A stretch of 20,218 bases of DNA from Marine Group I thaumarchaeote. Lineage in GTDB: Archaea; Thermoproteota; Nitrososphaeria; Nitrososphaerales; Nitrosopumilaceae. Within the stretch, counting starts at the first letter, position 1, and each line of letters starts with the position of its first letter. The stretch spans positions 556,577-576,794 of the forward strand of contig CP054849.1 of the NCBI GenBank assembly GCA_044358425.1. Reading direction: 5' to 3'. The notes below the pieces were generated by a model. That model made no database searches, was not told the origin of the DNA, and was given only the letters and a program-made list of their open reading frames with translations. Shown in pieces: positions 1 through 20,218 of this stretch. The position numbers were made by a program, and so were the translations under genes.

Positions 1-548
1 ACATCGTCTCCTGATATTATTCCTGCACCACAAAGTAATTTTGTGTTATTTTTTGCACTTTTTACTGCAATTGCAGCTTTTAAAATCAATTCTGGTTTTT
101 CCGTTGATACAGCTTTTCCTGAACCGATTAACTCAGGAGGCTCTATTGCAATATAGTTTGGATTTAATTTTGCATATTTTTTTGCTTCTGCAACATCTTT
201 TACACAAACTACTGATATCATTTTTAATTCTTTTAATTTTTCAACCAACTTTTTTATTTCGTTACTTGAAATTCTATGTTCGCTATGATTAATTAGTGAA
301 CCTTTAACTTTAGATTTTTTTAATAATTCTGGAATTACAAAACCTGTGGTACTGCCAATTTTAGAATCATCAATATGTTGAGCTAAAATTGGTATTGAAC
401 TATTTGAAACAACTCCTATTAGATGCTGTGGTGGACAAATTGCAATTTTGATTTTAAATTTTTTTGAAATTTTTTCAGCTGTTTTTACAAATTTAATTAT
501 TTTGTCTCCGGAAATCTCCTCATAATTTTTACAATTGATGATAAACAT
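1..548 (-). CDS. tpiA: Triosephosphate isomerase, archaeal type (3' end runs off the window)
   Basis: Not in the ORF track. Manual translation from ATG at 548 gives MFIINCKNYEEISG...ILAQHIDD...GSTTG...GSLINHSEHR..., with the TIM N-x-K and HSE motifs, later AIEPPELIG, and GAGI near the edge. Confidence 0.93.
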   Translation of the reverse strand, partial: MFIINCKNYEEISGDKIIKFVKTAEKISKKFKIKIAICPPQHLIGVVSNSSIPILAQHIDDSKIGSTTGFVIPELLKKSKVKGSLINHSEHRISSNEIKKLVEKLKELKMISVVCVKDVAEAKKYAKLNPNYIAIEPPELIGSGKAVSTEKPELILKAAIAVKSAKNNTKLLCGAGIISGDD

Positions 549-590
549 ATTCTTTTGAATTTTACATATTGTATTTAATTCTTCATTGAA

Positions 591-875
591 TCATTTGATT
601 TGAATTTTTTTGTCATATTTTCTTTTCATTGTTAAAACAATTAGCATCAACACAATTGCTGCAATATTTGTGCCTATGATGAAAACATCTATGACTATAA
701 TTCCATAAATTAACCATAAAATTGCCCCTGCTGAAATAAAAATCATTAAAAAACTTGAAACATCTTTTAGGCTTTTTGACTTGTAGCCTTTGTATATCTG
801 ATCAACCCATCCAGTTAAAATCAAAACTCCTGCAGCAACACCTAATACTGTCAATAATATTGGATCAACTTCCAT
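591..875 (-). CDS. SemiSWEET / PQ-loop (MtN3) family small membrane protein
   Basis: 94 aa with three hydrophobic helices and the pattern QIYKGYKSKSLKDVS...LWLIYG...IIGTN. The PQ motif reads DQ here. Confidence 0.75.
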   Translation of the reverse strand: MEVDPILLTVLGVAAGVLILTGWVDQIYKGYKSKSLKDVSSFLMIFISAGAILWLIYGIIVIDVFIIGTNIAAIVLMLIVLTMKRKYDKKIQIK

Positions 876-881
876 GATACT

Positions 882-3437
882 TTAACTCCAAAAGAATTCG
901 TCTAATCCTGTTTGTTTTGGTTTTCCTAAAATTGTATCAAAATCTAAATCCATAGATGATGTAATTTGTTCTAATGTTGATTCTAAAAACTCCATGTATT
1001 TTTTAGAATCTATTTCTTCTTTTTTGGCTAATTCTACTGGTTTAACTCCTGGCTTGTTTAATATTTTGATAAATGAAATTTTATCTCCTTTTTTTAATTC
1101 TCTGATTGACTCTAATTGTTTTGCTGCTCTGATATGTTGAGGTATTGTTTTTACATATTCTGACGGTGCTTTACTTAACATTACATTAAATGTTAAATCC
1201 TCTAAAGGAATTTCTTTTGCTTCGACTTTTTTACCGCAATCTGCTATTTTTTCAGAAATCTGTTTTTTAGCTTTTACAAAATCTTCCATTGTTTTTACTT
1301 CTGATAGTACATCTAACAAATCAAAAAATAATTTTTTAATGAATCCTGGTGTGTGTGATTTTTTACCTGTTAGCCCTTTAACATCTACTTTTCCTGAATC
1401 TGTTACCCCTAAGTAATTTTTCTTTCTGTTACTTAGAACACAATATCTGTATGTCTTATCAATTTCTAAATCTACACCATGATCCGTTTTAGCTTGTTCT
1501 ATGAGTTTTTGAATTTGCTCTTCTGTTGGATTTTTAATAAATAATGAATCAGTATCCCCATACAAAACCTCAATTCCAGTTCCTTCACATTTTTTAATTG
1601 TCTCCAAAATTGTATACCTGCCAACAGCTGTTGTTGCTTCAGCTGCAGGTAGAAAATACAGTGGAAATATCTCTGCACCCATTACCCCATAACTTGCATT
1701 CAATATTACCTTGAGTGCTTGACTAACCACTGTGTATTGTTGTCTTTGTTCATCTGTTAATGTCTCCTTTTTTGATAGACTTTTGTAATAATTTACTCTC
1801 AAATCTCTCAACGAACCAATAATAATTGCTGTAAGGCCGTTATTTTTGGAACATGTCCAATGATTCGTTTGTGGTATAGAATTTTTTTTACATTCTTCAT
1901 GTGGACATCTTACTGTTTCATAAGATAGATTTCTTACTTTGATGATACTTGGATACAGACTTGCAAAATCCATTACAACCACCTTGAAATGAATTCCTTC
2001 TTTTGGCTCAACAACTAATCCTCCCCGATATTTTTTATCCTTGATTACTGCATCAGACATCACTCCTTCTGTTCTTTTTTGTAATTCTTCTCTTTTTGGA
2101 ATTAGTGCATTTCTTTTTCTGTGTTCATAATAAAGCAAACTTCTAATCCATTGCGAAACTCCCATTCTTGCAATGTCATCAATTGGCATTCTTCCAATTC
2201 TTGCAATGATGACAAGTAAGTTCATCAACAAATCTCCGTTGAAACTTGTTAACTCGTAAGTTAGTTGTGCATCATTGTAACAATAGTTTGCAGTTTGATA
2301 AAGGGACAATTTGTCAAAATCTAATCCATAATCAATTTTTTCTTTTCCAAGTAGTGCCTTTGATACACTATTTAGTGAAAAATCTGTATATGATTGACTG
2401 AATGCATAGATTTGAAATGAACGATTTGATAATGTTCTATACAAATCAATGTGTACTCCGTGTTTTAGGGTTGCAGAATCTCTCATCATGTATAATGGAT
2501 TATTCTCATTTGGAATTCCTAGTCGTTCTGCTCTGTTATACAAATAAGGTAAATCAAATTCATCCCCATTGTATGTGACTACAAATGGAAATTCTTCAAT
2601 TATCTTGAATGCATCAGCAATCATGTCTTTTTCTTTATCTAATTCATAAAATGTCACTTTGATATTTTCATCTAGTTCATTGTTTCCTTGCTCTGTTCCC
2701 TCTGTTTTGAGCACAAAAATTTGATCAAAACCATCACTTCCTTTGAGTCCAATAGCTGTGACTTTTTTTTCTGCAAGTTTTGGGTCTGGAAATCTCCCGG
2801 GATCAAACTCCACTTCAATGTCCACACTAAGTCTTTTTATTTTTGGAATTGGTTGATTTAGTAAATCTGCCCATTCTGAAATAAATTCTTTAAACTCTTC
2901 AGCATCTATCATGCTTTCACTGTCGACTTTATCCCACAACAAACTTTTTAGTGCAAGCTTTACTTCGTCTGAAATTTCCATATTATGTGGTTTTAGTAAT
3001 CCATTTGTAATCTCATAATATTTTCCAACAACTAATTGTCTGTCGTATAGGTATGTTTCATAATACTTGATATCTGATTCCCAAGTTTCAATTTGATTTC
3101 TAATACTTTCTCCATAATTTCCTCCAATTGAAAGTGGATTATCTACTACGATCTTTGATACCTCGATTTCCTCATCGTGAATATAGTCGTGTTTTTTTAC
3201 TGTTTTAATTTCTAAAACATCTTCTCTTTCTTGTAAAAAATCTAATTCTTCAGGAGTTAATTTTGAATAACAATATGGTTTGTGACCAATTTCATCTTTC
3301 CATAAAAATAATTTCTGTTGTGTTGGTTCATAAAATTTTAAAATTGCAGATTTACTTGGTCCATCATAGGTTGCAGAAACTAGCATTGATGGGAGCATTG
3401 TTTCCATTTTTTCAATCTGTGACACTTTGACTTGCAT
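882..3437 (-). CDS. polB: Family B DNA polymerase
   Basis: Exonuclease motifs DIEV, YNGDEFD and YCYND; polymerase motifs DFASLYPS, KVILNASYG, YGDTDS and KKNY; C-terminal PIP box QTGLDEFF. Confidence 0.98.
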   Translation of the reverse strand: MQVKVSQIEKMETMLPSMLVSATYDGPSKSAILKFYEPTQQKLFLWKDEIGHKPYCYSKLTPEELDFLQEREDVLEIKTVKKHDYIHDEEIEVSKIVVDNPLSIGGNYGESIRNQIETWESDIKYYETYLYDRQLVVGKYYEITNGLLKPHNMEISDEVKLALKSLLWDKVDSESMIDAEEFKEFISEWADLLNQPIPKIKRLSVDIEVEFDPGRFPDPKLAEKKVTAIGLKGSDGFDQIFVLKTEGTEQGNNELDENIKVTFYELDKEKDMIADAFKIIEEFPFVVTYNGDEFDLPYLYNRAERLGIPNENNPLYMMRDSATLKHGVHIDLYRTLSNRSFQIYAFSQSYTDFSLNSVSKALLGKEKIDYGLDFDKLSLYQTANYCYNDAQLTYELTSFNGDLLMNLLVIIARIGRMPIDDIARMGVSQWIRSLLYYEHRKRNALIPKREELQKRTEGVMSDAVIKDKKYRGGLVVEPKEGIHFKVVVMDFASLYPSIIKVRNLSYETVRCPHEECKKNSIPQTNHWTCSKNNGLTAIIIGSLRDLRVNYYKSLSKKETLTDEQRQQYTVVSQALKVILNASYGVMGAEIFPLYFLPAAEATTAVGRYTILETIKKCEGTGIEVLYGDTDSLFIKNPTEEQIQKLIEQAKTDHGVDLEIDKTYRYCVLSNRKKNYLGVTDSGKVDVKGLTGKKSHTPGFIKKLFFDLLDVLSEVKTMEDFVKAKKQISEKIADCGKKVEAKEIPLEDLTFNVMLSKAPSEYVKTIPQHIRAAKQLESIRELKKGDKISFIKILNKPGVKPVELAKKEEIDSKKYMEFLESTLEQITSSMDLDFDTILGKPKQTGLDEFFWS

Positions 3438-3441
3438 TTAA

Positions 3442-3993
3442 TCACTCATTTGTTTTGTATTTGCTAACTAACTCATTGGCCCATTTTCCAATTTTTTCTT
3501 TTTCCAAATGGACAACTTCTACTCCTGCTTCGTTTAACAAATCATAATCTGTTTCAGGATACGTATCCAGACAAACAAATTTTTTGATTCCGATAGTTAT
3601 TGCCATTTTAGTACATTCTAGGCACGGCACAAATGTTGTATACAAAATGGCGCCTTTTACTCCTGCCTCAATTCCTAAAATTGCACAATGCATTATTGCA
3701 TTGGCTTCTGCATGATTACACAAACAACGATCAAGTGATGCTCCTGATTCAATTTTACCTTCCATTCTAAGTTGGCATCTCTTACATCCTCCTTCAAAAC
3801 AATTTTTCACACCAGGTGGTGTTCCGTTGTATCCTGTTGCTAACTGTCTATGATCTCTGACAATCACTGCTCCAACTTGTCTAGTTATGCAATTAGAACG
3901 TAATTTTGCTAATTCAGCTTGTAACATAAAATATTCATCCCAGTTTGGTCTTTCAAAAGAATCATTCATACAAATTGTGTCTAATTGTTCCAT
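3442..3993 (-). CDS. dCMP deaminase / ComEB family
   Basis: RPNWDEYFM, VGAVIV, GYNG, HAEANAI and PCLEC zinc motifs. Confidence 0.93.
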   Translation of the reverse strand: MEQLDTICMNDSFERPNWDEYFMLQAELAKLRSNCITRQVGAVIVRDHRQLATGYNGTPPGVKNCFEGGCKRCQLRMEGKIESGASLDRCLCNHAEANAIMHCAILGIEAGVKGAILYTTFVPCLECTKMAITIGIKKFVCLDTYPETDYDLLNEAGVEVVHLEKEKIGKWANELVSKYKTNE

Positions 3994-4091
3994 ATATGGA
4001 TCTCGTTAACCATTCGTTAATTTGCGATCATTTTTTTTAAAATTCATTCATTCCCCACCTTTAAATTCAAATTAAAATATACTAAATTGAA

Positions 4092-4793
4092 ATGAAATTT
4101 AATTATCTTCTAATTGTTACAGTAGTTTCAATTTTCACTATTTCTGCAGTAGGTCAATCTGTTTATGGATATGGTGGTCCTCCTGAAAATAATAGTGCAA
4201 ATAATTATACTGTTGAAATTAATACTAATCAGGAATCTTACTTGCTAGGTGAATCTATTATTTTTTCAGGTTCTGTAAACAAATATGATGAGGATCGTTC
4301 TTTGAGAATCACTATTTTTGATTCTAGTAAAAATTTAATCAGTACTAAAAAGACACCTGTAGATACATATGGTAAATTCTCTCACTCTGTTGAATTAAAT
4401 GAAAAATTTTCTGATGGGAAATTTATAGTAAAGGCTCAATATGGTAATTCTAAATCAACTGTAAACACTTCATCATTTTTAATTGTCTCTGGAAATTCTT
4501 CCACAATGGAATCTAGTAATGAAATCCCTGTTTGGATTAAAAACAATGCAGGCTGGTGGGCAGATGGTTCCATAGATGATTCTTCATTTGTTCAAGGAAT
4601 TCAATTTCTAGTTCAAGAAGGATTTATGAAAATTCCTATTACCCAACAAGGTGATTCTACTGGGAGTAATGAAATCCCTGTTTGGATTAAAAACAATGCA
4701 GGCTGGTGGGCAGATGGTTCCATAGATGATTCTTCATTTGTTCAAGGAATTCAATTTCTAGTTCAAGAAGGATTTATGAAAATTACAAATTAG
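4092..4793 (+). CDS. Secreted protein with an Ig-like domain and two C-terminal thaumarchaeal 'IPxWIKNNAGWW' modules
   Basis: N-terminal signal peptide, beta-rich middle, two identical IPVWIKNNAGWWADGSIDDSSFVQGIQFLVQEGFMKI modules. Confidence 0.85.
   Translation: MKFNYLLIVTVVSIFTISAVGQSVYGYGGPPENNSANNYTVEINTNQESYLLGESIIFSGSVNKYDEDRSLRITIFDSSKNLISTKKTPVDTYGKFSHSVELNEKFSDGKFIVKAQYGNSKSTVNTSSFLIVSGNSSTMESSNEIPVWIKNNAGWWADGSIDDSSFVQGIQFLVQEGFMKIPITQQGDSTGSNEIPVWIKNNAGWWADGSIDDSSFVQGIQFLVQEGFMKITN
4515..4784 (+). repeat. Exact 120-bp intragenic direct repeat (4515-4634 and 4665-4784, period 150)
   Basis: Both copies read agtaatgaaatccctgtttgg...gatttatgaaaatt. Confidence 0.93.
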
Positions 4794-4794
4794 T

Positions 4795-5010
4795 TTAGAA
4801 TCTTCTACTCTTTTTTGCTAATTTTTTCCTAATTCGCATTGCAATTCCAAATGAAATAACCATTCCCGTTATTGATAAAATTGTCAATGTACTTGTATTA
4901 GCTTCTGTTGGTGTCTCTGAAAATATTGGAATAAATATTGAAAATGTAAACATTGCTCCACTAAGATAACTGATGTTTTTTAAAATTGGTAATTTACATG
5001 GAATTGCCAT
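4795..5010 (-). CDS. Small two-TM hypothetical membrane protein
   Basis: 71 aa, ATG start, two hydrophobic segments, basic tail; converges tightly on the upstream gene. Confidence 0.6.
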   Translation of the reverse strand: MAIPCKLPILKNISYLSGAMFTFSIFIPIFSETPTEANTSTLTILSITGMVISFGIAMRIRKKLAKKSRRF

Positions 5011-5133
5011 TTGTATTTTTTATGTAATGTCTTACTCTATAAATTCATAATTATAATACATTAGAACAACTCCTTATCGTATCTCTATGTTTTCACTGTA
5101 AATAATATTCTGTTTGTATAATAGCAAATCAAA

Positions 5134-5172
5134 TGATTTTTCTACTCTCTCGAGTAGAGAATCACTTTTTTT
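5134..5172 (+). other. Inverted repeat followed by a T run (terminator-like hairpin or operator)
   Basis: TCTACTC-tctc-GAGTAGA stem (5141-5158), extendable with a G-U pair and a bulge to 5134-5164, then T7 at 5166-5172. Confidence 0.45.
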
Positions 5173-5236
5173 ATTATGAATTAAAATTTTAAATTTTTCT
5201 CAATTAATTTATACATTAAAAAATTTAACATGATTT

Positions 5237-5389
5237 ATGAAAACTGAAAAAGAAATTGAAGAATTTCGAAAAGACATTGAGCAAAGATTGATTGATGTCT
5301 CTAAACTACCAGACCCTGATGCTGCTATGAAATATTATCAAGGTGCCTTACGAACACTTGAATGGGTAGTAACTGGTCAGGACATTTGA
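5237..5389 (+). CDS. Small hypothetical protein, 50 aa
   Basis: Below the ORF-track cutoff. Manual translation: MKTEKEIEEFRKDIEQRLIDVSKLPDPDAAMKYYQGALRTLEWVVTGQDI. TATA-like TTTATAC about 28 nt upstream. Confidence 0.7.
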   Translation: MKTEKEIEEFRKDIEQRLIDVSKLPDPDAAMKYYQGALRTLEWVVTGQDI

Positions 5390-5391
5390 GC

Positions 5392-5598
5392 CTATTTTTG
5401 AGTGATTCTTAGTACTGCGCCAATGATTAGGAAGATGATCATAAAGTATGATGTCATCACAGTCCATTGTGTGATTGTTTCAGACTCTAAATCATTAATT
5501 AGTAATATGGAAAAGATCAGTGCCAAAATTCCTCCAATCGCTAGCATTATGTTTCTAATGATACTTTTTTTGTTTAGAAATACCACATTTTGTGTCAA
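5392..5598 (-). CDS. Small two-TM hypothetical membrane protein
   Basis: Two clear hydrophobic helices; start uncertain. Confidence 0.55.
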   Translation of the reverse strand: MTQNVVFLNKKSIIRNIMLAIGGILALIFSILLINDLESETITQWTVMTSYFMIIFLIIGAVLRITQK

Positions 5599-5627
5599 AA
5601 ATTAAATTATTTATTCCAATGCATTTT

Positions 5628-5864
5628 CTAATTTACGCCACTTCGTCTTTTTTTCTCAGGTGTTTTTTCTGTGGTGACATCTTTTTGAAAATTTTCTAAC
5701 TTGGTCTTATTTTCTTCCATTTCTTCTTTTGTCCATTCTCTTACAAATTCATCTTTGATATTTACAAAATTTTTGCATTTTTCACATAGCCATAATGCAT
5801 CTCTTTGATCAGGAAATGCAATAGGAAATCTTCTTCCGTTGCAATCCTTGCATAATAATGGCAT
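5628..5864 (-). CDS. Small zinc-ribbon protein
   Basis: CKDC...WLCEKC followed by a charged helix. Start moved from 5930 to the ATG of MPLLCKDC. Confidence 0.7.
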   Translation of the reverse strand: MPLLCKDCNGRRFPIAFPDQRDALWLCEKCKNFVNIKDEFVREWTKEEMEENKTKLENFQKDVTTEKTPEKKRRSGVN

Positions 5865-6405
5865 GATTTTCTGTATTTTTACTTCTATTTGTATCACAGT
5901 ATCTGAATCTGATAATTTGACACAATTCAAAAACTTAATGAATTGAAGAATTTATGATAAAATATGGTAAGTGTCTGGATTCTATGCACGTCATTAGTAT
6001 TTTCTCAAAAGACTAATTCTGCATATTGTAACACTTTTGGAGCAAATTAAAATGTCATGGTCTAAACATTCTGGTTCTGTTTTTTCTGGAAAAAGCATGA
6101 TAATCATTGTAATATGTGGATCAATTGCTGGTGGTATTTTGATGGTATTGCGATAAGAAATTCTTATTTTAATTAGTGATTATGAGCATACTTGCACCTA
6201 TTATGATTACAATAATTCCTACAATAAGTCCTTTAGAAATCATGAATTCTTTAAAATCAGTAATAATCTAAACTTATCTTGTTGACTCTGTGATCCAAAT
6301 TATATTTTTTTGTGCCTAATTGAATGTGAATTCCTTATTGATCCATTCATAATAATTATCACACAGTAAACATAAAATTCCTAAATTCTATTTTTTGTTT
6401 ATACT

Positions 6406-7911
6406 TTGACTGAATATATAGAAAAAGAATTCATCCAAAAAAATTCTGTTGAAAAACGAGATTATCAAATCAATCTTGCTAGTCAGGCAATCGATGAAAA
6501 TTGTATTGTTGTCTTACCCACTGGTCTTGGAAAAACAACTGTTGCATTACATGTAATTTCTGAATATTTGAAAAAGAAATCTGGAACCGTTTTATTTTTA
6601 GCTCCTACCAGGGTTTTAGTTAATCAGCATTTTGATTTTTTAAAAAAAAATCTAACTGTTGATGATATTGTCTTAATTACTGGTGAGGATTCTGTTGAAA
6701 AGCGTACTGATCTTTGGAATCATCGTATAATTTGTGCAACTCCTGAAGTTGCAAGAAATGATATGAATCACAATGTTGTTAAATCCACTCAATTCAATTT
6801 AGTAATTTTTGATGAAGTTCATAGAACTACAGGTGACTATGCTTATTCTAGTATTGCTGAGCATTTTGAAAATTCATCTACTCGTATTTTGGGAATGACT
6901 GCAACATTGCCTAGTGAACAAGAAAAAGCTACTGAAATTTTGAAAAGATTACAAATATCTGTTGTTGCAGAAAGAAATGAAAATAGTCCTGATGTAAAAC
7001 CTTACATTCAGGAAACTAATACTGAGTGGATAAACGTAGAACTTCCTATAGAGCTTAAATCTATTCAAAAATTATTAAAATCTGCATTAGATGAACGCTA
7101 TGATTTACTCAAAAAAAATGGCCTGCCATTAAATGATCAACAATCTCTTTCTTCACTGCTAAGACTGCGACCGTTTGTTTTATCTAAAAGTCGAAAATCT
7201 GCTAAACCTTTGTTTTCTGGAATTCGAATTCATTATGCACTAAATATTCTTGAAGCTCATGGTATTACCCCATTTTTACAGTTCTGTAAACGTGCGCAGG
7301 CAAAAAAGGGTGTTGGGGTAAAGGACTTGTTTGAACTTGATCCTAATTTTACAAAAGCACTGTCTTTAGCAAAGGAAGCAAAATCTAACGGTATTGAGCA
7401 TTCTAAAATTCCTAAACTAAAAGAAATTTTAAATTCAGTTCCTGGAAAAGCATTGATCTTTACTAGTTATCGTGATTCTGTAGATATGATTCATACTGAA
7501 CTTAACAAACTTGGAATTCCTGCTGGCATCCTAATTGGGAAAGCCGGTGATACTGGATTAAAACAAAAAAAGCAAATTGAAGTTGTACAGAAATTTAGAG
7601 ATGGTGAATTTCAGGTTTTAGTTGCAACTCGAGTTGGAGAAGAGGGATTGGATATTGCTGAAGTAAATCAAGTAATTTTTTATGACAATGTCCCAAGTTC
7701 AATTAGATTTATCCAAAGAAGGGGAAGAACTGGAAGAAAAGATACTGGAAAATTAGTTGTATTAATCGCTAAAGATACCATTGATGAAACTTACTATTGG
7801 ATTGGAAAAAGAAAAATTTCTGCTGCAAAGTCTATGGGGTCTAAAATGACTAAAGTTTTAGAAAAAAATAAAGATCCTTCTATAAAAACAGGGCTGGATG
7901 CGTTTATCTAA
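6406..7911 (+). CDS. Hef/FANCM-like (ERCC4-related) DEAH helicase lacking the nuclease domain
   Basis: RDYQ, LPTGLGKT, DEVH, MTAT, EEGLDI and QRRGRTGR motifs; only 501 aa; PIP-like tail KTGLDAFI. Confidence 0.92.
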   Translation: MTEYIEKEFIQKNSVEKRDYQINLASQAIDENCIVVLPTGLGKTTVALHVISEYLKKKSGTVLFLAPTRVLVNQHFDFLKKNLTVDDIVLITGEDSVEKRTDLWNHRIICATPEVARNDMNHNVVKSTQFNLVIFDEVHRTTGDYAYSSIAEHFENSSTRILGMTATLPSEQEKATEILKRLQISVVAERNENSPDVKPYIQETNTEWINVELPIELKSIQKLLKSALDERYDLLKKNGLPLNDQQSLSSLLRLRPFVLSKSRKSAKPLFSGIRIHYALNILEAHGITPFLQFCKRAQAKKGVGVKDLFELDPNFTKALSLAKEAKSNGIEHSKIPKLKEILNSVPGKALIFTSYRDSVDMIHTELNKLGIPAGILIGKAGDTGLKQKKQIEVVQKFRDGEFQVLVATRVGEEGLDIAEVNQVIFYDNVPSSIRFIQRRGRTGRKDTGKLVVLIAKDTIDETYYWIGKRKISAAKSMGSKMTKVLEKNKDPSIKTGLDAFI

Positions 7912-8180
7912 TTATTCAGTTGTTTTGAAATTTTTGATATGATTTCTTGCTTTTTTTGTATTACTAAATTTTTCATCCCTGATTCTAGATGATGTATGCT
8001 GCTATTTTTTGATATTAGTAAATTTTCTAAGCGTATGTCAAATTGATTTTCTAGAAAATTTTTCATTTCTTCTCCACCATTAATTTCTAAATTGTCTAAT
8101 CCGTCTAATACTAAACTGTTAATTGATTTTTCTAAATATTGCAAAATATCATTTAATGTCTGTTCGTTTAAAACTGTCAT
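7908..8180 (-). CDS. Hypothetical protein
   Basis: 90-aa ORF 14 nt downstream of the parvulin gene, helical composition. Confidence 0.7.
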   Translation of the reverse strand: MTVLNEQTLNDILQYLEKSINSLVLDGLDNLEINGGEEMKNFLENQFDIRLENLLISKNSSIHHLESGMKNLVIQKKQEIISKISKQLNN

Positions 8181-8194
8181 TACAATCGAATTTT

Positions 8195-8470
8195 TTAGCC
8201 TAGTCTTTTAATGATATGGTATCCGAATTCTGTTTTCACTGGTTGAGATATTTCTCCAATTTGCAATGTGAATGCAACATCTTCGAATTCTTTTACCATC
8301 ATTCCTTTTGTAAAGTATCCTAGATCTCCTTCTTTTTTGCTACTGGGACATGTAGAAATTTCTTTGGCTGCAGCACCAAATTTTTTTCCATTTTTGATTT
8401 CTTCTAAAATTTCTAGAGCTTGACTTTGTTTTTCAACTAGTATGTGTGAACATTTGACTTTATTTGACAT
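8195..8470 (-). CDS. Parvulin-type peptidyl-prolyl cis-trans isomerase
   Basis: CSHILV, CPS...GDLGYF, MVKEFEDVAF, PVKTEFGYHII. Confidence 0.96.
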   Translation of the reverse strand: MSNKVKCSHILVEKQSQALEILEEIKNGKKFGAAAKEISTCPSSKKEGDLGYFTKGMMVKEFEDVAFTLQIGEISQPVKTEFGYHIIKRLG

Positions 8471-8531
8471 ATTTTTAAAATATTTTTTCAGTTCTTATTT
8501 GTTTTGATGATATTTTCAATAAAAAATAGAG

Positions 8532-8855
8532 TTAAGGGGTGACCTTCTCTAATTTTTCATGGATTTTGTCGTAATATCCATTTTGTTCCAATGCTGGAAC
8601 ATAAAATGTAGCAGATATTGTGTCACCCACTTTAGCTTGGCAGTTTTCTACAACTACTGAATGCCCTAGTGCTGATTCTCCTACACAGCCAATCTCAGTT
8701 ATTGCGATGACTTGTACATCCTCAGTAACTGATGTTGGGACAATGTTCCATGGTGTAATTGTAAGCACCAAGATTACTGCCGTAGCGATTGAAATTATTG
8801 CTAAGAATTTCAATACTGGTGGTTTTTGTTGTGTTGTCTGTTGCATTGTAACCAT
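8532..8855 (-). CDS. Membrane-anchored hypothetical protein with a small beta domain and two Cys
   Basis: N-terminal TM helix, beta-rich body; TATA box and operator motif upstream. Confidence 0.75.
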   Translation of the reverse strand: MVTMQQTTQQKPPVLKFLAIISIATAVILVLTITPWNIVPTSVTEDVQVIAITEIGCVGESALGHSVVVENCQAKVGDTISATFYVPALEQNGYYDKIHEKLEKVTP

Positions 8856-8902
8856 TTGTATTAGTACAACTTTTTATTTAAAATAGTGGTAAGTATTGAT
8901 TA

Positions 8903-8914
8903 TAGTGCTAAAAA
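8903..8914 (-). promoter_or_regulatory. Operator copy 1 (TAGTGCTAAaaa on +)
   Basis: Exact core, 48 nt from ATG 8855; TTAAATA on the minus strand at 8881-8875. Confidence 0.85.
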
Positions 8915-9041
8915 TCTGAACCATGCCAAAATTTTTTACAATTGTAACACTGTTTCTTCCAAATCACTAATCCCTCGGAATCCTTTTTCATTTCTATTAT
9001 GCCAAAATTTTTTGAACCACACGTGGGGCATCCGTCGTCAT

Positions 9042-9470
9042 TCAAAACTGAATTCCCTTCATGCGCTTTGAATAGTCATAATGAAATATTTTTTTTGGTG
9101 TAATTTCAATTGCAATTTCATTTTTTGAATGACTTAGTAGAAATTTTGATAATTTAGATTCTTTATCTCCTAGATATTTTTTAATTAAAATTTTCAATAT
9201 TTCTGGACCCTTGGATGGTATGATTTTAACAGTTCCTTCACCTCGTGAGCCTTTGTATGGGGGTTGATCTGCTGCTATTTCAAATCCACACGTGGGTTTA
9301 TTTTCCAAGTAATGAATAATTTTTGCAGTTTTTTGTGTTGCACAATAGATTTTTCCATTTATGTCAATATACCATAATGAAATAATTGATGGAGCTCCAT
9401 TGGGTTTGATGAATCCTATTCTAATTGGTATCTTTGTATCTGGGGCTAACTCTCTTTCTACGTATTGCAT
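9042..9470 (-). CDS. Pyridoxamine 5'-phosphate oxidase-like (FMN/F420 split-barrel) protein
   Basis: RIGFIKPNGAPSIISLWY...IYCATQKTAKIIHYLENKP...PYKG.RGEG...IEITPKKIFHYDY pattern; GAGGT SD-like element before the ATG. Confidence 0.8.
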   Translation of the reverse strand: MQYVERELAPDTKIPIRIGFIKPNGAPSIISLWYIDINGKIYCATQKTAKIIHYLENKPTCGFEIAADQPPYKGSRGEGTVKIIPSKGPEILKILIKKYLGDKESKLSKFLLSHSKNEIAIEITPKKIFHYDYSKRMKGIQF

Positions 9471-9539
9471 TTAATTACCTCGCTAAGCAACAGACACTTT
9501 AATTTTTTTTTGTATATGAATAATTTCTAATATTTCCTA

Positions 9540-9551
9540 TAGTGCTAACAA
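9540..9551. promoter_or_regulatory. Operator copy 2 (TAGTGCTAACAA), centred between divergent promoters
   Basis: About 20 nt from TTCATATA (minus, 9520) and from TTAAAATA (plus, 9571); 49 nt from ATG 9600. Confidence 0.85.
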
Positions 9552-9599
9552 TTTAGATTTCATGCTTTTGTTAAAATACTAATTTTTTAAGAAAATTGT

Positions 9600-10280
9600 A
9601 TGAAAAAATTATTTTTATTAGTTTTTGTTATAATGTTAATTTCTATATCTCCTGCATATGGTCATAAATTAATTAGCCATGATGACTCTCATCGTGATTT
9701 TGATTCTGCATTAGTAATACCTGATCATAAAATTTCATGGGCAATTTATGAGAATCTAGGCATGGAAGAATCCAAGTTTTATACTTTTGATGCAAAAAAA
9801 GGTGATTCGTTTTATGCAAGTATTGTAATTCCAAATCTTGAAGGATTGGAAAGATATTCTCCTTCATTAATTCTAATGAATGATGATTTGTATAAAGGAG
9901 ATGGACCTTCTGCAAATATAGAATCCAGTGTTCAAAAATTTCTTTATGAAGGAGATTATCCTGGAAATGAATTTTACGAACCTTTTGGTCAGGTGACTTA
10001 TTGGGAGAGACAGGAGGTTAATACAATTATTCCTGAAGATGGACAATATTTTATTTTAGTATTAGATGAGAAAAATCAAAGTGGAAAATATAGTTTAGCT
10101 ATTGGTACTATTGAGGATTTCTCTGGTGCTGATTTTTTTACTATACTACCTAAAGCTTGGTTTGATACAAGAATTTTTGTAAATGATTATGCTGGACTTG
10201 GTATTGGAATTTCCATACTTGTTGGAATTCCTGTCATGTTATCGTTAATAATTTTGAGAAATAAAATATTTAGAAGATAA
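9600..10280 (+). CDS. Secreted, C-terminally membrane-anchored hypothetical protein
   Basis: Signal peptide ending AYG, His-rich mature N-terminus HKLISHDDSH, C-terminal TM helix with a basic tail. Confidence 0.8.
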   Translation: MKKLFLLVFVIMLISISPAYGHKLISHDDSHRDFDSALVIPDHKISWAIYENLGMEESKFYTFDAKKGDSFYASIVIPNLEGLERYSPSLILMNDDLYKGDGPSANIESSVQKFLYEGDYPGNEFYEPFGQVTYWERQEVNTIIPEDGQYFILVLDEKNQSGKYSLAIGTIEDFSGADFFTILPKAWFDTRIFVNDYAGLGIGISILVGIPVMLSLIILRNKIFRR

Positions 10281-10307
10281 GAAATAATAAAATTATTTTA
10301 AAATATT

Positions 10308-10490
10308 CTATTTTTTCTTGCTTCTAGGTTTTGTTCTTAACACTGCTTTGCAACAAATACATCTGACATCTTCGGAATCTAGAAAAATACCACAAAATGT
10401 GCAACGCTTTTGTCCTATCTCATACCTGATTTTATTAGGTACTGATTCAGCTTCATGTCTTTTGCATATGTTTCTACAAGTTCTACCCAA
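10308..10490 (-). CDS. Small Cys-rich (zinc-finger-like) basic protein
   Basis: CxxxC, CxxC and CICC, then LRTKPR; TTG start overlaps the tfb stop by 8 nt. Confidence 0.75.
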   Translation of the reverse strand: MGRTCRNICKRHEAESVPNKIRYEIGQKRCTFCGIFLDSEDVRCICCKAVLRTKPRSKKK

Positions 10491-11394
10491 CTTTTACATC
10501 TCCTATCTTGTTGACAATTTCTTTTCTTCTTTCTCTTATGGTCACAGCACTAATTCCTGATATTTTGGATATTTTTAGCTGTGATACTTTTTCAGCATTT
10601 GTTGTTGCGGCTAGATGTATTGCAGCTGCTGCCATAGCCATTGGATTTTTACTTGTGGATACGTGCTTTTTTGCACACATATCAAGTATTTTGAAGCTAA
10701 GTCTTTGTGTTTTTTCTGACAAAGTTAATCCCTTTGCGATTCTGGTGACAAATTCTGATGGTGTGTATGACTCAGGTGATATGTCCATCTCTTTTGCAAG
10801 GAATCTATATGTTCTTTGTAGAACTTTTTTCTTAATGTTTGCTGCATCAGAAATATCTTGTAGTGTTCTAGGTGTATCTGTAATTCTACATGTTGCATAA
10901 ATTGTAGCAGATAACATAGCTGCTGTTGATCTTCCTGCAAGTATTTTTCTTGCTGCAATTTTTCTAAACAAATATGCACTTTCTTCTACTACTGATTCAG
11001 GCAGACCTAGCTTTGAACTTATTGCATCAAGTAAAGTGAATGCTTTTTGAAATGATTTTGATGTCACAGCTGAGCGACTGTTTCTGTCCCACATTCTTAG
11101 TCTGTAAAACATTCGTCTGTTTTCTACTGACAGTGATTTGCCTGTCACGTCCTTATCTTTAGCTTCAATTAATGTAGACAGTCCCATGTCTATCATCTTC
11201 AAAGATCTTTTTGCTCCAACTCTTGAATTATTTTGATAATCTGCTGAACTTCCTCCTGACATTTCAGCACCTAAATCAATAATTGGTTCTGATGATACTA
11301 TTCCGCAGTTACTACATGCAATCTCCCCAGTATGTATGTCTGTAACTATTTCATGTTTCTTACAATTTTTTTGATGTACTAATTCAGTTAACAT
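10483..11394 (-). CDS. tfb: Transcription initiation factor B (TFB paralogue)
   Basis: Zn ribbon IVTDIHTGEIACSNCGIV, GLST, RLRMW, cyclin repeats with GRS...IYATCR...PRTL and ISAVTIRER. Confidence 0.95.
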   Translation of the reverse strand: MLTELVHQKNCKKHEIVTDIHTGEIACSNCGIVSSEPIIDLGAEMSGGSSADYQNNSRVGAKRSLKMIDMGLSTLIEAKDKDVTGKSLSVENRRMFYRLRMWDRNSRSAVTSKSFQKAFTLLDAISSKLGLPESVVEESAYLFRKIAARKILAGRSTAAMLSATIYATCRITDTPRTLQDISDAANIKKKVLQRTYRFLAKEMDISPESYTPSEFVTRIAKGLTLSEKTQRLSFKILDMCAKKHVSTSKNPMAMAAAAIHLAATTNAEKVSQLKISKISGISAVTIRERRKEIVNKIGDVKVG

Positions 11395-11442
11395 GATAAC
11401 TTTATGCTTTCATTTTATATAACAAATCAAAAAATTTTTTAC

Positions 11443-11454
11443 TAGTGCTAATAT
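11443..11454 (-). promoter_or_regulatory. Operator copy 3 (tfb promoter)
   Basis: TAGTGCTAA at 11443-11451, 49 nt from ATG 11394; TTATATA on the minus strand at 11422-11416. Confidence 0.88.
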
Positions 11455-11505
11455 CTCTAGTCATTAAAAATTATTTTCTACCTTTACCACTAGGAAATTG
11501 TGTTT

Positions 11506-11517
11506 TAGTTAGCACTA
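11506..11517 (+). promoter_or_regulatory. Operator copy 4 (TAGTTAGCACTA)
   Basis: Full consensus, 49 nt before ATG 11566; variant TTACCACTA at 11484-11492. Confidence 0.88.
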
Positions 11518-11565
11518 TTTACAAATTATTTTTGTATTTTTATCCAATGAATTTAACAGAAATTT

Positions 11566-11928
11566 ATGCCACATATTGTGTTGGATCGACAAATCAACCT
11601 CTTTGATTTCTCAATTTTGTTTAAACCATTATTTCAAAAATCTCCATTAATCAAAATTCATAAAATGTATGTTGATTCTGAAGGCTCTAATGCATTATTT
11701 TCAACAGTTGTAATAGATGATTCTCATCATGAATTCTTTATTCAAGTAATGACAAGTGATGAAAGAACTACAATTAGATTGCTCCCTATAACTGATCCAA
11801 AAAAGACTGATGCTGTAAAACAATCGTTAGCAAATTTATGTTTAGAAATACAAAGATATTATCCTGATATGAGAGTTATAAAATCAAATTTATGGGACTA
11901 CTTGAAAATCCCTATAACAAATGAGTAA
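11566..11928 (+). CDS. Hypothetical protein
   Basis: 120-aa ORF overlapping the next gene by 8 nt; no family recognised. Confidence 0.75.
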   Translation: MPHIVLDRQINLFDFSILFKPLFQKSPLIKIHKMYVDSEGSNALFSTVVIDDSHHEFFIQVMTSDERTTIRLLPITDPKKTDAVKQSLANLCLEIQRYYPDMRVIKSNLWDYLKIPITNE

Positions 11929-12367
11929 ATTCAATCTTGTTAAAAAAAGTAATCTTCATCGTGATTTAATTTTTAAAATTAGTACAGATGTTGAAAACTT
12001 TCATAACGTTATGCCTGAATATTTCAAATCATTAAAAATTATTCAAAATTCCTCAAATGAAAAAATAGTTTTAGAATCTATAGATTTTCTTGGTAGAAAA
12101 ATAGAAATTAAAACAAAACATGTGATTATTCCACCAAATTTACATGAGGTATTCATTTTAAATGGTCCTGCAAAAGGTACTTCTTTTATTGAAAAATACG
12201 AATCTAACCCAACTGGTACTGATATTTCTATCTCTGTTGATTTGAAATTAAATGGATTTTTAAAATTAATTCCATTCCTGAAATTATTATTGTTTAAGAA
12301 AATGAATTCGGTAATGTCTGAGTTTATTGTATGTGCTGAATCCTATTCAAAGTCTGTTTCAAAATAG
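11921..12367 (+). CDS. SRPBCC / START-like (polyketide cyclase family) protein
   Basis: 148 aa; IFKISTDVENFHNVMPEYFKS, ILNGPAKG, GTDISISVDL and a C-terminal helix. Confidence 0.75.
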   Translation: MSKFNLVKKSNLHRDLIFKISTDVENFHNVMPEYFKSLKIIQNSSNEKIVLESIDFLGRKIEIKTKHVIIPPNLHEVFILNGPAKGTSFIEKYESNPTGTDISISVDLKLNGFLKLIPFLKLLLFKKMNSVMSEFIVCAESYSKSVSK

Positions 12368-12376
12368 TTAGCACTA
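12365..12376 (+). promoter_or_regulatory. Operator copy 5 (AATAGT-TAGC-ACTATT when extended)
   Basis: Full consensus with 6-bp perfect arms (12363-12378); TTAAATA at 12397; ATG at 12425, 49 nt away. Overlaps the upstream stop codon. Confidence 0.9.
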
Positions 12377-12424
12377 TTAAATTAAGTTAGTCTCTATTAA
12401 ATAGAAAAATTATTGATTTTAGCC

Positions 12425-13771
12425 ATGAGTCCTCCAACCATTGTTATTGGTGCAGGCGTGGGTGGCTTGACTACTGGTGCTATTTTGGCAGAAAAAGGTC
12501 ATAGTGTGATGATTTTAGAAAAATCTTCAAAACTAGGTGGAAGAACTGCTGCAATGGAATACAAAAACCATATTTTGGATAATGGTTTTCACATAATGCC
12601 TTTTTACAAAAAATCAGCAATTTTTACAATTATGAAGAATTTGGGAATTGAATCTCGTTTGAAGCTTGCAAAAGTTGATGATATTGCATTTTATGCTGAA
12701 ACTGGTTTTCATATATATCCAAAAGGAATGGGTGATCTGTTAAAATTATCATTAATCCCATTTAAGAGCAGAATTAGACTTCTAAAACTATTATTGCCTT
12801 TAGCATTTTCATCTATGGAAAAAACAGAATCCTGGGATGATGTACCTTTGACTAAAATTACACATGATTTAGATGCTGACACAAATGCATTTTTTGAAGC
12901 AGTATGTATGTTAGCTTTTGCAGATACAGCTGATCATATTTCTTTAGGTGAATTTGCCAGAACCATTATTAGAGCAAATCCGTTTAAAGGTGGAACAAGT
13001 GAATTTGCTTATCCAGATGGAGGTGGCTATGATTCCATCTGTAAGGTTCTTGGTGAATATATTTTAGAAAAAAATGGTGATATTCAGACAAAACAATCTG
13101 TAAAAAAAGTCATTGTAGAAAATTCTAAGGTTACTGGAGTTATTGTAAAGGATTCTTCAAATTCAGAAAAACTTATTCCAACAAATTCTGTAGTGATTTC
13201 CTATCCTGCTTATACTGCATTGAATCAACTATTTGATGAAGATGTAATTGACAGAAAATTTGTTCAAAAAATTGATAAATTGAATAAGACTACTTCTGTA
13301 GTTGAAGTTCATTTTGCATTAAATTCTCAAATTGATACTCGTCAGGTAGTTTTTCCTGTTGGTGATAACTATGTCACAAAAGGTATTTTTTTCATATCTA
13401 ATATCACTCCCTCTGTATCTCCTAAAGGTGAGCATTTGATCATTGCAGGAACTCCTGTATTGCCTTCTGAAACTGAGGATTCTGAAAAAATTAAAAGTAT
13501 TGTGAGTAAAATGAAACAAGAAATATCGTCAATCTACCCGAAATTTGATTCTTCATTATTGTGGGAACGTCCAATGGCCTGGAAATTAGTTGAATCTGTA
13601 GTAAAGGAACCTGGAAAAGTTTGGAAATCAAAAATGCCTCATCAGATACCTGGAATTGATGGCTTATTTTTTGTGGGTGATTCAACTATTAGTTATGGAA
13701 TTGGAACTGACTCTGCTGCACACAGTTCTATTTTGTGTACTCCAAAAATTGAATCTTTTTTAAATTCCTAG
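12425..13771 (+). CDS. FAD-dependent oxidoreductase, phytoene dehydrogenase / amine oxidase superfamily
   Basis: VIGAGVGGL...ILEKSSKLGGR...LDNGFH; YPDGG; C-terminal IDGLFFVGD. Start placed at ATG 12425. Substrate unknown. Confidence 0.88.
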   Translation: MSPPTIVIGAGVGGLTTGAILAEKGHSVMILEKSSKLGGRTAAMEYKNHILDNGFHIMPFYKKSAIFTIMKNLGIESRLKLAKVDDIAFYAETGFHIYPKGMGDLLKLSLIPFKSRIRLLKLLLPLAFSSMEKTESWDDVPLTKITHDLDADTNAFFEAVCMLAFADTADHISLGEFARTIIRANPFKGGTSEFAYPDGGGYDSICKVLGEYILEKNGDIQTKQSVKKVIVENSKVTGVIVKDSSNSEKLIPTNSVVISYPAYTALNQLFDEDVIDRKFVQKIDKLNKTTSVVEVHFALNSQIDTRQVVFPVGDNYVTKGIFFISNITPSVSPKGEHLIIAGTPVLPSETEDSEKIKSIVSKMKQEISSIYPKFDSSLLWERPMAWKLVESVVKEPGKVWKSKMPHQIPGIDGLFFVGDSTISYGIGTDSAAHSSILCTPKIESFLNS

Positions 13772-14622
13772 TTAGTTAATGGTATTTTTCTAATAATTTT
13801 TGGAATCTCTTCTAAACTCATATCGCCTACCACATTACCCTCAAATTTTGGTGGGTTGTCTTGTTGTAATGCATATCCTCCGATTAAAATTGGTGTTTTA
13901 CAATGTTCTCTAATTTTTTTTGCTAGTCTTTGTCCTGCAGATACGTTATCTTCAATTGTTATTGAAATTAAAATTACATCTGGTTTTTTCATATTGATAA
14001 ATTCGATAATTGAGTCTGTTGGAATGGATGTTCCCATATTGAAAACTTTGAAACCTTTTATTGTAAGATATGTTTCCAACACATCACATCCCATGTGGTG
14101 CTCCTCTCCAACTGGTACGCATAACATTACTTTCTTTTTATTTCCTGTACCTGACACTTGATCCATGATAATTTTTACTAAGGTTTGTGCTACATTACTG
14201 GCAACATGTTCTGTTGCAATTGCTAATTTACCATTTTCCCAGTCTGAACCTATTTTGCTCATTACAGGTCTTAGAATCTTGTCAAAAAAGTCTGGTACAT
14301 TAAATATGTCCACGTAATTTTTATAAATTTTAATACACTCATCCAGGTTACCATCTGTCAATTTTTTAAATAATTGTTGTTTTGATTTTTTTGTCGCATC
14401 TTCTCTTTTTTTTATGTCTTCTGGATTATATGATGCCAAAACTGATAGGATTTTGGGATCATTTCTGAATTCTTCTGGAATGTCATCTTTTATTACTTCT
14501 GATGCTTTTCCTAGATATTTGACAATCTCCTGTTTTGATGTGCTCTTTTTTGAATCCCAGACACTTTTTACTAAATAGAGATATTGATCTGATTTGACTT
14601 TTTTAGCCCTAATGTAGACCAT
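13768..14622 (-). CDS. Cobalamin-binding regulator, CarH/LitR-like sensor domain with an atypical N-terminal domain
   Basis: W-ENGKLAIAT-EH (Wx9EH), GEEHHMG (ExHxxG), Rossmann tail ISIT...ILIGG. Start reassigned to MVYIRAKK (14622) because a TATA box and the motif occupy 14643-14682. Confidence 0.88.
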   Translation of the reverse strand: MVYIRAKKVKSDQYLYLVKSVWDSKKSTSKQEIVKYLGKASEVIKDDIPEEFRNDPKILSVLASYNPEDIKKREDATKKSKQQLFKKLTDGNLDECIKIYKNYVDIFNVPDFFDKILRPVMSKIGSDWENGKLAIATEHVASNVAQTLVKIIMDQVSGTGNKKKVMLCVPVGEEHHMGCDVLETYLTIKGFKVFNMGTSIPTDSIIEFINMKKPDVILISITIEDNVSAGQRLAKKIREHCKTPILIGGYALQQDNPPKFEGNVVGDMSLEEIPKIIRKIPLTN

Positions 14623-14670
14623 TAAAATTCCTAATTTTTTCGATATATAACTAATGGTAATCATGACTAC

Positions 14671-14682
14671 TAGTGCCAATCT
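14671..14682 (-). promoter_or_regulatory. Operator copy 6 (one mismatch, TAGTGCCAA), promoter of the B12-binding regulator
   Basis: 49 nt from ATG 14622; TTATATAT on the minus strand at 14650-14643. Confidence 0.8.
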
Positions 14683-14696
14683 CTTCTAAATTTAAT

Positions 14697-14708
14697 TTCT
14701 TAGCACTA
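14697..14708 (+). promoter_or_regulatory. Operator copy 7
   Basis: TTAGCACTA at 14700-14708; TTAAATA at 14729; ATG at 14757, 49 nt away. Confidence 0.88.
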
Positions 14709-14756
14709 GTACGAACTTGTGTTTTCGGTTAAATATCATAAATCAAAAATATTTTC

Positions 14757-14954
14757 ATGGCAGGAACAGAAGAACAAGAATGGGCTAACCTTCTTGCAGA
14801 AATCTTTGACAAACTTACACAAAAACACGCCGCAATTACTTATGAGTTTGACAATCTAGAAATGGCTGGTAAGATTATGAAAGATAAGCAAGTTGTCCCA
14901 ACTGGTACAGTTTCCCTAAGTGGAAAACTAACCATTACAGCAAAAGAAAAATAG
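14757..14954 (+). CDS. Small hypothetical protein
   Basis: 65 aa, first gene of a tightly packed three-gene operon. Confidence 0.8.
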   Translation: MAGTEEQEWANLLAEIFDKLTQKHAAITYEFDNLEMAGKIMKDKQVVPTGTVSLSGKLTITAKEK

Positions 14955-14955
14955 A

Positions 14956-15333
14956 GTGTGGTTGACAATGAAAGATTTTGATCTACCCGCCAATTTTTTA
15001 TCTTATCTAGATAAAGGTAAATTAAGCATCACATGCAATGATGAACCTACGATTAATTTTCGTGTTGAAGGAAGTACAAAAATTATAGATGTAATTGATA
15101 TTCCAATTAAAATAAATAAAATGCCTGGATTTCTAAAACAGCTTTCTGAAGCAAAAGAACTTGCAAAAGATTTGGCAAAGAAAAAAACAACTATTGAAGT
15201 ACGTTTGAAAGGTGATACTGTATTGAAACTAGGTGAAAAAGCAAATCCAAAATTAGCAAAAATTGTAACACGAAGTAGTGATATTGAAATCACTGACATA
15301 AGAAAATTGAAAAAATTGAGTGATGTATTTTAA
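14956..15333 (+). CDS. Hypothetical basic protein (start may be ATG 14968)
   Basis: ORF fills the gap between its neighbours with 1-2 nt spacing. Confidence 0.75.
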   Translation: MWLTMKDFDLPANFLSYLDKGKLSITCNDEPTINFRVEGSTKIIDVIDIPIKINKMPGFLKQLSEAKELAKDLAKKKTTIEVRLKGDTVLKLGEKANPKLAKIVTRSSDIEITDIRKLKKLSDVF

Positions 15334-15335
15334 AA

Positions 15336-16763
15336 ATGTCTGAACTTTCTACACAAACTAAACCCTACGATATTTTAGTTACTGGTGCAAGTGGTTTTAT
15401 TGGAAAAAAACTACTTAATCAATTAACTAATTCTGGATTTACTGTAACTGCAATGTCCAGATCAAAATACCCTGATTCAGAGAAAATCAAGCGTGTACAG
15501 GCTGATGCATTTGATGTTGATTCTTTAACTAAAGCTACTGAGGGAATTACAACTGCATTTTACTTACTTCATTCTATGGAAGGCTCAAAAAAGGAATGGG
15601 GTGAATTTGCAAATAGGGAAAAACAGCAGGCTCAAAATTTTCTTAAAGCTGCAACTGCATCTGGCGTAAAGAGAATCATATATCTCGGTGGATTAGTCAA
15701 CGAAGGTCTAGAATTATCAAAACATATGAAAAGTAGGCATGATGTGGGCAAGATTTTGGCAAGTGGAAATATTCCTGTCACTGAATTAAGAGCATCTGTT
15801 ATTGTTGGAGCTGAAGGTGGTTCTTATGCCATGCTTAGATATCTTGTTGAAAGATTACCTTTGATGGTTTGTCCAAAATGGGTTAAATCACAAACACAAC
15901 CAATTGCAGTTGAAAATGTTGTGGATTATTTGATAGGTTCGATGAAAAATCCAGAAACTACAGGAAAAATTTTAGAAATTGGTGGACCTGATATCATGAC
16001 ATATGAACAACTAATGAGATTATACTCTTCCATTCTCAATAGAAATCTAACCGTAATTCAGATTCCATTTTTGACCCCTAGACTTTCTTCTTATTGGATT
16101 GATTTAGTTACTCCAGTTAAAGCCTCTCTAGCAAGACCTCTAGTTGATAGTTTAGTACATGATTCTGTAGTTAAAGATGATACAGCACAAAAATTGATTC
16201 CAATTCAATTGGCACACATGACTCAAGCAATTCAAACTGCTAGAGAAGAAGCAAAAGTTTTCAACTCCATTTCTAAATCAGAGGGAGAAAAAACTTCGTA
16301 TAAAATGAATCAACAAATTCTTCTAATTACTTTATGTGCCATGGCTTTCATTGGTACAACATACTATTGGTTGGATGATCGAAGTGATGTTTGGCAGATT
16401 ACTTGGATAGTTGGTTCCGTAATTTGGTATGCTTCAATTTTATTTGCTATTTCATTTGTGAGACAAAAAGCCAGGTTGGGTTATTTGATAGGTGGAATTT
16501 TGGCTTGGGTTACTCTGGCATTTTGGTTATTTGATAACTTTCATGTTGTATTTGAGCTCTCATTGGTCGCATCTGAACCTAGTTTGGAAATTACAATTAG
16601 AAATTTCATTGGTGCAGCAATTGCTGGATTGGCTATATTCTCCTCACATAATGTATTTCATAAAGTACGAGTTTACCAAGCCCGAGGAAAACCTGTATCT
16701 GAATCTGCCTCTTCAGAGGTGCCTGAAGGTGCTAGACCGGTTTATAATACTGACTTTTCATAA
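15336..16763 (+). CDS. YbjT-like atypical SDR / NAD(P)-dependent epimerase fused to a four-TM C-terminal domain
   Basis: ILVTGASGFIG, YLLHSM, IIYLGGL, LSKHMKSR, TQPIA, TPRLSSYW; about four hydrophobic helices after residue 325. Confidence 0.85.
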   Translation: MSELSTQTKPYDILVTGASGFIGKKLLNQLTNSGFTVTAMSRSKYPDSEKIKRVQADAFDVDSLTKATEGITTAFYLLHSMEGSKKEWGEFANREKQQAQNFLKAATASGVKRIIYLGGLVNEGLELSKHMKSRHDVGKILASGNIPVTELRASVIVGAEGGSYAMLRYLVERLPLMVCPKWVKSQTQPIAVENVVDYLIGSMKNPETTGKILEIGGPDIMTYEQLMRLYSSILNRNLTVIQIPFLTPRLSSYWIDLVTPVKASLARPLVDSLVHDSVVKDDTAQKLIPIQLAHMTQAIQTAREEAKVFNSISKSEGEKTSYKMNQQILLITLCAMAFIGTTYYWLDDRSDVWQITWIVGSVIWYASILFAISFVRQKARLGYLIGGILAWVTLAFWLFDNFHVVFELSLVASEPSLEITIRNFIGAAIAGLAIFSSHNVFHKVRVYQARGKPVSESASSEVPEGARPVYNTDFS

Positions 16764-16775
16764 TTGAATGATTTT

Positions 16776-16877
16776 TTAATTATTTCTACACTCAATACAT
16801 AATTTGGTATTTTTCATTATATTACATGCACAAATTTTATGACAATTTTCACATTGCAACATTCTCACACCGAACAT
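16776..16877 (-). CDS. Putative 33-aa Cys-rich microprotein
   Basis: Manual translation: MFGVRMLQCENCHKICACNIMKNTKLCIECRNN. TTATAAT on the minus strand 30 nt upstream. Confidence 0.55.
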   Translation of the reverse strand: MFGVRMLQCENCHKICACNIMKNTKLCIECRNN

Positions 16878-16977
16878 ATGAAATTTAATTTAATGAATTA
16901 ATTATAAGCATAGGTTTTATTCTAAGTTTTTATTCTAACTTTGTATTTATTCTATTAATATTTTCAAAATGATTTGT

Positions 16978-17499
16978 TTATTTTTGATTTTCTAAAATTT
17001 TGAATATATTTCCATTTGCTGGATTAGAATATAGTAGAAAGTATGTTTGTCCGGCAAGATATGTTTTATTAAATCTGAATACTATTGGATGAATTTCTGC
17101 AAGGATTTCTCCGACTGTGATTGTTTCATTTTTATAATTTTTTAATAAATCAAAAAATTTGTCTCTTTCTAGATGAGTAAACTCCTTGGAAAAAAAACCA
17201 AAAATATGCATTATTACGTTGCTATGTGTTTTGATTGTAGGTTTAAACTGTAAACATAAACTGAGATTTTTTTCATACTCTACTAACATTTCTGAAAATT
17301 TTACTTTTTTATTACTGGCCACAATCCTGCCTAATACTTTGAGTTCTTCTTGATTGTGAGCCATAATCAAAAACTTATTCATTGCTTGAAATTCAACTAA
17401 TTCCTTTATTTTGTTACTTTTTTTTACGTTTTGAAATCTTTCTAGAACAAATTCTTTGATTTCTTTTTGAGTTAACACTTTGTGATAGTTTTGCATCAT
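16978..17499 (-). CDS. YbgA family (DUF1722) protein, stand-alone
   Basis: NKFLIMAHNQ...LGRIVA...THSNVIMHIFGFFSK...YLAGQTYF matches the DUF1722 pattern as I recall it. Confidence 0.8.
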   Translation of the reverse strand: MMQNYHKVLTQKEIKEFVLERFQNVKKSNKIKELVEFQAMNKFLIMAHNQEELKVLGRIVASNKKVKFSEMLVEYEKNLSLCLQFKPTIKTHSNVIMHIFGFFSKEFTHLERDKFFDLLKNYKNETITVGEILAEIHPIVFRFNKTYLAGQTYFLLYSNPANGNIFKILENQK

Positions 17500-17580
17500 G
17501 ATTTCATCCTTTTATTTCCGTAGATTGACATACACGATGATCGATTATAATTTGCATATAAACAACTCCTAGTCGATTAG

Positions 17581-17592
17581 TTGTTAGCACTA
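17581..17592. promoter_or_regulatory. Operator copy 8 (TTGTTAGCACTA)
   Basis: About 20 nt from minus-strand TTTATATG (17562-17555) leading to the ybgA-like gene. Confidence 0.83.
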
Positions 17593-17604
17593 TATTTTTT
17601 GAAA

Positions 17605-17616
17605 ATATTAGCACTA
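17605..17616 (+). promoter_or_regulatory. Operator copy 9
   Basis: TTAGCACTA at 17608-17616; TTAAATA at 17637; ATG at 17666, 50 nt away. Confidence 0.88.
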
Positions 17617-17665
17617 GAAAATGATTTGGCACCATTTTAAATATAATTAGTGAAATTTGTTTATA

Positions 17666-18613
17666 ATGAAAACTCTCATGACTGCAATTTCAACAATTGC
17701 CGTATTGCTGCTTGTTGGCTCAAGTGTATCATCAGTTTACGCTGATGTTCCAGCTTGGGTTAAGAACAATGCAGGCTGGTGGGCAGAAGGAACGATTGAT
17801 GACGATTCATTTGTTCAAGGAATTCAATTCTTGATCAAAGAAAAAATCATGGAAATTCCTCCAACCACACAAGGAGTAAGTTCTAGTAATGAAATCCCAT
17901 CCTGGATTAAAAACAATGCAGGCTGGTGGGCAGAAGGAACGATTGATGACGATTCATTTGTTCAAGGAATTCAATTCTTGATCAAAGAAGGAATCATGAA
18001 AGTATTACCTGAGCAAGCTAGTGATGTAGCAAAAGCTGCTACTGAAAAGGCATTTGCTAAAAAGGAACAAAAATCCATATCATCAAGCGATGACCCTGTA
18101 ATTGCTTCTCTTGAAGCTGAATTAGAGAAATGTTCAGAAATAGTCAAAGCATACAAGAGACTTGATTGTGAAAAACCAATTAAACAAGAAATTCTTGTTC
18201 ATACATACAAAACTGGCGCTGAATTAATGCAAGTAGGACCAATTAATTATTATTGGTTTGGTGTAAATTCTGAGGGTAATAGCTTTGAAATTAGTCCTAC
18301 AGGACAACCAATTTTGAATATCAGAATGTTGGCCGATAACACTTCTTCAGATATTGTTAGTTTGAATTGTACAAGTCCTTCAATTTGTAACTATGATGTT
18401 TGGGACGGTTCAAAATCCTTCAAATATTCTGGAATGGACTTTACTAGTGGACAAATCAATCTAAACCCTGGAACTGCTAAGGAGTTCAATATTTTGTTTG
18501 GTCCAAATATTGGATATGGTGGAACTGAATTTGAATATGATCCTTCAAAGACATATACTTTCAGAATCAATGAACCATTTGGTAGTATGGATGTTCACCT
18601 AGACTTAGAATAA
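17666..18613 (+). CDS. Secreted protein with two 'PxWxKNNAGWW' modules and a Cys-containing C-terminal beta domain
   Basis: Signal peptide ending VYA; two modules; C-terminal domain paralogous to the next gene. Confidence 0.85.
   Translation: MKTLMTAISTIAVLLLVGSSVSSVYADVPAWVKNNAGWWAEGTIDDDSFVQGIQFLIKEKIMEIPPTTQGVSSSNEIPSWIKNNAGWWAEGTIDDDSFVQGIQFLIKEGIMKVLPEQASDVAKAATEKAFAKKEQKSISSSDDPVIASLEAELEKCSEIVKAYKRLDCEKPIKQEILVHTYKTGAELMQVGPINYYWFGVNSEGNSFEISPTGQPILNIRMLADNTSSDIVSLNCTSPSICNYDVWDGSKSFKYSGMDFTSGQINLNPGTAKEFNILFGPNIGYGGTEFEYDPSKTYTFRINEPFGSMDVHLDLE
17765..17989 (+). repeat. Exact 78-bp intragenic direct repeat (17765-17842 and 17912-17989)
   Basis: aacaatgcaggctggtgggcagaaggaacg...ttgatcaaagaa occurs twice, period 147. 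Confidence 0.9.
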
Positions 18614-18616
18614 GAC

Positions 18617-18658
18617 TTCTTTTTCTTATTTTTATTTTATTTTTATTTTATTTTTATT
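18617..18658 (+). terminator. Oligo-T archaeal terminator-like tract, (T4-5A)n
   Basis: Immediately follows the stop at 18613. Confidence 0.55.
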
Positions 18659-18670
18659 TAGTTAGCACTA
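18659..18670 (+). promoter_or_regulatory. Operator copy 10 (TAGTTAGCACTA)
   Basis: Full consensus; TTATATA at 18691; ATG at 18719, 49 nt away. Confidence 0.9.
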
Positions 18671-18718
18671 TTGATTACTAGTTCTATTTTTTATATAATT
18701 AAAAAAGTAAAAAATTTC

Positions 18719-19999
18719 ATGAATCTTTTATTTTTGATCATCCCTTTACTCGTTTTTTCAATTCCAATGGTTTTTGCTGAATCCTCTAACGTTGGTACTA
18801 TGTATTGGAAGCAAGAAATCATTTCACCAAATTCGTTTGTTGATATCTATGTAAATGATAATGATATGAATAAAAAAGAATATCCAAATTTTGCTGATAA
18901 ATTTATGATATCTATATGGTCTGATTCTTCTCCAAATGGTCTTGAAATCCAAGTTGTAGAGACAGGAGTTTACAGTGGTATTTTCAAAGGTCGTGTGTTT
19001 GTTGCTGATTCTGGTGAGACCGTAAAAAATAGACTGGTTTCAATGCCTGGTGATACTGTATATGCAAAATATGTTGATTTTACAATGCCAGATGGCTCGA
19101 CATCTGAAATATTCTCAGCTGCAGTTGTAAAAATATCTGGTCAAAATATGCAGCCATTACTTGACAATATAGATTCAAAATACCGCATGTCTTCATCTAT
19201 TGAAAAAGTTCCATCATGGATTAAAAATAATGCAGGCTGGTGGGCAAATGATGACATTGATGATGATGCTTTCATTCAAGGTATTCAGTTTTTAATTAAA
19301 GAAAAGATTCTTGAAATAAATGAAACCTCATCTACAGAAAAAAGTGATAAAATTCCTGCTTGGGTAAAAAATAATGCAGGCTGGTGGGCAGAAGGCCAAA
19401 TCACTGAATCTGATTTTCTTAGTGGGATTACACATCTTGTAAAAACTGGAATAATTTCTGTTAGTGATGATTCTGTTGAATTAGTTTCTGATGATGTCGA
19501 TCCTTTACTGGCTGAATGTCAATCGATTAAATCTACATACAAGCGACTAAATTGTGAAAAGGAAATAAAACAAAATCTTGAATTTATAGAATTTAAAAAA
19601 TCTTCAAATGAATACGGTGTAGGTCCAATCACTTACTATTATCCTGGAATTGGAAATTTTGGAAATGAGTTTGAAATCAGTTCTTCTGGTCAAGCTATGT
19701 TGAGATTAAGAATTTTAGCTGAAAATACCGGCAATGAAGTAATTTCATTAAAGTGTACAGGTCCATCTATCTGTAGTTATGATGTTTGGGATGGTTCAAA
19801 GGCATTCAAATATGCTGGCATGGATTTTGTGTCTGGTCAAATCCCAATAAATCCTGGAACCTCTGTTATTTTTAACATGATGTTTGGTCCGAATATTGGA
19901 TATGGTGGAAATCAATTTGAATATGATTCTTCAAAGAATTATACTTTTAGAGTTAATGAAAACTTTGGAAGCATTGAAATTCCATTAAAAATTGAATGA
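18719..19999 (+). CDS. Secreted protein with an S-layer-type Ig-like domain, two NNAGWW modules and the shared C-terminal domain
   Basis: Signal peptide ending VFA; VNDNDMN...ETGVYSGIFKG...GDTVYAKYVD. Start reassigned to ATG 18719. Confidence 0.85.
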   Translation: MNLLFLIIPLLVFSIPMVFAESSNVGTMYWKQEIISPNSFVDIYVNDNDMNKKEYPNFADKFMISIWSDSSPNGLEIQVVETGVYSGIFKGRVFVADSGETVKNRLVSMPGDTVYAKYVDFTMPDGSTSEIFSAAVVKISGQNMQPLLDNIDSKYRMSSSIEKVPSWIKNNAGWWANDDIDDDAFIQGIQFLIKEKILEINETSSTEKSDKIPAWVKNNAGWWAEGQITESDFLSGITHLVKTGIISVSDDSVELVSDDVDPLLAECQSIKSTYKRLNCEKEIKQNLEFIEFKKSSNEYGVGPITYYYPGIGNFGNEFEISSSGQAMLRLRILAENTGNEVISLKCTGPSICSYDVWDGSKAFKYAGMDFVSGQIPINPGTSVIFNMMFGPNIGYGGNQFEYDSSKNYTFRVNENFGSIEIPLKIE

Positions 20000-20011
20000 A
20001 TAGTTTTTAGT

Positions 20012-20218
20012 TTAATCGTAAACCATCAAGTCTTTTTCTTCTAATAGACTATGAATTTGGTGAACTGAACGATGAATTTCTTTCTCAAGTTTAGCTCCAA
20101 CACAAACAAGTTTTCCTGATGCAAAAATCAAGATGACTGTCTTTGGGTCAAGCATTCTGTGAATAAGACCTGGGAACTGTTCAGGTTCGTACATACTTCT
20201 TGGTAAAGTTCTTGCTGC
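20012..20218 (-). CDS. tbp: TATA-box binding protein, 3' part (5' end outside the window)
   Basis: AARTLPRSMYEPEQFPGLIHRMLDPKTVILIFASGKLVCVGAK is the second TBP repeat. Confidence 0.95.
   Translation of the reverse strand, partial: AARTLPRSMYEPEQFPGLIHRMLDPKTVILIFASGKLVCVGAKLEKEIHRSVHQIHSLLEEKDLMVYD

Follow-up and report, generated by a model that had tools for sequence, protein, structure and literature searches.

A repeated promoter word and a cobalamin-binding protein that look like a light-sensing gene switch in a marine ammonia-oxidising archaeon

Results

A nine-base word recurs before the promoters of one gene cluster

Which protein reads a short word that stands repeatedly in front of the promoters of one gene cluster in a Marine Group I thaumarchaeote (Nitrosopumilaceae), and to which signal would it respond? 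We analysed a 20,218-nt stretch of contig CP054849.1 (GCA_044358425.1, positions 556,577-576,794), hereafter the window. The word TTAGCACTA was derived by reading the intergenic regions of the window. Nine exact copies were found in its 20,218 bases against 0.38 expected (the largest count in a shuffle was 3, and 0 of 100 shuffles reached 9), all of them intergenic and spanning 8903 to 18670, which confirmed an earlier note on this DNA in its claim that one motif is repeated before the promoters of the cluster. One-mismatch copies were also present, namely TTGGCACTA at 14671-14679 (-) and TTACCACTA at 8884 (-) and 11484 (+). A genome-wide scan of the 1.36-Mb genome gave 25 exact copies of TTAGCACTA, 9 of them within about 10 kb. 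The features of the cluster are as follows.

8532-8855, minus: g107, ORF for a small protein, no Pfam or NCBIfam family
8884-8892, minus: proximal TTACCACTA of the g107 promoter, against the TATA box
8903-8911, minus: distal motif copy of the g107 promoter, exact TTAGCACTA
9042-9470, minus: g142, weakly PNPOx/F420-PPOX (flavin split-barrel)-like (NCBIfam TIGR03618 7.8e-5, below cut-off; Pfam PNPOx_N 0.025)
9540-9548, minus: motif copy in the g142/g226 divergent region, pointing to g142
9600-10280, plus: g226, no family; shares the region 9471-9599
10483-11394, minus: transcription factor B (TFB) paralogue, 303 aa (Pfam TFIIB repeat 3.6e-33; Zn ribbon 26.6 bits, below the cut-off of 29)
11443-11451, minus: motif copy, TFB paralogue promoter
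11509-11517, plus: motif copy, g120-g148 operon promoter, with an extra TTACCACTA at 11484-11492
11566-12367, plus: ORFs g120 (11566-11928) and g148 (11921-12367), no family assigned from Pfam and NCBIfam
12368-12376, plus: motif copy, promoter of the amine-oxidase-like gene
12425-13771, plus: FAD amine-oxidase/phytoene-desaturase-like oxidoreductase (Pfam Amino_oxidase 6.5e-28); start reassigned to the ATG at 12425, 48 nt past the motif
13768-14622, minus: B12R, 284-aa candidate regulator (translation, Pfam, structure model, Foldseek, signature residues)
14652-14660, minus: proximal degenerate copy TTACCATTA of the B12R promoter, abutting the TATA box at the BRE position
14671-14679, minus: distal motif copy TTGGCACTA of the B12R promoter, ATG 48 nt downstream
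14700-14708, plus: motif copy, g65-g125-SDR operon promoter
14757-16763, plus: operon of g65 (14757-14954), g125 (14956-15333) and a 475-aa NAD(P)-binding SDR/NmrA-like protein (15336-16763; Pfam NAD_binding_10 3.3e-14, NmrA 3e-12); g65 and g125 without a Pfam or NCBIfam match
16978-17499, minus: stand-alone DUF1722 (YbgA-like) gene, divergent from g318 (Pfam DUF1722 1.6e-30)
17584-17634, plus: three direct copies before g318, TTAGCACTA at 17584, TTAGCACTA at 17608 and TTGGCACCA at 17626-17634 against the TATA box
17666-18613, plus: g318, signal-peptide-like secreted or surface protein; start reassigned to the ATG at 17666
18662-18670, plus: motif copy, g426 promoter
18719-19999, plus: g426, g318 paralogue with a stretch like an S-layer glycoprotein (NCBIfam NF052345 5.8e-8, far below cut-off)

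The region 8532-19999 holds eleven transcription units, and the motif had been placed before eleven consecutive promoters. This held for nine of the eleven, each preceded by a copy that points the same way as the unit (g107, g142, TFB, g120-g148, the amine-oxidase-like gene, B12R with TTGGCACTA, g65-g125-SDR, g318 and g426). The two others, g226 (9600) and the DUF1722 gene (17499), have no own-orientation copy and only share divergent intergenic regions holding copies that point the other way. An SRPBCC protein, also named among the products, was not recovered; the small ORFs matched no family in Pfam or NCBIfam. Marine metatranscriptomes show that the cluster is transcribed: matching contigs (≥95% identity, mostly ≥99%) cover it in 4 runs of 3 studies, a contig-level observation with no bearing on light; several genes of the proposed regulon showed very high contig depth, the highest being that of g318.

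A repeated word of this kind could be a by-product that no dedicated regulator reads, left by promoter duplication, a mobile repeat or chance. The genes g318 and g426 are tandem paralogues that match the same genes in relatives, so one pair of copies could come from duplication, but the flanking sequences of the copies in the window are unrelated and the shuffled windows never reached the observed count.

The word holds a fixed position in leaderless promoters and is conserved in relatives

Each site has the same layout, with about 20 nt between the end of the motif and a TATA-like box. The distance from the motif end to the first ATG is 47-49 nt in eight of the nine window promoters and 69 nt in g142, and at least ten sites outside the window share the motif-TATA-ATG frame. 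This fixed geometry implies leaderless promoters. Strong TATA boxes of the genome in general peak 28-30 nt before the ATG; generic promoters of the genome showed no GCACTA, and the regulated promoters do not carry the A-rich BRE of the generic kind. The copy that is best conserved spans about -57 to -49 (centre about -53), and a weaker second copy overlaps the BRE, being recognisable with at most 2 mismatches in 2 of the 8 promoters of this genome caught by our ORF rule. A position around -53 is typical of archaeal upstream sites, and more so of activator sites. Since only the weaker copy sits on the BRE, the label 'operator' that had been given to the motif is kept provisionally: the BRE-overlapping copy speaks for it, and the upstream position of the best copy does not.

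We then compared the promoter of B12R itself in 20 relatives (61-74% protein identity). The arrangement TTAGCACTA-N10-TTAGCATTAG-TTAWATA is kept while the flanks have diverged; a copy stands at the distal position in all 20 relatives' promoters shown, and the proximal copy is kept as TTAGCATTAG immediately before TTAWATA, on the BRE. The sites in relatives are direct repeats of 9-bp words about 19-21 bp apart. This conserved footprint suggests that B12R is autoregulated. In distant genera (L037-L041), the motif stays with B12R in regions that have no TFB nearby.

These features bear on the sign of the regulation. B12R bound at -57 to -49 could act under the same signal as an activator that recruits TFB/TBP, with a secondary or autoregulatory role for the BRE copy. 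Several points fit: the distal copy is the exact one in this genome and keeps a precise 20-nt phase to the TATA box, 6 of the 8 promoters analysed have a weak proximal copy or none, promoters lacking the generic A-rich BRE may need help, and the very high contig depth of several regulon genes would suit strong activated promoters. However, the proximal copy of relatives is well conserved against the TATA box, most clearly in B12R's own promoter, all AdoCbl photoreceptor regulators characterised in the accounts of PMC9304148 and PMC9758184 are dark-state DNA-bound oligomers and repressors, and activation in the dark state would turn photolyase on in the dark. We therefore treat activation as a possible but doubtful reading.

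B12R joins a photoreceptor-like cobalamin module to an unclassified N-terminal domain

B12R begins with a basic three-stranded beta domain (residues 1 to about 55), continues with a four-helix bundle carrying Wx9EH and ends in a Rossmann cobalamin-binding module. Pfam assigned B12-binding_2 (41.2 bits, cut-off 23) and B12-binding (43.6 bits, cut-off 32.1). The Wx9EH/ExHxxG cobalamin-binding protein noticed earlier in the middle of the cluster is indeed the product of 13768-14622, in which the signature residues were all found, as G125xxW128-x9-E138H139 and E173xH175xxG178-x41-S220xT222-x25-G248G249 (spacings counted from residue positions). Wx9EH plus ExHx2G-x41-SxT-x25-GG is the photoreceptor definition as given in PMC9304148, which B12R matches, and GxxW, EH, GxxH and GxxxP, named as light-responsive signatures in PMC11796333, are all four present. 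Among 42 diverse homologues, the Trp is kept in 37, the Glu in 39, H139 in 38, H175 in 41 and P201 in 38. The structure model (pLDDT 95.1) was searched against the PDB with Foldseek, and the 24 matches listed for this predicted fold were all B12 photoreceptors (photocobilin 3.2e-13, CarH, LitR and CtMerR). In a profile search of PDB sequences, photocobilin (1.3e-25), CtMerR and CarH (1.9e-21) ranked above MetH (7.2e-20). The NCBIfam CarH model reached 55 bits (cut-off 400), and its match was confined to residues 79-254. By its sequence, the cobalamin domain of B12R thus matches the published photoreceptor signatures.

The description of B12R as a CarH-like sensor held for this cobalamin domain, by signatures and nearest structures, but not for the DNA-binding end, where a beta-sheet domain replaces MerR. 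A MerR helix-turn-helix was ruled out by Pfam, NCBIfam, the structure model and fold searches, which left an unclassified basic three-stranded beta domain. This domain stands where CarH has its DNA-binding domain, and residues 1-45 have a pI of 9.9. Comparison with known DNA-binding folds gave no match (best VIA Z 4.7, to a ribosomal protein; PC4-like Z 3.1; best Foldseek E 0.5). A sequence search with the N-terminal domain returned 123 of 1.84 billion representatives at E≤0.001; 42 of the 123 are full-length (253-316 aa) and aligned as one family (A1), and the remaining 81 are mostly shorter, plus one 1077-aa protein (P0213). The N-terminal 55 or so residues, as far as the 42 aligned of the 123 matches tell, appear only in the B12R family. 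We infer that it is this domain that reads TTRGCACTA.

The motif accompanies B12R across the family

We asked how the motif is distributed over 201 family genomes, 90 with B12R and 111 without, using the strict pattern TAGCACTA-N18-21-TWWAWAW and the reversed pattern as control. The mean per genome was 2.16 with B12R (n=90) and 0.26 without (n=111), while the control gave 0.69 and 0.78, so the motif is much rarer in genomes lacking the regulator; equal frequency in the two sets would have counted against the earlier note. At least two sites were found in 44 of 90 genomes with B12R against 3 of 111 without it. Within genera, the means with and without B12R were 3.55 and 0.17 (g1), 4.89 and 0.43 (g17), 3.40 and 0.33 (g22) and 4.2 and 0.5 (g4). 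The word is thus down to control level in genomes without B12R, and it is held at the same promoter position across genera whose flanks have diverged; with these points against it, a mere by-product is very improbable.

The strict pattern was absent from 23 of the 90 B12R genomes, including all 10 of genus g18. Motif drift accounts for at least part of these: the B12R region of G162 (L012) has TTGGCACTA and one TTAGCACCA, with no exact TTAGCACTA among the screened variants, and that of G065 (L039) has copies of TTAGCACCA, TAGGCACTA and TTGGCACCA and one exact TTAGCACTA before g318, outside the strict TATA pattern.

Another factor might read the motif, for example the TFB paralogue through an alternative BRE, or another regulator, and B12R would then merely be a regulon member, acting for instance as a sensor by protein-protein contact or as a corrinoid carrier. 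The motif lies in the TFB paralogue's own promoter, the proximal copy is exactly at the BRE position, and B12R's N-terminal domain matched no recognised DNA-binding fold. Moreover, genomes with B12R and the TFB orthologue had a mean of 4.65 strict-pattern sites against 1.14 for B12R alone, so co-occurrence cannot fully separate B12R from co-travelling genes. On the other hand, TFB cannot account for the stronger copy, which lies 20 bp upstream of the BRE; 19 of the 64 B12R genomes without a TFB orthologue (E≤1e-100) keep at least two sites; four such genomes of g17 (G064, G082, G099 and G190) have 3-4 sites each against 0.43 in B12R-negative members; the two genomes with the TFB orthologue and no B12R have only 0 and 1; and the distant genera described above keep the motif with B12R. 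We consider it unlikely that B12R is a bystander of this kind.

Further sites include a photolyase operon

The earlier note had predicted that a genome-wide motif scan would hit photolyase genes, and a promoter with TTGGCACTA and a TATA box was found at the head of an operon of a 186-aa gene and photolyase, 4 kb from the B12R paralogue B12R2, beside which lie two further TTGGCACTA promoters. A gene for a RudS-like (tRNA desulfidase) TudS+DUF1722 protein has an exact motif and TATA promoter, a peroxiredoxin gene has a motif and TATA site with a one-mismatch copy in front, and the regulon also takes in DICT-like small proteins. The second photolyase paralogue of this genome has no motif, nor have its orthologues in genus g24. 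B12R2 no longer carries the Trp or the Glu-His of Wx9EH. Photolyase occurs in 28 of the 201 genomes and B12R in 26 of these 28, against 64 of the 173 photolyase-free genomes; the two genes adjoin or share an operon in several genera (e.g. L037). G091 (99% complete) gave no B12R match but does encode photolyase and the TFB orthologue.

These targets bear on the signal, which could be cobalamin supply or redox state, as the earlier note had allowed, with B12R still binding the motif. A CarH-type protein needs AdoCbl for DNA binding and so would also report B12 status, and the regulon includes peroxiredoxin and flavoproteins. Ammonia-oxidising archaea synthesise B12. Against this, no cobalamin synthesis, transport or B12-isozyme gene lies behind the motif and TATA sites inspected in the genome, and 26 of the 28 photolyase-bearing genomes have B12R. 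As described in PMC9758184, the light-induced LitR cluster of Pseudomonas comprises SDR, FAD-oxidoreductase and photolyase genes, and according to PMC11417400 RudS strips UVA-sensitive s4U from tRNA and is encoded in light operons with LitR and photolyase, so that photolyase, RudS-like protein, SDR and FAD-oxidoreductase together correspond to the light set of bacterial LitR clusters. The Wx9EH cap, described as distinguishing photoreceptors from B12-independent CarA, is also conserved in B12R. Cobalamin supply or redox state in place of light is therefore quite unlikely as the signal.

Discussion

We think it probable that B12R is a CarH-like AdoCbl- and light-controlled transcription regulator with a new DNA-binding domain, which represses the motif promoters in the dark. 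Its C-terminal two-thirds would be an AdoCbl photoreceptor module of the CarH/photocobilin type. The sequence data show the motif and its geometry, its confinement to genomes with B12R, the cofactor signatures, the fold and the gene content; we infer that the N-terminal domain binds DNA, that AdoCbl is the ligand and light the signal, and that B12R represses rather than activates. The photolyase-operon site, the co-occurrence of 2.16 against 0.26, the photoreceptor signatures and the nearest structures support the reading of an archaeal B12-photoreceptor regulon put forward in the earlier note. TTRGCACTA marks about 20 leaderless promoters from about -57 to -49, 20 nt upstream of the TATA box, and at many of them, and in most relatives, a weaker second copy lies about 20 bp downstream, on the BRE against the TATA box. 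In the dark, as in the CarH model, AdoCbl-bound B12R may oligomerise and bind cooperatively to the strong distal copy and the weak proximal one, and an oligomer on both copies would block access of TFB/TBP. Light would break the Co-C bond, whereupon the oligomer would disassemble, free the weak BRE-overlapping copy and allow the regulon to be transcribed.

CarH/LitR of Thermus, Myxococcus and Bacillus are similar in several respects. They share the Wx9EH four-helix bundle and the ExHx2G-x41-SxT-x25-GG Rossmann module as published, are among the best structural matches of the B12R model, have the (here putative) DNA-binding part N-terminal to the cobalamin module, and use direct-repeat sites with one over a core promoter element, in regulons that include the autoregulated gene, photolyase and photoprotection genes. 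Unlike them, B12R has its three-stranded beta domain instead of a MerR winged-helix, and the archaeal system has 9-bp words about 19-21 bp apart rather than tandem 11-bp repeats, BRE/TATA promoters, leaderless mRNAs and no carotenoid genes. Photocobilins (SignatureFinder, PMC11796333) ranked first both by sequence (8j2x, 1.3e-25) and by fold (8j2w, 3.2e-13), and B12R has the four signatures of the photocobilin-type proteins described there; it has no biliverdin-binding or enzymatic output domain. MEDS and DICT, reported in that paper as domains found with such cobalamin modules, are encoded here as neighbouring or co-regulated genes. The main text of PMC11796333 does not contain 'archae', 'Nitroso' or 'Thaumarch', and its supplements and network may include the B12R family. 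The Trp loss of B12R2 parallels that described for CarA, the B12-independent CarH paralogue of Myxococcus, but B12R2 arose by an independent archaeal duplication and has lost the EH that CarA retains. The Class II LitR regulon of Pseudomonas, as described, shares the set of photolyase, short-chain dehydrogenase, FAD-dependent oxidoreductase and TudS-DUF1722/RudS genes, and differs in its operator and in having a bacterial MerR regulator that works with LOV proteins as partners; its targets include no archaeal general transcription factor.

The proposed regulon would comprise B12R, the TFB paralogue, the FAD amine-oxidase-like protein, the SDR, DUF1722, the RudS-like protein, the photolyase operon, peroxiredoxin, DICT-like and surface proteins, a gene content that together suggests a UV and photo-oxidative damage response. 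With about 20 motif promoters, a photoreceptor-like B12 protein and photolyase genes among the targets, the system looks like a gene switch that senses light, apparently the first to be proposed for marine ammonia-oxidising archaea.

A promoter word shared across the cluster

In this gene-dense window of 30% G+C, the 9-mer TTAGCACTA, which we recognised on reading the sequence between the genes from 8.5 to 19 kb, occurs nine times as an exact copy, compared with a mean of 0.38 and a maximum of 3 in shuffled sequences. All nine copies are intergenic (8903-18670), and each is oriented toward its downstream gene. Genome-wide, over 1.357 Mb in one contig with 202,863 bases masked, there are 25 exact copies, more than one third of which lie within these 10 kb. 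Copies with one mismatch were found at the following positions:

14671-14679, (-), TTGGCACTA, preceding the gene of the cobalamin-binding protein (B12R, the candidate regulator)
8884, (-), TTACCACTA
11484, (+), TTACCACTA

The earlier note had placed the word before 11 consecutive promoters. The region 8532-19999 indeed holds 11 transcription units and nine of them carry a copy in their own orientation, while two, the window gene g226 and the stand-alone DUF1722 gene, have none of their own and face divergent regions with copies pointing the opposite way. A TATA-like box (TTWAWATA) lies about 20 nt downstream of each copy, and the first ATG follows 47-49 nt past the motif end in eight of nine window promoters; from this spacing, the likely start of the amine-oxidase-like gene was moved to 12425 and that of g318 to 17666. 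Across the genome, the distance from a strong TATA octamer to the ATG is most often 28-30 nt, indicating that leaderless transcripts are common in this genome, and the word accordingly occupies approximately -57 to -49. Nothing resembling GCACTA was seen upstream of the TATA box in the generic promoters of the genome.

In relatives the sites are clearly bipartite, with TAGCACTAG, a gap of 10-11 nt and TTAGCAYYAG, directly followed by TTAAATAT, so that the second, proximal copy spans the BRE position. In this genome, proximal copies can be recognised in some promoters:

8884, TTACCACTA
17626, TTGGCACCA
14652, TTACCATTA

By the ORF rule, a proximal copy with at most two mismatches was present in two of eight promoters versus 4 of 265 generic ones, and it was weak in the remaining six. 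Set beside the CarH/LitR operator, whose tandem direct repeats have a period of 11 bp and overlap a core promoter element, the sites give a mixed picture: direct repeats occur and the proximal one overlaps the BRE, but the period is about 19-21 bp and the proximal copy is mostly weak here. The sequence directly upstream of the copy at 18662 (18614-18661, repeated TTTTATTTTA units) is an A/T tract repeating about every 10-11 nt, and may be intrinsically bent; contigs of one metatranscriptome run are cut at this tract.

A CarH-type sensor module on an unclassified domain

Translation of B12R (13768-14622, (-)) from the ATG at 14622 gives 284 residues, in which Pfam identified B12-binding_2 and B12-binding above their cut-offs (B12-binding, 43.6 bits against 32.1) and no family for the first ~100 residues. 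The protein carries G125xxW128, E138H139, G172xxH175 and G197xxxP201, i.e. all four elements (GxxW, EH, GxxH and GxxxP, at the equivalents of TtCarH 128-177+) of the light-responsive cobalamin-domain signature given by SignatureFinder (PMC11796333). Across 42 diverse homologues Trp128 is kept in 37, Glu138 in 39, His139 in 38, His175 in 41 and Pro201 in 38, with the G of GxxxP being variable (G in 9 of 42). CarH has been defined by Wx9EH together with D/ExHx2G/P-x41-SxT/V-x22-27-GG, according to the definition given in PMC9304148. B12R has an intact W128-x9-E138-H139, as in the adenosyl-capping four-helix bundle of CarH, and its Rossmann module has E173-x-H175-xx-G178, S220-x-T222 and G248-G249 at spacings of 41 and 25, as in the His-on form; its ligand would be AdoCbl.

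The AlphaFold model, built on the alignment of 42 homologues, had a mean pLDDT of 95.1, and all 24 rows among the Foldseek matches listed from PDB were B12 photoreceptors, including photocobilin (8j2w, 3.2e-13), CarH (5c8d), LitR (3whp) and CtMerR (8jbs). In a profile search of PDB sequences, these same photoreceptors ranked over methionine synthase and methyltransferase corrinoid proteins. B12R is named 'methanogenic corrinoid protein MtbC1' in some JGI entries and 'cobalamin-dependent protein' in one NCBI entry. As a methyltransferase corrinoid protein it scored below the cut-offs (TIGR02370, 53.5 vs 215.3 bits; MtbC, 43 vs 350; MtaC, 42.3 vs 420), and Pfam found no methyltransferase family among the window genes. 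A complex prediction with two B12R copies scored 0.00, giving no verdict for or against oligomerisation. The regulator gene and the amine-oxidase-like gene are convergent and overlap by 4 nt (13768-13771), and metatranscriptome contigs span both.

In the model, the N-terminal domain consists of three long beta strands (residues 2-9, 12-23 and 28-39) and short helices after them. Residues 1-45 have a basic pI of 9.9, and R5, K7, Y14, Y16, V18, W22, Q31, Y36, L37, G38 and P49 are near-invariant; this domain would be the DNA-binding part. Neither a MerR-type winged-helix domain with its RxWERRY recognition helix nor any MerR or HTH family of Pfam was found in B12R. When residues 1-100 were searched against 1.84 billion representatives, only 123 proteins matched at E<=0.001; of these, 42 full-length sequences (253-316 aa), aligned as A1, belong to the same family as B12R, a statement that covers 42 of the 123, the other 81 being mostly shorter and one of 1077 aa (P0213). 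Modelled alone, the domain had a pLDDT of 82.5. The best VIA-align match among 48,161 chains was a ribosomal PSRP-3-like protein (Z 4.7), with PC4, Sub1 and Pur-alpha at Z 2.5-3.1; Foldseek against PDB gave a best E of 0.5, and the best ESM Atlas score was 0.81, to unnamed clusters. These weak matches allow no family to be named for the domain and are not in themselves proof of a new fold.

The earlier note had called the protein CarH-like. This holds for the sensor, with its Wx9EH and Rossmann signature, but not for the whole protein, which has no MerR domain and reached only 55 bits against a cut-off of 400 with its best NCBIfam model, CarH (NF052513), over residues 79-254. Given the sensor signatures and the differing N-terminus, B12R is a CarH-type sensor module on an unclassified domain, outside the MerR-type CarH/LitR family.

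Genes behind the word inside and outside the window

Within the window, the cluster encodes, besides an SDR and a FAD amine-oxidase-like enzyme (Pfam), a transcription factor B (TFB) paralogue (10483-11394, (-)), which has TFIIB repeats in two stretches (3.6e-33) and a Zn ribbon just below the cut-off (26.6 bits against 29). The SRPBCC assignment of the earlier note, which concerns a small ORF, is supported by neither Pfam nor NCBIfam. The genes g318 (17666-18613) and g426 (18719-19999) are tandem paralogues with signal-peptide-like N-termini, both matched by a single gene in relatives; a short stretch of g426 resembles an S-layer glycoprotein model, far under its cut-off. The stretches 5011-5627 and 5931-6405 are unusually long without an ORF of at least 100 aa; the ORFs in them are all short, and some encode hydrophobic products.

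We scanned the genome for the word with at most one mismatch and a TATA box at the right distance, and found further promoters of this kind, again with the ATG 48-50 nt downstream. Of these, the set at 808-819 kb (locus L024) is the most informative; three TTGGCACTA promoters there drive the following genes:

TTGGCACTA promoter: a 133-aa gene
TTGGCACTA promoter: a 186-aa gene, then the CPD photolyase gene
TTGGCACTA promoter: a 183-aa gene, then a 450-aa gene

The photolyase (L024:4499-5842) has both DNA_photolyase (4.7e-37) and FAD_binding_7 (7e-82) domains, and its operon bears out the earlier expectation that a genome-wide scan would lead to photolyase. Directly after these motif-fronted genes come a paralogue of the regulator and, next to it, a gene for a MEDS-domain protein:

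G000:C1:815951-816814 (L024:7951-8814), (-), B12R2, 34% identical to B12R over the full length

B12R2 still has the lower-axial His as well as the beta domain at its N-terminus, and it has lost the Trp and Glu-His of Wx9EH, a loss similar to that in B12-independent CarA. The idea that TTAGCACTA is specific for B12R and TTGGCACTA for B12R2 was rejected, since both A and G are found at position 3 in relatives that have only one regulator.

Another motif-fronted gene (G000 609925-610893) encodes a 322-aa protein with TudS (PF04463, 9.2e-33) and DUF1722 (PF08349, 8.5e-16), which by its predicted domains is of the RudS architecture. As described in PMC11417400, RudS strips photosensitive 4-thiouridine from tRNA and shortens the UVA growth delay, and its genes are located in LitR/photolyase light operons. 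An AhpC/TSA peroxiredoxin gene is fronted by a one-mismatch copy, and several small proteins without a known family are also motif-fronted. Three paralogues of about 185 aa lie behind motif-plus-TATA promoters:

G000:C1:247004-247570, (-)
G000:C1:811919-812479, (+)
G000:C1:813909-814460, (+)

The photolyase operon begins with one of these genes. The three have no Pfam family; DICT (PF10069) occurs on 17-28% of members of their nearest ESM Atlas clusters, which is a lead only. SDR, FAD amine-oxidase-like enzyme and photolyase together are a gene set also of the light-induced Pseudomonas LitR cluster, which contains SDR, FAD-oxidoreductase and photolyase (as described in PMC9758184), and light may likewise be the signal here.

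No motif precedes a second photolyase paralogue (G000:C1:495862-497208, 495.9 kb; 45% identity to the first). Upstream of it and of its orthologues in the genus g24 (L044, L047 and L048), another element, CAAGGGTTTTAATTT, is conserved, suggesting that these genes are under separate control.

Coupling of the word to the regulator across the family

We found the regulator in 90 of 201 sampled family genomes (72 of 144 high-quality ones); G077, G092 and G093 contribute to the tallies over the 201 and to nothing else. Counts of the bare 9-mer were discarded as too noisy, with a background of about 10 per genome, and the pattern TAGCACTA-N18-21-TWWAWAW was counted instead in the same genomes, the table being transcribed by hand. 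The co-occurrence of motif and regulator anticipated earlier was evident in these counts, with the reversed pattern as the control; as the genomes are related and not independent, the contrasts are descriptive and not tests.

Table. Pattern matches in genomes with and without the regulator (means per genome unless stated; contrasts descriptive)
All genomes: with regulator (n=90) 2.16; without (n=111) 0.26
Reversed-pattern control: with 0.69; without 0.78
Genomes with at least 2 matches: with 44/90; without 3/111
Genus g1: with 3.55; without 0.17
Genus g17: with 4.89; without 0.43
Genus g22: with 3.40; without 0.33
Genus g4: with 4.2; without 0.5
Genus g20: with 1.33; without 0.0
Genus g15: with 2.0; without 0.11

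One genome, G044, had 26 matches to the reversed control versus 0-5 elsewhere, and probably contains a repeat family that includes the control string. No pattern match was found in 23 of the 90 regulator-positive genomes, including all ten of genus g18, and motif drift accounts for at least part of these. The B12R region of G162 (L012) has TTGGCACTA and one TTAGCACCA, with no exact TTAGCACTA among the variants screened; that of G065 (L039) has TTAGCACCA, TAGGCACTA and TTGGCACCA copies and one exact TTAGCACTA before g318, which misses the strict TATA pattern.

At the 20 closest loci the sequence flanking the regulator's own promoter has diverged, yet the two copies and the TATA box are retained in register. 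Across twelve 20-kb regions from eight genera the gene order around the regulator is shuffled, and the TFB paralogue, the window genes g120/g148, the amine oxidase, SDR, DUF1722, g318 and photolyase recur near it, each behind a motif copy. The photolyase gene follows DUF1722 in G172 and directly follows the regulator in G020. Photolyase was found in 28 of the 201 genomes, 26 of which have the regulator, compared with 64 of the 173 without photolyase. Photolyase promoters at unlinked loci gave a mixed result: TTGGCACTA lies 221-225 nt upstream in G027 and G051, TTACCACTA lies 112 nt upstream in G142 and a copy lies 551 nt upstream in G189, while the upstream region in G091 and the promoters in three g24 genomes have no motif, the g24 genes being orthologues of the motif-less second paralogue. 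The genome G091 (99% complete; contigs C69 and C89) encodes a photolyase of 68% identity and a TFB orthologue of 57%, with one bipartite site just past the TFB gene; the regulator was not found there with this query, and its gene could have been lost, fall in an assembly gap or be too divergent.

Which protein reads the word

Besides B12R, the cluster encodes one obvious DNA-binding protein, the TFB paralogue, which is a candidate reader of the motif. Its orthologue (E<=1e-100) is present in 28 of the 201 genomes, 26 of which also have the regulator, and genomes with both have more sites than those with the regulator alone (4.65 vs 1.14), a difference confounded by closeness to the reference genome. 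However, 19 of the 64 genomes with the regulator and no TFB orthologue still have at least 2 strict-pattern sites, four g17 genomes (G064, G082, G099 and G190) have 3-4 sites each without the orthologue, and the two genomes with the orthologue and no regulator have 0 and 1 site. Moreover, TFB is unable to explain why the stronger copy lies two helical turns further upstream than the BRE. We consider it more likely than not that B12R itself reads the word and responds to AdoCbl and light.

A CarH-like switch is the best-supported mechanism. In the dark, AdoCbl-bound B12R oligomers would span the strong distal copy and the weak proximal one, blocking access to the BRE/TATA; in the light, photolysis of AdoCbl would release them. 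Regulation would then be repressive, to which an activator acting from -53 is a serious alternative. With repression by B12R as the preferred reading, we tentatively propose, at somewhat less than even confidence, a new class of photoreceptor transcription factor, in which an AdoCbl light module joined to a lineage-specific, new-fold beta DNA-binding domain gates the BRE/TATA at ~20 leaderless promoters and stands above a dedicated TFB paralogue, so that light might rewire part of the basal transcription machinery.

Presence of the cluster in RNA libraries

Contigs of at least 95% identity (most at least 99%) over the cluster were found in four RNA libraries from three studies. Summed contig depth was in the hundreds to thousands over g107/g142, TFB, g65, SDR and g318 and 0-15 over window positions 1-8000, and for several regulon genes it was two to three orders of magnitude above that of the flanking polymerase and helicase genes. 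Since the cluster itself served as the query by which the runs were picked, and since contig depth does not allow genes to be ranked, these data speak for the presence of the cluster in RNA libraries, and not on start sites or light.

Meaning for ammonia-oxidising archaea

Where in the upper ocean nitrification takes place depends in part on the photoinhibition of marine ammonia oxidisers and their recovery from it. To our knowledge, neither a light sensor nor a regulon under light control has been described in ammonia-oxidising archaea, and our literature searches returned no paper that connects them with a B12 photoreceptor, CarH or LitR. We rate B12R as a known sensor module with a new candidate DNA-binding domain, in a new domain of life and an archaeal promoter architecture. 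The main text of SignatureFinder (PMC11796333) contains neither 'archae' nor 'Nitroso', and its supplements or network might list the B12R family.

The system provides a candidate sensor, its DNA word, ~20 target promoters (including those of photolyase, a tRNA-s4U desulfidase, a peroxiredoxin and the TFB paralogue) and natural contrasts of presence and absence, with the regulator in 90 of 201 genomes. If the proposal is true, B12-based photoreception would reach into Archaea, one more DNA-binding fold would become known, and a compact green-light switch would be available for archaeal and eukaryote-like promoters; ammonia-oxidising archaea would then truly sense light, and this sense would shape both their photoinhibition behaviour and their distribution over depth.

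What the first reader, a model, noticed from the sequence alone, without database searches (positions are those of the whole stretch)
8903..18670. Ten copies of a pseudo-palindromic TAGT-N4-ACTA motif at fixed promoter geometry
The exact core TTAGCACTA or its reverse complement occurs at 8903, 9540, 11443, 11509, 12368, 14700, 17584, 17608 and 18662, plus TAGTGCCAA at 14671. All are intergenic, and I saw none in 1-8.5 kb. The distance from the 12-mer edge to the ATG is 48 (8855), 49 (9600, 11394, 11566, 12425, 14622, 14757, 18719) or 50 (17666, 17531), and the edge lies about 20 nt from a TATA-like box. The exception is 9470 (70 nt), which has the same TATA spacing plus a short leader with an SD-like GAGGT. 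A rough chance expectation for the 9-mer at about 30% GC is 0.25 per window. The spacing also implies leaderless transcripts and supports corrected starts for four ORFs.
Basis: seen in the sequence. Interest (0 to 1): 0.88.

Follow-up and report, generated by a model that had tools for sequence, protein, structure and literature searches.

The report
Light-regulon operator in ammonia-oxidising archaea
A ten-base DNA word placed at a fixed distance before about a dozen genes marks a conserved set of sunlight-protection genes in marine ammonia-oxidising archaea, and is probably the docking site of a vitamin-B12-based light sensor with a DNA-binding part not seen before.

Summary
TTAGCACTA occurs 9 times in the window against 0.16 expected, and these are 9 of 25 copies in the genome. 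The motif is an oriented 10-mer, TT(A/G)GCACTA(G/T), not a TAGT-N4-ACTA palindrome. It ends 22-23 nt before the AWATA core of a TATA box and 48-50 nt before an ATG. A weaker second copy 19 bp downstream fills the BRE position.

Across 121 genomes of the family, the motif in this promoter context gives 141 hits against 3 for the reversed control. It occurs in 37 of 53 genomes that carry the window gene 13768-14622, and in 4 of 68 that do not. That gene joins a conserved three-stranded beta-sheet domain, with no Pfam or PDB match, to a CarH-type B12 module (Wx9EH, ExHxxG). It carries the motif before its own start in 21 of 30 orthologous loci.

Regulated genes include photolyase, DUF1722, a CrtI-like oxidase, an SDR and a TFB paralog.

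Best reading: this is the operator of a B12-photoreceptor repressor that controls a light regulon. DNA binding, light response and transcript starts are untested. Nine literature searches found no description of it.

The parts
8903..8911 (-). Distal operator copy (TTAGCACTA) of the promoter of gene 8532-8855
   Evidence: Exact match. It ends 48 nt before the ATG at 8855. Passes the strict promoter-context pattern.
8884..8892 (-). Proximal, degenerate copy (TTACCACTA) abutting the TATA box of the 8855 promoter
   Evidence: One-mismatch match. It lies 19 bp downstream of the distal copy. It fits the second half-site of the 75-site matrix.
9540..9548 (-). Operator copy shared by the divergent promoters of 9470 (forward orientation, 70 nt, leadered, SD-like GAGGT) and 9600 (reverse orientation)
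   Evidence: The reverse-oriented geometry before p9600 orthologues recurs in 4 other loci.
11443..11451 (-). Distal operator copy of the promoter of the TFB paralog gene 10483-11394
   Evidence: TFIIB Pfam domains.
11484..11492 (+). Extra near-copy (TTACCACTA) 25 nt upstream of the 11509 site
   Evidence: One-mismatch match. Function not tested.
11509..11517 (+). Distal operator copy of the promoter of operon 11566-11928 / 11921-12367
   Evidence: Distance to ATG is 49. The TATA box is weak, so it fails the strict pattern.
12368..12376 (+). Distal operator copy of the promoter of the CrtI-like FAD amine-oxidase gene 12425-13771
   Evidence: Pfam and NCBIfam matches. Orthologues carry the site in 6 loci.
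14671..14679 (-). Distal operator copy (TTGGCACTA) of the promoter of the B12-photoreceptor-like gene itself
   Evidence: The same position is occupied in 21 of 30 orthologous loci.
14652..14660 (-). Proximal degenerate copy (TTACCATTA) abutting the TATA box of the 14622 promoter
   Evidence: Close orthologues have TTAGCATTA directly before GTTAAATA or GTTATATA.
14700..14708 (+). Distal operator copy of the promoter of operon 14757-14954 / 14968-15333 / 15336-16763 (SDR)
   Evidence: Orthologues of the 65-aa first gene carry the site in 6 loci.
17584..17592 (+). Additional upstream copy, 24 nt before the 17608 copy. It may also serve the divergent DUF1722 gene in reverse orientation.
   Evidence: The assignment to DUF1722 is not supported by frame.
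17608..17616 (+). Distal operator copy of the promoter of secreted-protein gene 17666-18613
   Evidence: This is the most widely conserved regulon member: 13 site-bearing genes in 12 loci, including the 18719 paralog.
17626..17634 (+). Proximal degenerate copy (TTGGCACCA) abutting the TATA box of the 17666 promoter
18662..18670 (+). Distal operator copy of the promoter of gene 18719-19999 (paralog of 17666)
13768..14622 (-). Candidate binder: a 284-aa protein. Residues 1-60 form a conserved three-stranded beta-sheet domain; residues about 80-284 form a CarH-type B12-binding module.
   Evidence: Pfam B12-binding and B12-binding_2. Best NCBIfam match is CarH. W128-x9-E138-H139 are nearly invariant; E173-x-H175-xx-G178, S220-x-T222 and G248-G249 are conserved. 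AlphaFold2 pLDDT 88. Top Foldseek hits are all B12 photoreceptors.
10483..11394 (-). TFB (TFIIB) paralog under motif control
   Evidence: Pfam TFIIB, 3.6e-33. An orthologue is present in 11 of 18 island loci. A close orthologue is present in only 14 of the 41 genomes with strict sites.
16978..17499 (-). DUF1722 (YbgA-like) gene of the island, preceded by an 11-codon ORF from 17531
   Evidence: Pfam DUF1722, 1.6e-30. Present in 11 of 18 island loci. Upstream ORF.

Best explanation
The 10-mer TT(A/G)GCACTA(G/T) is the operator of a conserved light and photo-oxidative-stress regulon of Nitrosopumilus-type ammonia-oxidising archaea.

Each regulated promoter has three parts in fixed register:
- a strong distal copy at about -57 to -48 from the ATG;
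- usually a weaker direct-repeat copy 19 bp downstream, which fills the BRE position directly before the TATA box;
- an ATG about 21 nt after the TATA core, so the transcripts are probably leaderless.

The most likely binder is the protein encoded at 13768-14622. It has a novel beta-sheet DNA-binding domain fused to a CarH-type adenosylcobalamin photoreceptor module.

By analogy with CarH, the B12-bound oligomer would occupy both copies in the dark and keep TFB and TBP off the BRE and TATA box. Light would photolyse the cofactor, break the oligomer and free the promoters. The promoters concerned are those of photolyase, DUF1722, a CrtI-like oxidase, an SDR operon, a TFB paralog, secreted proteins and the sensor gene itself.

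Shown here: the motif, its geometry, its conservation, the content of the regulon, its co-occurrence with the gene, and the photoreceptor signature residues. Inferred: DNA binding by this protein, oligomerisation, the sign of regulation, the light response and leaderless starts.
For: **Motif and geometry**
- 9 hits against 0.16 expected.
- The motif-to-AWATA gap is 22 nt (49 sites) or 23 nt (23 sites). In all, 80 of 143 motif occurrences have gaps of 21-24 nt in the forward orientation, against 5 in the reverse orientation.
- In 75 unique sites, positions not used for selection are informative. Position 10 is G in 56 and T in 19. A second half-site reads T20 T21 A22 n C24 A25 Y26 T A G29, directly before TTAAATA.

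**Conservation across the family**
- The strict promoter-context pattern gives 141 hits in 41 of 121 genomes, against 3 for the reversed control.

**Link to the gene**
- 37 of 53 genomes with an orthologue have at least one strict site (136 sites). Only 4 of 68 genomes without one do (5 sites).
- One of those four, G038, keeps a gene fragment 2.5 kb from its site. Another, G009, is 72% complete.
- 21 of 30 orthologues have the motif at the same place before their own start. Two more have 1-2-mismatch variants there. The other seven directly follow an upstream ORF, with motifs about 1.2 kb upstream in four of them (L019-L022 checked).

**The protein**
- Wx9EH plus ExHx2G-x41-SxT-x25-GG are the two motifs that define CarH homologues (PMC8156234, passages read). 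Both are conserved.
- Top Foldseek hits are photocobilin, TtCarH and LitR.
- The N-terminal 60 residues are the most conserved part. The same domain is fused elsewhere to a DDE transposase, HNH nucleases and AbiEii.

**Regulon content**
- Photolyase operon, distance 49.
- DUF523-DUF1722 gene, distance 49.
- CrtI-like oxidase, SDR and TFB.
- Photolyase lies beside or in an operon with the sensor gene in G020, G047, G066, G087 and G102, and about 5 kb from it in G111.

**TFB paralog as binder**
- A close orthologue of the island TFB is present in only 14 of the 41 genomes with strict sites.
Against: - No binding, light or expression experiment exists.
- Co-occurrence is at the level of the whole island. 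The same-genus genomes without the gene (G013, G060, G079) also lack the SDR and a full-length 17666 orthologue. The statistic therefore cannot separate this protein from other island genes, and related genomes are not independent samples.
- G091 (99% complete, 120 contigs) has two good sites and a photolyase but no detectable orthologue. G022 has one site and none.
- 16 of 53 genomes with an orthologue have no strict site. At least some have the motif with a TTG start or a one-base variant.
- The N-terminal domain has no significant structural relative (Foldseek E > 0.6, VIA Z <= 5). Its DNA-binding role is inferred.
- The histidine next to the Trp, which in TtCarH becomes the upper ligand after photolysis, is Glu here.
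- Several window promoters (11394, 11566, 14757) have no clear proximal copy. Occlusion of the BRE cannot be the whole story for them.
- A site at -57 to -48 is also where archaeal activators bind.
Confidence: 0.58

Rival explanations
1. The cis element and regulon are the same, but the distal copy is an upstream activating site. The bound factor, whether the B12 protein or another, recruits TFB and TBP, so the genes are switched on rather than de-repressed.
For: The best-conserved copy lies about 20 bp upstream of the TATA box and does not overlap it. Some promoters lack a recognisable proximal copy. Recalled, not tested here: archaeal activators such as Ptr2 and TFB-RF1 act from just upstream of the BRE.
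Against: A second half-site at the BRE position is informative across 75 sites. The known B12 photoreceptor regulators of this module type are dark-state repressors that leave DNA in the light (PMC8156234).
Confidence: 0.2
2. The motif is bound by another factor, either the island's TFB paralog or an unidentified regulator. The B12 protein would then be only a regulated member, or a partner that does not bind DNA.
For: Co-occurrence is island-wide. G091 and G009 have sites and the island-type TFB next to them but no B12-protein orthologue. The proximal copy sits exactly where TFB reads the BRE. The N-terminal domain has no known DNA-binding fold match.
Against: A close TFB orthologue is present in only 14 of the 41 genomes with strict sites, whereas the B12 protein is present in 37 of 41. 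By established knowledge TFB reads the BRE next to the TATA box, not a site 20 bp upstream. The B12 protein's N-terminal domain is its most conserved part, as is the motif.
Confidence: 0.15
3. The copies are non-functional remnants, for example of a mobile element or of promoter duplication, or parts of an RNA element.
For: The sites are clustered in one 10-kb island.
Against: The flanks are unrelated, and only the 10-mer and its register to the TATA box and ATG are kept. The motif is kept before orthologous genes down to 45% protein identity in many genera. There are no Rfam matches. The motif lies upstream of the predicted transcript starts.
Confidence: 0.02

Closest known systems
CarH / LitR: bacterial adenosylcobalamin-dependent photoreceptor repressors (TtCarH, PDB 5c8d/5c8e; LitR, 3whp)
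   Same: The C-terminal module has the four-helix bundle and Rossmann fold. Both defining motifs are present (Wx9EH and ExHx2G...SxT...GG). The top structural hits are these proteins. The gene is autoregulated. Operator copies are direct repeats, and the promoter-proximal one overlaps the core promoter. Target genes are photoprotective (CrtI-like oxidase, photolyase).
   Different: There is no MerR winged-helix domain; instead there is a three-stranded beta-sheet domain with no Pfam or PDB match. The host is an archaeon with a TATA/BRE promoter. The repeat period is 19 bp rather than 11 bp. There is no His next to the Trp. Cofactor binding, tetramer formation and light response are untested.
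Photocobilin and other stand-alone B12 photoreceptor modules (PDB 8j2w, 8j2x, 8j2y, 8jbs)
   Same: They are the best sequence and fold matches to residues 80-255.
   Different: Their output domains differ (bilin-binding, GGDEF, MerR). None carries the beta-sheet N-terminal domain.
Bat regulon UAS of Halobacterium (bop, brp, crtB1 promoters). Recalled, not retrieved here.
   Same: It is an archaeal light- and oxygen-responsive regulon marked by a conserved element upstream of the TATA box of several promoters, including carotenoid genes.
   Different: The regulator family (GAF/PAS/HTH), motif and phylum are different. The comparison rests on recall only.
Bacterial light and singlet-oxygen regulons with phr-ybgA (DUF1722), SDR and FAD amine-oxidase genes (LitR or sigmaE-ChrR controlled). 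Recalled; PMC9758184 was seen in a listing only.
   Same: The gene repertoire is similar: photolyase, DUF523/DUF1722, SDR, CrtI-like amine oxidase.
   Different: Those regulons use bacterial sigma-factor or MerR control. Here the repertoire is wired to an archaeal promoter element.

Membership tests
CarH/LitR B12-dependent photoreceptor regulators | [quoted passage not shown] | tested here: met
   W128-ENGKLAIAT-E138-H139. W128, E138 and H139 are at least 90% conserved in 25 sequences; the exception is the second paralog at G000 815950-816813. The definition comes from PMC8156234.
CarH/LitR B12-dependent photoreceptor regulators | Classic B12-binding motif ExHx2Gx41SxV/Tx22-27GG with a lower axial His | tested here: met
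   E173-E-H175-H-M-G178, then S220-I-T222, then G248-G249. H175, S220, T222, G248 and G249 are invariant.
CarH/LitR B12-dependent photoreceptor regulators | N-terminal MerR-type winged-helix DNA-binding domain | tested here: not met
   No MerR or any other Pfam match in residues 1-83. AlphaFold2 gives three long beta strands (2-9, 12-23, 28-39), not a winged helix.
CarH/LitR B12-dependent photoreceptor regulators | AdoCbl-dependent dark-state oligomer that binds DNA and falls apart in light | not testable with these tools
   This needs protein, cofactor and light. The only computational attempt gave no verdict (see Tried and rejected).
CarH/LitR B12-dependent photoreceptor regulators | Operator of tandem direct repeats overlapping the core promoter of photoprotective genes and of its own gene | tested here: inconclusive
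   Two direct-repeat copies lie 19 bp apart, the proximal one at the BRE position. Autoregulatory placement holds in 21 of 30 loci. Binding of this protein to them is not shown, and the repeat period differs from CarH's 11 bp.
Archaeal leaderless promoter (BRE/TATA about 25 nt before a start that coincides with the ATG) | TATA box about 24-30 nt upstream of the start codon, with no Shine-Dalgarno sequence | tested here: met
   The AWATA core ends 19-22 nt before the ATG in 141 strict sites, by construction of the pattern. The motif-to-TATA gap, which was not fixed to one value, is 22-23 nt in 72 of 80 sites. A genome-wide TATA-like hexamer peak lies at -30 to -27: 57 counts in four positions, against about 4-5 per position elsewhere.
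Archaeal leaderless promoter (BRE/TATA about 25 nt before a start that coincides with the ATG) | Mapped transcript 5' end at or next to the ATG | not testable with these tools
   Only assembled contigs of RNA runs were available. Raw 5'-end data are needed.

The most novel reading that the evidence does not exclude
Marine ammonia-oxidising archaea sense light with vitamin B12. A photoreceptor-repressor built from a previously undescribed beta-sheet DNA-binding domain and a CarH-type cobalamin module would directly gate a photoprotection regulon (photolyase, DUF1722, CrtI-like oxidase, SDR, secreted proteins). Through a dedicated TFB paralog it would also gate a second tier of transcription. 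This would be the first B12-based photoreceptor transcription factor in Archaea. It would also give a molecular handle on how ammonia oxidisers cope with light in the surface ocean.
Probability: 0.5. Interest if true: 0.9.

Novelty: new variant of a known kind. Interest (0 to 1): 0.8.

Why it matters
Ammonia-oxidising archaea are among the most abundant ocean microbes. They are major producers of cobalamin (recalled) and are inhibited by light. How they perceive and respond to light is not known.

Photolyase genes are already used as markers of surface-adapted lineages (PMC4839502, passages read; PMC9239080, passages read). No regulator was mentioned in the passages I read.

A defined operator, a defined regulon and a candidate B12 photoreceptor make the question directly testable by EMSA, spectroscopy and dark/light RNA-seq in cultured strains. 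The work would extend the CarH principle to Archaea and to a new DNA-binding fold. It would also provide a compact light-switchable DNA-binding module, and it gives a rule for correcting start codons and predicting promoters in these genomes.

Tried and rejected
- **Palindrome reading.** TAGT-N4-ACTA is found at 3 of 10 sites. There is no conservation upstream of the core in 75 sites. Rejected.
- **17531 as the DUF1722 start.** It is out of frame and opens an 11-codon ORF. Rejected.
- **Raw whole-genome motif counts.** TTRGCACTAK counts are noisy. The motif-to-control ratio is 2.08 in genomes with the gene and 1.39 in those without. I replaced them with position-aware patterns.
- **Apparent exceptions G094 and G109.** Each had 5 hits with the loose pattern, but none has a TATA box and they look coding. 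They have 0 strict hits.
- **Fold of the N-terminal domain.** Pfam at E <= 10 gave one chance-level hit. Foldseek against the PDB gave nothing at E <= 0.001. VIA-align wide gave a best Z of 5.0, to small ribosomal proteins. The ESM Atlas by features gave a best score of 0.78, below the useful range. No fold was assigned.
- **Complex prediction, two copies of residues 78-284.** No verdict, score 0.00. This is not evidence either way.
- **RNA runs.** 24 runs hold the stretch, all as Logan contigs. When four were laid, no listed RNA contig extends upstream of the predicted ATGs of 11394, 12425, 14757 or 17666. One contig has a loose end at 17665, next to the ATG at 17666, and another has an adapter at 14768. 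Contigs cannot show starts, so I count this as no more than a weak hint.
- **Rfam on the window.** No family matched.
- **The 450-aa and 186-aa proteins of the photolyase cluster.** No Pfam or PDB sequence match.
- **Literature.** Nine searches found nothing on this motif, on an archaeal CarH-like regulator, or on mapped transcript starts in Nitrosopumilus. Hits for the 9-mer itself were primers in unrelated papers.

Full report
**1. The observation**

TTAGCACTA occurs 9 times in the 20.2-kb window, at exactly the stated coordinates, against 0.16 expected. None of 100 shuffles reaches 9. The variant TAGTGCCAA lies at 14671-14679.

The window is G000:C1:556577-576794 of a 1.36-Mb single-contig genome, of which 15% is masked as N. 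That genome holds 25 exact copies, so 9 of 25 lie within 10 kb. The genome encodes archaeal AmoA. Earlier notes of this scan call it Nitrosopumilus.

**2. Anatomy of the sites in the window**

When the promoters are aligned on the ATG, the 9-mer ends 48-50 nt before the ATG of 8855, 11394, 11566, 12425, 14622, 14757, 17666 and 18719. It is always in the same orientation. In seven of these eight promoters an AWATA core of a TATA-like box starts 22-23 nt after the motif and ends 19-22 nt before the ATG. The promoter of 11566 has only a weak TATA.

The 9540 site keeps the motif-to-TATA spacing.

The TAGT-N4-ACTA palindrome exists at only 3 sites.

The ATG at 17531 is not a gene start. It opens an 11-codon ORF whose TGA overlaps the ATG of the DUF1722 gene.

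One-mismatch copies lie at two kinds of place:
- 19 bp downstream of the main copy, abutting the TATA box, at the 8855, 14622 and 17666 promoters;
- 24-25 bp upstream of the main copy, at 11484 and 17584.

**3. Conservation of the motif**

I pooled 75 unique sites from G000 and 18 fetched island loci of 15 other genomes. Several positions that were not used to select the sites are informative:
- Position 10 is G in 56 sites and T in 19, never A or C.
- Positions 20-29 read TTAnCAYTAG. This is a degenerate direct repeat of the 10-mer with a 19-bp period.
- That repeat is followed at once by TTAAATA.

The proximal copy therefore occupies the place of the BRE.

Orientation and register are strict. 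Of 143 motif occurrences in that sequence set, 80 have a forward gap of 21-24 nt to AWATA-N19-22-ATG: 49 at 22 nt, 23 at 23 nt, and 4 each at 21 and 24 nt. Only 5 have the reverse orientation with a comparable gap. All five lie before orthologues of the 9600 gene, so that divergent promoter pair is itself conserved.

**4. Distribution in the family**

I searched 121 sampled genomes of the window's family with TTRGCACTA-N21-23-AWATA-N19-22-ATG. It gives 141 hits in 41 genomes. The same pattern read backwards gives 3. A looser pattern (motif-N47-49-ATG) gave the same trend with more noise.

Three of the 121 genomes (G077, G092, G093) are flagged unpublished. They are part of all the 121-genome tallies, and all three belong to the group with no sensor orthologue and no strict site. 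No other claim rests on them.

**5. The regulon**

| Window gene | Product |
|---|---|
| 10483-11394 | TFB paralog |
| 12425-13771 | CrtI-like FAD amine oxidase |
| 13768-14622 | B12-binding protein |
| 14757-16763 | Operon ending in an NmrA/SDR protein with a membrane tail |
| 17666 and 18719 | Two secreted paralogs |
| 8855, 9470, 11566, 11921 | Small proteins of unknown function |

A DUF1722 gene lies between two sites.

Elsewhere in G000, forward sites with a motif-to-ATG distance of 49-51 precede further genes:
- a DUF523-DUF1722 gene (609925);
- a 186-aa gene followed by a DNA photolyase (811919/812498; PF03441, 7e-82);
- a paralogous 183-aa gene followed by a 450-aa unknown (813909/814572);
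- genes for proteins of 133 and 122 aa.

In the fetched islands, several families keep a strict site: the 17666-type protein (12 loci), the B12 protein (7), the CrtI-like oxidase (6), the 65-aa protein (6) and the 122-aa protein (4).

Island genes recur widely among the 18 fetched loci:

| Gene | Loci of 18 |
|---|---|
| B12 protein | 14 |
| SDR | 13 |
| TFB | 11 |
| DUF1722 | 11 |

Photolyase was found in 14 of 121 genomes. Of the 13 besides G000, 11 also have the B12-protein orthologue. Photolyase lies next to it or in one operon with it in G020, G047, G066, G087 and G102, and about 5 kb away in G111. A motif precedes the photolyase operon in four of 15 photolyase loci: L034, L037, L042 and L043 (distance 49 in L043).

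The content matches bacterial light-induced regulons. That comparison is recalled, not tested here.

**6. The candidate binder**

The 284-aa product of 13768-14622 has Pfam B12-binding and B12-binding_2 domains. Its best NCBIfam match is CarH, below that model's cut-off.

It carries both motifs that define CarH homologues according to PMC8156234 (passages read):
- W128-x9-E138-H139;
- E173-x-H175-x2-G178 ... S220-x-T222 ... G248-G249.

Both are conserved in 24 of 25 aligned sequences.

An AlphaFold2 model (pLDDT 88) shows the four-helix bundle and Rossmann fold. All top Foldseek hits are B12 photoreceptors: photocobilin 8j2w, TtCarH 5c8d/5c8e and LitR 3whp. Profile and sequence searches of the PDB agree.

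The first 60 residues are the most conserved part, with 23 invariant columns out of 70. They fold as three long beta strands. They match no Pfam family and no solved structure.

A profile of this domain finds 407 clusters among 1.84 billion representatives. Most are about 280-300 aa, like the query, or are fragments. I scanned ten proteins of other lengths against Pfam. Four carried a match: a DDE transposase, two HNH nucleases and an AbiEii nucleotidyltransferase. That company suits a nucleic-acid-targeting domain.

G000 has a second paralog (815950-816813) beside the photolyase cluster. It lacks Wx9EH and has no motif before it. This recalls the B12-independent CarA.

**7. Linking the protein to the motif**

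An orthologue is present in 54 of 121 genomes at E <= 1e-10. One of these, G038, holds only a fragment, so I count 53.

- At least one strict site occurs in 37 of these 53 genomes (136 sites). The same is true of only 4 of the other 68 (5 sites).
- The four exceptions are G038 (fragment 2.5 kb from its site), G009 (72% complete), G022 and G091. The N-terminal-domain profile also found nothing in G091 and G022.
- The motif stands at the same distance before the orthologue's own start in 21 of 30 loci. In 2 more it stands there with mismatches.
- In the other 7 loci the gene directly follows another ORF. I checked four of them (L019-L022), and motifs lie about 1.2 kb upstream.

There are limits to this evidence:
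- Relatives are not independent samples.
- Same-genus genomes without the gene also lack the SDR and the full-length 17666 orthologue. The co-occurrence is therefore that of a whole island.

The obvious alternative binder is the island's TFB paralog. It has a close orthologue (at least 47% identity) in only 14 of the 41 genomes with strict sites. That argues against it.

**8. Mechanism**

Established knowledge places the BRE directly upstream of the archaeal TATA box. It also shows that repressors commonly act by occupying the BRE and TATA box.

CarH tetramers bind tandem direct repeats overlapping the promoter in the dark and fall apart in light (PMC8156234).

The arrangement here is a strong distal copy plus a weak BRE-overlapping copy, together with autoregulation and photoprotective targets. 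It fits cooperative dark-state repression relieved by light.

This is inference. An activator reading of the distal site is a real rival. Several promoters lack a clear proximal copy. [quoted passage not shown]

**9. Comparison and novelty**

The system works like CarH/LitR, but it fails one defining feature of that family, the MerR DNA-binding domain. It sits in an archaeal promoter, with a different repeat period.

Nine literature searches found no description of the motif, of an archaeal B12 photoreceptor regulator, or of mapped starts in Nitrosopumilus.

I file it as a new variant of a known kind.

**10. Verdict**

| Claim | Probability |
|---|---|
| The motif is a real, conserved operator at fixed promoter geometry | about 0.95 |
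| The B12 protein is its binder | about 0.7 |
| Regulation is light-relieved repression | about 0.5 |

Noticed in passing
It ends in a TGA that overlaps the ATG of the DUF1722 gene (ATGA). This may be a leaderless upstream ORF with termination-reinitiation coupling.
   Followed up: partly
G000:C1:815950-816813 (-), locus L031:9951-10814: A second paralog of the B12 protein (34% identity) keeps the N-terminal domain and the lower-ligand His but lacks Wx9EH. It has no motif before it. It sits beside the photolyase cluster and a MEDS-domain gene (816983). This parallels the B12-independent CarA of myxobacteria.
   Followed up: partly
G000:C1:811919-815924 (L031:5920-9925): Two paralogous genes for proteins of about 185 aa each carry a TTGGCACTA site. 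Each precedes a protein of about 450 aa: one is a photolyase, the other has no Pfam or PDB match. All three sites of this cluster use the TTGG variant, whereas 9 of 10 in the window use TTAG.
   Followed up: partly
window 17666-18613 and 18719-19999: These are secreted paralogs with a repeated WIKNNAGWWAEG...FxxGIQFLI unit. The unit hits 5-9 places per genome in same-genus genomes. RNA contigs over 17.8-18.5 kb have very high word depth in four metatranscriptomes. Function unknown.
   Followed up: no
window 18613-18666: An AT-rich tandem run (units of 'ttttatttta') lies directly upstream of the 18662 site. The read tool flagged it as a skipped repeat.
   Followed up: no
proteins P0134, P0129, P0123, P0132: The N-terminal beta-sheet domain of the B12 protein also occurs at the N-terminus of a DDE transposase, two HNH endonucleases and an AbiEii nucleotidyltransferase. 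It looks like a mobile, so far unnamed nucleic-acid-binding module.
   Followed up: partly
G038:C1:1500069-1500332 and 1502815-1502875 (locus L070): A same-genus genome keeps only an 88-residue fragment of the B12-protein gene. It still has one perfect two-copy operator before the 17666 orthologue. This looks like a recently decayed island.
   Followed up: partly
loci L018-L022, L024, L030: In some genera the B12-protein gene directly follows an ORF that ends in a zinc-ribbon-like CPCCK...LRTKPRGKR tail. The motifs then lie about 1.2 kb upstream in the four loci checked (L019-L022). This suggests an operon variant.
   Followed up: no
window 9042-9470 (-): The only leadered member of the regulon encodes a protein with a weak match to F420-dependent PPOX-class oxidoreductases (TIGR03618, 7.8e-5, far below the cut-off).
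   Followed up: no

Follow-up and report, generated by a model that had tools for sequence, protein, structure and literature searches.

An accessory TFB operon under the promoter box of a CarH-like B12 sensor points to a possible light-responsive transcription cascade in a marine ammonia-oxidising archaeon

The stretch of DNA analysed here (the window; 20,218 nt of contig CP054849.1 from a Marine Group I thaumarchaeote) contains at 10308-11454 a two-gene operon, tfb-zn60. The first gene encodes an accessory TFB paralogue of 303 aa (10483..11394, minus strand), recognised by Pfam TFIIB, tree and alignments, and the second encodes Zn60, a protein of 60 aa with a TTG start (10308..10490, minus strand), delineated from its ORF, tblastn orthologues and an AF2 model. 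The initial annotation of this locus had described an exact operator 49 nt before tfb and an overlap of tfb with a Cys-rich 60-aa gene, and both are present: TTAGCACTA lies at 11443-11451 on the minus strand, its last base 49 nt from the A of the TFB ATG (11394), and the TFB stop and the Zn60 start, the latter opening a protein with 7 Cys, overlap by 8 nt (10483-10490). In its 10-bp form, this distal box of the TFB promoter reads TTAGCACTAG (11442..11451, minus strand). The TATA box TTATATAA (11415..11422, minus strand) follows 20 nt past the box with its first T 28 nt before the ATG, a leaderless-transcript geometry, and the transcript is probably leaderless. Both genes are found on contigs of marine-sample RNA libraries from four studies, and two contigs bridge the gene junction (X1 record 3, 9777-11357; X6 record 26, 10316-11064), although one contig over two genes is no proof of a single transcript. 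The tfb-side contig ends are 11357, 11374 and 11286, and none of the contigs listed extends beyond 11394; contigs of this kind cannot give start, strand or level.

The box marks about 10 promoters here, including that of a CarH-like B12 sensor (13768..14622, minus strand, starting with an ATG at 14622 and encoding 284 aa; Pfam B12-binding and B12-binding_2). The sensor's own promoter (14651..14679, minus strand) combines a distal TTGGCACTAG at 14670-14679 with a proximal repeat TTACCATTAG at 14651-14660, which abuts the TATA box, and the ATG is located 49 nt past the distal box. On the plus strand, boxes were found in the divergent promoter of a 120-aa/148-aa gene pair (box 11509..11517, genes 11566-12367, with the one-mismatch copy TTACCACTA at 11484-11492), before a gene for an FAD-dependent amine-oxidase/phytoene-desaturase-like protein (box 12368..12376, ATG 12425) and before an operon of 65-aa, 125-aa and NmrA-like genes (box 14700..14708, genes 14757-16763), over which RNA contigs begin at 14768-14839. 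Two secreted NNAGWW-repeat proteins are preceded by two boxes (17584-17592 and 17608-17616, plus strand; ATG 17666) and by one (18662..18670, plus strand; ATG 18719), respectively. The minus strand additionally carries a box at 8903..8911, accompanied by a proximal TTACCACTA (8884-8892), for a gene at 8532-8855 that encodes a membrane protein of 107 aa, and one at 9540..9548 for a PPOX-class (F420-type) gene of 142 aa (9042-9470), which lies 70 nt before the gene and is off-pattern in its spacing. Light-related genes in the regulon comprise DUF1722, 2-thiouracil-desulfurase-DUF1722, the phytoene-desaturase-like oxidase and a photolyase beside a paralogue. The k-mer depth of RNA contigs was higher for TFB/Zn60 than for the sensor in 4/4 runs, but contig depth cannot rank genes.

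At up to one mismatch, the window holds 16 box matches, a number reached by 0/100 shuffles, against 4.1 expected (sd 2.1), and it accounts for 9 of the 25 exact copies that the genome contains (1.36 Mb, ca. 31% G+C, 15% masked in the box count). A composite pattern derived from this genome, TTRSCACTA-N20-21-TTWWAT, had 13 genomic matches versus 0 for the reversed pattern used as control, and 10 of the 13 were followed 48-50 nt past the box by the ATG of an ORF of at least 40 aa. Order and orientation are fixed (box, 20 nt, TATA, 28 nt, ATG), and the ATG lies at +28 to +30 from the TATA box across 72 distinct sites in the loci compared. A proximal repeat at -11/-10 accompanies the distal box in 45 of these 72 sites, the sensor's own promoter included, and is missing from 10/12 TFB-operon promoters, among them that of the window's tfb. 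A distal box ca. 50 bp upstream of TFB is also compatible with an archaeal activator site. A reading of the proximal repeat as a BRE dedicated to the accessory TFB was rejected because genomes with the sensor and without the TFB (G064, G082 and G099) carry the same repeats.

The sensor consists of an N-terminal three-stranded beta sheet, a helical bundle with Wx9EH and a Rossmann B12-binding domain. Its best NCBIfam match is CarH (7e-15), at 55 bits against a model cut-off of 400 bits. CarH/LitR photoreceptors are defined in PMC9304148 by the motifs Wx9EH and D/ExHxxG-x41-SxT-x22-27-GG; in the sensor, the former is represented by W128, E138 and H139, invariant among 25 sequences, and the latter by the likewise invariant E173, H175, G178, S220, T222, G248 and G249 with spacings of 41 and 25. 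Since the signature Wx9EH plus ExHxxG-x41-SxT-x25-GG is complete, we infer that the protein binds adenosylcobalamin and senses light. The MerR-type winged helix (RxWERRY) was not detected by Pfam or NCBIfam, and the AF2 model (pLDDT 87) predicts residues 2-39 as three beta strands. For this N-terminus, Foldseek returned no significant match, and the best hits of a wide VIA-align search were ribosomal bS16-like chains (Z 4.5), which are not distinctive.

We compared 121 related genomes, of which 54 carry the B12 sensor and 67 do not. Matches to box plus TATA averaged 4.07 per sensor-bearing and 0.34 per sensor-less genome, with means of 0.20 and 0.45 for the reversed control; at least two matches were present in 42/54 versus 5/67 genomes, which are akin to each other and not independent samples. 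The box is thus essentially limited to genomes that hold the sensor. TFB orthologues with at least 55% identity are patchy, occurring in 12/121 genomes and in 0/6 other genomes of the same genus; a housekeeping TFB of Nitrosopumilaceae would be expected in every genome. Ten of these 12 genomes also possess the sensor, and in all ten the two genes lie no more than 6 kb apart; the initial annotation had suggested a TFB phylogeny to test whether this clade co-occurs with the B12 sensor, and it does in these genomes. No sensor was seen in the remaining two, G091 (99% complete) and G009 (72% complete), and these are also the clade members without a canonical box. In genus g22, TFB and sensor are found together in four genomes and both are missing from two; in genus g27, sensor and TFB operon are on different contigs, and the operon still has its box. 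TFB-bearing genomes possess the largest box sets (6-14 matches versus a median of 3). Because the accessory TFB is missing from 44 of the 54 genomes with the sensor, a cascade would be a supplement to the core design rather than part of it.

The window TFB possesses two cyclin/TFIIB repeats (Pfam TFIIB, E 3.6e-33, 113.9 bits against a cut-off of 23.6 bits). NCBIfam PRK00423 aligned to residues 7-297 with 254 bits, under its cut-off of 384 bits, and by this model the protein is clearly a TFB homologue, if a divergent one. Its zinc ribbon reads CxxH...CxxC and scored 26.6 bits with Pfam Zn_Ribbon_TF (cut-off 29 bits); the first zinc knuckle of the other 13 members of its clade contains no more than one Cys, whereas conserved paralogues have CxxC...CxxC. 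Alignments further distinguish the clade from conserved paralogues in the B-reader and in the C-terminal HTH recognition helix for the BRE, where the housekeeping motifs GPEWRSF and VTEVTIRNRYK, respectively, are altered in the window TFB. In the tree, it belongs to a separate 14-row clade (SH-aLRT 98) with long branches (its own end branch measures 0.5), set apart from the short-branched clades of conserved TFBs. The clade spans at least five genera with the frame intact, both cyclin repeats kept and the HTH helix consistently altered, not decayed. By tree and distribution, the window TFB is therefore an accessory, patchy and fast-evolving paralogue, and the possibility that it might be the constitutive housekeeping copy can be set aside. 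Neither do its orthologues generally lack the site: the promoter pattern occurs within 300 nt upstream of 12/14 clade members versus 0/58 other TFBs. The position of the box directly before tfb holds for the window, but the majority of orthologues have the box before a small zinc-ribbon ORF upstream of TFB, an ORF absent from the window. The loss of one zinc ligand in this clade could equally indicate a weakened or inhibitory factor.

Zn60 is strongly basic (16 K/R versus 6 D/E), and all of its 7 Cys are invariant. Among 27 orthologues, 17 columns are invariant, and tblastn placed a Zn60 (68-81% identity) directly 3' of TFB in 10/11 other TFB orthologues with at least 55% identity; judged by its ORF and orthologues, Zn60 is a real gene. 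The predicted fold (AF2 pLDDT 83) is zinc-ribbon-like. Nothing related was found in Pfam, NCBIfam or PDB sequences, Foldseek against the PDB yielded no match at E <= 0.001 and generic zinc ribbons only, and the ESM Atlas matches were exclusively unnamed Nitrososphaerota clusters. The coupling of the zinc protein to TFB proposed earlier stands as far as the genes are concerned, with the start/stop overlap kept in 11/14 clade members, but not as a TFB-specific partnership, as Zn60 orthologues adjoin the sensor in 14 genomes without a TFB of the accessory clade. By its neighbourhood, Zn60 is primarily the companion of the sensor and its ancestral neighbour. The gene order is sensor > Zn60 in g17 and sensor > [Zn-ribbon ORF] > TFB > Zn60 in G003 and G046, and it looks as if a TFB cassette was inserted between sensor and Zn60 in some lineages. 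That Zn60-family genes are coupled to TFBs in general was ruled out, as family members lie near 1/58 other TFB genes. Prediction of a sensor-Zn60 complex (alignments A3 and A1) gave a score of 0.00 in two runs, performed without control runs, and speaks neither for nor against such a complex.

To our knowledge, no inducible alternative TFB of archaea has been studied well apart from that of the Orc1-2 -> TFB3 DNA-damage circuit in Sulfolobales. There, a stress-linked regulator governs a gene set through a short conserved promoter motif, and an inducible TFB paralogue serves as a further activator (PMC6061795, PMC6101594); the role of TFB3 in the UV/DNA-damage response of Sulfolobus, to which the initial annotation had referred, is described in PMC6101591 and PMC6101594. 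Our locus is similar in that a short conserved motif extends over a gene set that includes a TFB paralogue, in this case recognised from sequence alone. The two differ in the upstream regulator (Orc1/Cdc6 versus a B12-binding protein) as well as in phylum, motif and stimulus. Moreover, TFB3 is truncated and acts via its zinc ribbon and a coiled coil with TFB1 (PMC6101594), whereas the window TFB is full length with both core repeats, has a zinc-poor ribbon and is not of the TFB3 type. That Thaumarchaeota carry several TFB paralogues, also noted earlier, is evident among the genomes compared here and from PMC12448741, where ammonia oxidisers are described as having several TFBs with the dominant one varying with conditions, N. 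maritimus as switching its TFB in biofilms, and Halobacterium, as cited there, as using multiple TFB paralogues as global regulators. The window TFB likewise appears as one more condition-linked paralogue; for those of Halobacterium and N. maritimus, no upstream sensor or promoter motif is known to have been identified, whereas ours comes with a defined and conserved cis-element and with a candidate sensor.

Bacterial B12 photoreceptors offer the closer parallel for the sensor. It shares both signature motifs and sites at its own promoter with CarH/LitR, whose operators are tandem direct repeats of ca. 10-11 bp, some promoters having one good and one degenerate copy, as do ours (PMC9304148). 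The repeat spacing is ca. 19 bp here versus 11 there (PMC9304148), and further differences are the beta sheet in place of a MerR domain, the archaeal TATA/BRE promoter, the constant small zinc-protein companion and an initiation factor among the targets. In M. xanthus, carQRS and CarA/CarH also unite a B12-type repressor, an alternative initiation factor, a small accessory protein and coupled genes; the ECF sigma factor CarQ, the anti-sigma factor CarR and the antirepressor CarS are described, with a sigma pathway that is triggered by singlet oxygen and runs parallel to CarH (PMC8156234). Unlike in M. xanthus, it is the initiation-factor gene itself that bears the box of the sensor in our locus, and while CarS is an acidic DNA mimic (PMC8156234), Zn60 is basic and Cys-rich without sequence relationship to it.

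The best overall explanation, to which we assign a probability of roughly 0.6, is that the tfb-zn60 operon belongs under the regulon box of a CarH-like sensor/Zn60 module, would be released by light and would provide TFB as a second tier. In the dark, oligomers of the sensor would occupy direct repeats ca. 19 bp apart; where the proximal repeat covers the BRE position, initiation would be blocked until light releases the oligomers. BRE occlusion is least clear at the TFB operon, given that the proximal repeat is missing from 10 of its 12 promoters, and with the distal box only this promoter might be leakier or differently controlled. Once expressed, the TFB would form initiation complexes with altered promoter preference, as suggested by its differences from conserved paralogues in the BRE-recognition helix, B-reader and zinc ribbon, and thereby elicit a second response tier. 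More tentatively, and as a possibility rather than a probability, the locus might represent a B12 light system of new design in marine ammonia-oxidising archaea: a CarH-like module built on a non-MerR beta sheet with a basic zinc-ribbon partner, which binds repeats over and upstream of the BRE and in some lineages drives an alternative TFB whose elements for BRE recognition and RNAP contact are changed.

Alternatively, the box might be an upstream activating site, where the sensor/Zn60 module recruits TBP/TFB and turns the TFB operon on, with sign or light state possibly opposite to CarH. The archaeal activators Ptr2 and TFB-RF1 set a precedent with binding sites immediately upstream of the BRE, the box is strict in orientation and fixed in its distance upstream of the TATA box, and the BRE/TATA region is free in the 10/12 TFB-operon promoters that have the distal box only. 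We nevertheless consider this somewhat unlikely, as the second repeat sits exactly at the BRE in 45/72 promoters including that of the sensor, which is the place for a repressor, and characterised CarH proteins are, in the account of PMC9304148, all dark-state repressors on tandem direct repeats. It is unlikely, too, that the TFB shares the promoter box of a variable island as a passenger and has no regulon of its own, be it as a redundant spare or, given its degenerate zinc ribbon, as a competitor that damps general transcription when expressed: the intact, consistently altered clade in at least five genera, the box kept in g27 though TFB and sensor are unlinked, and the large box sets of TFB genomes all argue against it. 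This has to be weighed against the patchy occurrence (12/121 genomes, 0/6 others in the genus), the long branches, the clade-wide loss of the first zinc-knuckle CxxC, the majority of sensor-bearing genomes that manage without the TFB and the lack of a known second-tier motif.

TFB and Zn60 might also form a factor/anti-factor pair comparable to an ECF sigma factor and its zinc anti-sigma factor, in which Zn60 would hold TFB inactive until a signal arrives. The conserved gene overlap would fit, as would the natural fusion P0001, a single-pass membrane protein whose Zn60 domain faces the cytoplasm in the manner of anti-sigma factors, and carQRS of M. xanthus is a translationally coupled light operon of sigma, anti-sigma and antirepressor genes (PMC8156234). 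Such a pairing is improbable, though, with Zn60 adjoining the sensor in 14 genomes that lack the accessory TFB, its family near only 1/58 other TFB genes and its strongly basic character suited to nucleic-acid binding. HxxxCxxC, the zinc anti-sigma (ZAS) motif, is moreover absent from the Zn60 sequences. Finally, although short words do repeat in the intergenic DNA of a genome with ca. 31% G+C, a chance AT-rich word or generic promoter element with no specific regulator is hardly credible in view of the shuffles (0/100), the reversed control (0 versus 13 matches), the background level of the pattern in 67 sensor-less genomes and its absence from 58/58 other TFB promoters.

Ammonia-oxidising archaea are inhibited by light, an effect that shapes the distribution of nitrification in the ocean. 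In the literature, we found no light sensor or light regulon described for these archaea; review coverage of archaeal B12-photoreceptor homologues could bear on the novelty of the system. The reading preferred here, a light-released regulon with TFB as its second tier, comes with a testable set of elements: a 10-bp box at a constant place in the promoter, a putative B12 photoreceptor with the complete CarH signature, a constant small zinc-protein partner and a box-bearing accessory TFB. Few alternative TFBs of archaea would then have an upstream control that is pinned to a cis-element and kept in several genera, and the analogy to sigma factors would become testable. Should the TFB prove redundant or inert, the main result, consisting of the regulon together with the sensor/Zn60 pair, would be unaffected. 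Light may control a transcription cascade in marine ammonia-oxidising archaea and, if this is true, Archaea would have their first cascade from a photoreceptor to a basal factor, and the light response of these nitrifiers would gain a molecular handle.

Membership of the tfb-zn60 operon in the regulon, its conservation and its linkage to the B12 sensor (a CarH-like B12-binding protein of 284 aa, window 13768-14622, minus strand) are well supported. The operon encodes a 303-aa TFB with two TFIIB repeats (10483-11394, minus strand; Pfam E 3.6e-33) and Zn60, a 60-aa protein with seven cysteines and a TTG start (10308-10490, minus strand), whose gene and the TFB stop overlap by 8 nt. The TFB promoter consists of the box TTAGCACTA at 11443-11451 (minus strand), whose distance to the start-codon A is 49 nt, and the TATA box TTATATAA at 11415-11422, 20 nt past the box and 28 nt ahead of the ATG. 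The initial annotation had described an exact operator 49 nt upstream of tfb and an overlap with a Cys-rich 60-aa gene, which is accurate. Four marine RNA libraries, each from a different study, have contigs over the operon, and two of these contigs bridge the Zn60/TFB junction (library X1 record 3, 9777-11357; library X6 record 26, 10316-11064). The contig ends listed on the TFB side (11357, 11374 and 11286) do not reach beyond the ATG at 11394, and contigs of the operon at 14757 start at 14768-14839; these limits are a weak hint at leaderless transcripts, as contigs reveal neither ends nor strand.

The occurrence of the box is not due to chance. With at most one mismatch allowed, it matches at 16 places in the window (4.1 expected), a number attained in 0 of 100 shuffles; of 25 exact copies in the whole 1.36-Mb genome (203 kb masked), 9 are in the window. 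The composite TTRSCACTA-N20-21-TTWWAT matched 13 times in the genome compared with 0 for the reversed control, and 10 of these 13 sites are followed, 48-50 nt past the box, by the ATG of an ORF with 40 aa or more. In the analysed loci, which provide 72 distinct sites, the ATG lies at +28 to +30 counted from the initial T of the TATA box, the geometry of leaderless transcripts. At 45 of these sites a second repeat, matching TTAGCACTAG at 7 or more of 10 positions, begins 10-11 nt ahead of the TATA box and occupies the BRE position. Besides the TFB, box-bearing promoters in the window serve a divergent 120-aa/148-aa gene pair, a phytoene-desaturase-like FAD oxidase, the B12 sensor itself (TTGGCACTAG at 14670-14679 plus a proximal TTACCATTAG), a 65-aa/125-aa/NmrA-like operon, two secreted NNAGWW-repeat proteins, a 107-aa membrane protein and, with off-pattern spacing, a PPOX-class gene. 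The flanking genes for a family-B DNA polymerase (882-3437), a dCMP deaminase (3442-3993), a DEAD/Hef-like helicase (6406-7911) and a TBP C-terminus (20012-20218) do not carry it. DUF1722 genes, frequently linked to photolyase genes in bacteria, are represented inside the island (16978-17499, minus strand) and by a box-bearing 2-thiouracil-desulfurase-DUF1722 fusion elsewhere in the genome (L134:1926-2894, plus strand).

The sensor was detected in 54 of 121 family genomes from 27 genera (the unpublished G077, G092 and G093, without sensor, TFB orthologue or pattern, are counted in totals only). The box+TATA pattern has a mean of 4.07 matches in the 54 sensor genomes (at least two in 42) vs 0.34 in the other 67 (at least two in 5), although these genomes, being related, do not count as independent, and the window's own genome was the source of the pattern. 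The mean of the 67 is on a par with that of the reversed pattern used as control (0.20 and 0.45), and the contrast persists within genera. W128-x9-E138-H139 and E173-x-H175-xx-G178-x41-S220-x-T222-x25-G248-G249 are invariant in 25 sensor sequences; the W/EH and ExHxxG-SxT-GG set is, in the account of PMC9304148, the full CarH photoreceptor signature. CarH is also the top NCBIfam match, its score far under the cut-off. The N-terminus is not MerR-like (residues 2-39 are predicted as three beta strands; AlphaFold, pLDDT 87) and yielded no significant match in fold searches. A second sensor paralogue (34% identity; L135:2451-3314, minus strand, i.e. G000:C1:815950-816813) keeps ExHxxG and is CarA-like because it is without the W and EH of Wx9EH; its neighbours are a DNA photolyase C-terminus (FAD_binding_7, 5e-39) and a 183-aa gene that bears the box and belongs to no known family (companions at L135:10-342 and L135:410-961). 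In another genome of the window's genus (L113, G038:C1:1498384-1501563), fragments of ~100 aa (two overlapping tblastn pieces) are all that is left of the sensor, beside an intact Zn60, and the genome still has four box+TATA sites.

Of the 121 genomes, 12 have an orthologue of the window TFB at 55% identity or more, namely the window's own, five of genus g4, four of g22 and one each of g21 and g10; the 6 other genomes of the window's genus have none. In a tree of 69 TFBs (best matches plus all paralogues of six genomes, two unpublished-genome rows left out), it falls in a long-branched 14-row clade (SH-aLRT 98) nested in a 35-row accessory group (SH-aLRT 99), separate from the short-branch conserved clades that all genomes possess. 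The window TFB is an accessory paralogue, not the housekeeping one. Throughout the clade the zinc ribbon has lost its first CxxC (CxxH in the window), the GPEWRSF B-reader is replaced, and the C-terminal HTH reads ISAVTIR(D/E)R(A/T)K vs VTEVTIRNRYK in conserved paralogues.

The orthologues likewise retain the site: among the 14 clade members, 12 have the promoter pattern on the TFB strand no more than 300 nt upstream, whereas none of 58 TFBs outside the clade has it there (two of these come from unpublished genomes). At most orthologous loci the box lies 49-50 nt ahead of a small zinc-ribbon ORF followed by the TFB; in the window it directly precedes the TFB because this ORF is missing. The ORF (CxxC...CxxC, 49-67 aa; L004:1343-1516, plus strand, with equivalents in L002-L008, L010, L011, L013 and L016) opens the TFB operon, and its product might supply in trans the ribbon lost by the clade. 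TFB and sensor are 0.3-5.7 kb apart in all 10 genomes holding both. The proposed co-occurrence holds with two exceptions, G091 and G009 (72% complete). These harbour the two clade members without the pattern and are the only TFB-bearing genomes where even a profile search detected no sensor. G091 (99% complete) has box-bearing genes beside its clade TFB (L009, G091:C89:83044-86916), which itself has a single one-mismatch box at off-pattern distance and no Zn60 downstream. In genus g27, TFB operon and sensor are on separate contigs and the box is retained at the former.

The Zn60 family occurs in all 121 genomes (1-34 copies each). Among the 30 closest relatives, one per genome, 11 come after a TFB of the window's clade, 5 are directly behind and 9 directly ahead of the sensor, and 5 have neither within 1.5 kb; a family gene is near 1 of 58 other TFBs. 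The zinc protein, initially described as coupled to the TFB, is not specific to it: in 14 genomes without this TFB, the relative directly adjoins the sensor. Gene order is NmrA <-> sensor > Zn60 in g17, NmrA <-> sensor > [Zn-ribbon ORF] > TFB > Zn60 in G003 and G046, and secreted protein > Zn60 > sensor in g27 and g3; therefore, the TFB cassette looks inserted into a sensor-Zn60 unit, and Zn60 belongs first to the sensor. Further, a natural 382-aa fusion (P0001), in which a membrane helix connects a Zn60 domain (45% identity) with a complete homologue of the window's box-bearing secreted protein (47% identity, E 1e-95), ties Zn60 to secreted regulon members. Its frame also occurs at G024:C9:6628-6807, and its secreted part is of the NNAGWW-repeat type (window 17666-18613). 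Two identical 120-nt copies (4515-4634 and 4665-4784) in the secreted-protein gene 4092-4793, and related ones (66-82% identity; 17738-18004 and 19199-19462) in two box-bearing secreted-protein genes, are NNAGWW repeat units. Zn60 is basic, with a predicted short helix and zinc-ribbon-like hairpin (pLDDT 83), and had no family match in Pfam, NCBIfam and other sequence and fold searches.

Our literature searches brought up no paper describing a sensor, box or link to a TFB of this kind in ammonia-oxidising archaea (one relevant review lay outside the search). The closest known systems include the Orc1-2/TFB3 damage circuit of Sulfolobales (PMC6061795, PMC6101594, PMC6101591), bacterial CarH (PMC9304148) and the carQRS/CarH light circuit of M. 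xanthus (PMC8156234), but the window system departs from each in defining features. Judging from signature residues, promoter architecture and analogy, the sensor would be a light-sensitive B12 protein, the repeats would serve as a dark-state operator, and the TFB may redirect transcription.

Follow-up and report, generated by a model that had tools for sequence, protein, structure and literature searches.

The locus analyzed here raises the question of what is done by a short protein that joins a B12-binding module to a small basic N-terminal domain, and in particular whether it controls genes in response to light. Relatives of it bear the public names "methanogenic corrinoid protein MtbC1" and "cobalamin-dependent protein," the first of which is the kind of name that the original prediction had warned of. 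Judging from sequence and genomic setting, we consider a one-component, B12-based photoreceptor transcription factor of ammonia-oxidizing archaea (Nitrosopumilaceae) the best explanation, with a probability of roughly 0.55. No published description of this protein was found in the literature.

The gene and its B12-binding module

Within the window (the whole stretch of DNA that was analyzed, 20,218 nucleotides in length), the open reading frame proposed at positions 13768 to 14622 on the minus strand was recovered as 284 amino acids plus a stop codon, with an ATG at 14622 and an N terminus identical to the one quoted in the prediction. Likewise, of the 120 relatives closest to it in the databases, more have 284 amino acids than any other length. 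Longer proteins of 303 amino acids (TTG start at 14679) and 298 amino acids (found in some databases) were rejected, because their reading frames would extend over the TATA box and the promoter boxes. The gene body is covered by contigs of four marine RNA-library runs from three studies (95 to 100% alike), which means that the gene is present in RNA libraries, short of proven transcription. No contig in the four runs covered positions 14606 to 14739, between the divergent genes; as a hole proves nothing, this gap is uninformative about transcript ends. Scans for Rfam families and tRNAs in the window returned no match. The gene is divided as follows.

13768 to 14622, minus strand: regulator candidate gene encoding the 284-aa B12-module protein; ATG at 14622, stop codon included
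14425 to 14622, minus strand: N-terminal basic beta-sheet domain (residues 1 to 66), putative DNA-binding head; three long strands and a short helix in the AlphaFold2 (AF2) model
14167 to 14379, minus strand: four-helix-bundle subdomain (PF02607, residues 82 to 152) with G125xxW128x9E138H139; W to EH at nucleotides 14206 to 14241
13864 to 14130, minus strand: Rossmann-type B12-binding subdomain (PF02310, residues 165 to 253) with E173xH175xxG178 at nucleotides 14089 to 14106, S220xT222, G248G249, and G197xxxP201

By its motifs, the C-terminal part of the protein (200 residues) is an adenosylcobalamin-binding module of the CarH type, with every CarH-type signature. Both Pfam families matched above their cutoffs (PF02607, E = 1.7e-10; PF02310, E = 3.6e-11). 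According to the accessible part of one account, CarH homologues are defined jointly by Wx9EH and E/DxHx2Gx41SxV/Tx22-27GG (PMC8156234). The Wx9EH that had been predicted is present as W128x9E138H139, and the predicted ExHxxG is found within the full classic motif (E173-E-H175-H-M-G178, x41, S220-I-T222, x25, G248-G249). The accessible text of a 2024 survey gives GxxW, EH, GxxH, and GxxxP as the light-response signature of B12 domains (PMC11796333), and all four elements occur here, as G125xxW128, E138H139, G172xxH175, and G197xxxP201. An alignment of 21 family members shows no variation at G172, H175, G248, or G249, and 20 of the 21 retain W128, E138, and H139, the exception being a paralogue in the same genome. 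Some of the aligned relatives have Ser in place of the Gly of GxxxP.

In a Foldseek search of the PDB, the best matches to the AF2 model were a photocobilin (8j2x, 6.7e-13) and TtCarH (5c8a, 1.5e-12). The NCBIfam CarH equivalog model NF052513 scored 55 bits, below its cutoff of 400, with the B12 module alone aligning. In TtCarH, the His that follows the Trp becomes the upper axial ligand after photolysis, as described in the accessible part of PMC8156234. The predicted light state of the candidate would differ from that of TtCarH, because Glu, not His, follows W128.

The N-terminal head

The head is the best-conserved part of the protein, with 18 invariant residues in the alignment of 21 family members. 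The prediction of a basic N terminus with three beta strands and no MerR winged helix agrees with the results: residues 1 to 40 contain 10 K/R versus 3 D/E, AlphaFold2 places strands at residues 2 to 9, 12 to 23, and 28 to 39 with a pLDDT of about 88 to 90, and a Pfam search of residues 1 to 80 at E values up to 10 gave no MerR, HTH, or other family, with two chance-level matches. The proposed likeness to IS1634-type transposases was also right, since the head is homologous to IS1634 transposase N termini by hhalign (98.6%, E = 1.1e-15, 55 columns, 36% identity). The head profile matches a 526-aa protein (P0250) that scores 215 bits on NF033559, "IS1634 family transposase" (cutoff, 100), and the same head also starts HNH endonucleases and an AbiEii nucleotidyltransferase. 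As for the proposal that the domain was borrowed from a mobile element, the homology with IS1634 N termini stands, while the direction of borrowing is not readable from these data.

Fold searches with the head were all nonsignificant, so that it is without an assignable known fold, which does not make the fold new. Foldseek found nothing below an E value of 0.7 in the PDB or below 0.1 in BFVD, and the best Z score of VIA-align over 48,161 chains was 4.8, under the level that the tool calls meaningful. The weak structural neighbors, none of them significant, were PSRP-3 and bS16 (Z = 4.1 to 4.8) and PC4 (Z = 2.7). Likewise, the head profile had no match among PDB sequences at E values up to 10, an ESM Atlas feature search gave scores of 0.80 only, which is chance level, and a search of PHROGs gave one match (E = 0.077). 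As no solved fold matches significantly, the case for DNA binding by the head is built on the company that it keeps in transposases and HNH nucleases, on its charge, and on the promoter boxes described below, which together suggest a putative DNA-binding domain. No literature was found on the IS1634 N-terminal segment, DNA binding included.

A non-MerR head joined to a CarH-type module, with GxxWx9EH kept in 38 of the 44 full-length representatives that have the same head, would amount to the new regulator architecture that had been proposed. Indeed, the partners of light-responsive B12 domains named in the accessible part of the 2024 survey are HTH, DGC, BBD, GAF, and MEDS, and this head is absent from them (PMC11796333).

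Promoter boxes and the predicted regulon

A 10-bp box, TTAGCACTAG, is doubled at the regulator's own promoter, beside the TATA box, and occurs once in the divergent promoter.

14670 to 14679, minus strand: Box A of the regulator's own promoter, TTGGCACTAG, at -57 from the ATG; mean of 1.80 bits/position over 23 distinct relative promoters
14651 to 14660, minus strand: Box B of the regulator's own promoter, TTACCATTAG, at -38, abutting the TATA-like box at the BRE place; 1.34 bits/position
14644 to 14650, minus strand: TATA-like box TTATATA, 22 to 28 nt before the ATG
14700 to 14709, plus strand: Box A of the divergent promoter, TTAGCACTAG, 57 nt before the ATG at 14757; TATA-like TTAAATAT at 14729 to 14736
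14757 to 16763, plus strand: divergent putative target operon, comprising a 65-aa ORF, a 125-aa ORF, and a 475-aa NmrA/SDR-like NAD(P)-binding protein

The layout of the own promoter is kept in the 23 relative promoters, in which the 9-nt spacer between the boxes (0.33 bit/position) and the flanks (0.23 and 0.16) are unconserved. A palindromic operator (14668 to 14679 and 14700 to 14711) was considered and rejected in favor of two boxes facing two divergent promoters, because in relatives the boxes keep their place with respect to each TATA box and not with respect to each other. As the TATA-like box lies 22 to 28 nt ahead of the ATG, a leaderless or near-leaderless regulator mRNA is suggested. 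The conservation of such an operator-like box lends indirect support to a putative DNA-binding regulator.

About a dozen promoters in the window carry the box, most of the target promoters having a single copy at a fixed distance upstream of BRE/TATA. The phasing is constant: the box lies 19 nt ahead of the TATA box, at a distance of about 57 nt from the start codon. The other box-bearing promoters include the following.

8902 to 8911, minus strand: box TTAGCACTAT, 56 nt before the gene at 8532 to 8855; box-like 10-mer TTACCACTAT at the box-B place
9539 to 9548, minus strand: box TTAGCACTAT before the gene at 9042 to 9470
11442 to 11451, minus strand: box TTAGCACTAG, 57 nt before the TFB gene at 10483 to 11394 (minus strand)
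11484 to 11518, plus strand: two boxes, TTACCACTAG at 11484 and TTAGCACTAT at 11509, 82 and 57 nt before the gene at 11566 to 11928
12368 to 12377, plus strand: box TTAGCACTAT before the FAD-dependent oxidoreductase gene at 12413 to 13771
17584 to 17617, plus strand: two boxes (17584 and 17608) before the gene at 17657 to 18613, in a divergent region common with the DUF1722 gene
18662 to 18671, plus strand: box TTAGCACTAT before the gene at 18671 to 19999

The last of these boxes would stand 57 nt from an internal ATG at about 18719. The DUF1722 (YbgA-like) gene lies at 16978 to 17499 on the minus strand. The FAD-dependent oxidoreductase belongs to the amine-oxidase/phytoene-desaturase superfamily, and its gene is arranged tail to tail with that of the regulator, which it also adjoins in 6 of 27 relative loci. 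The SDR gene adjoins the regulator gene in 14 of these 27 loci and was found in four of five regulator-bearing genomes versus none of the five regulator-less genomes tested; the C-terminal half of its 475-aa product is hydrophobic. In relatives, small ORFs intervene between the box and the SDR gene, and start positions are uncertain.

The frequency of the box was assessed with a position weight matrix (PWM) built without this window's promoter, at a threshold of 15 bits or more. The genome contained 25 matches, compared with 3 in the reversed genome and 7 to 12 in five third-order Markov genomes, and 9 of the 25 fall in this 20-kb window. Low thresholds gave a weak excess (53 matches versus 26 to 41 in controls). 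With a regular expression, half of the matches (19 of 38) were noncoding, versus only about 8% of the genome. In all, about 17 promoters in this genome carry the box at its fixed place. The wider sample consisted of 61 genomes of the family Nitrosopumilaceae, 25 with the regulator gene and 36 without. Exact copies of TTAGCACTAG numbered 113 versus 34 in the reversed control in the former group and 85 versus 84 in the latter, which suggests that the box is enriched mainly where the gene is present. Raised counts occurred in four regulator-less genomes (8 versus 4, 6 versus 2, 6 versus 1, and 6 versus 4). As the genomes compared are kin, P values for the association are overstated; furthermore, the island may come and go as one unit, which weakens the argument that the box follows the gene.

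Outside the window, the box is found in this genome 57 nt before an operon with a photolyase gene, whose promoter lies at G000:C1:811830-811920. Among regulator-bearing genomes with photolyase, five of six have boxes within about 700 nt upstream of the photolyase gene, and three photolyase loci were without a box. The regulator is present in 6 of 7 genomes with photolyase versus 19 of 54 without a photolyase match, and in one relative (L054) the photolyase gene follows the regulator gene after 2 nt.

Interpretation and comparison with known systems

In the proposed mechanism, the beta head would read the 10-bp box TTAGCACTAG. If it works as CarH does, the protein loaded with AdoCbl would form oligomers in darkness that sit on the boxes and impede TFB/TBP, the second box at the regulator's own promoter covering the BRE position; UV-to-green light would then cleave the Co-C bond, weaken the oligomer, and free the promoters. 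The predicted regulon would be a small accessory "light island" of the regulator, the TFB, the SDR/NmrA-like membrane protein, the phytoene-desaturase-like flavoprotein, the DUF1722 protein, and several small unknown proteins, together with the photolyase operon elsewhere in the genome. As a single box upstream of BRE/TATA would fit an activator at least as well as a CarH-like multirepeat repressor site, the sign of regulation could be either.

The public names point to a different role, that of a corrinoid carrier in a methyltransferase system (MtbC/MttC/MtaC-like). At JGI, family members carry the name "methanogenic corrinoid protein MtbC1," and the third-best match among PDB sequences, ranked between photoreceptors, was a trimethylamine corrinoid protein (2.9e-10). 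The score on TIGR02370 (methyltransferase corrinoid protein), 53.5 bits, is about equal to that on the CarH model (55 bits). However, the corrinoid-protein models were far from their cutoffs (TIGR02370, 215.3; MtbC, 43 versus 350; MtaC, 42.3 versus 420), the protein has Wx9EH and the Glu of ExHxxG, and no methyltransferase family was found among the 11 window ORFs scanned. On these grounds, a carrier was rejected as very improbable; moreover, neither the conserved extra N-terminal domain nor the autoregulatory box layout would have a role in one. A regulator could nevertheless respond to cobalamin supply, redox, or ligand state, tuning genes to B12 status in a B12 producer. A B12-binding module would be indifferent to the kind of signal, the light-state His of TtCarH is absent beside the Trp, the majority of the predicted targets have no known function, and 19 genomes have the gene but no photolyase match. 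Such a role appears quite doubtful, as the Wx9EH adenosyl cap is kept in 38 of 44 representatives, the predicted regulon holds a photolyase operon, the gene co-occurs with photolyase genes, and the regulon proteins scanned included no recognizable B12 synthesis, transport, or B12-dependent enzyme.

A further possibility concerns the reader of the box, which could be another factor, such as the island TFB or an unrecognized regulator. The B12 protein would then be a regulon member acting via protein contacts or RNA, with the beta head as a protein- or RNA-binding module. Indeed, the B12 protein AerR acts on CrtJ through protein contacts. A single box at a fixed TATA distance resembles a promoter element, the island TFB gene itself carries the box, and the weak neighbors of the head (PSRP-3, bS16, and PC4, none significant) bind RNA or single-stranded DNA. 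We consider this arrangement unlikely, since the head is placed where transposases and HNH nucleases carry DNA-recognition modules and box enrichment tracks the presence of the regulator gene, an argument that possible movement of the whole island weakens. Furthermore, among the promoters inspected, it is almost exclusively that of the regulator that has the doubled and most conserved box pair, a pattern to be expected of autoregulation. Another window promoter shows a box-like 10-mer in the position of box B.

Marine ammonia-oxidizing archaea are inhibited by light, and no literature was found naming a light sensor or a light-controlled regulon in them. The chances appear evenly balanced that this is the first photoreceptor transcription factor known in ammonia-oxidizing archaea and, for archaea as a whole, the first that is based on B12, with an uncharacterized DNA-binding fold and a place atop a light-stress circuit. 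If so, the long-known light sensitivity of marine nitrifiers would gain a molecular handle, with four items that are each testable: a sensor, a chromophore, a DNA site (TTAGCACTAG, placed 19 nt ahead of the TATA box), and a regulon of about 17 promoters, among them those of the photolyase operon and a dedicated TFB. The circuit under the regulator would comprise its own TFB, membrane or flavin oxidoreductases, and the operon with photolyase. The small beta domain at the head of IS1634 transposases and other nucleic-acid enzymes, which is widespread and has no Pfam family, would acquire a function, as a DNA-binding fold common to IS1634 transposases, HNH nucleases, and DPANN proteins. In addition, archaeal and synthetic biology would obtain a new compact green-light DNA-binding switch, and the two database names would be corrected.

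With IS1634 transposases (NF033559), the candidate shares about the first 55 residues, M-x-[YF]-[IV]-R-x-K-...-Y-x-Y-L-V-x-S-x-W-D-...-R/K-Q-...-Y-L-G. It has no NF033559 match above the cutoff and is not a transposase, because the DDE catalytic domain (PF01609) is lacking. Photocobilins (8J2W/8J2X) and the Chloracidobacterium MerR-CBD (8JBS) are the best sequence and fold matches, with GxxW, EH, GxxH, and GxxxP in common; their outputs are a bilin-binding domain and a MerR HTH, respectively, from which that of the candidate differs. The paralogue in the same genome (G000:C1:815950-816813; 287 aa, 34% identical) has the same head and keeps ExHxxG but is without the W and EH. In this it mirrors CarA of Myxococcus xanthus, a B12-independent CarH paralogue that is without Wx9EH according to the accessible part of PMC8156234. 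The box is absent from the paralogue's promoter. A MEDS-domain gene and a winged-helix gene adjoin the paralogue.

CarH and class I LitR (Thermus thermophilus PDB 5C8D/5C8E/5C8F; M. xanthus; Bacillus megaterium) are AdoCbl-dependent, light-released repressors. Unlike CarH, the candidate has a three-stranded beta domain without a Pfam family in place of the MerR winged helix and, unlike TtCarH, no His after the Trp. As the host is an archaeon, the target would be a TATA/BRE promoter, not a sigma-A promoter as for CarH. The candidate boxes measure 10 bp, with 19 bp from the start of one to the start of the next, and in most cases stand singly; CarH operators, by contrast, are described in the accessible part of PMC8156234 as three or four tandem 11-bp repeats. 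Like CarH, however, the candidate has Wx9EH and ExHxxGx41SxTx22-27GG, the best structural matches of its predicted model include CarH, and it is genomically linked to photolyase. A partial likeness may also lie in the repeated short boxes, in direct orientation, that adjoin the core promoters of its own gene and of genes for photoprotection.

The candidate regulator gene and its B12 module

The candidate regulator lies in an AT-rich window (GC 0.28-0.33) of a single-contig genome of 1.36 Mb, and its closest protein relatives carry Nitrosopumilus names in the databases.

13768-14622, minus strand: regulator gene, 284 residues

The N-terminus quoted in the original prediction is the exact start of this translation, and the MVY start is where the alignment of its relatives begins. 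A 303-aa frame from a TTG at 14679 is unlikely, and the 298-aa form found in public gene calls (the database relative P0002 and others), which starts 14 codons upstream between promoter boxes A and B, is probably wrong, because with either start promoter boxes and the TATA-like box would be coding, and relatives align from MVY. RNA-library contigs from four marine runs in three studies (95-100% alike) span the gene body (13400 to 14523 or 14604), and contigs of the same runs also cover the divergent operon, starting at 14768 or 14810; DNA may be present in these libraries, and neither transcript ends nor levels can be read from the contigs. In one same-genus genome, the orthologue (G060:C1:1500189-1500391, L032) is broken by a TAA after ~33 residues and followed by a 101-aa frame, which suggests either a pseudogene or an error in sequencing.

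Two Pfam families were matched above their gathering scores: PF02607 (residues 82-152, E 1.7e-10) and PF02310 (residues 165-253, E 3.6e-11). The available sections of PMC8156234 define CarH homologues by the joint presence of ExHx2Gx41SxV/Tx22-27GG and Wx9EH, and explain the B12-independence of CarA by the missing Wx9EH; those of PMC11796333 take GxxW, EH, GxxH, and GxxxP together as the signature that marks a B12 domain as light-responsive. The CarH-defining pair and all four signature elements are present in the regulator, as G125xxW128x9E138H139, G197xxxP201, and G172-E173xH175xxG178 followed after 41 residues by S220xT222 and after a further 25 by G248G249. Likewise, the best PDB matches of its AlphaFold2 model (built on 21 relatives, pLDDT 85.4) were photoreceptors, namely photocobilin (8j2x/8j2w, ~7e-13) and then many TtCarH entries (~1e-12). 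Plain sequence scores separate photoreceptors from other B12 proteins less well than structure matches: phmmer returned photocobilin (1.8e-10), a trimethylamine corrinoid protein (2.9e-10), CtMerR (7e-10), CarH (1.2e-8), and MetH (1.8e-7). All NCBIfam models scored far under their cut-offs (CarH, 55 versus 400; corrinoid protein, 53.5 versus 215). As motifs and predicted fold match while these scores do not, the protein is, on those grounds, classed as a CarH-type module outside the curated CarH equivalog.

A transposase-related N-terminal head

In the AlphaFold2 model, the head (residues 1-66) forms three long antiparallel strands (2-9, 12-23, 28-39) and a short helix (56-65), with a pLDDT of ~90 in the full-length model and 87.9 when folded alone. 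It is basic (10 K/R versus 3 D/E in residues 1-40), and no part of the family is better conserved: across 21 sequences, otherwise 34-75% identical, 18 of its positions never vary. No Pfam family was found for residues 1-80 at E values up to 10, apart from two matches at E ~0.06, which is chance level, and structure and profile searches gave no convincing match to a solved structure. The Wx9EH and ExHxxG motifs and the basic, three-stranded, non-MerR head, all noted in the original prediction, were confirmed.

A profile of residues 1-70 gave 414 matches at E up to 0.001 among 1.84 billion representative proteins. Among the 150 matches listed, 44 are 250-330 aa long, 104 are shorter (many of them probably fragments), and 2 are longer; GxxWx9EH occurs in 38 of the 44 and the following GxxH in 37. 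The head is also found on three HNH endonucleases, one AbiEii nucleotidyltransferase, a group of 160-185-aa proteins with an uncharacterized C-terminal part, and a 526-aa protein with PF01609 that passes the NCBIfam model 'IS1634 family transposase' (215 bits, cut-off 100). Eighteen relatives of this transposase were gathered, aligned, and compared with the head profile against profile. The alignment (hhalign, 98.6% probability, E 1.1e-15, 55 columns) runs from N-terminus to N-terminus, so that the likeness to IS1634 transposases noted in the original prediction is confirmed as homology. Some of the proteins with these other architectures carry the source names Diapherotrites, Woesearchaeota, and Thermoplasmatota; as to the donor lineage, the data do not point either way. 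A phylum-wide sample (E up to 1e-4) gave the head in 28 of 43 genomes from the host's taxonomic family and in none of 257 genomes of 47 other families.

Conserved promoter boxes and the predicted regulon

We compared the 220 nt upstream of the gene at 28 loci (the window, an in-genome paralogue, and 26 relatives). The elements in the window are as follows.

14670-14679, minus strand: box A of the regulator's own promoter
14651-14660, minus strand: box B of the same promoter
14644-14650, minus strand: TATA-like box of the same promoter
14700-14709, plus strand: divergent box, 57 nt before the ATG at 14757

Twenty-three distinct promoters have a common layout, with TTAGCACTAG (box A) at -57 from the ATG, a 9-nt spacer, and TTAGCATTAG (box B) at -38, directly followed by TTATATA or TTAAATA. 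Information per position is 1.80 bits in box A and 1.34 bits in box B; the TATA-like box has 0.99, the spacer 0.33, and the two flanks 0.23 and 0.16. Since the boxes are conserved while spacer and flanks are not, this pattern points to a footprint rather than general conservation. The layout is absent from five loci (the paralogue L002, L023, L028, L029, and L033, the last with a variant that has one extra base). Opposite-orientation boxes facing the divergent gene, 87-151 nt upstream, occur at 14 of the 28 loci.

The word TTRSCAYTAG occurs 38 times in the genome, versus ~5 expected from base composition, and 19 of these sites (17 by crude gene calls plus 2 inside the regulator's over-extended frame) fall in the ~8% that is non-coding. 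A weight matrix made from relatives only, leaving out the window's own promoter, gave 25 matches at >=15 bits, versus 3 in the reversed genome and 7-12 in five third-order Markov genomes; at >=13 bits, the excess was weak (53 versus 26 and 31-41). Nine of the 25 strong matches fall within the 20-kb window, a stretch that makes up 1.5% of the genome. About 17 promoters are in phase (box, 19 nt, TATA-like box, ~22-25 nt, ATG). Conservation of box B is seen at the promoter of the regulator itself; a box-like 10-mer occupies that place at one further promoter, upstream of 8532-8855.

Box-bearing genes of the window, with a DUF1722 gene that shares one of their divergent regions
8532-8855, minus strand: gene
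9042-9470, minus strand: gene
10483-11394, minus strand: TFB paralogue (PF00382, E 3.6e-33; NF001658, 254 bits, below the cut-off of 384)
11566-12367: pair of small genes
12413-13771: flavoprotein of the amine-oxidase/phytoene-desaturase superfamily
13768-14622, minus strand: regulator gene
14757-16763: operon, last gene NmrA/SDR-like
16978-17499: DUF1722 (YbgA-like) gene, sharing one box-bearing divergent region
17657-18613: gene
18671-19999: gene

A perfect box lies 57 nt ahead of the start of the TFB paralogue, so a basal transcription factor of its own may belong to the predicted light regulon. Outside the window, boxes precede small uncharacterized genes at 246-248 kb, an FtsX-type permease, and a cluster at 811-814 kb.

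In the RNA-library contigs of two runs, a 65-aa open reading frame (14757-14962) just 3' of the divergent box has a k-mer depth of ~2,100-5,100, compared with 118-230 for the contig over the genes next to it. It matched no Pfam or Rfam family; one possible reading is a small transcript or protein of very high abundance within the predicted regulon, although contig depth is a poor measure of expression. Three predicted secreted proteins (4092-4793, 17657-18613, and 18671-19999) share a ~35-residue repeat read from their translations (…IP.WIKNNAGWWA.G.IDD..F..GIQFL…), and boxes lie in the promoters of two of the three; 17657-18613, the one scanned, gave no Pfam match above cut-off.

The 811-814 kb cluster includes a photolyase gene.

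812498-813841: photolyase gene (PF00875, 130 bits; TIGR03556, E 1e-108, below cut-off)

Immediately ahead of it is a 186-aa gene with a box 57 nt from its start, and a further box precedes the next gene of the cluster; the second photolyase gene of the genome has no box. Of 61 sampled genomes of the host's family, 7 gave a photolyase and 25 the head. The regulator is present in 6 of the 7 photolyase genomes versus 19 of the 54 others (Fisher p 0.016, the genomes being kin and not independent), and the sole exception is only 72% complete. Boxes lie upstream of the photolyase gene or operon in five of these six genomes; at L054, 2 nt separate the regulator gene (box at ~-57) from the photolyase gene behind it, while photolyase loci L050, L052, and L056 have no box. 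In the 25 genomes with the regulator gene, exact TTAGCACTAG occurs 113 times and the reversed control word 34 times; for the 36 without it, these numbers are 85 and 84 (Mann-Whitney p ~1e-3 for box counts against regulator presence, overstated owing to kinship of the genomes). Counts are nevertheless raised in four of the genomes that lack the regulator. The SDR gene that ends the divergent operon was found in four of five regulator-bearing and none of five regulator-less genomes tested. Among 27 loci of relatives, the regulator gene adjoins the SDR gene at 14, the flavoprotein at 6, DUF1722 at 4, and TFB at 3.

Proposed mechanism and comparison with known systems

This analysis establishes, at the sequence level, the combination of a CarH-type B12 module, a transposase-homologous head, and a conserved phased box at the regulator's own and neighbouring promoters. 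The head would read the box, and AdoCbl and light would set box occupancy via oligomerization, as in CarH, which the available sections of PMC8156234 describe as a dark tetramer on direct repeats over the promoter that is dissolved by light. At the regulator's own promoter, box B covers the position of the TFB recognition element (BRE), so bound protein should exclude TFB and autorepression would be expected. At single-box promoters, the site is ~10 nt upstream of the expected BRE, where a large anchored oligomer could still block the pre-initiation complex. As an activator would fit the fixed phasing equally well, we leave the sign of regulation undecided.

We give the full light- and AdoCbl-dependent mechanism a probability of roughly 0.55, slightly better than even. 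Of the two main alternatives, one is that the protein senses B12 status, for which the B12 module would serve as well; the light-responsive signature and the photolyase association favour light. The other is that a different factor, such as the island's TFB, reads the box and the regulator acts through protein contacts. The box counts tie the box to the regulator, but this argument is weakened because the whole island of box-bearing genes seems to be gained and lost together. A methyltransferase corrinoid carrier, the weakest alternative, has the trimethylamine corrinoid protein match on its side and, against it, Wx9EH, the Glu of ExHxxG, and corrinoid-protein model scores far below cut-off.

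Compared with known light regulators of this type, two CarH features were not found in the protein: a MerR head and a score reaching the curated model. In addition, the His after the Trp of TtCarH (PMC8156234, available sections) is a Glu here, so the bis-His light adduct of TtCarH cannot form in the same way. CarA has a parallel in the in-genome paralogue without W and EH (G000:C1:815950-816813; L002:1468-2331, minus strand; 287 aa), which is 34% identical overall and 56% in the head, keeps ExHxxG, and has no box in its promoter. This paralogue lies 2-3 kb from the box-bearing photolyase cluster and adjoins a MEDS-domain gene (PF14417, E 4.6e-7) and a winged-helix gene (PF14947).

Our literature search found no account of a CarH-type regulator or B12 photoreceptor in Nitrosopumilus, Thaumarchaeota, or ammonia-oxidizing archaea, nor of the IS1634 transposase N-terminal segment as a DNA-binding domain. 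The text sections of PMC11796333 name only HTH, DGC, BBD, GAF, and MEDS as partner domains and not this head, although its figures, supplements, or network might show such a cluster. Overall, the original observation, a CarH-type module on a non-MerR head resembling a transposase N-terminus, is confirmed, and its interpretation as a new regulator architecture is supported to the extent that sequence analysis permits. The protein is best regarded as a candidate archaeal photoreceptor that is CarH-like but carries a head of a new kind.
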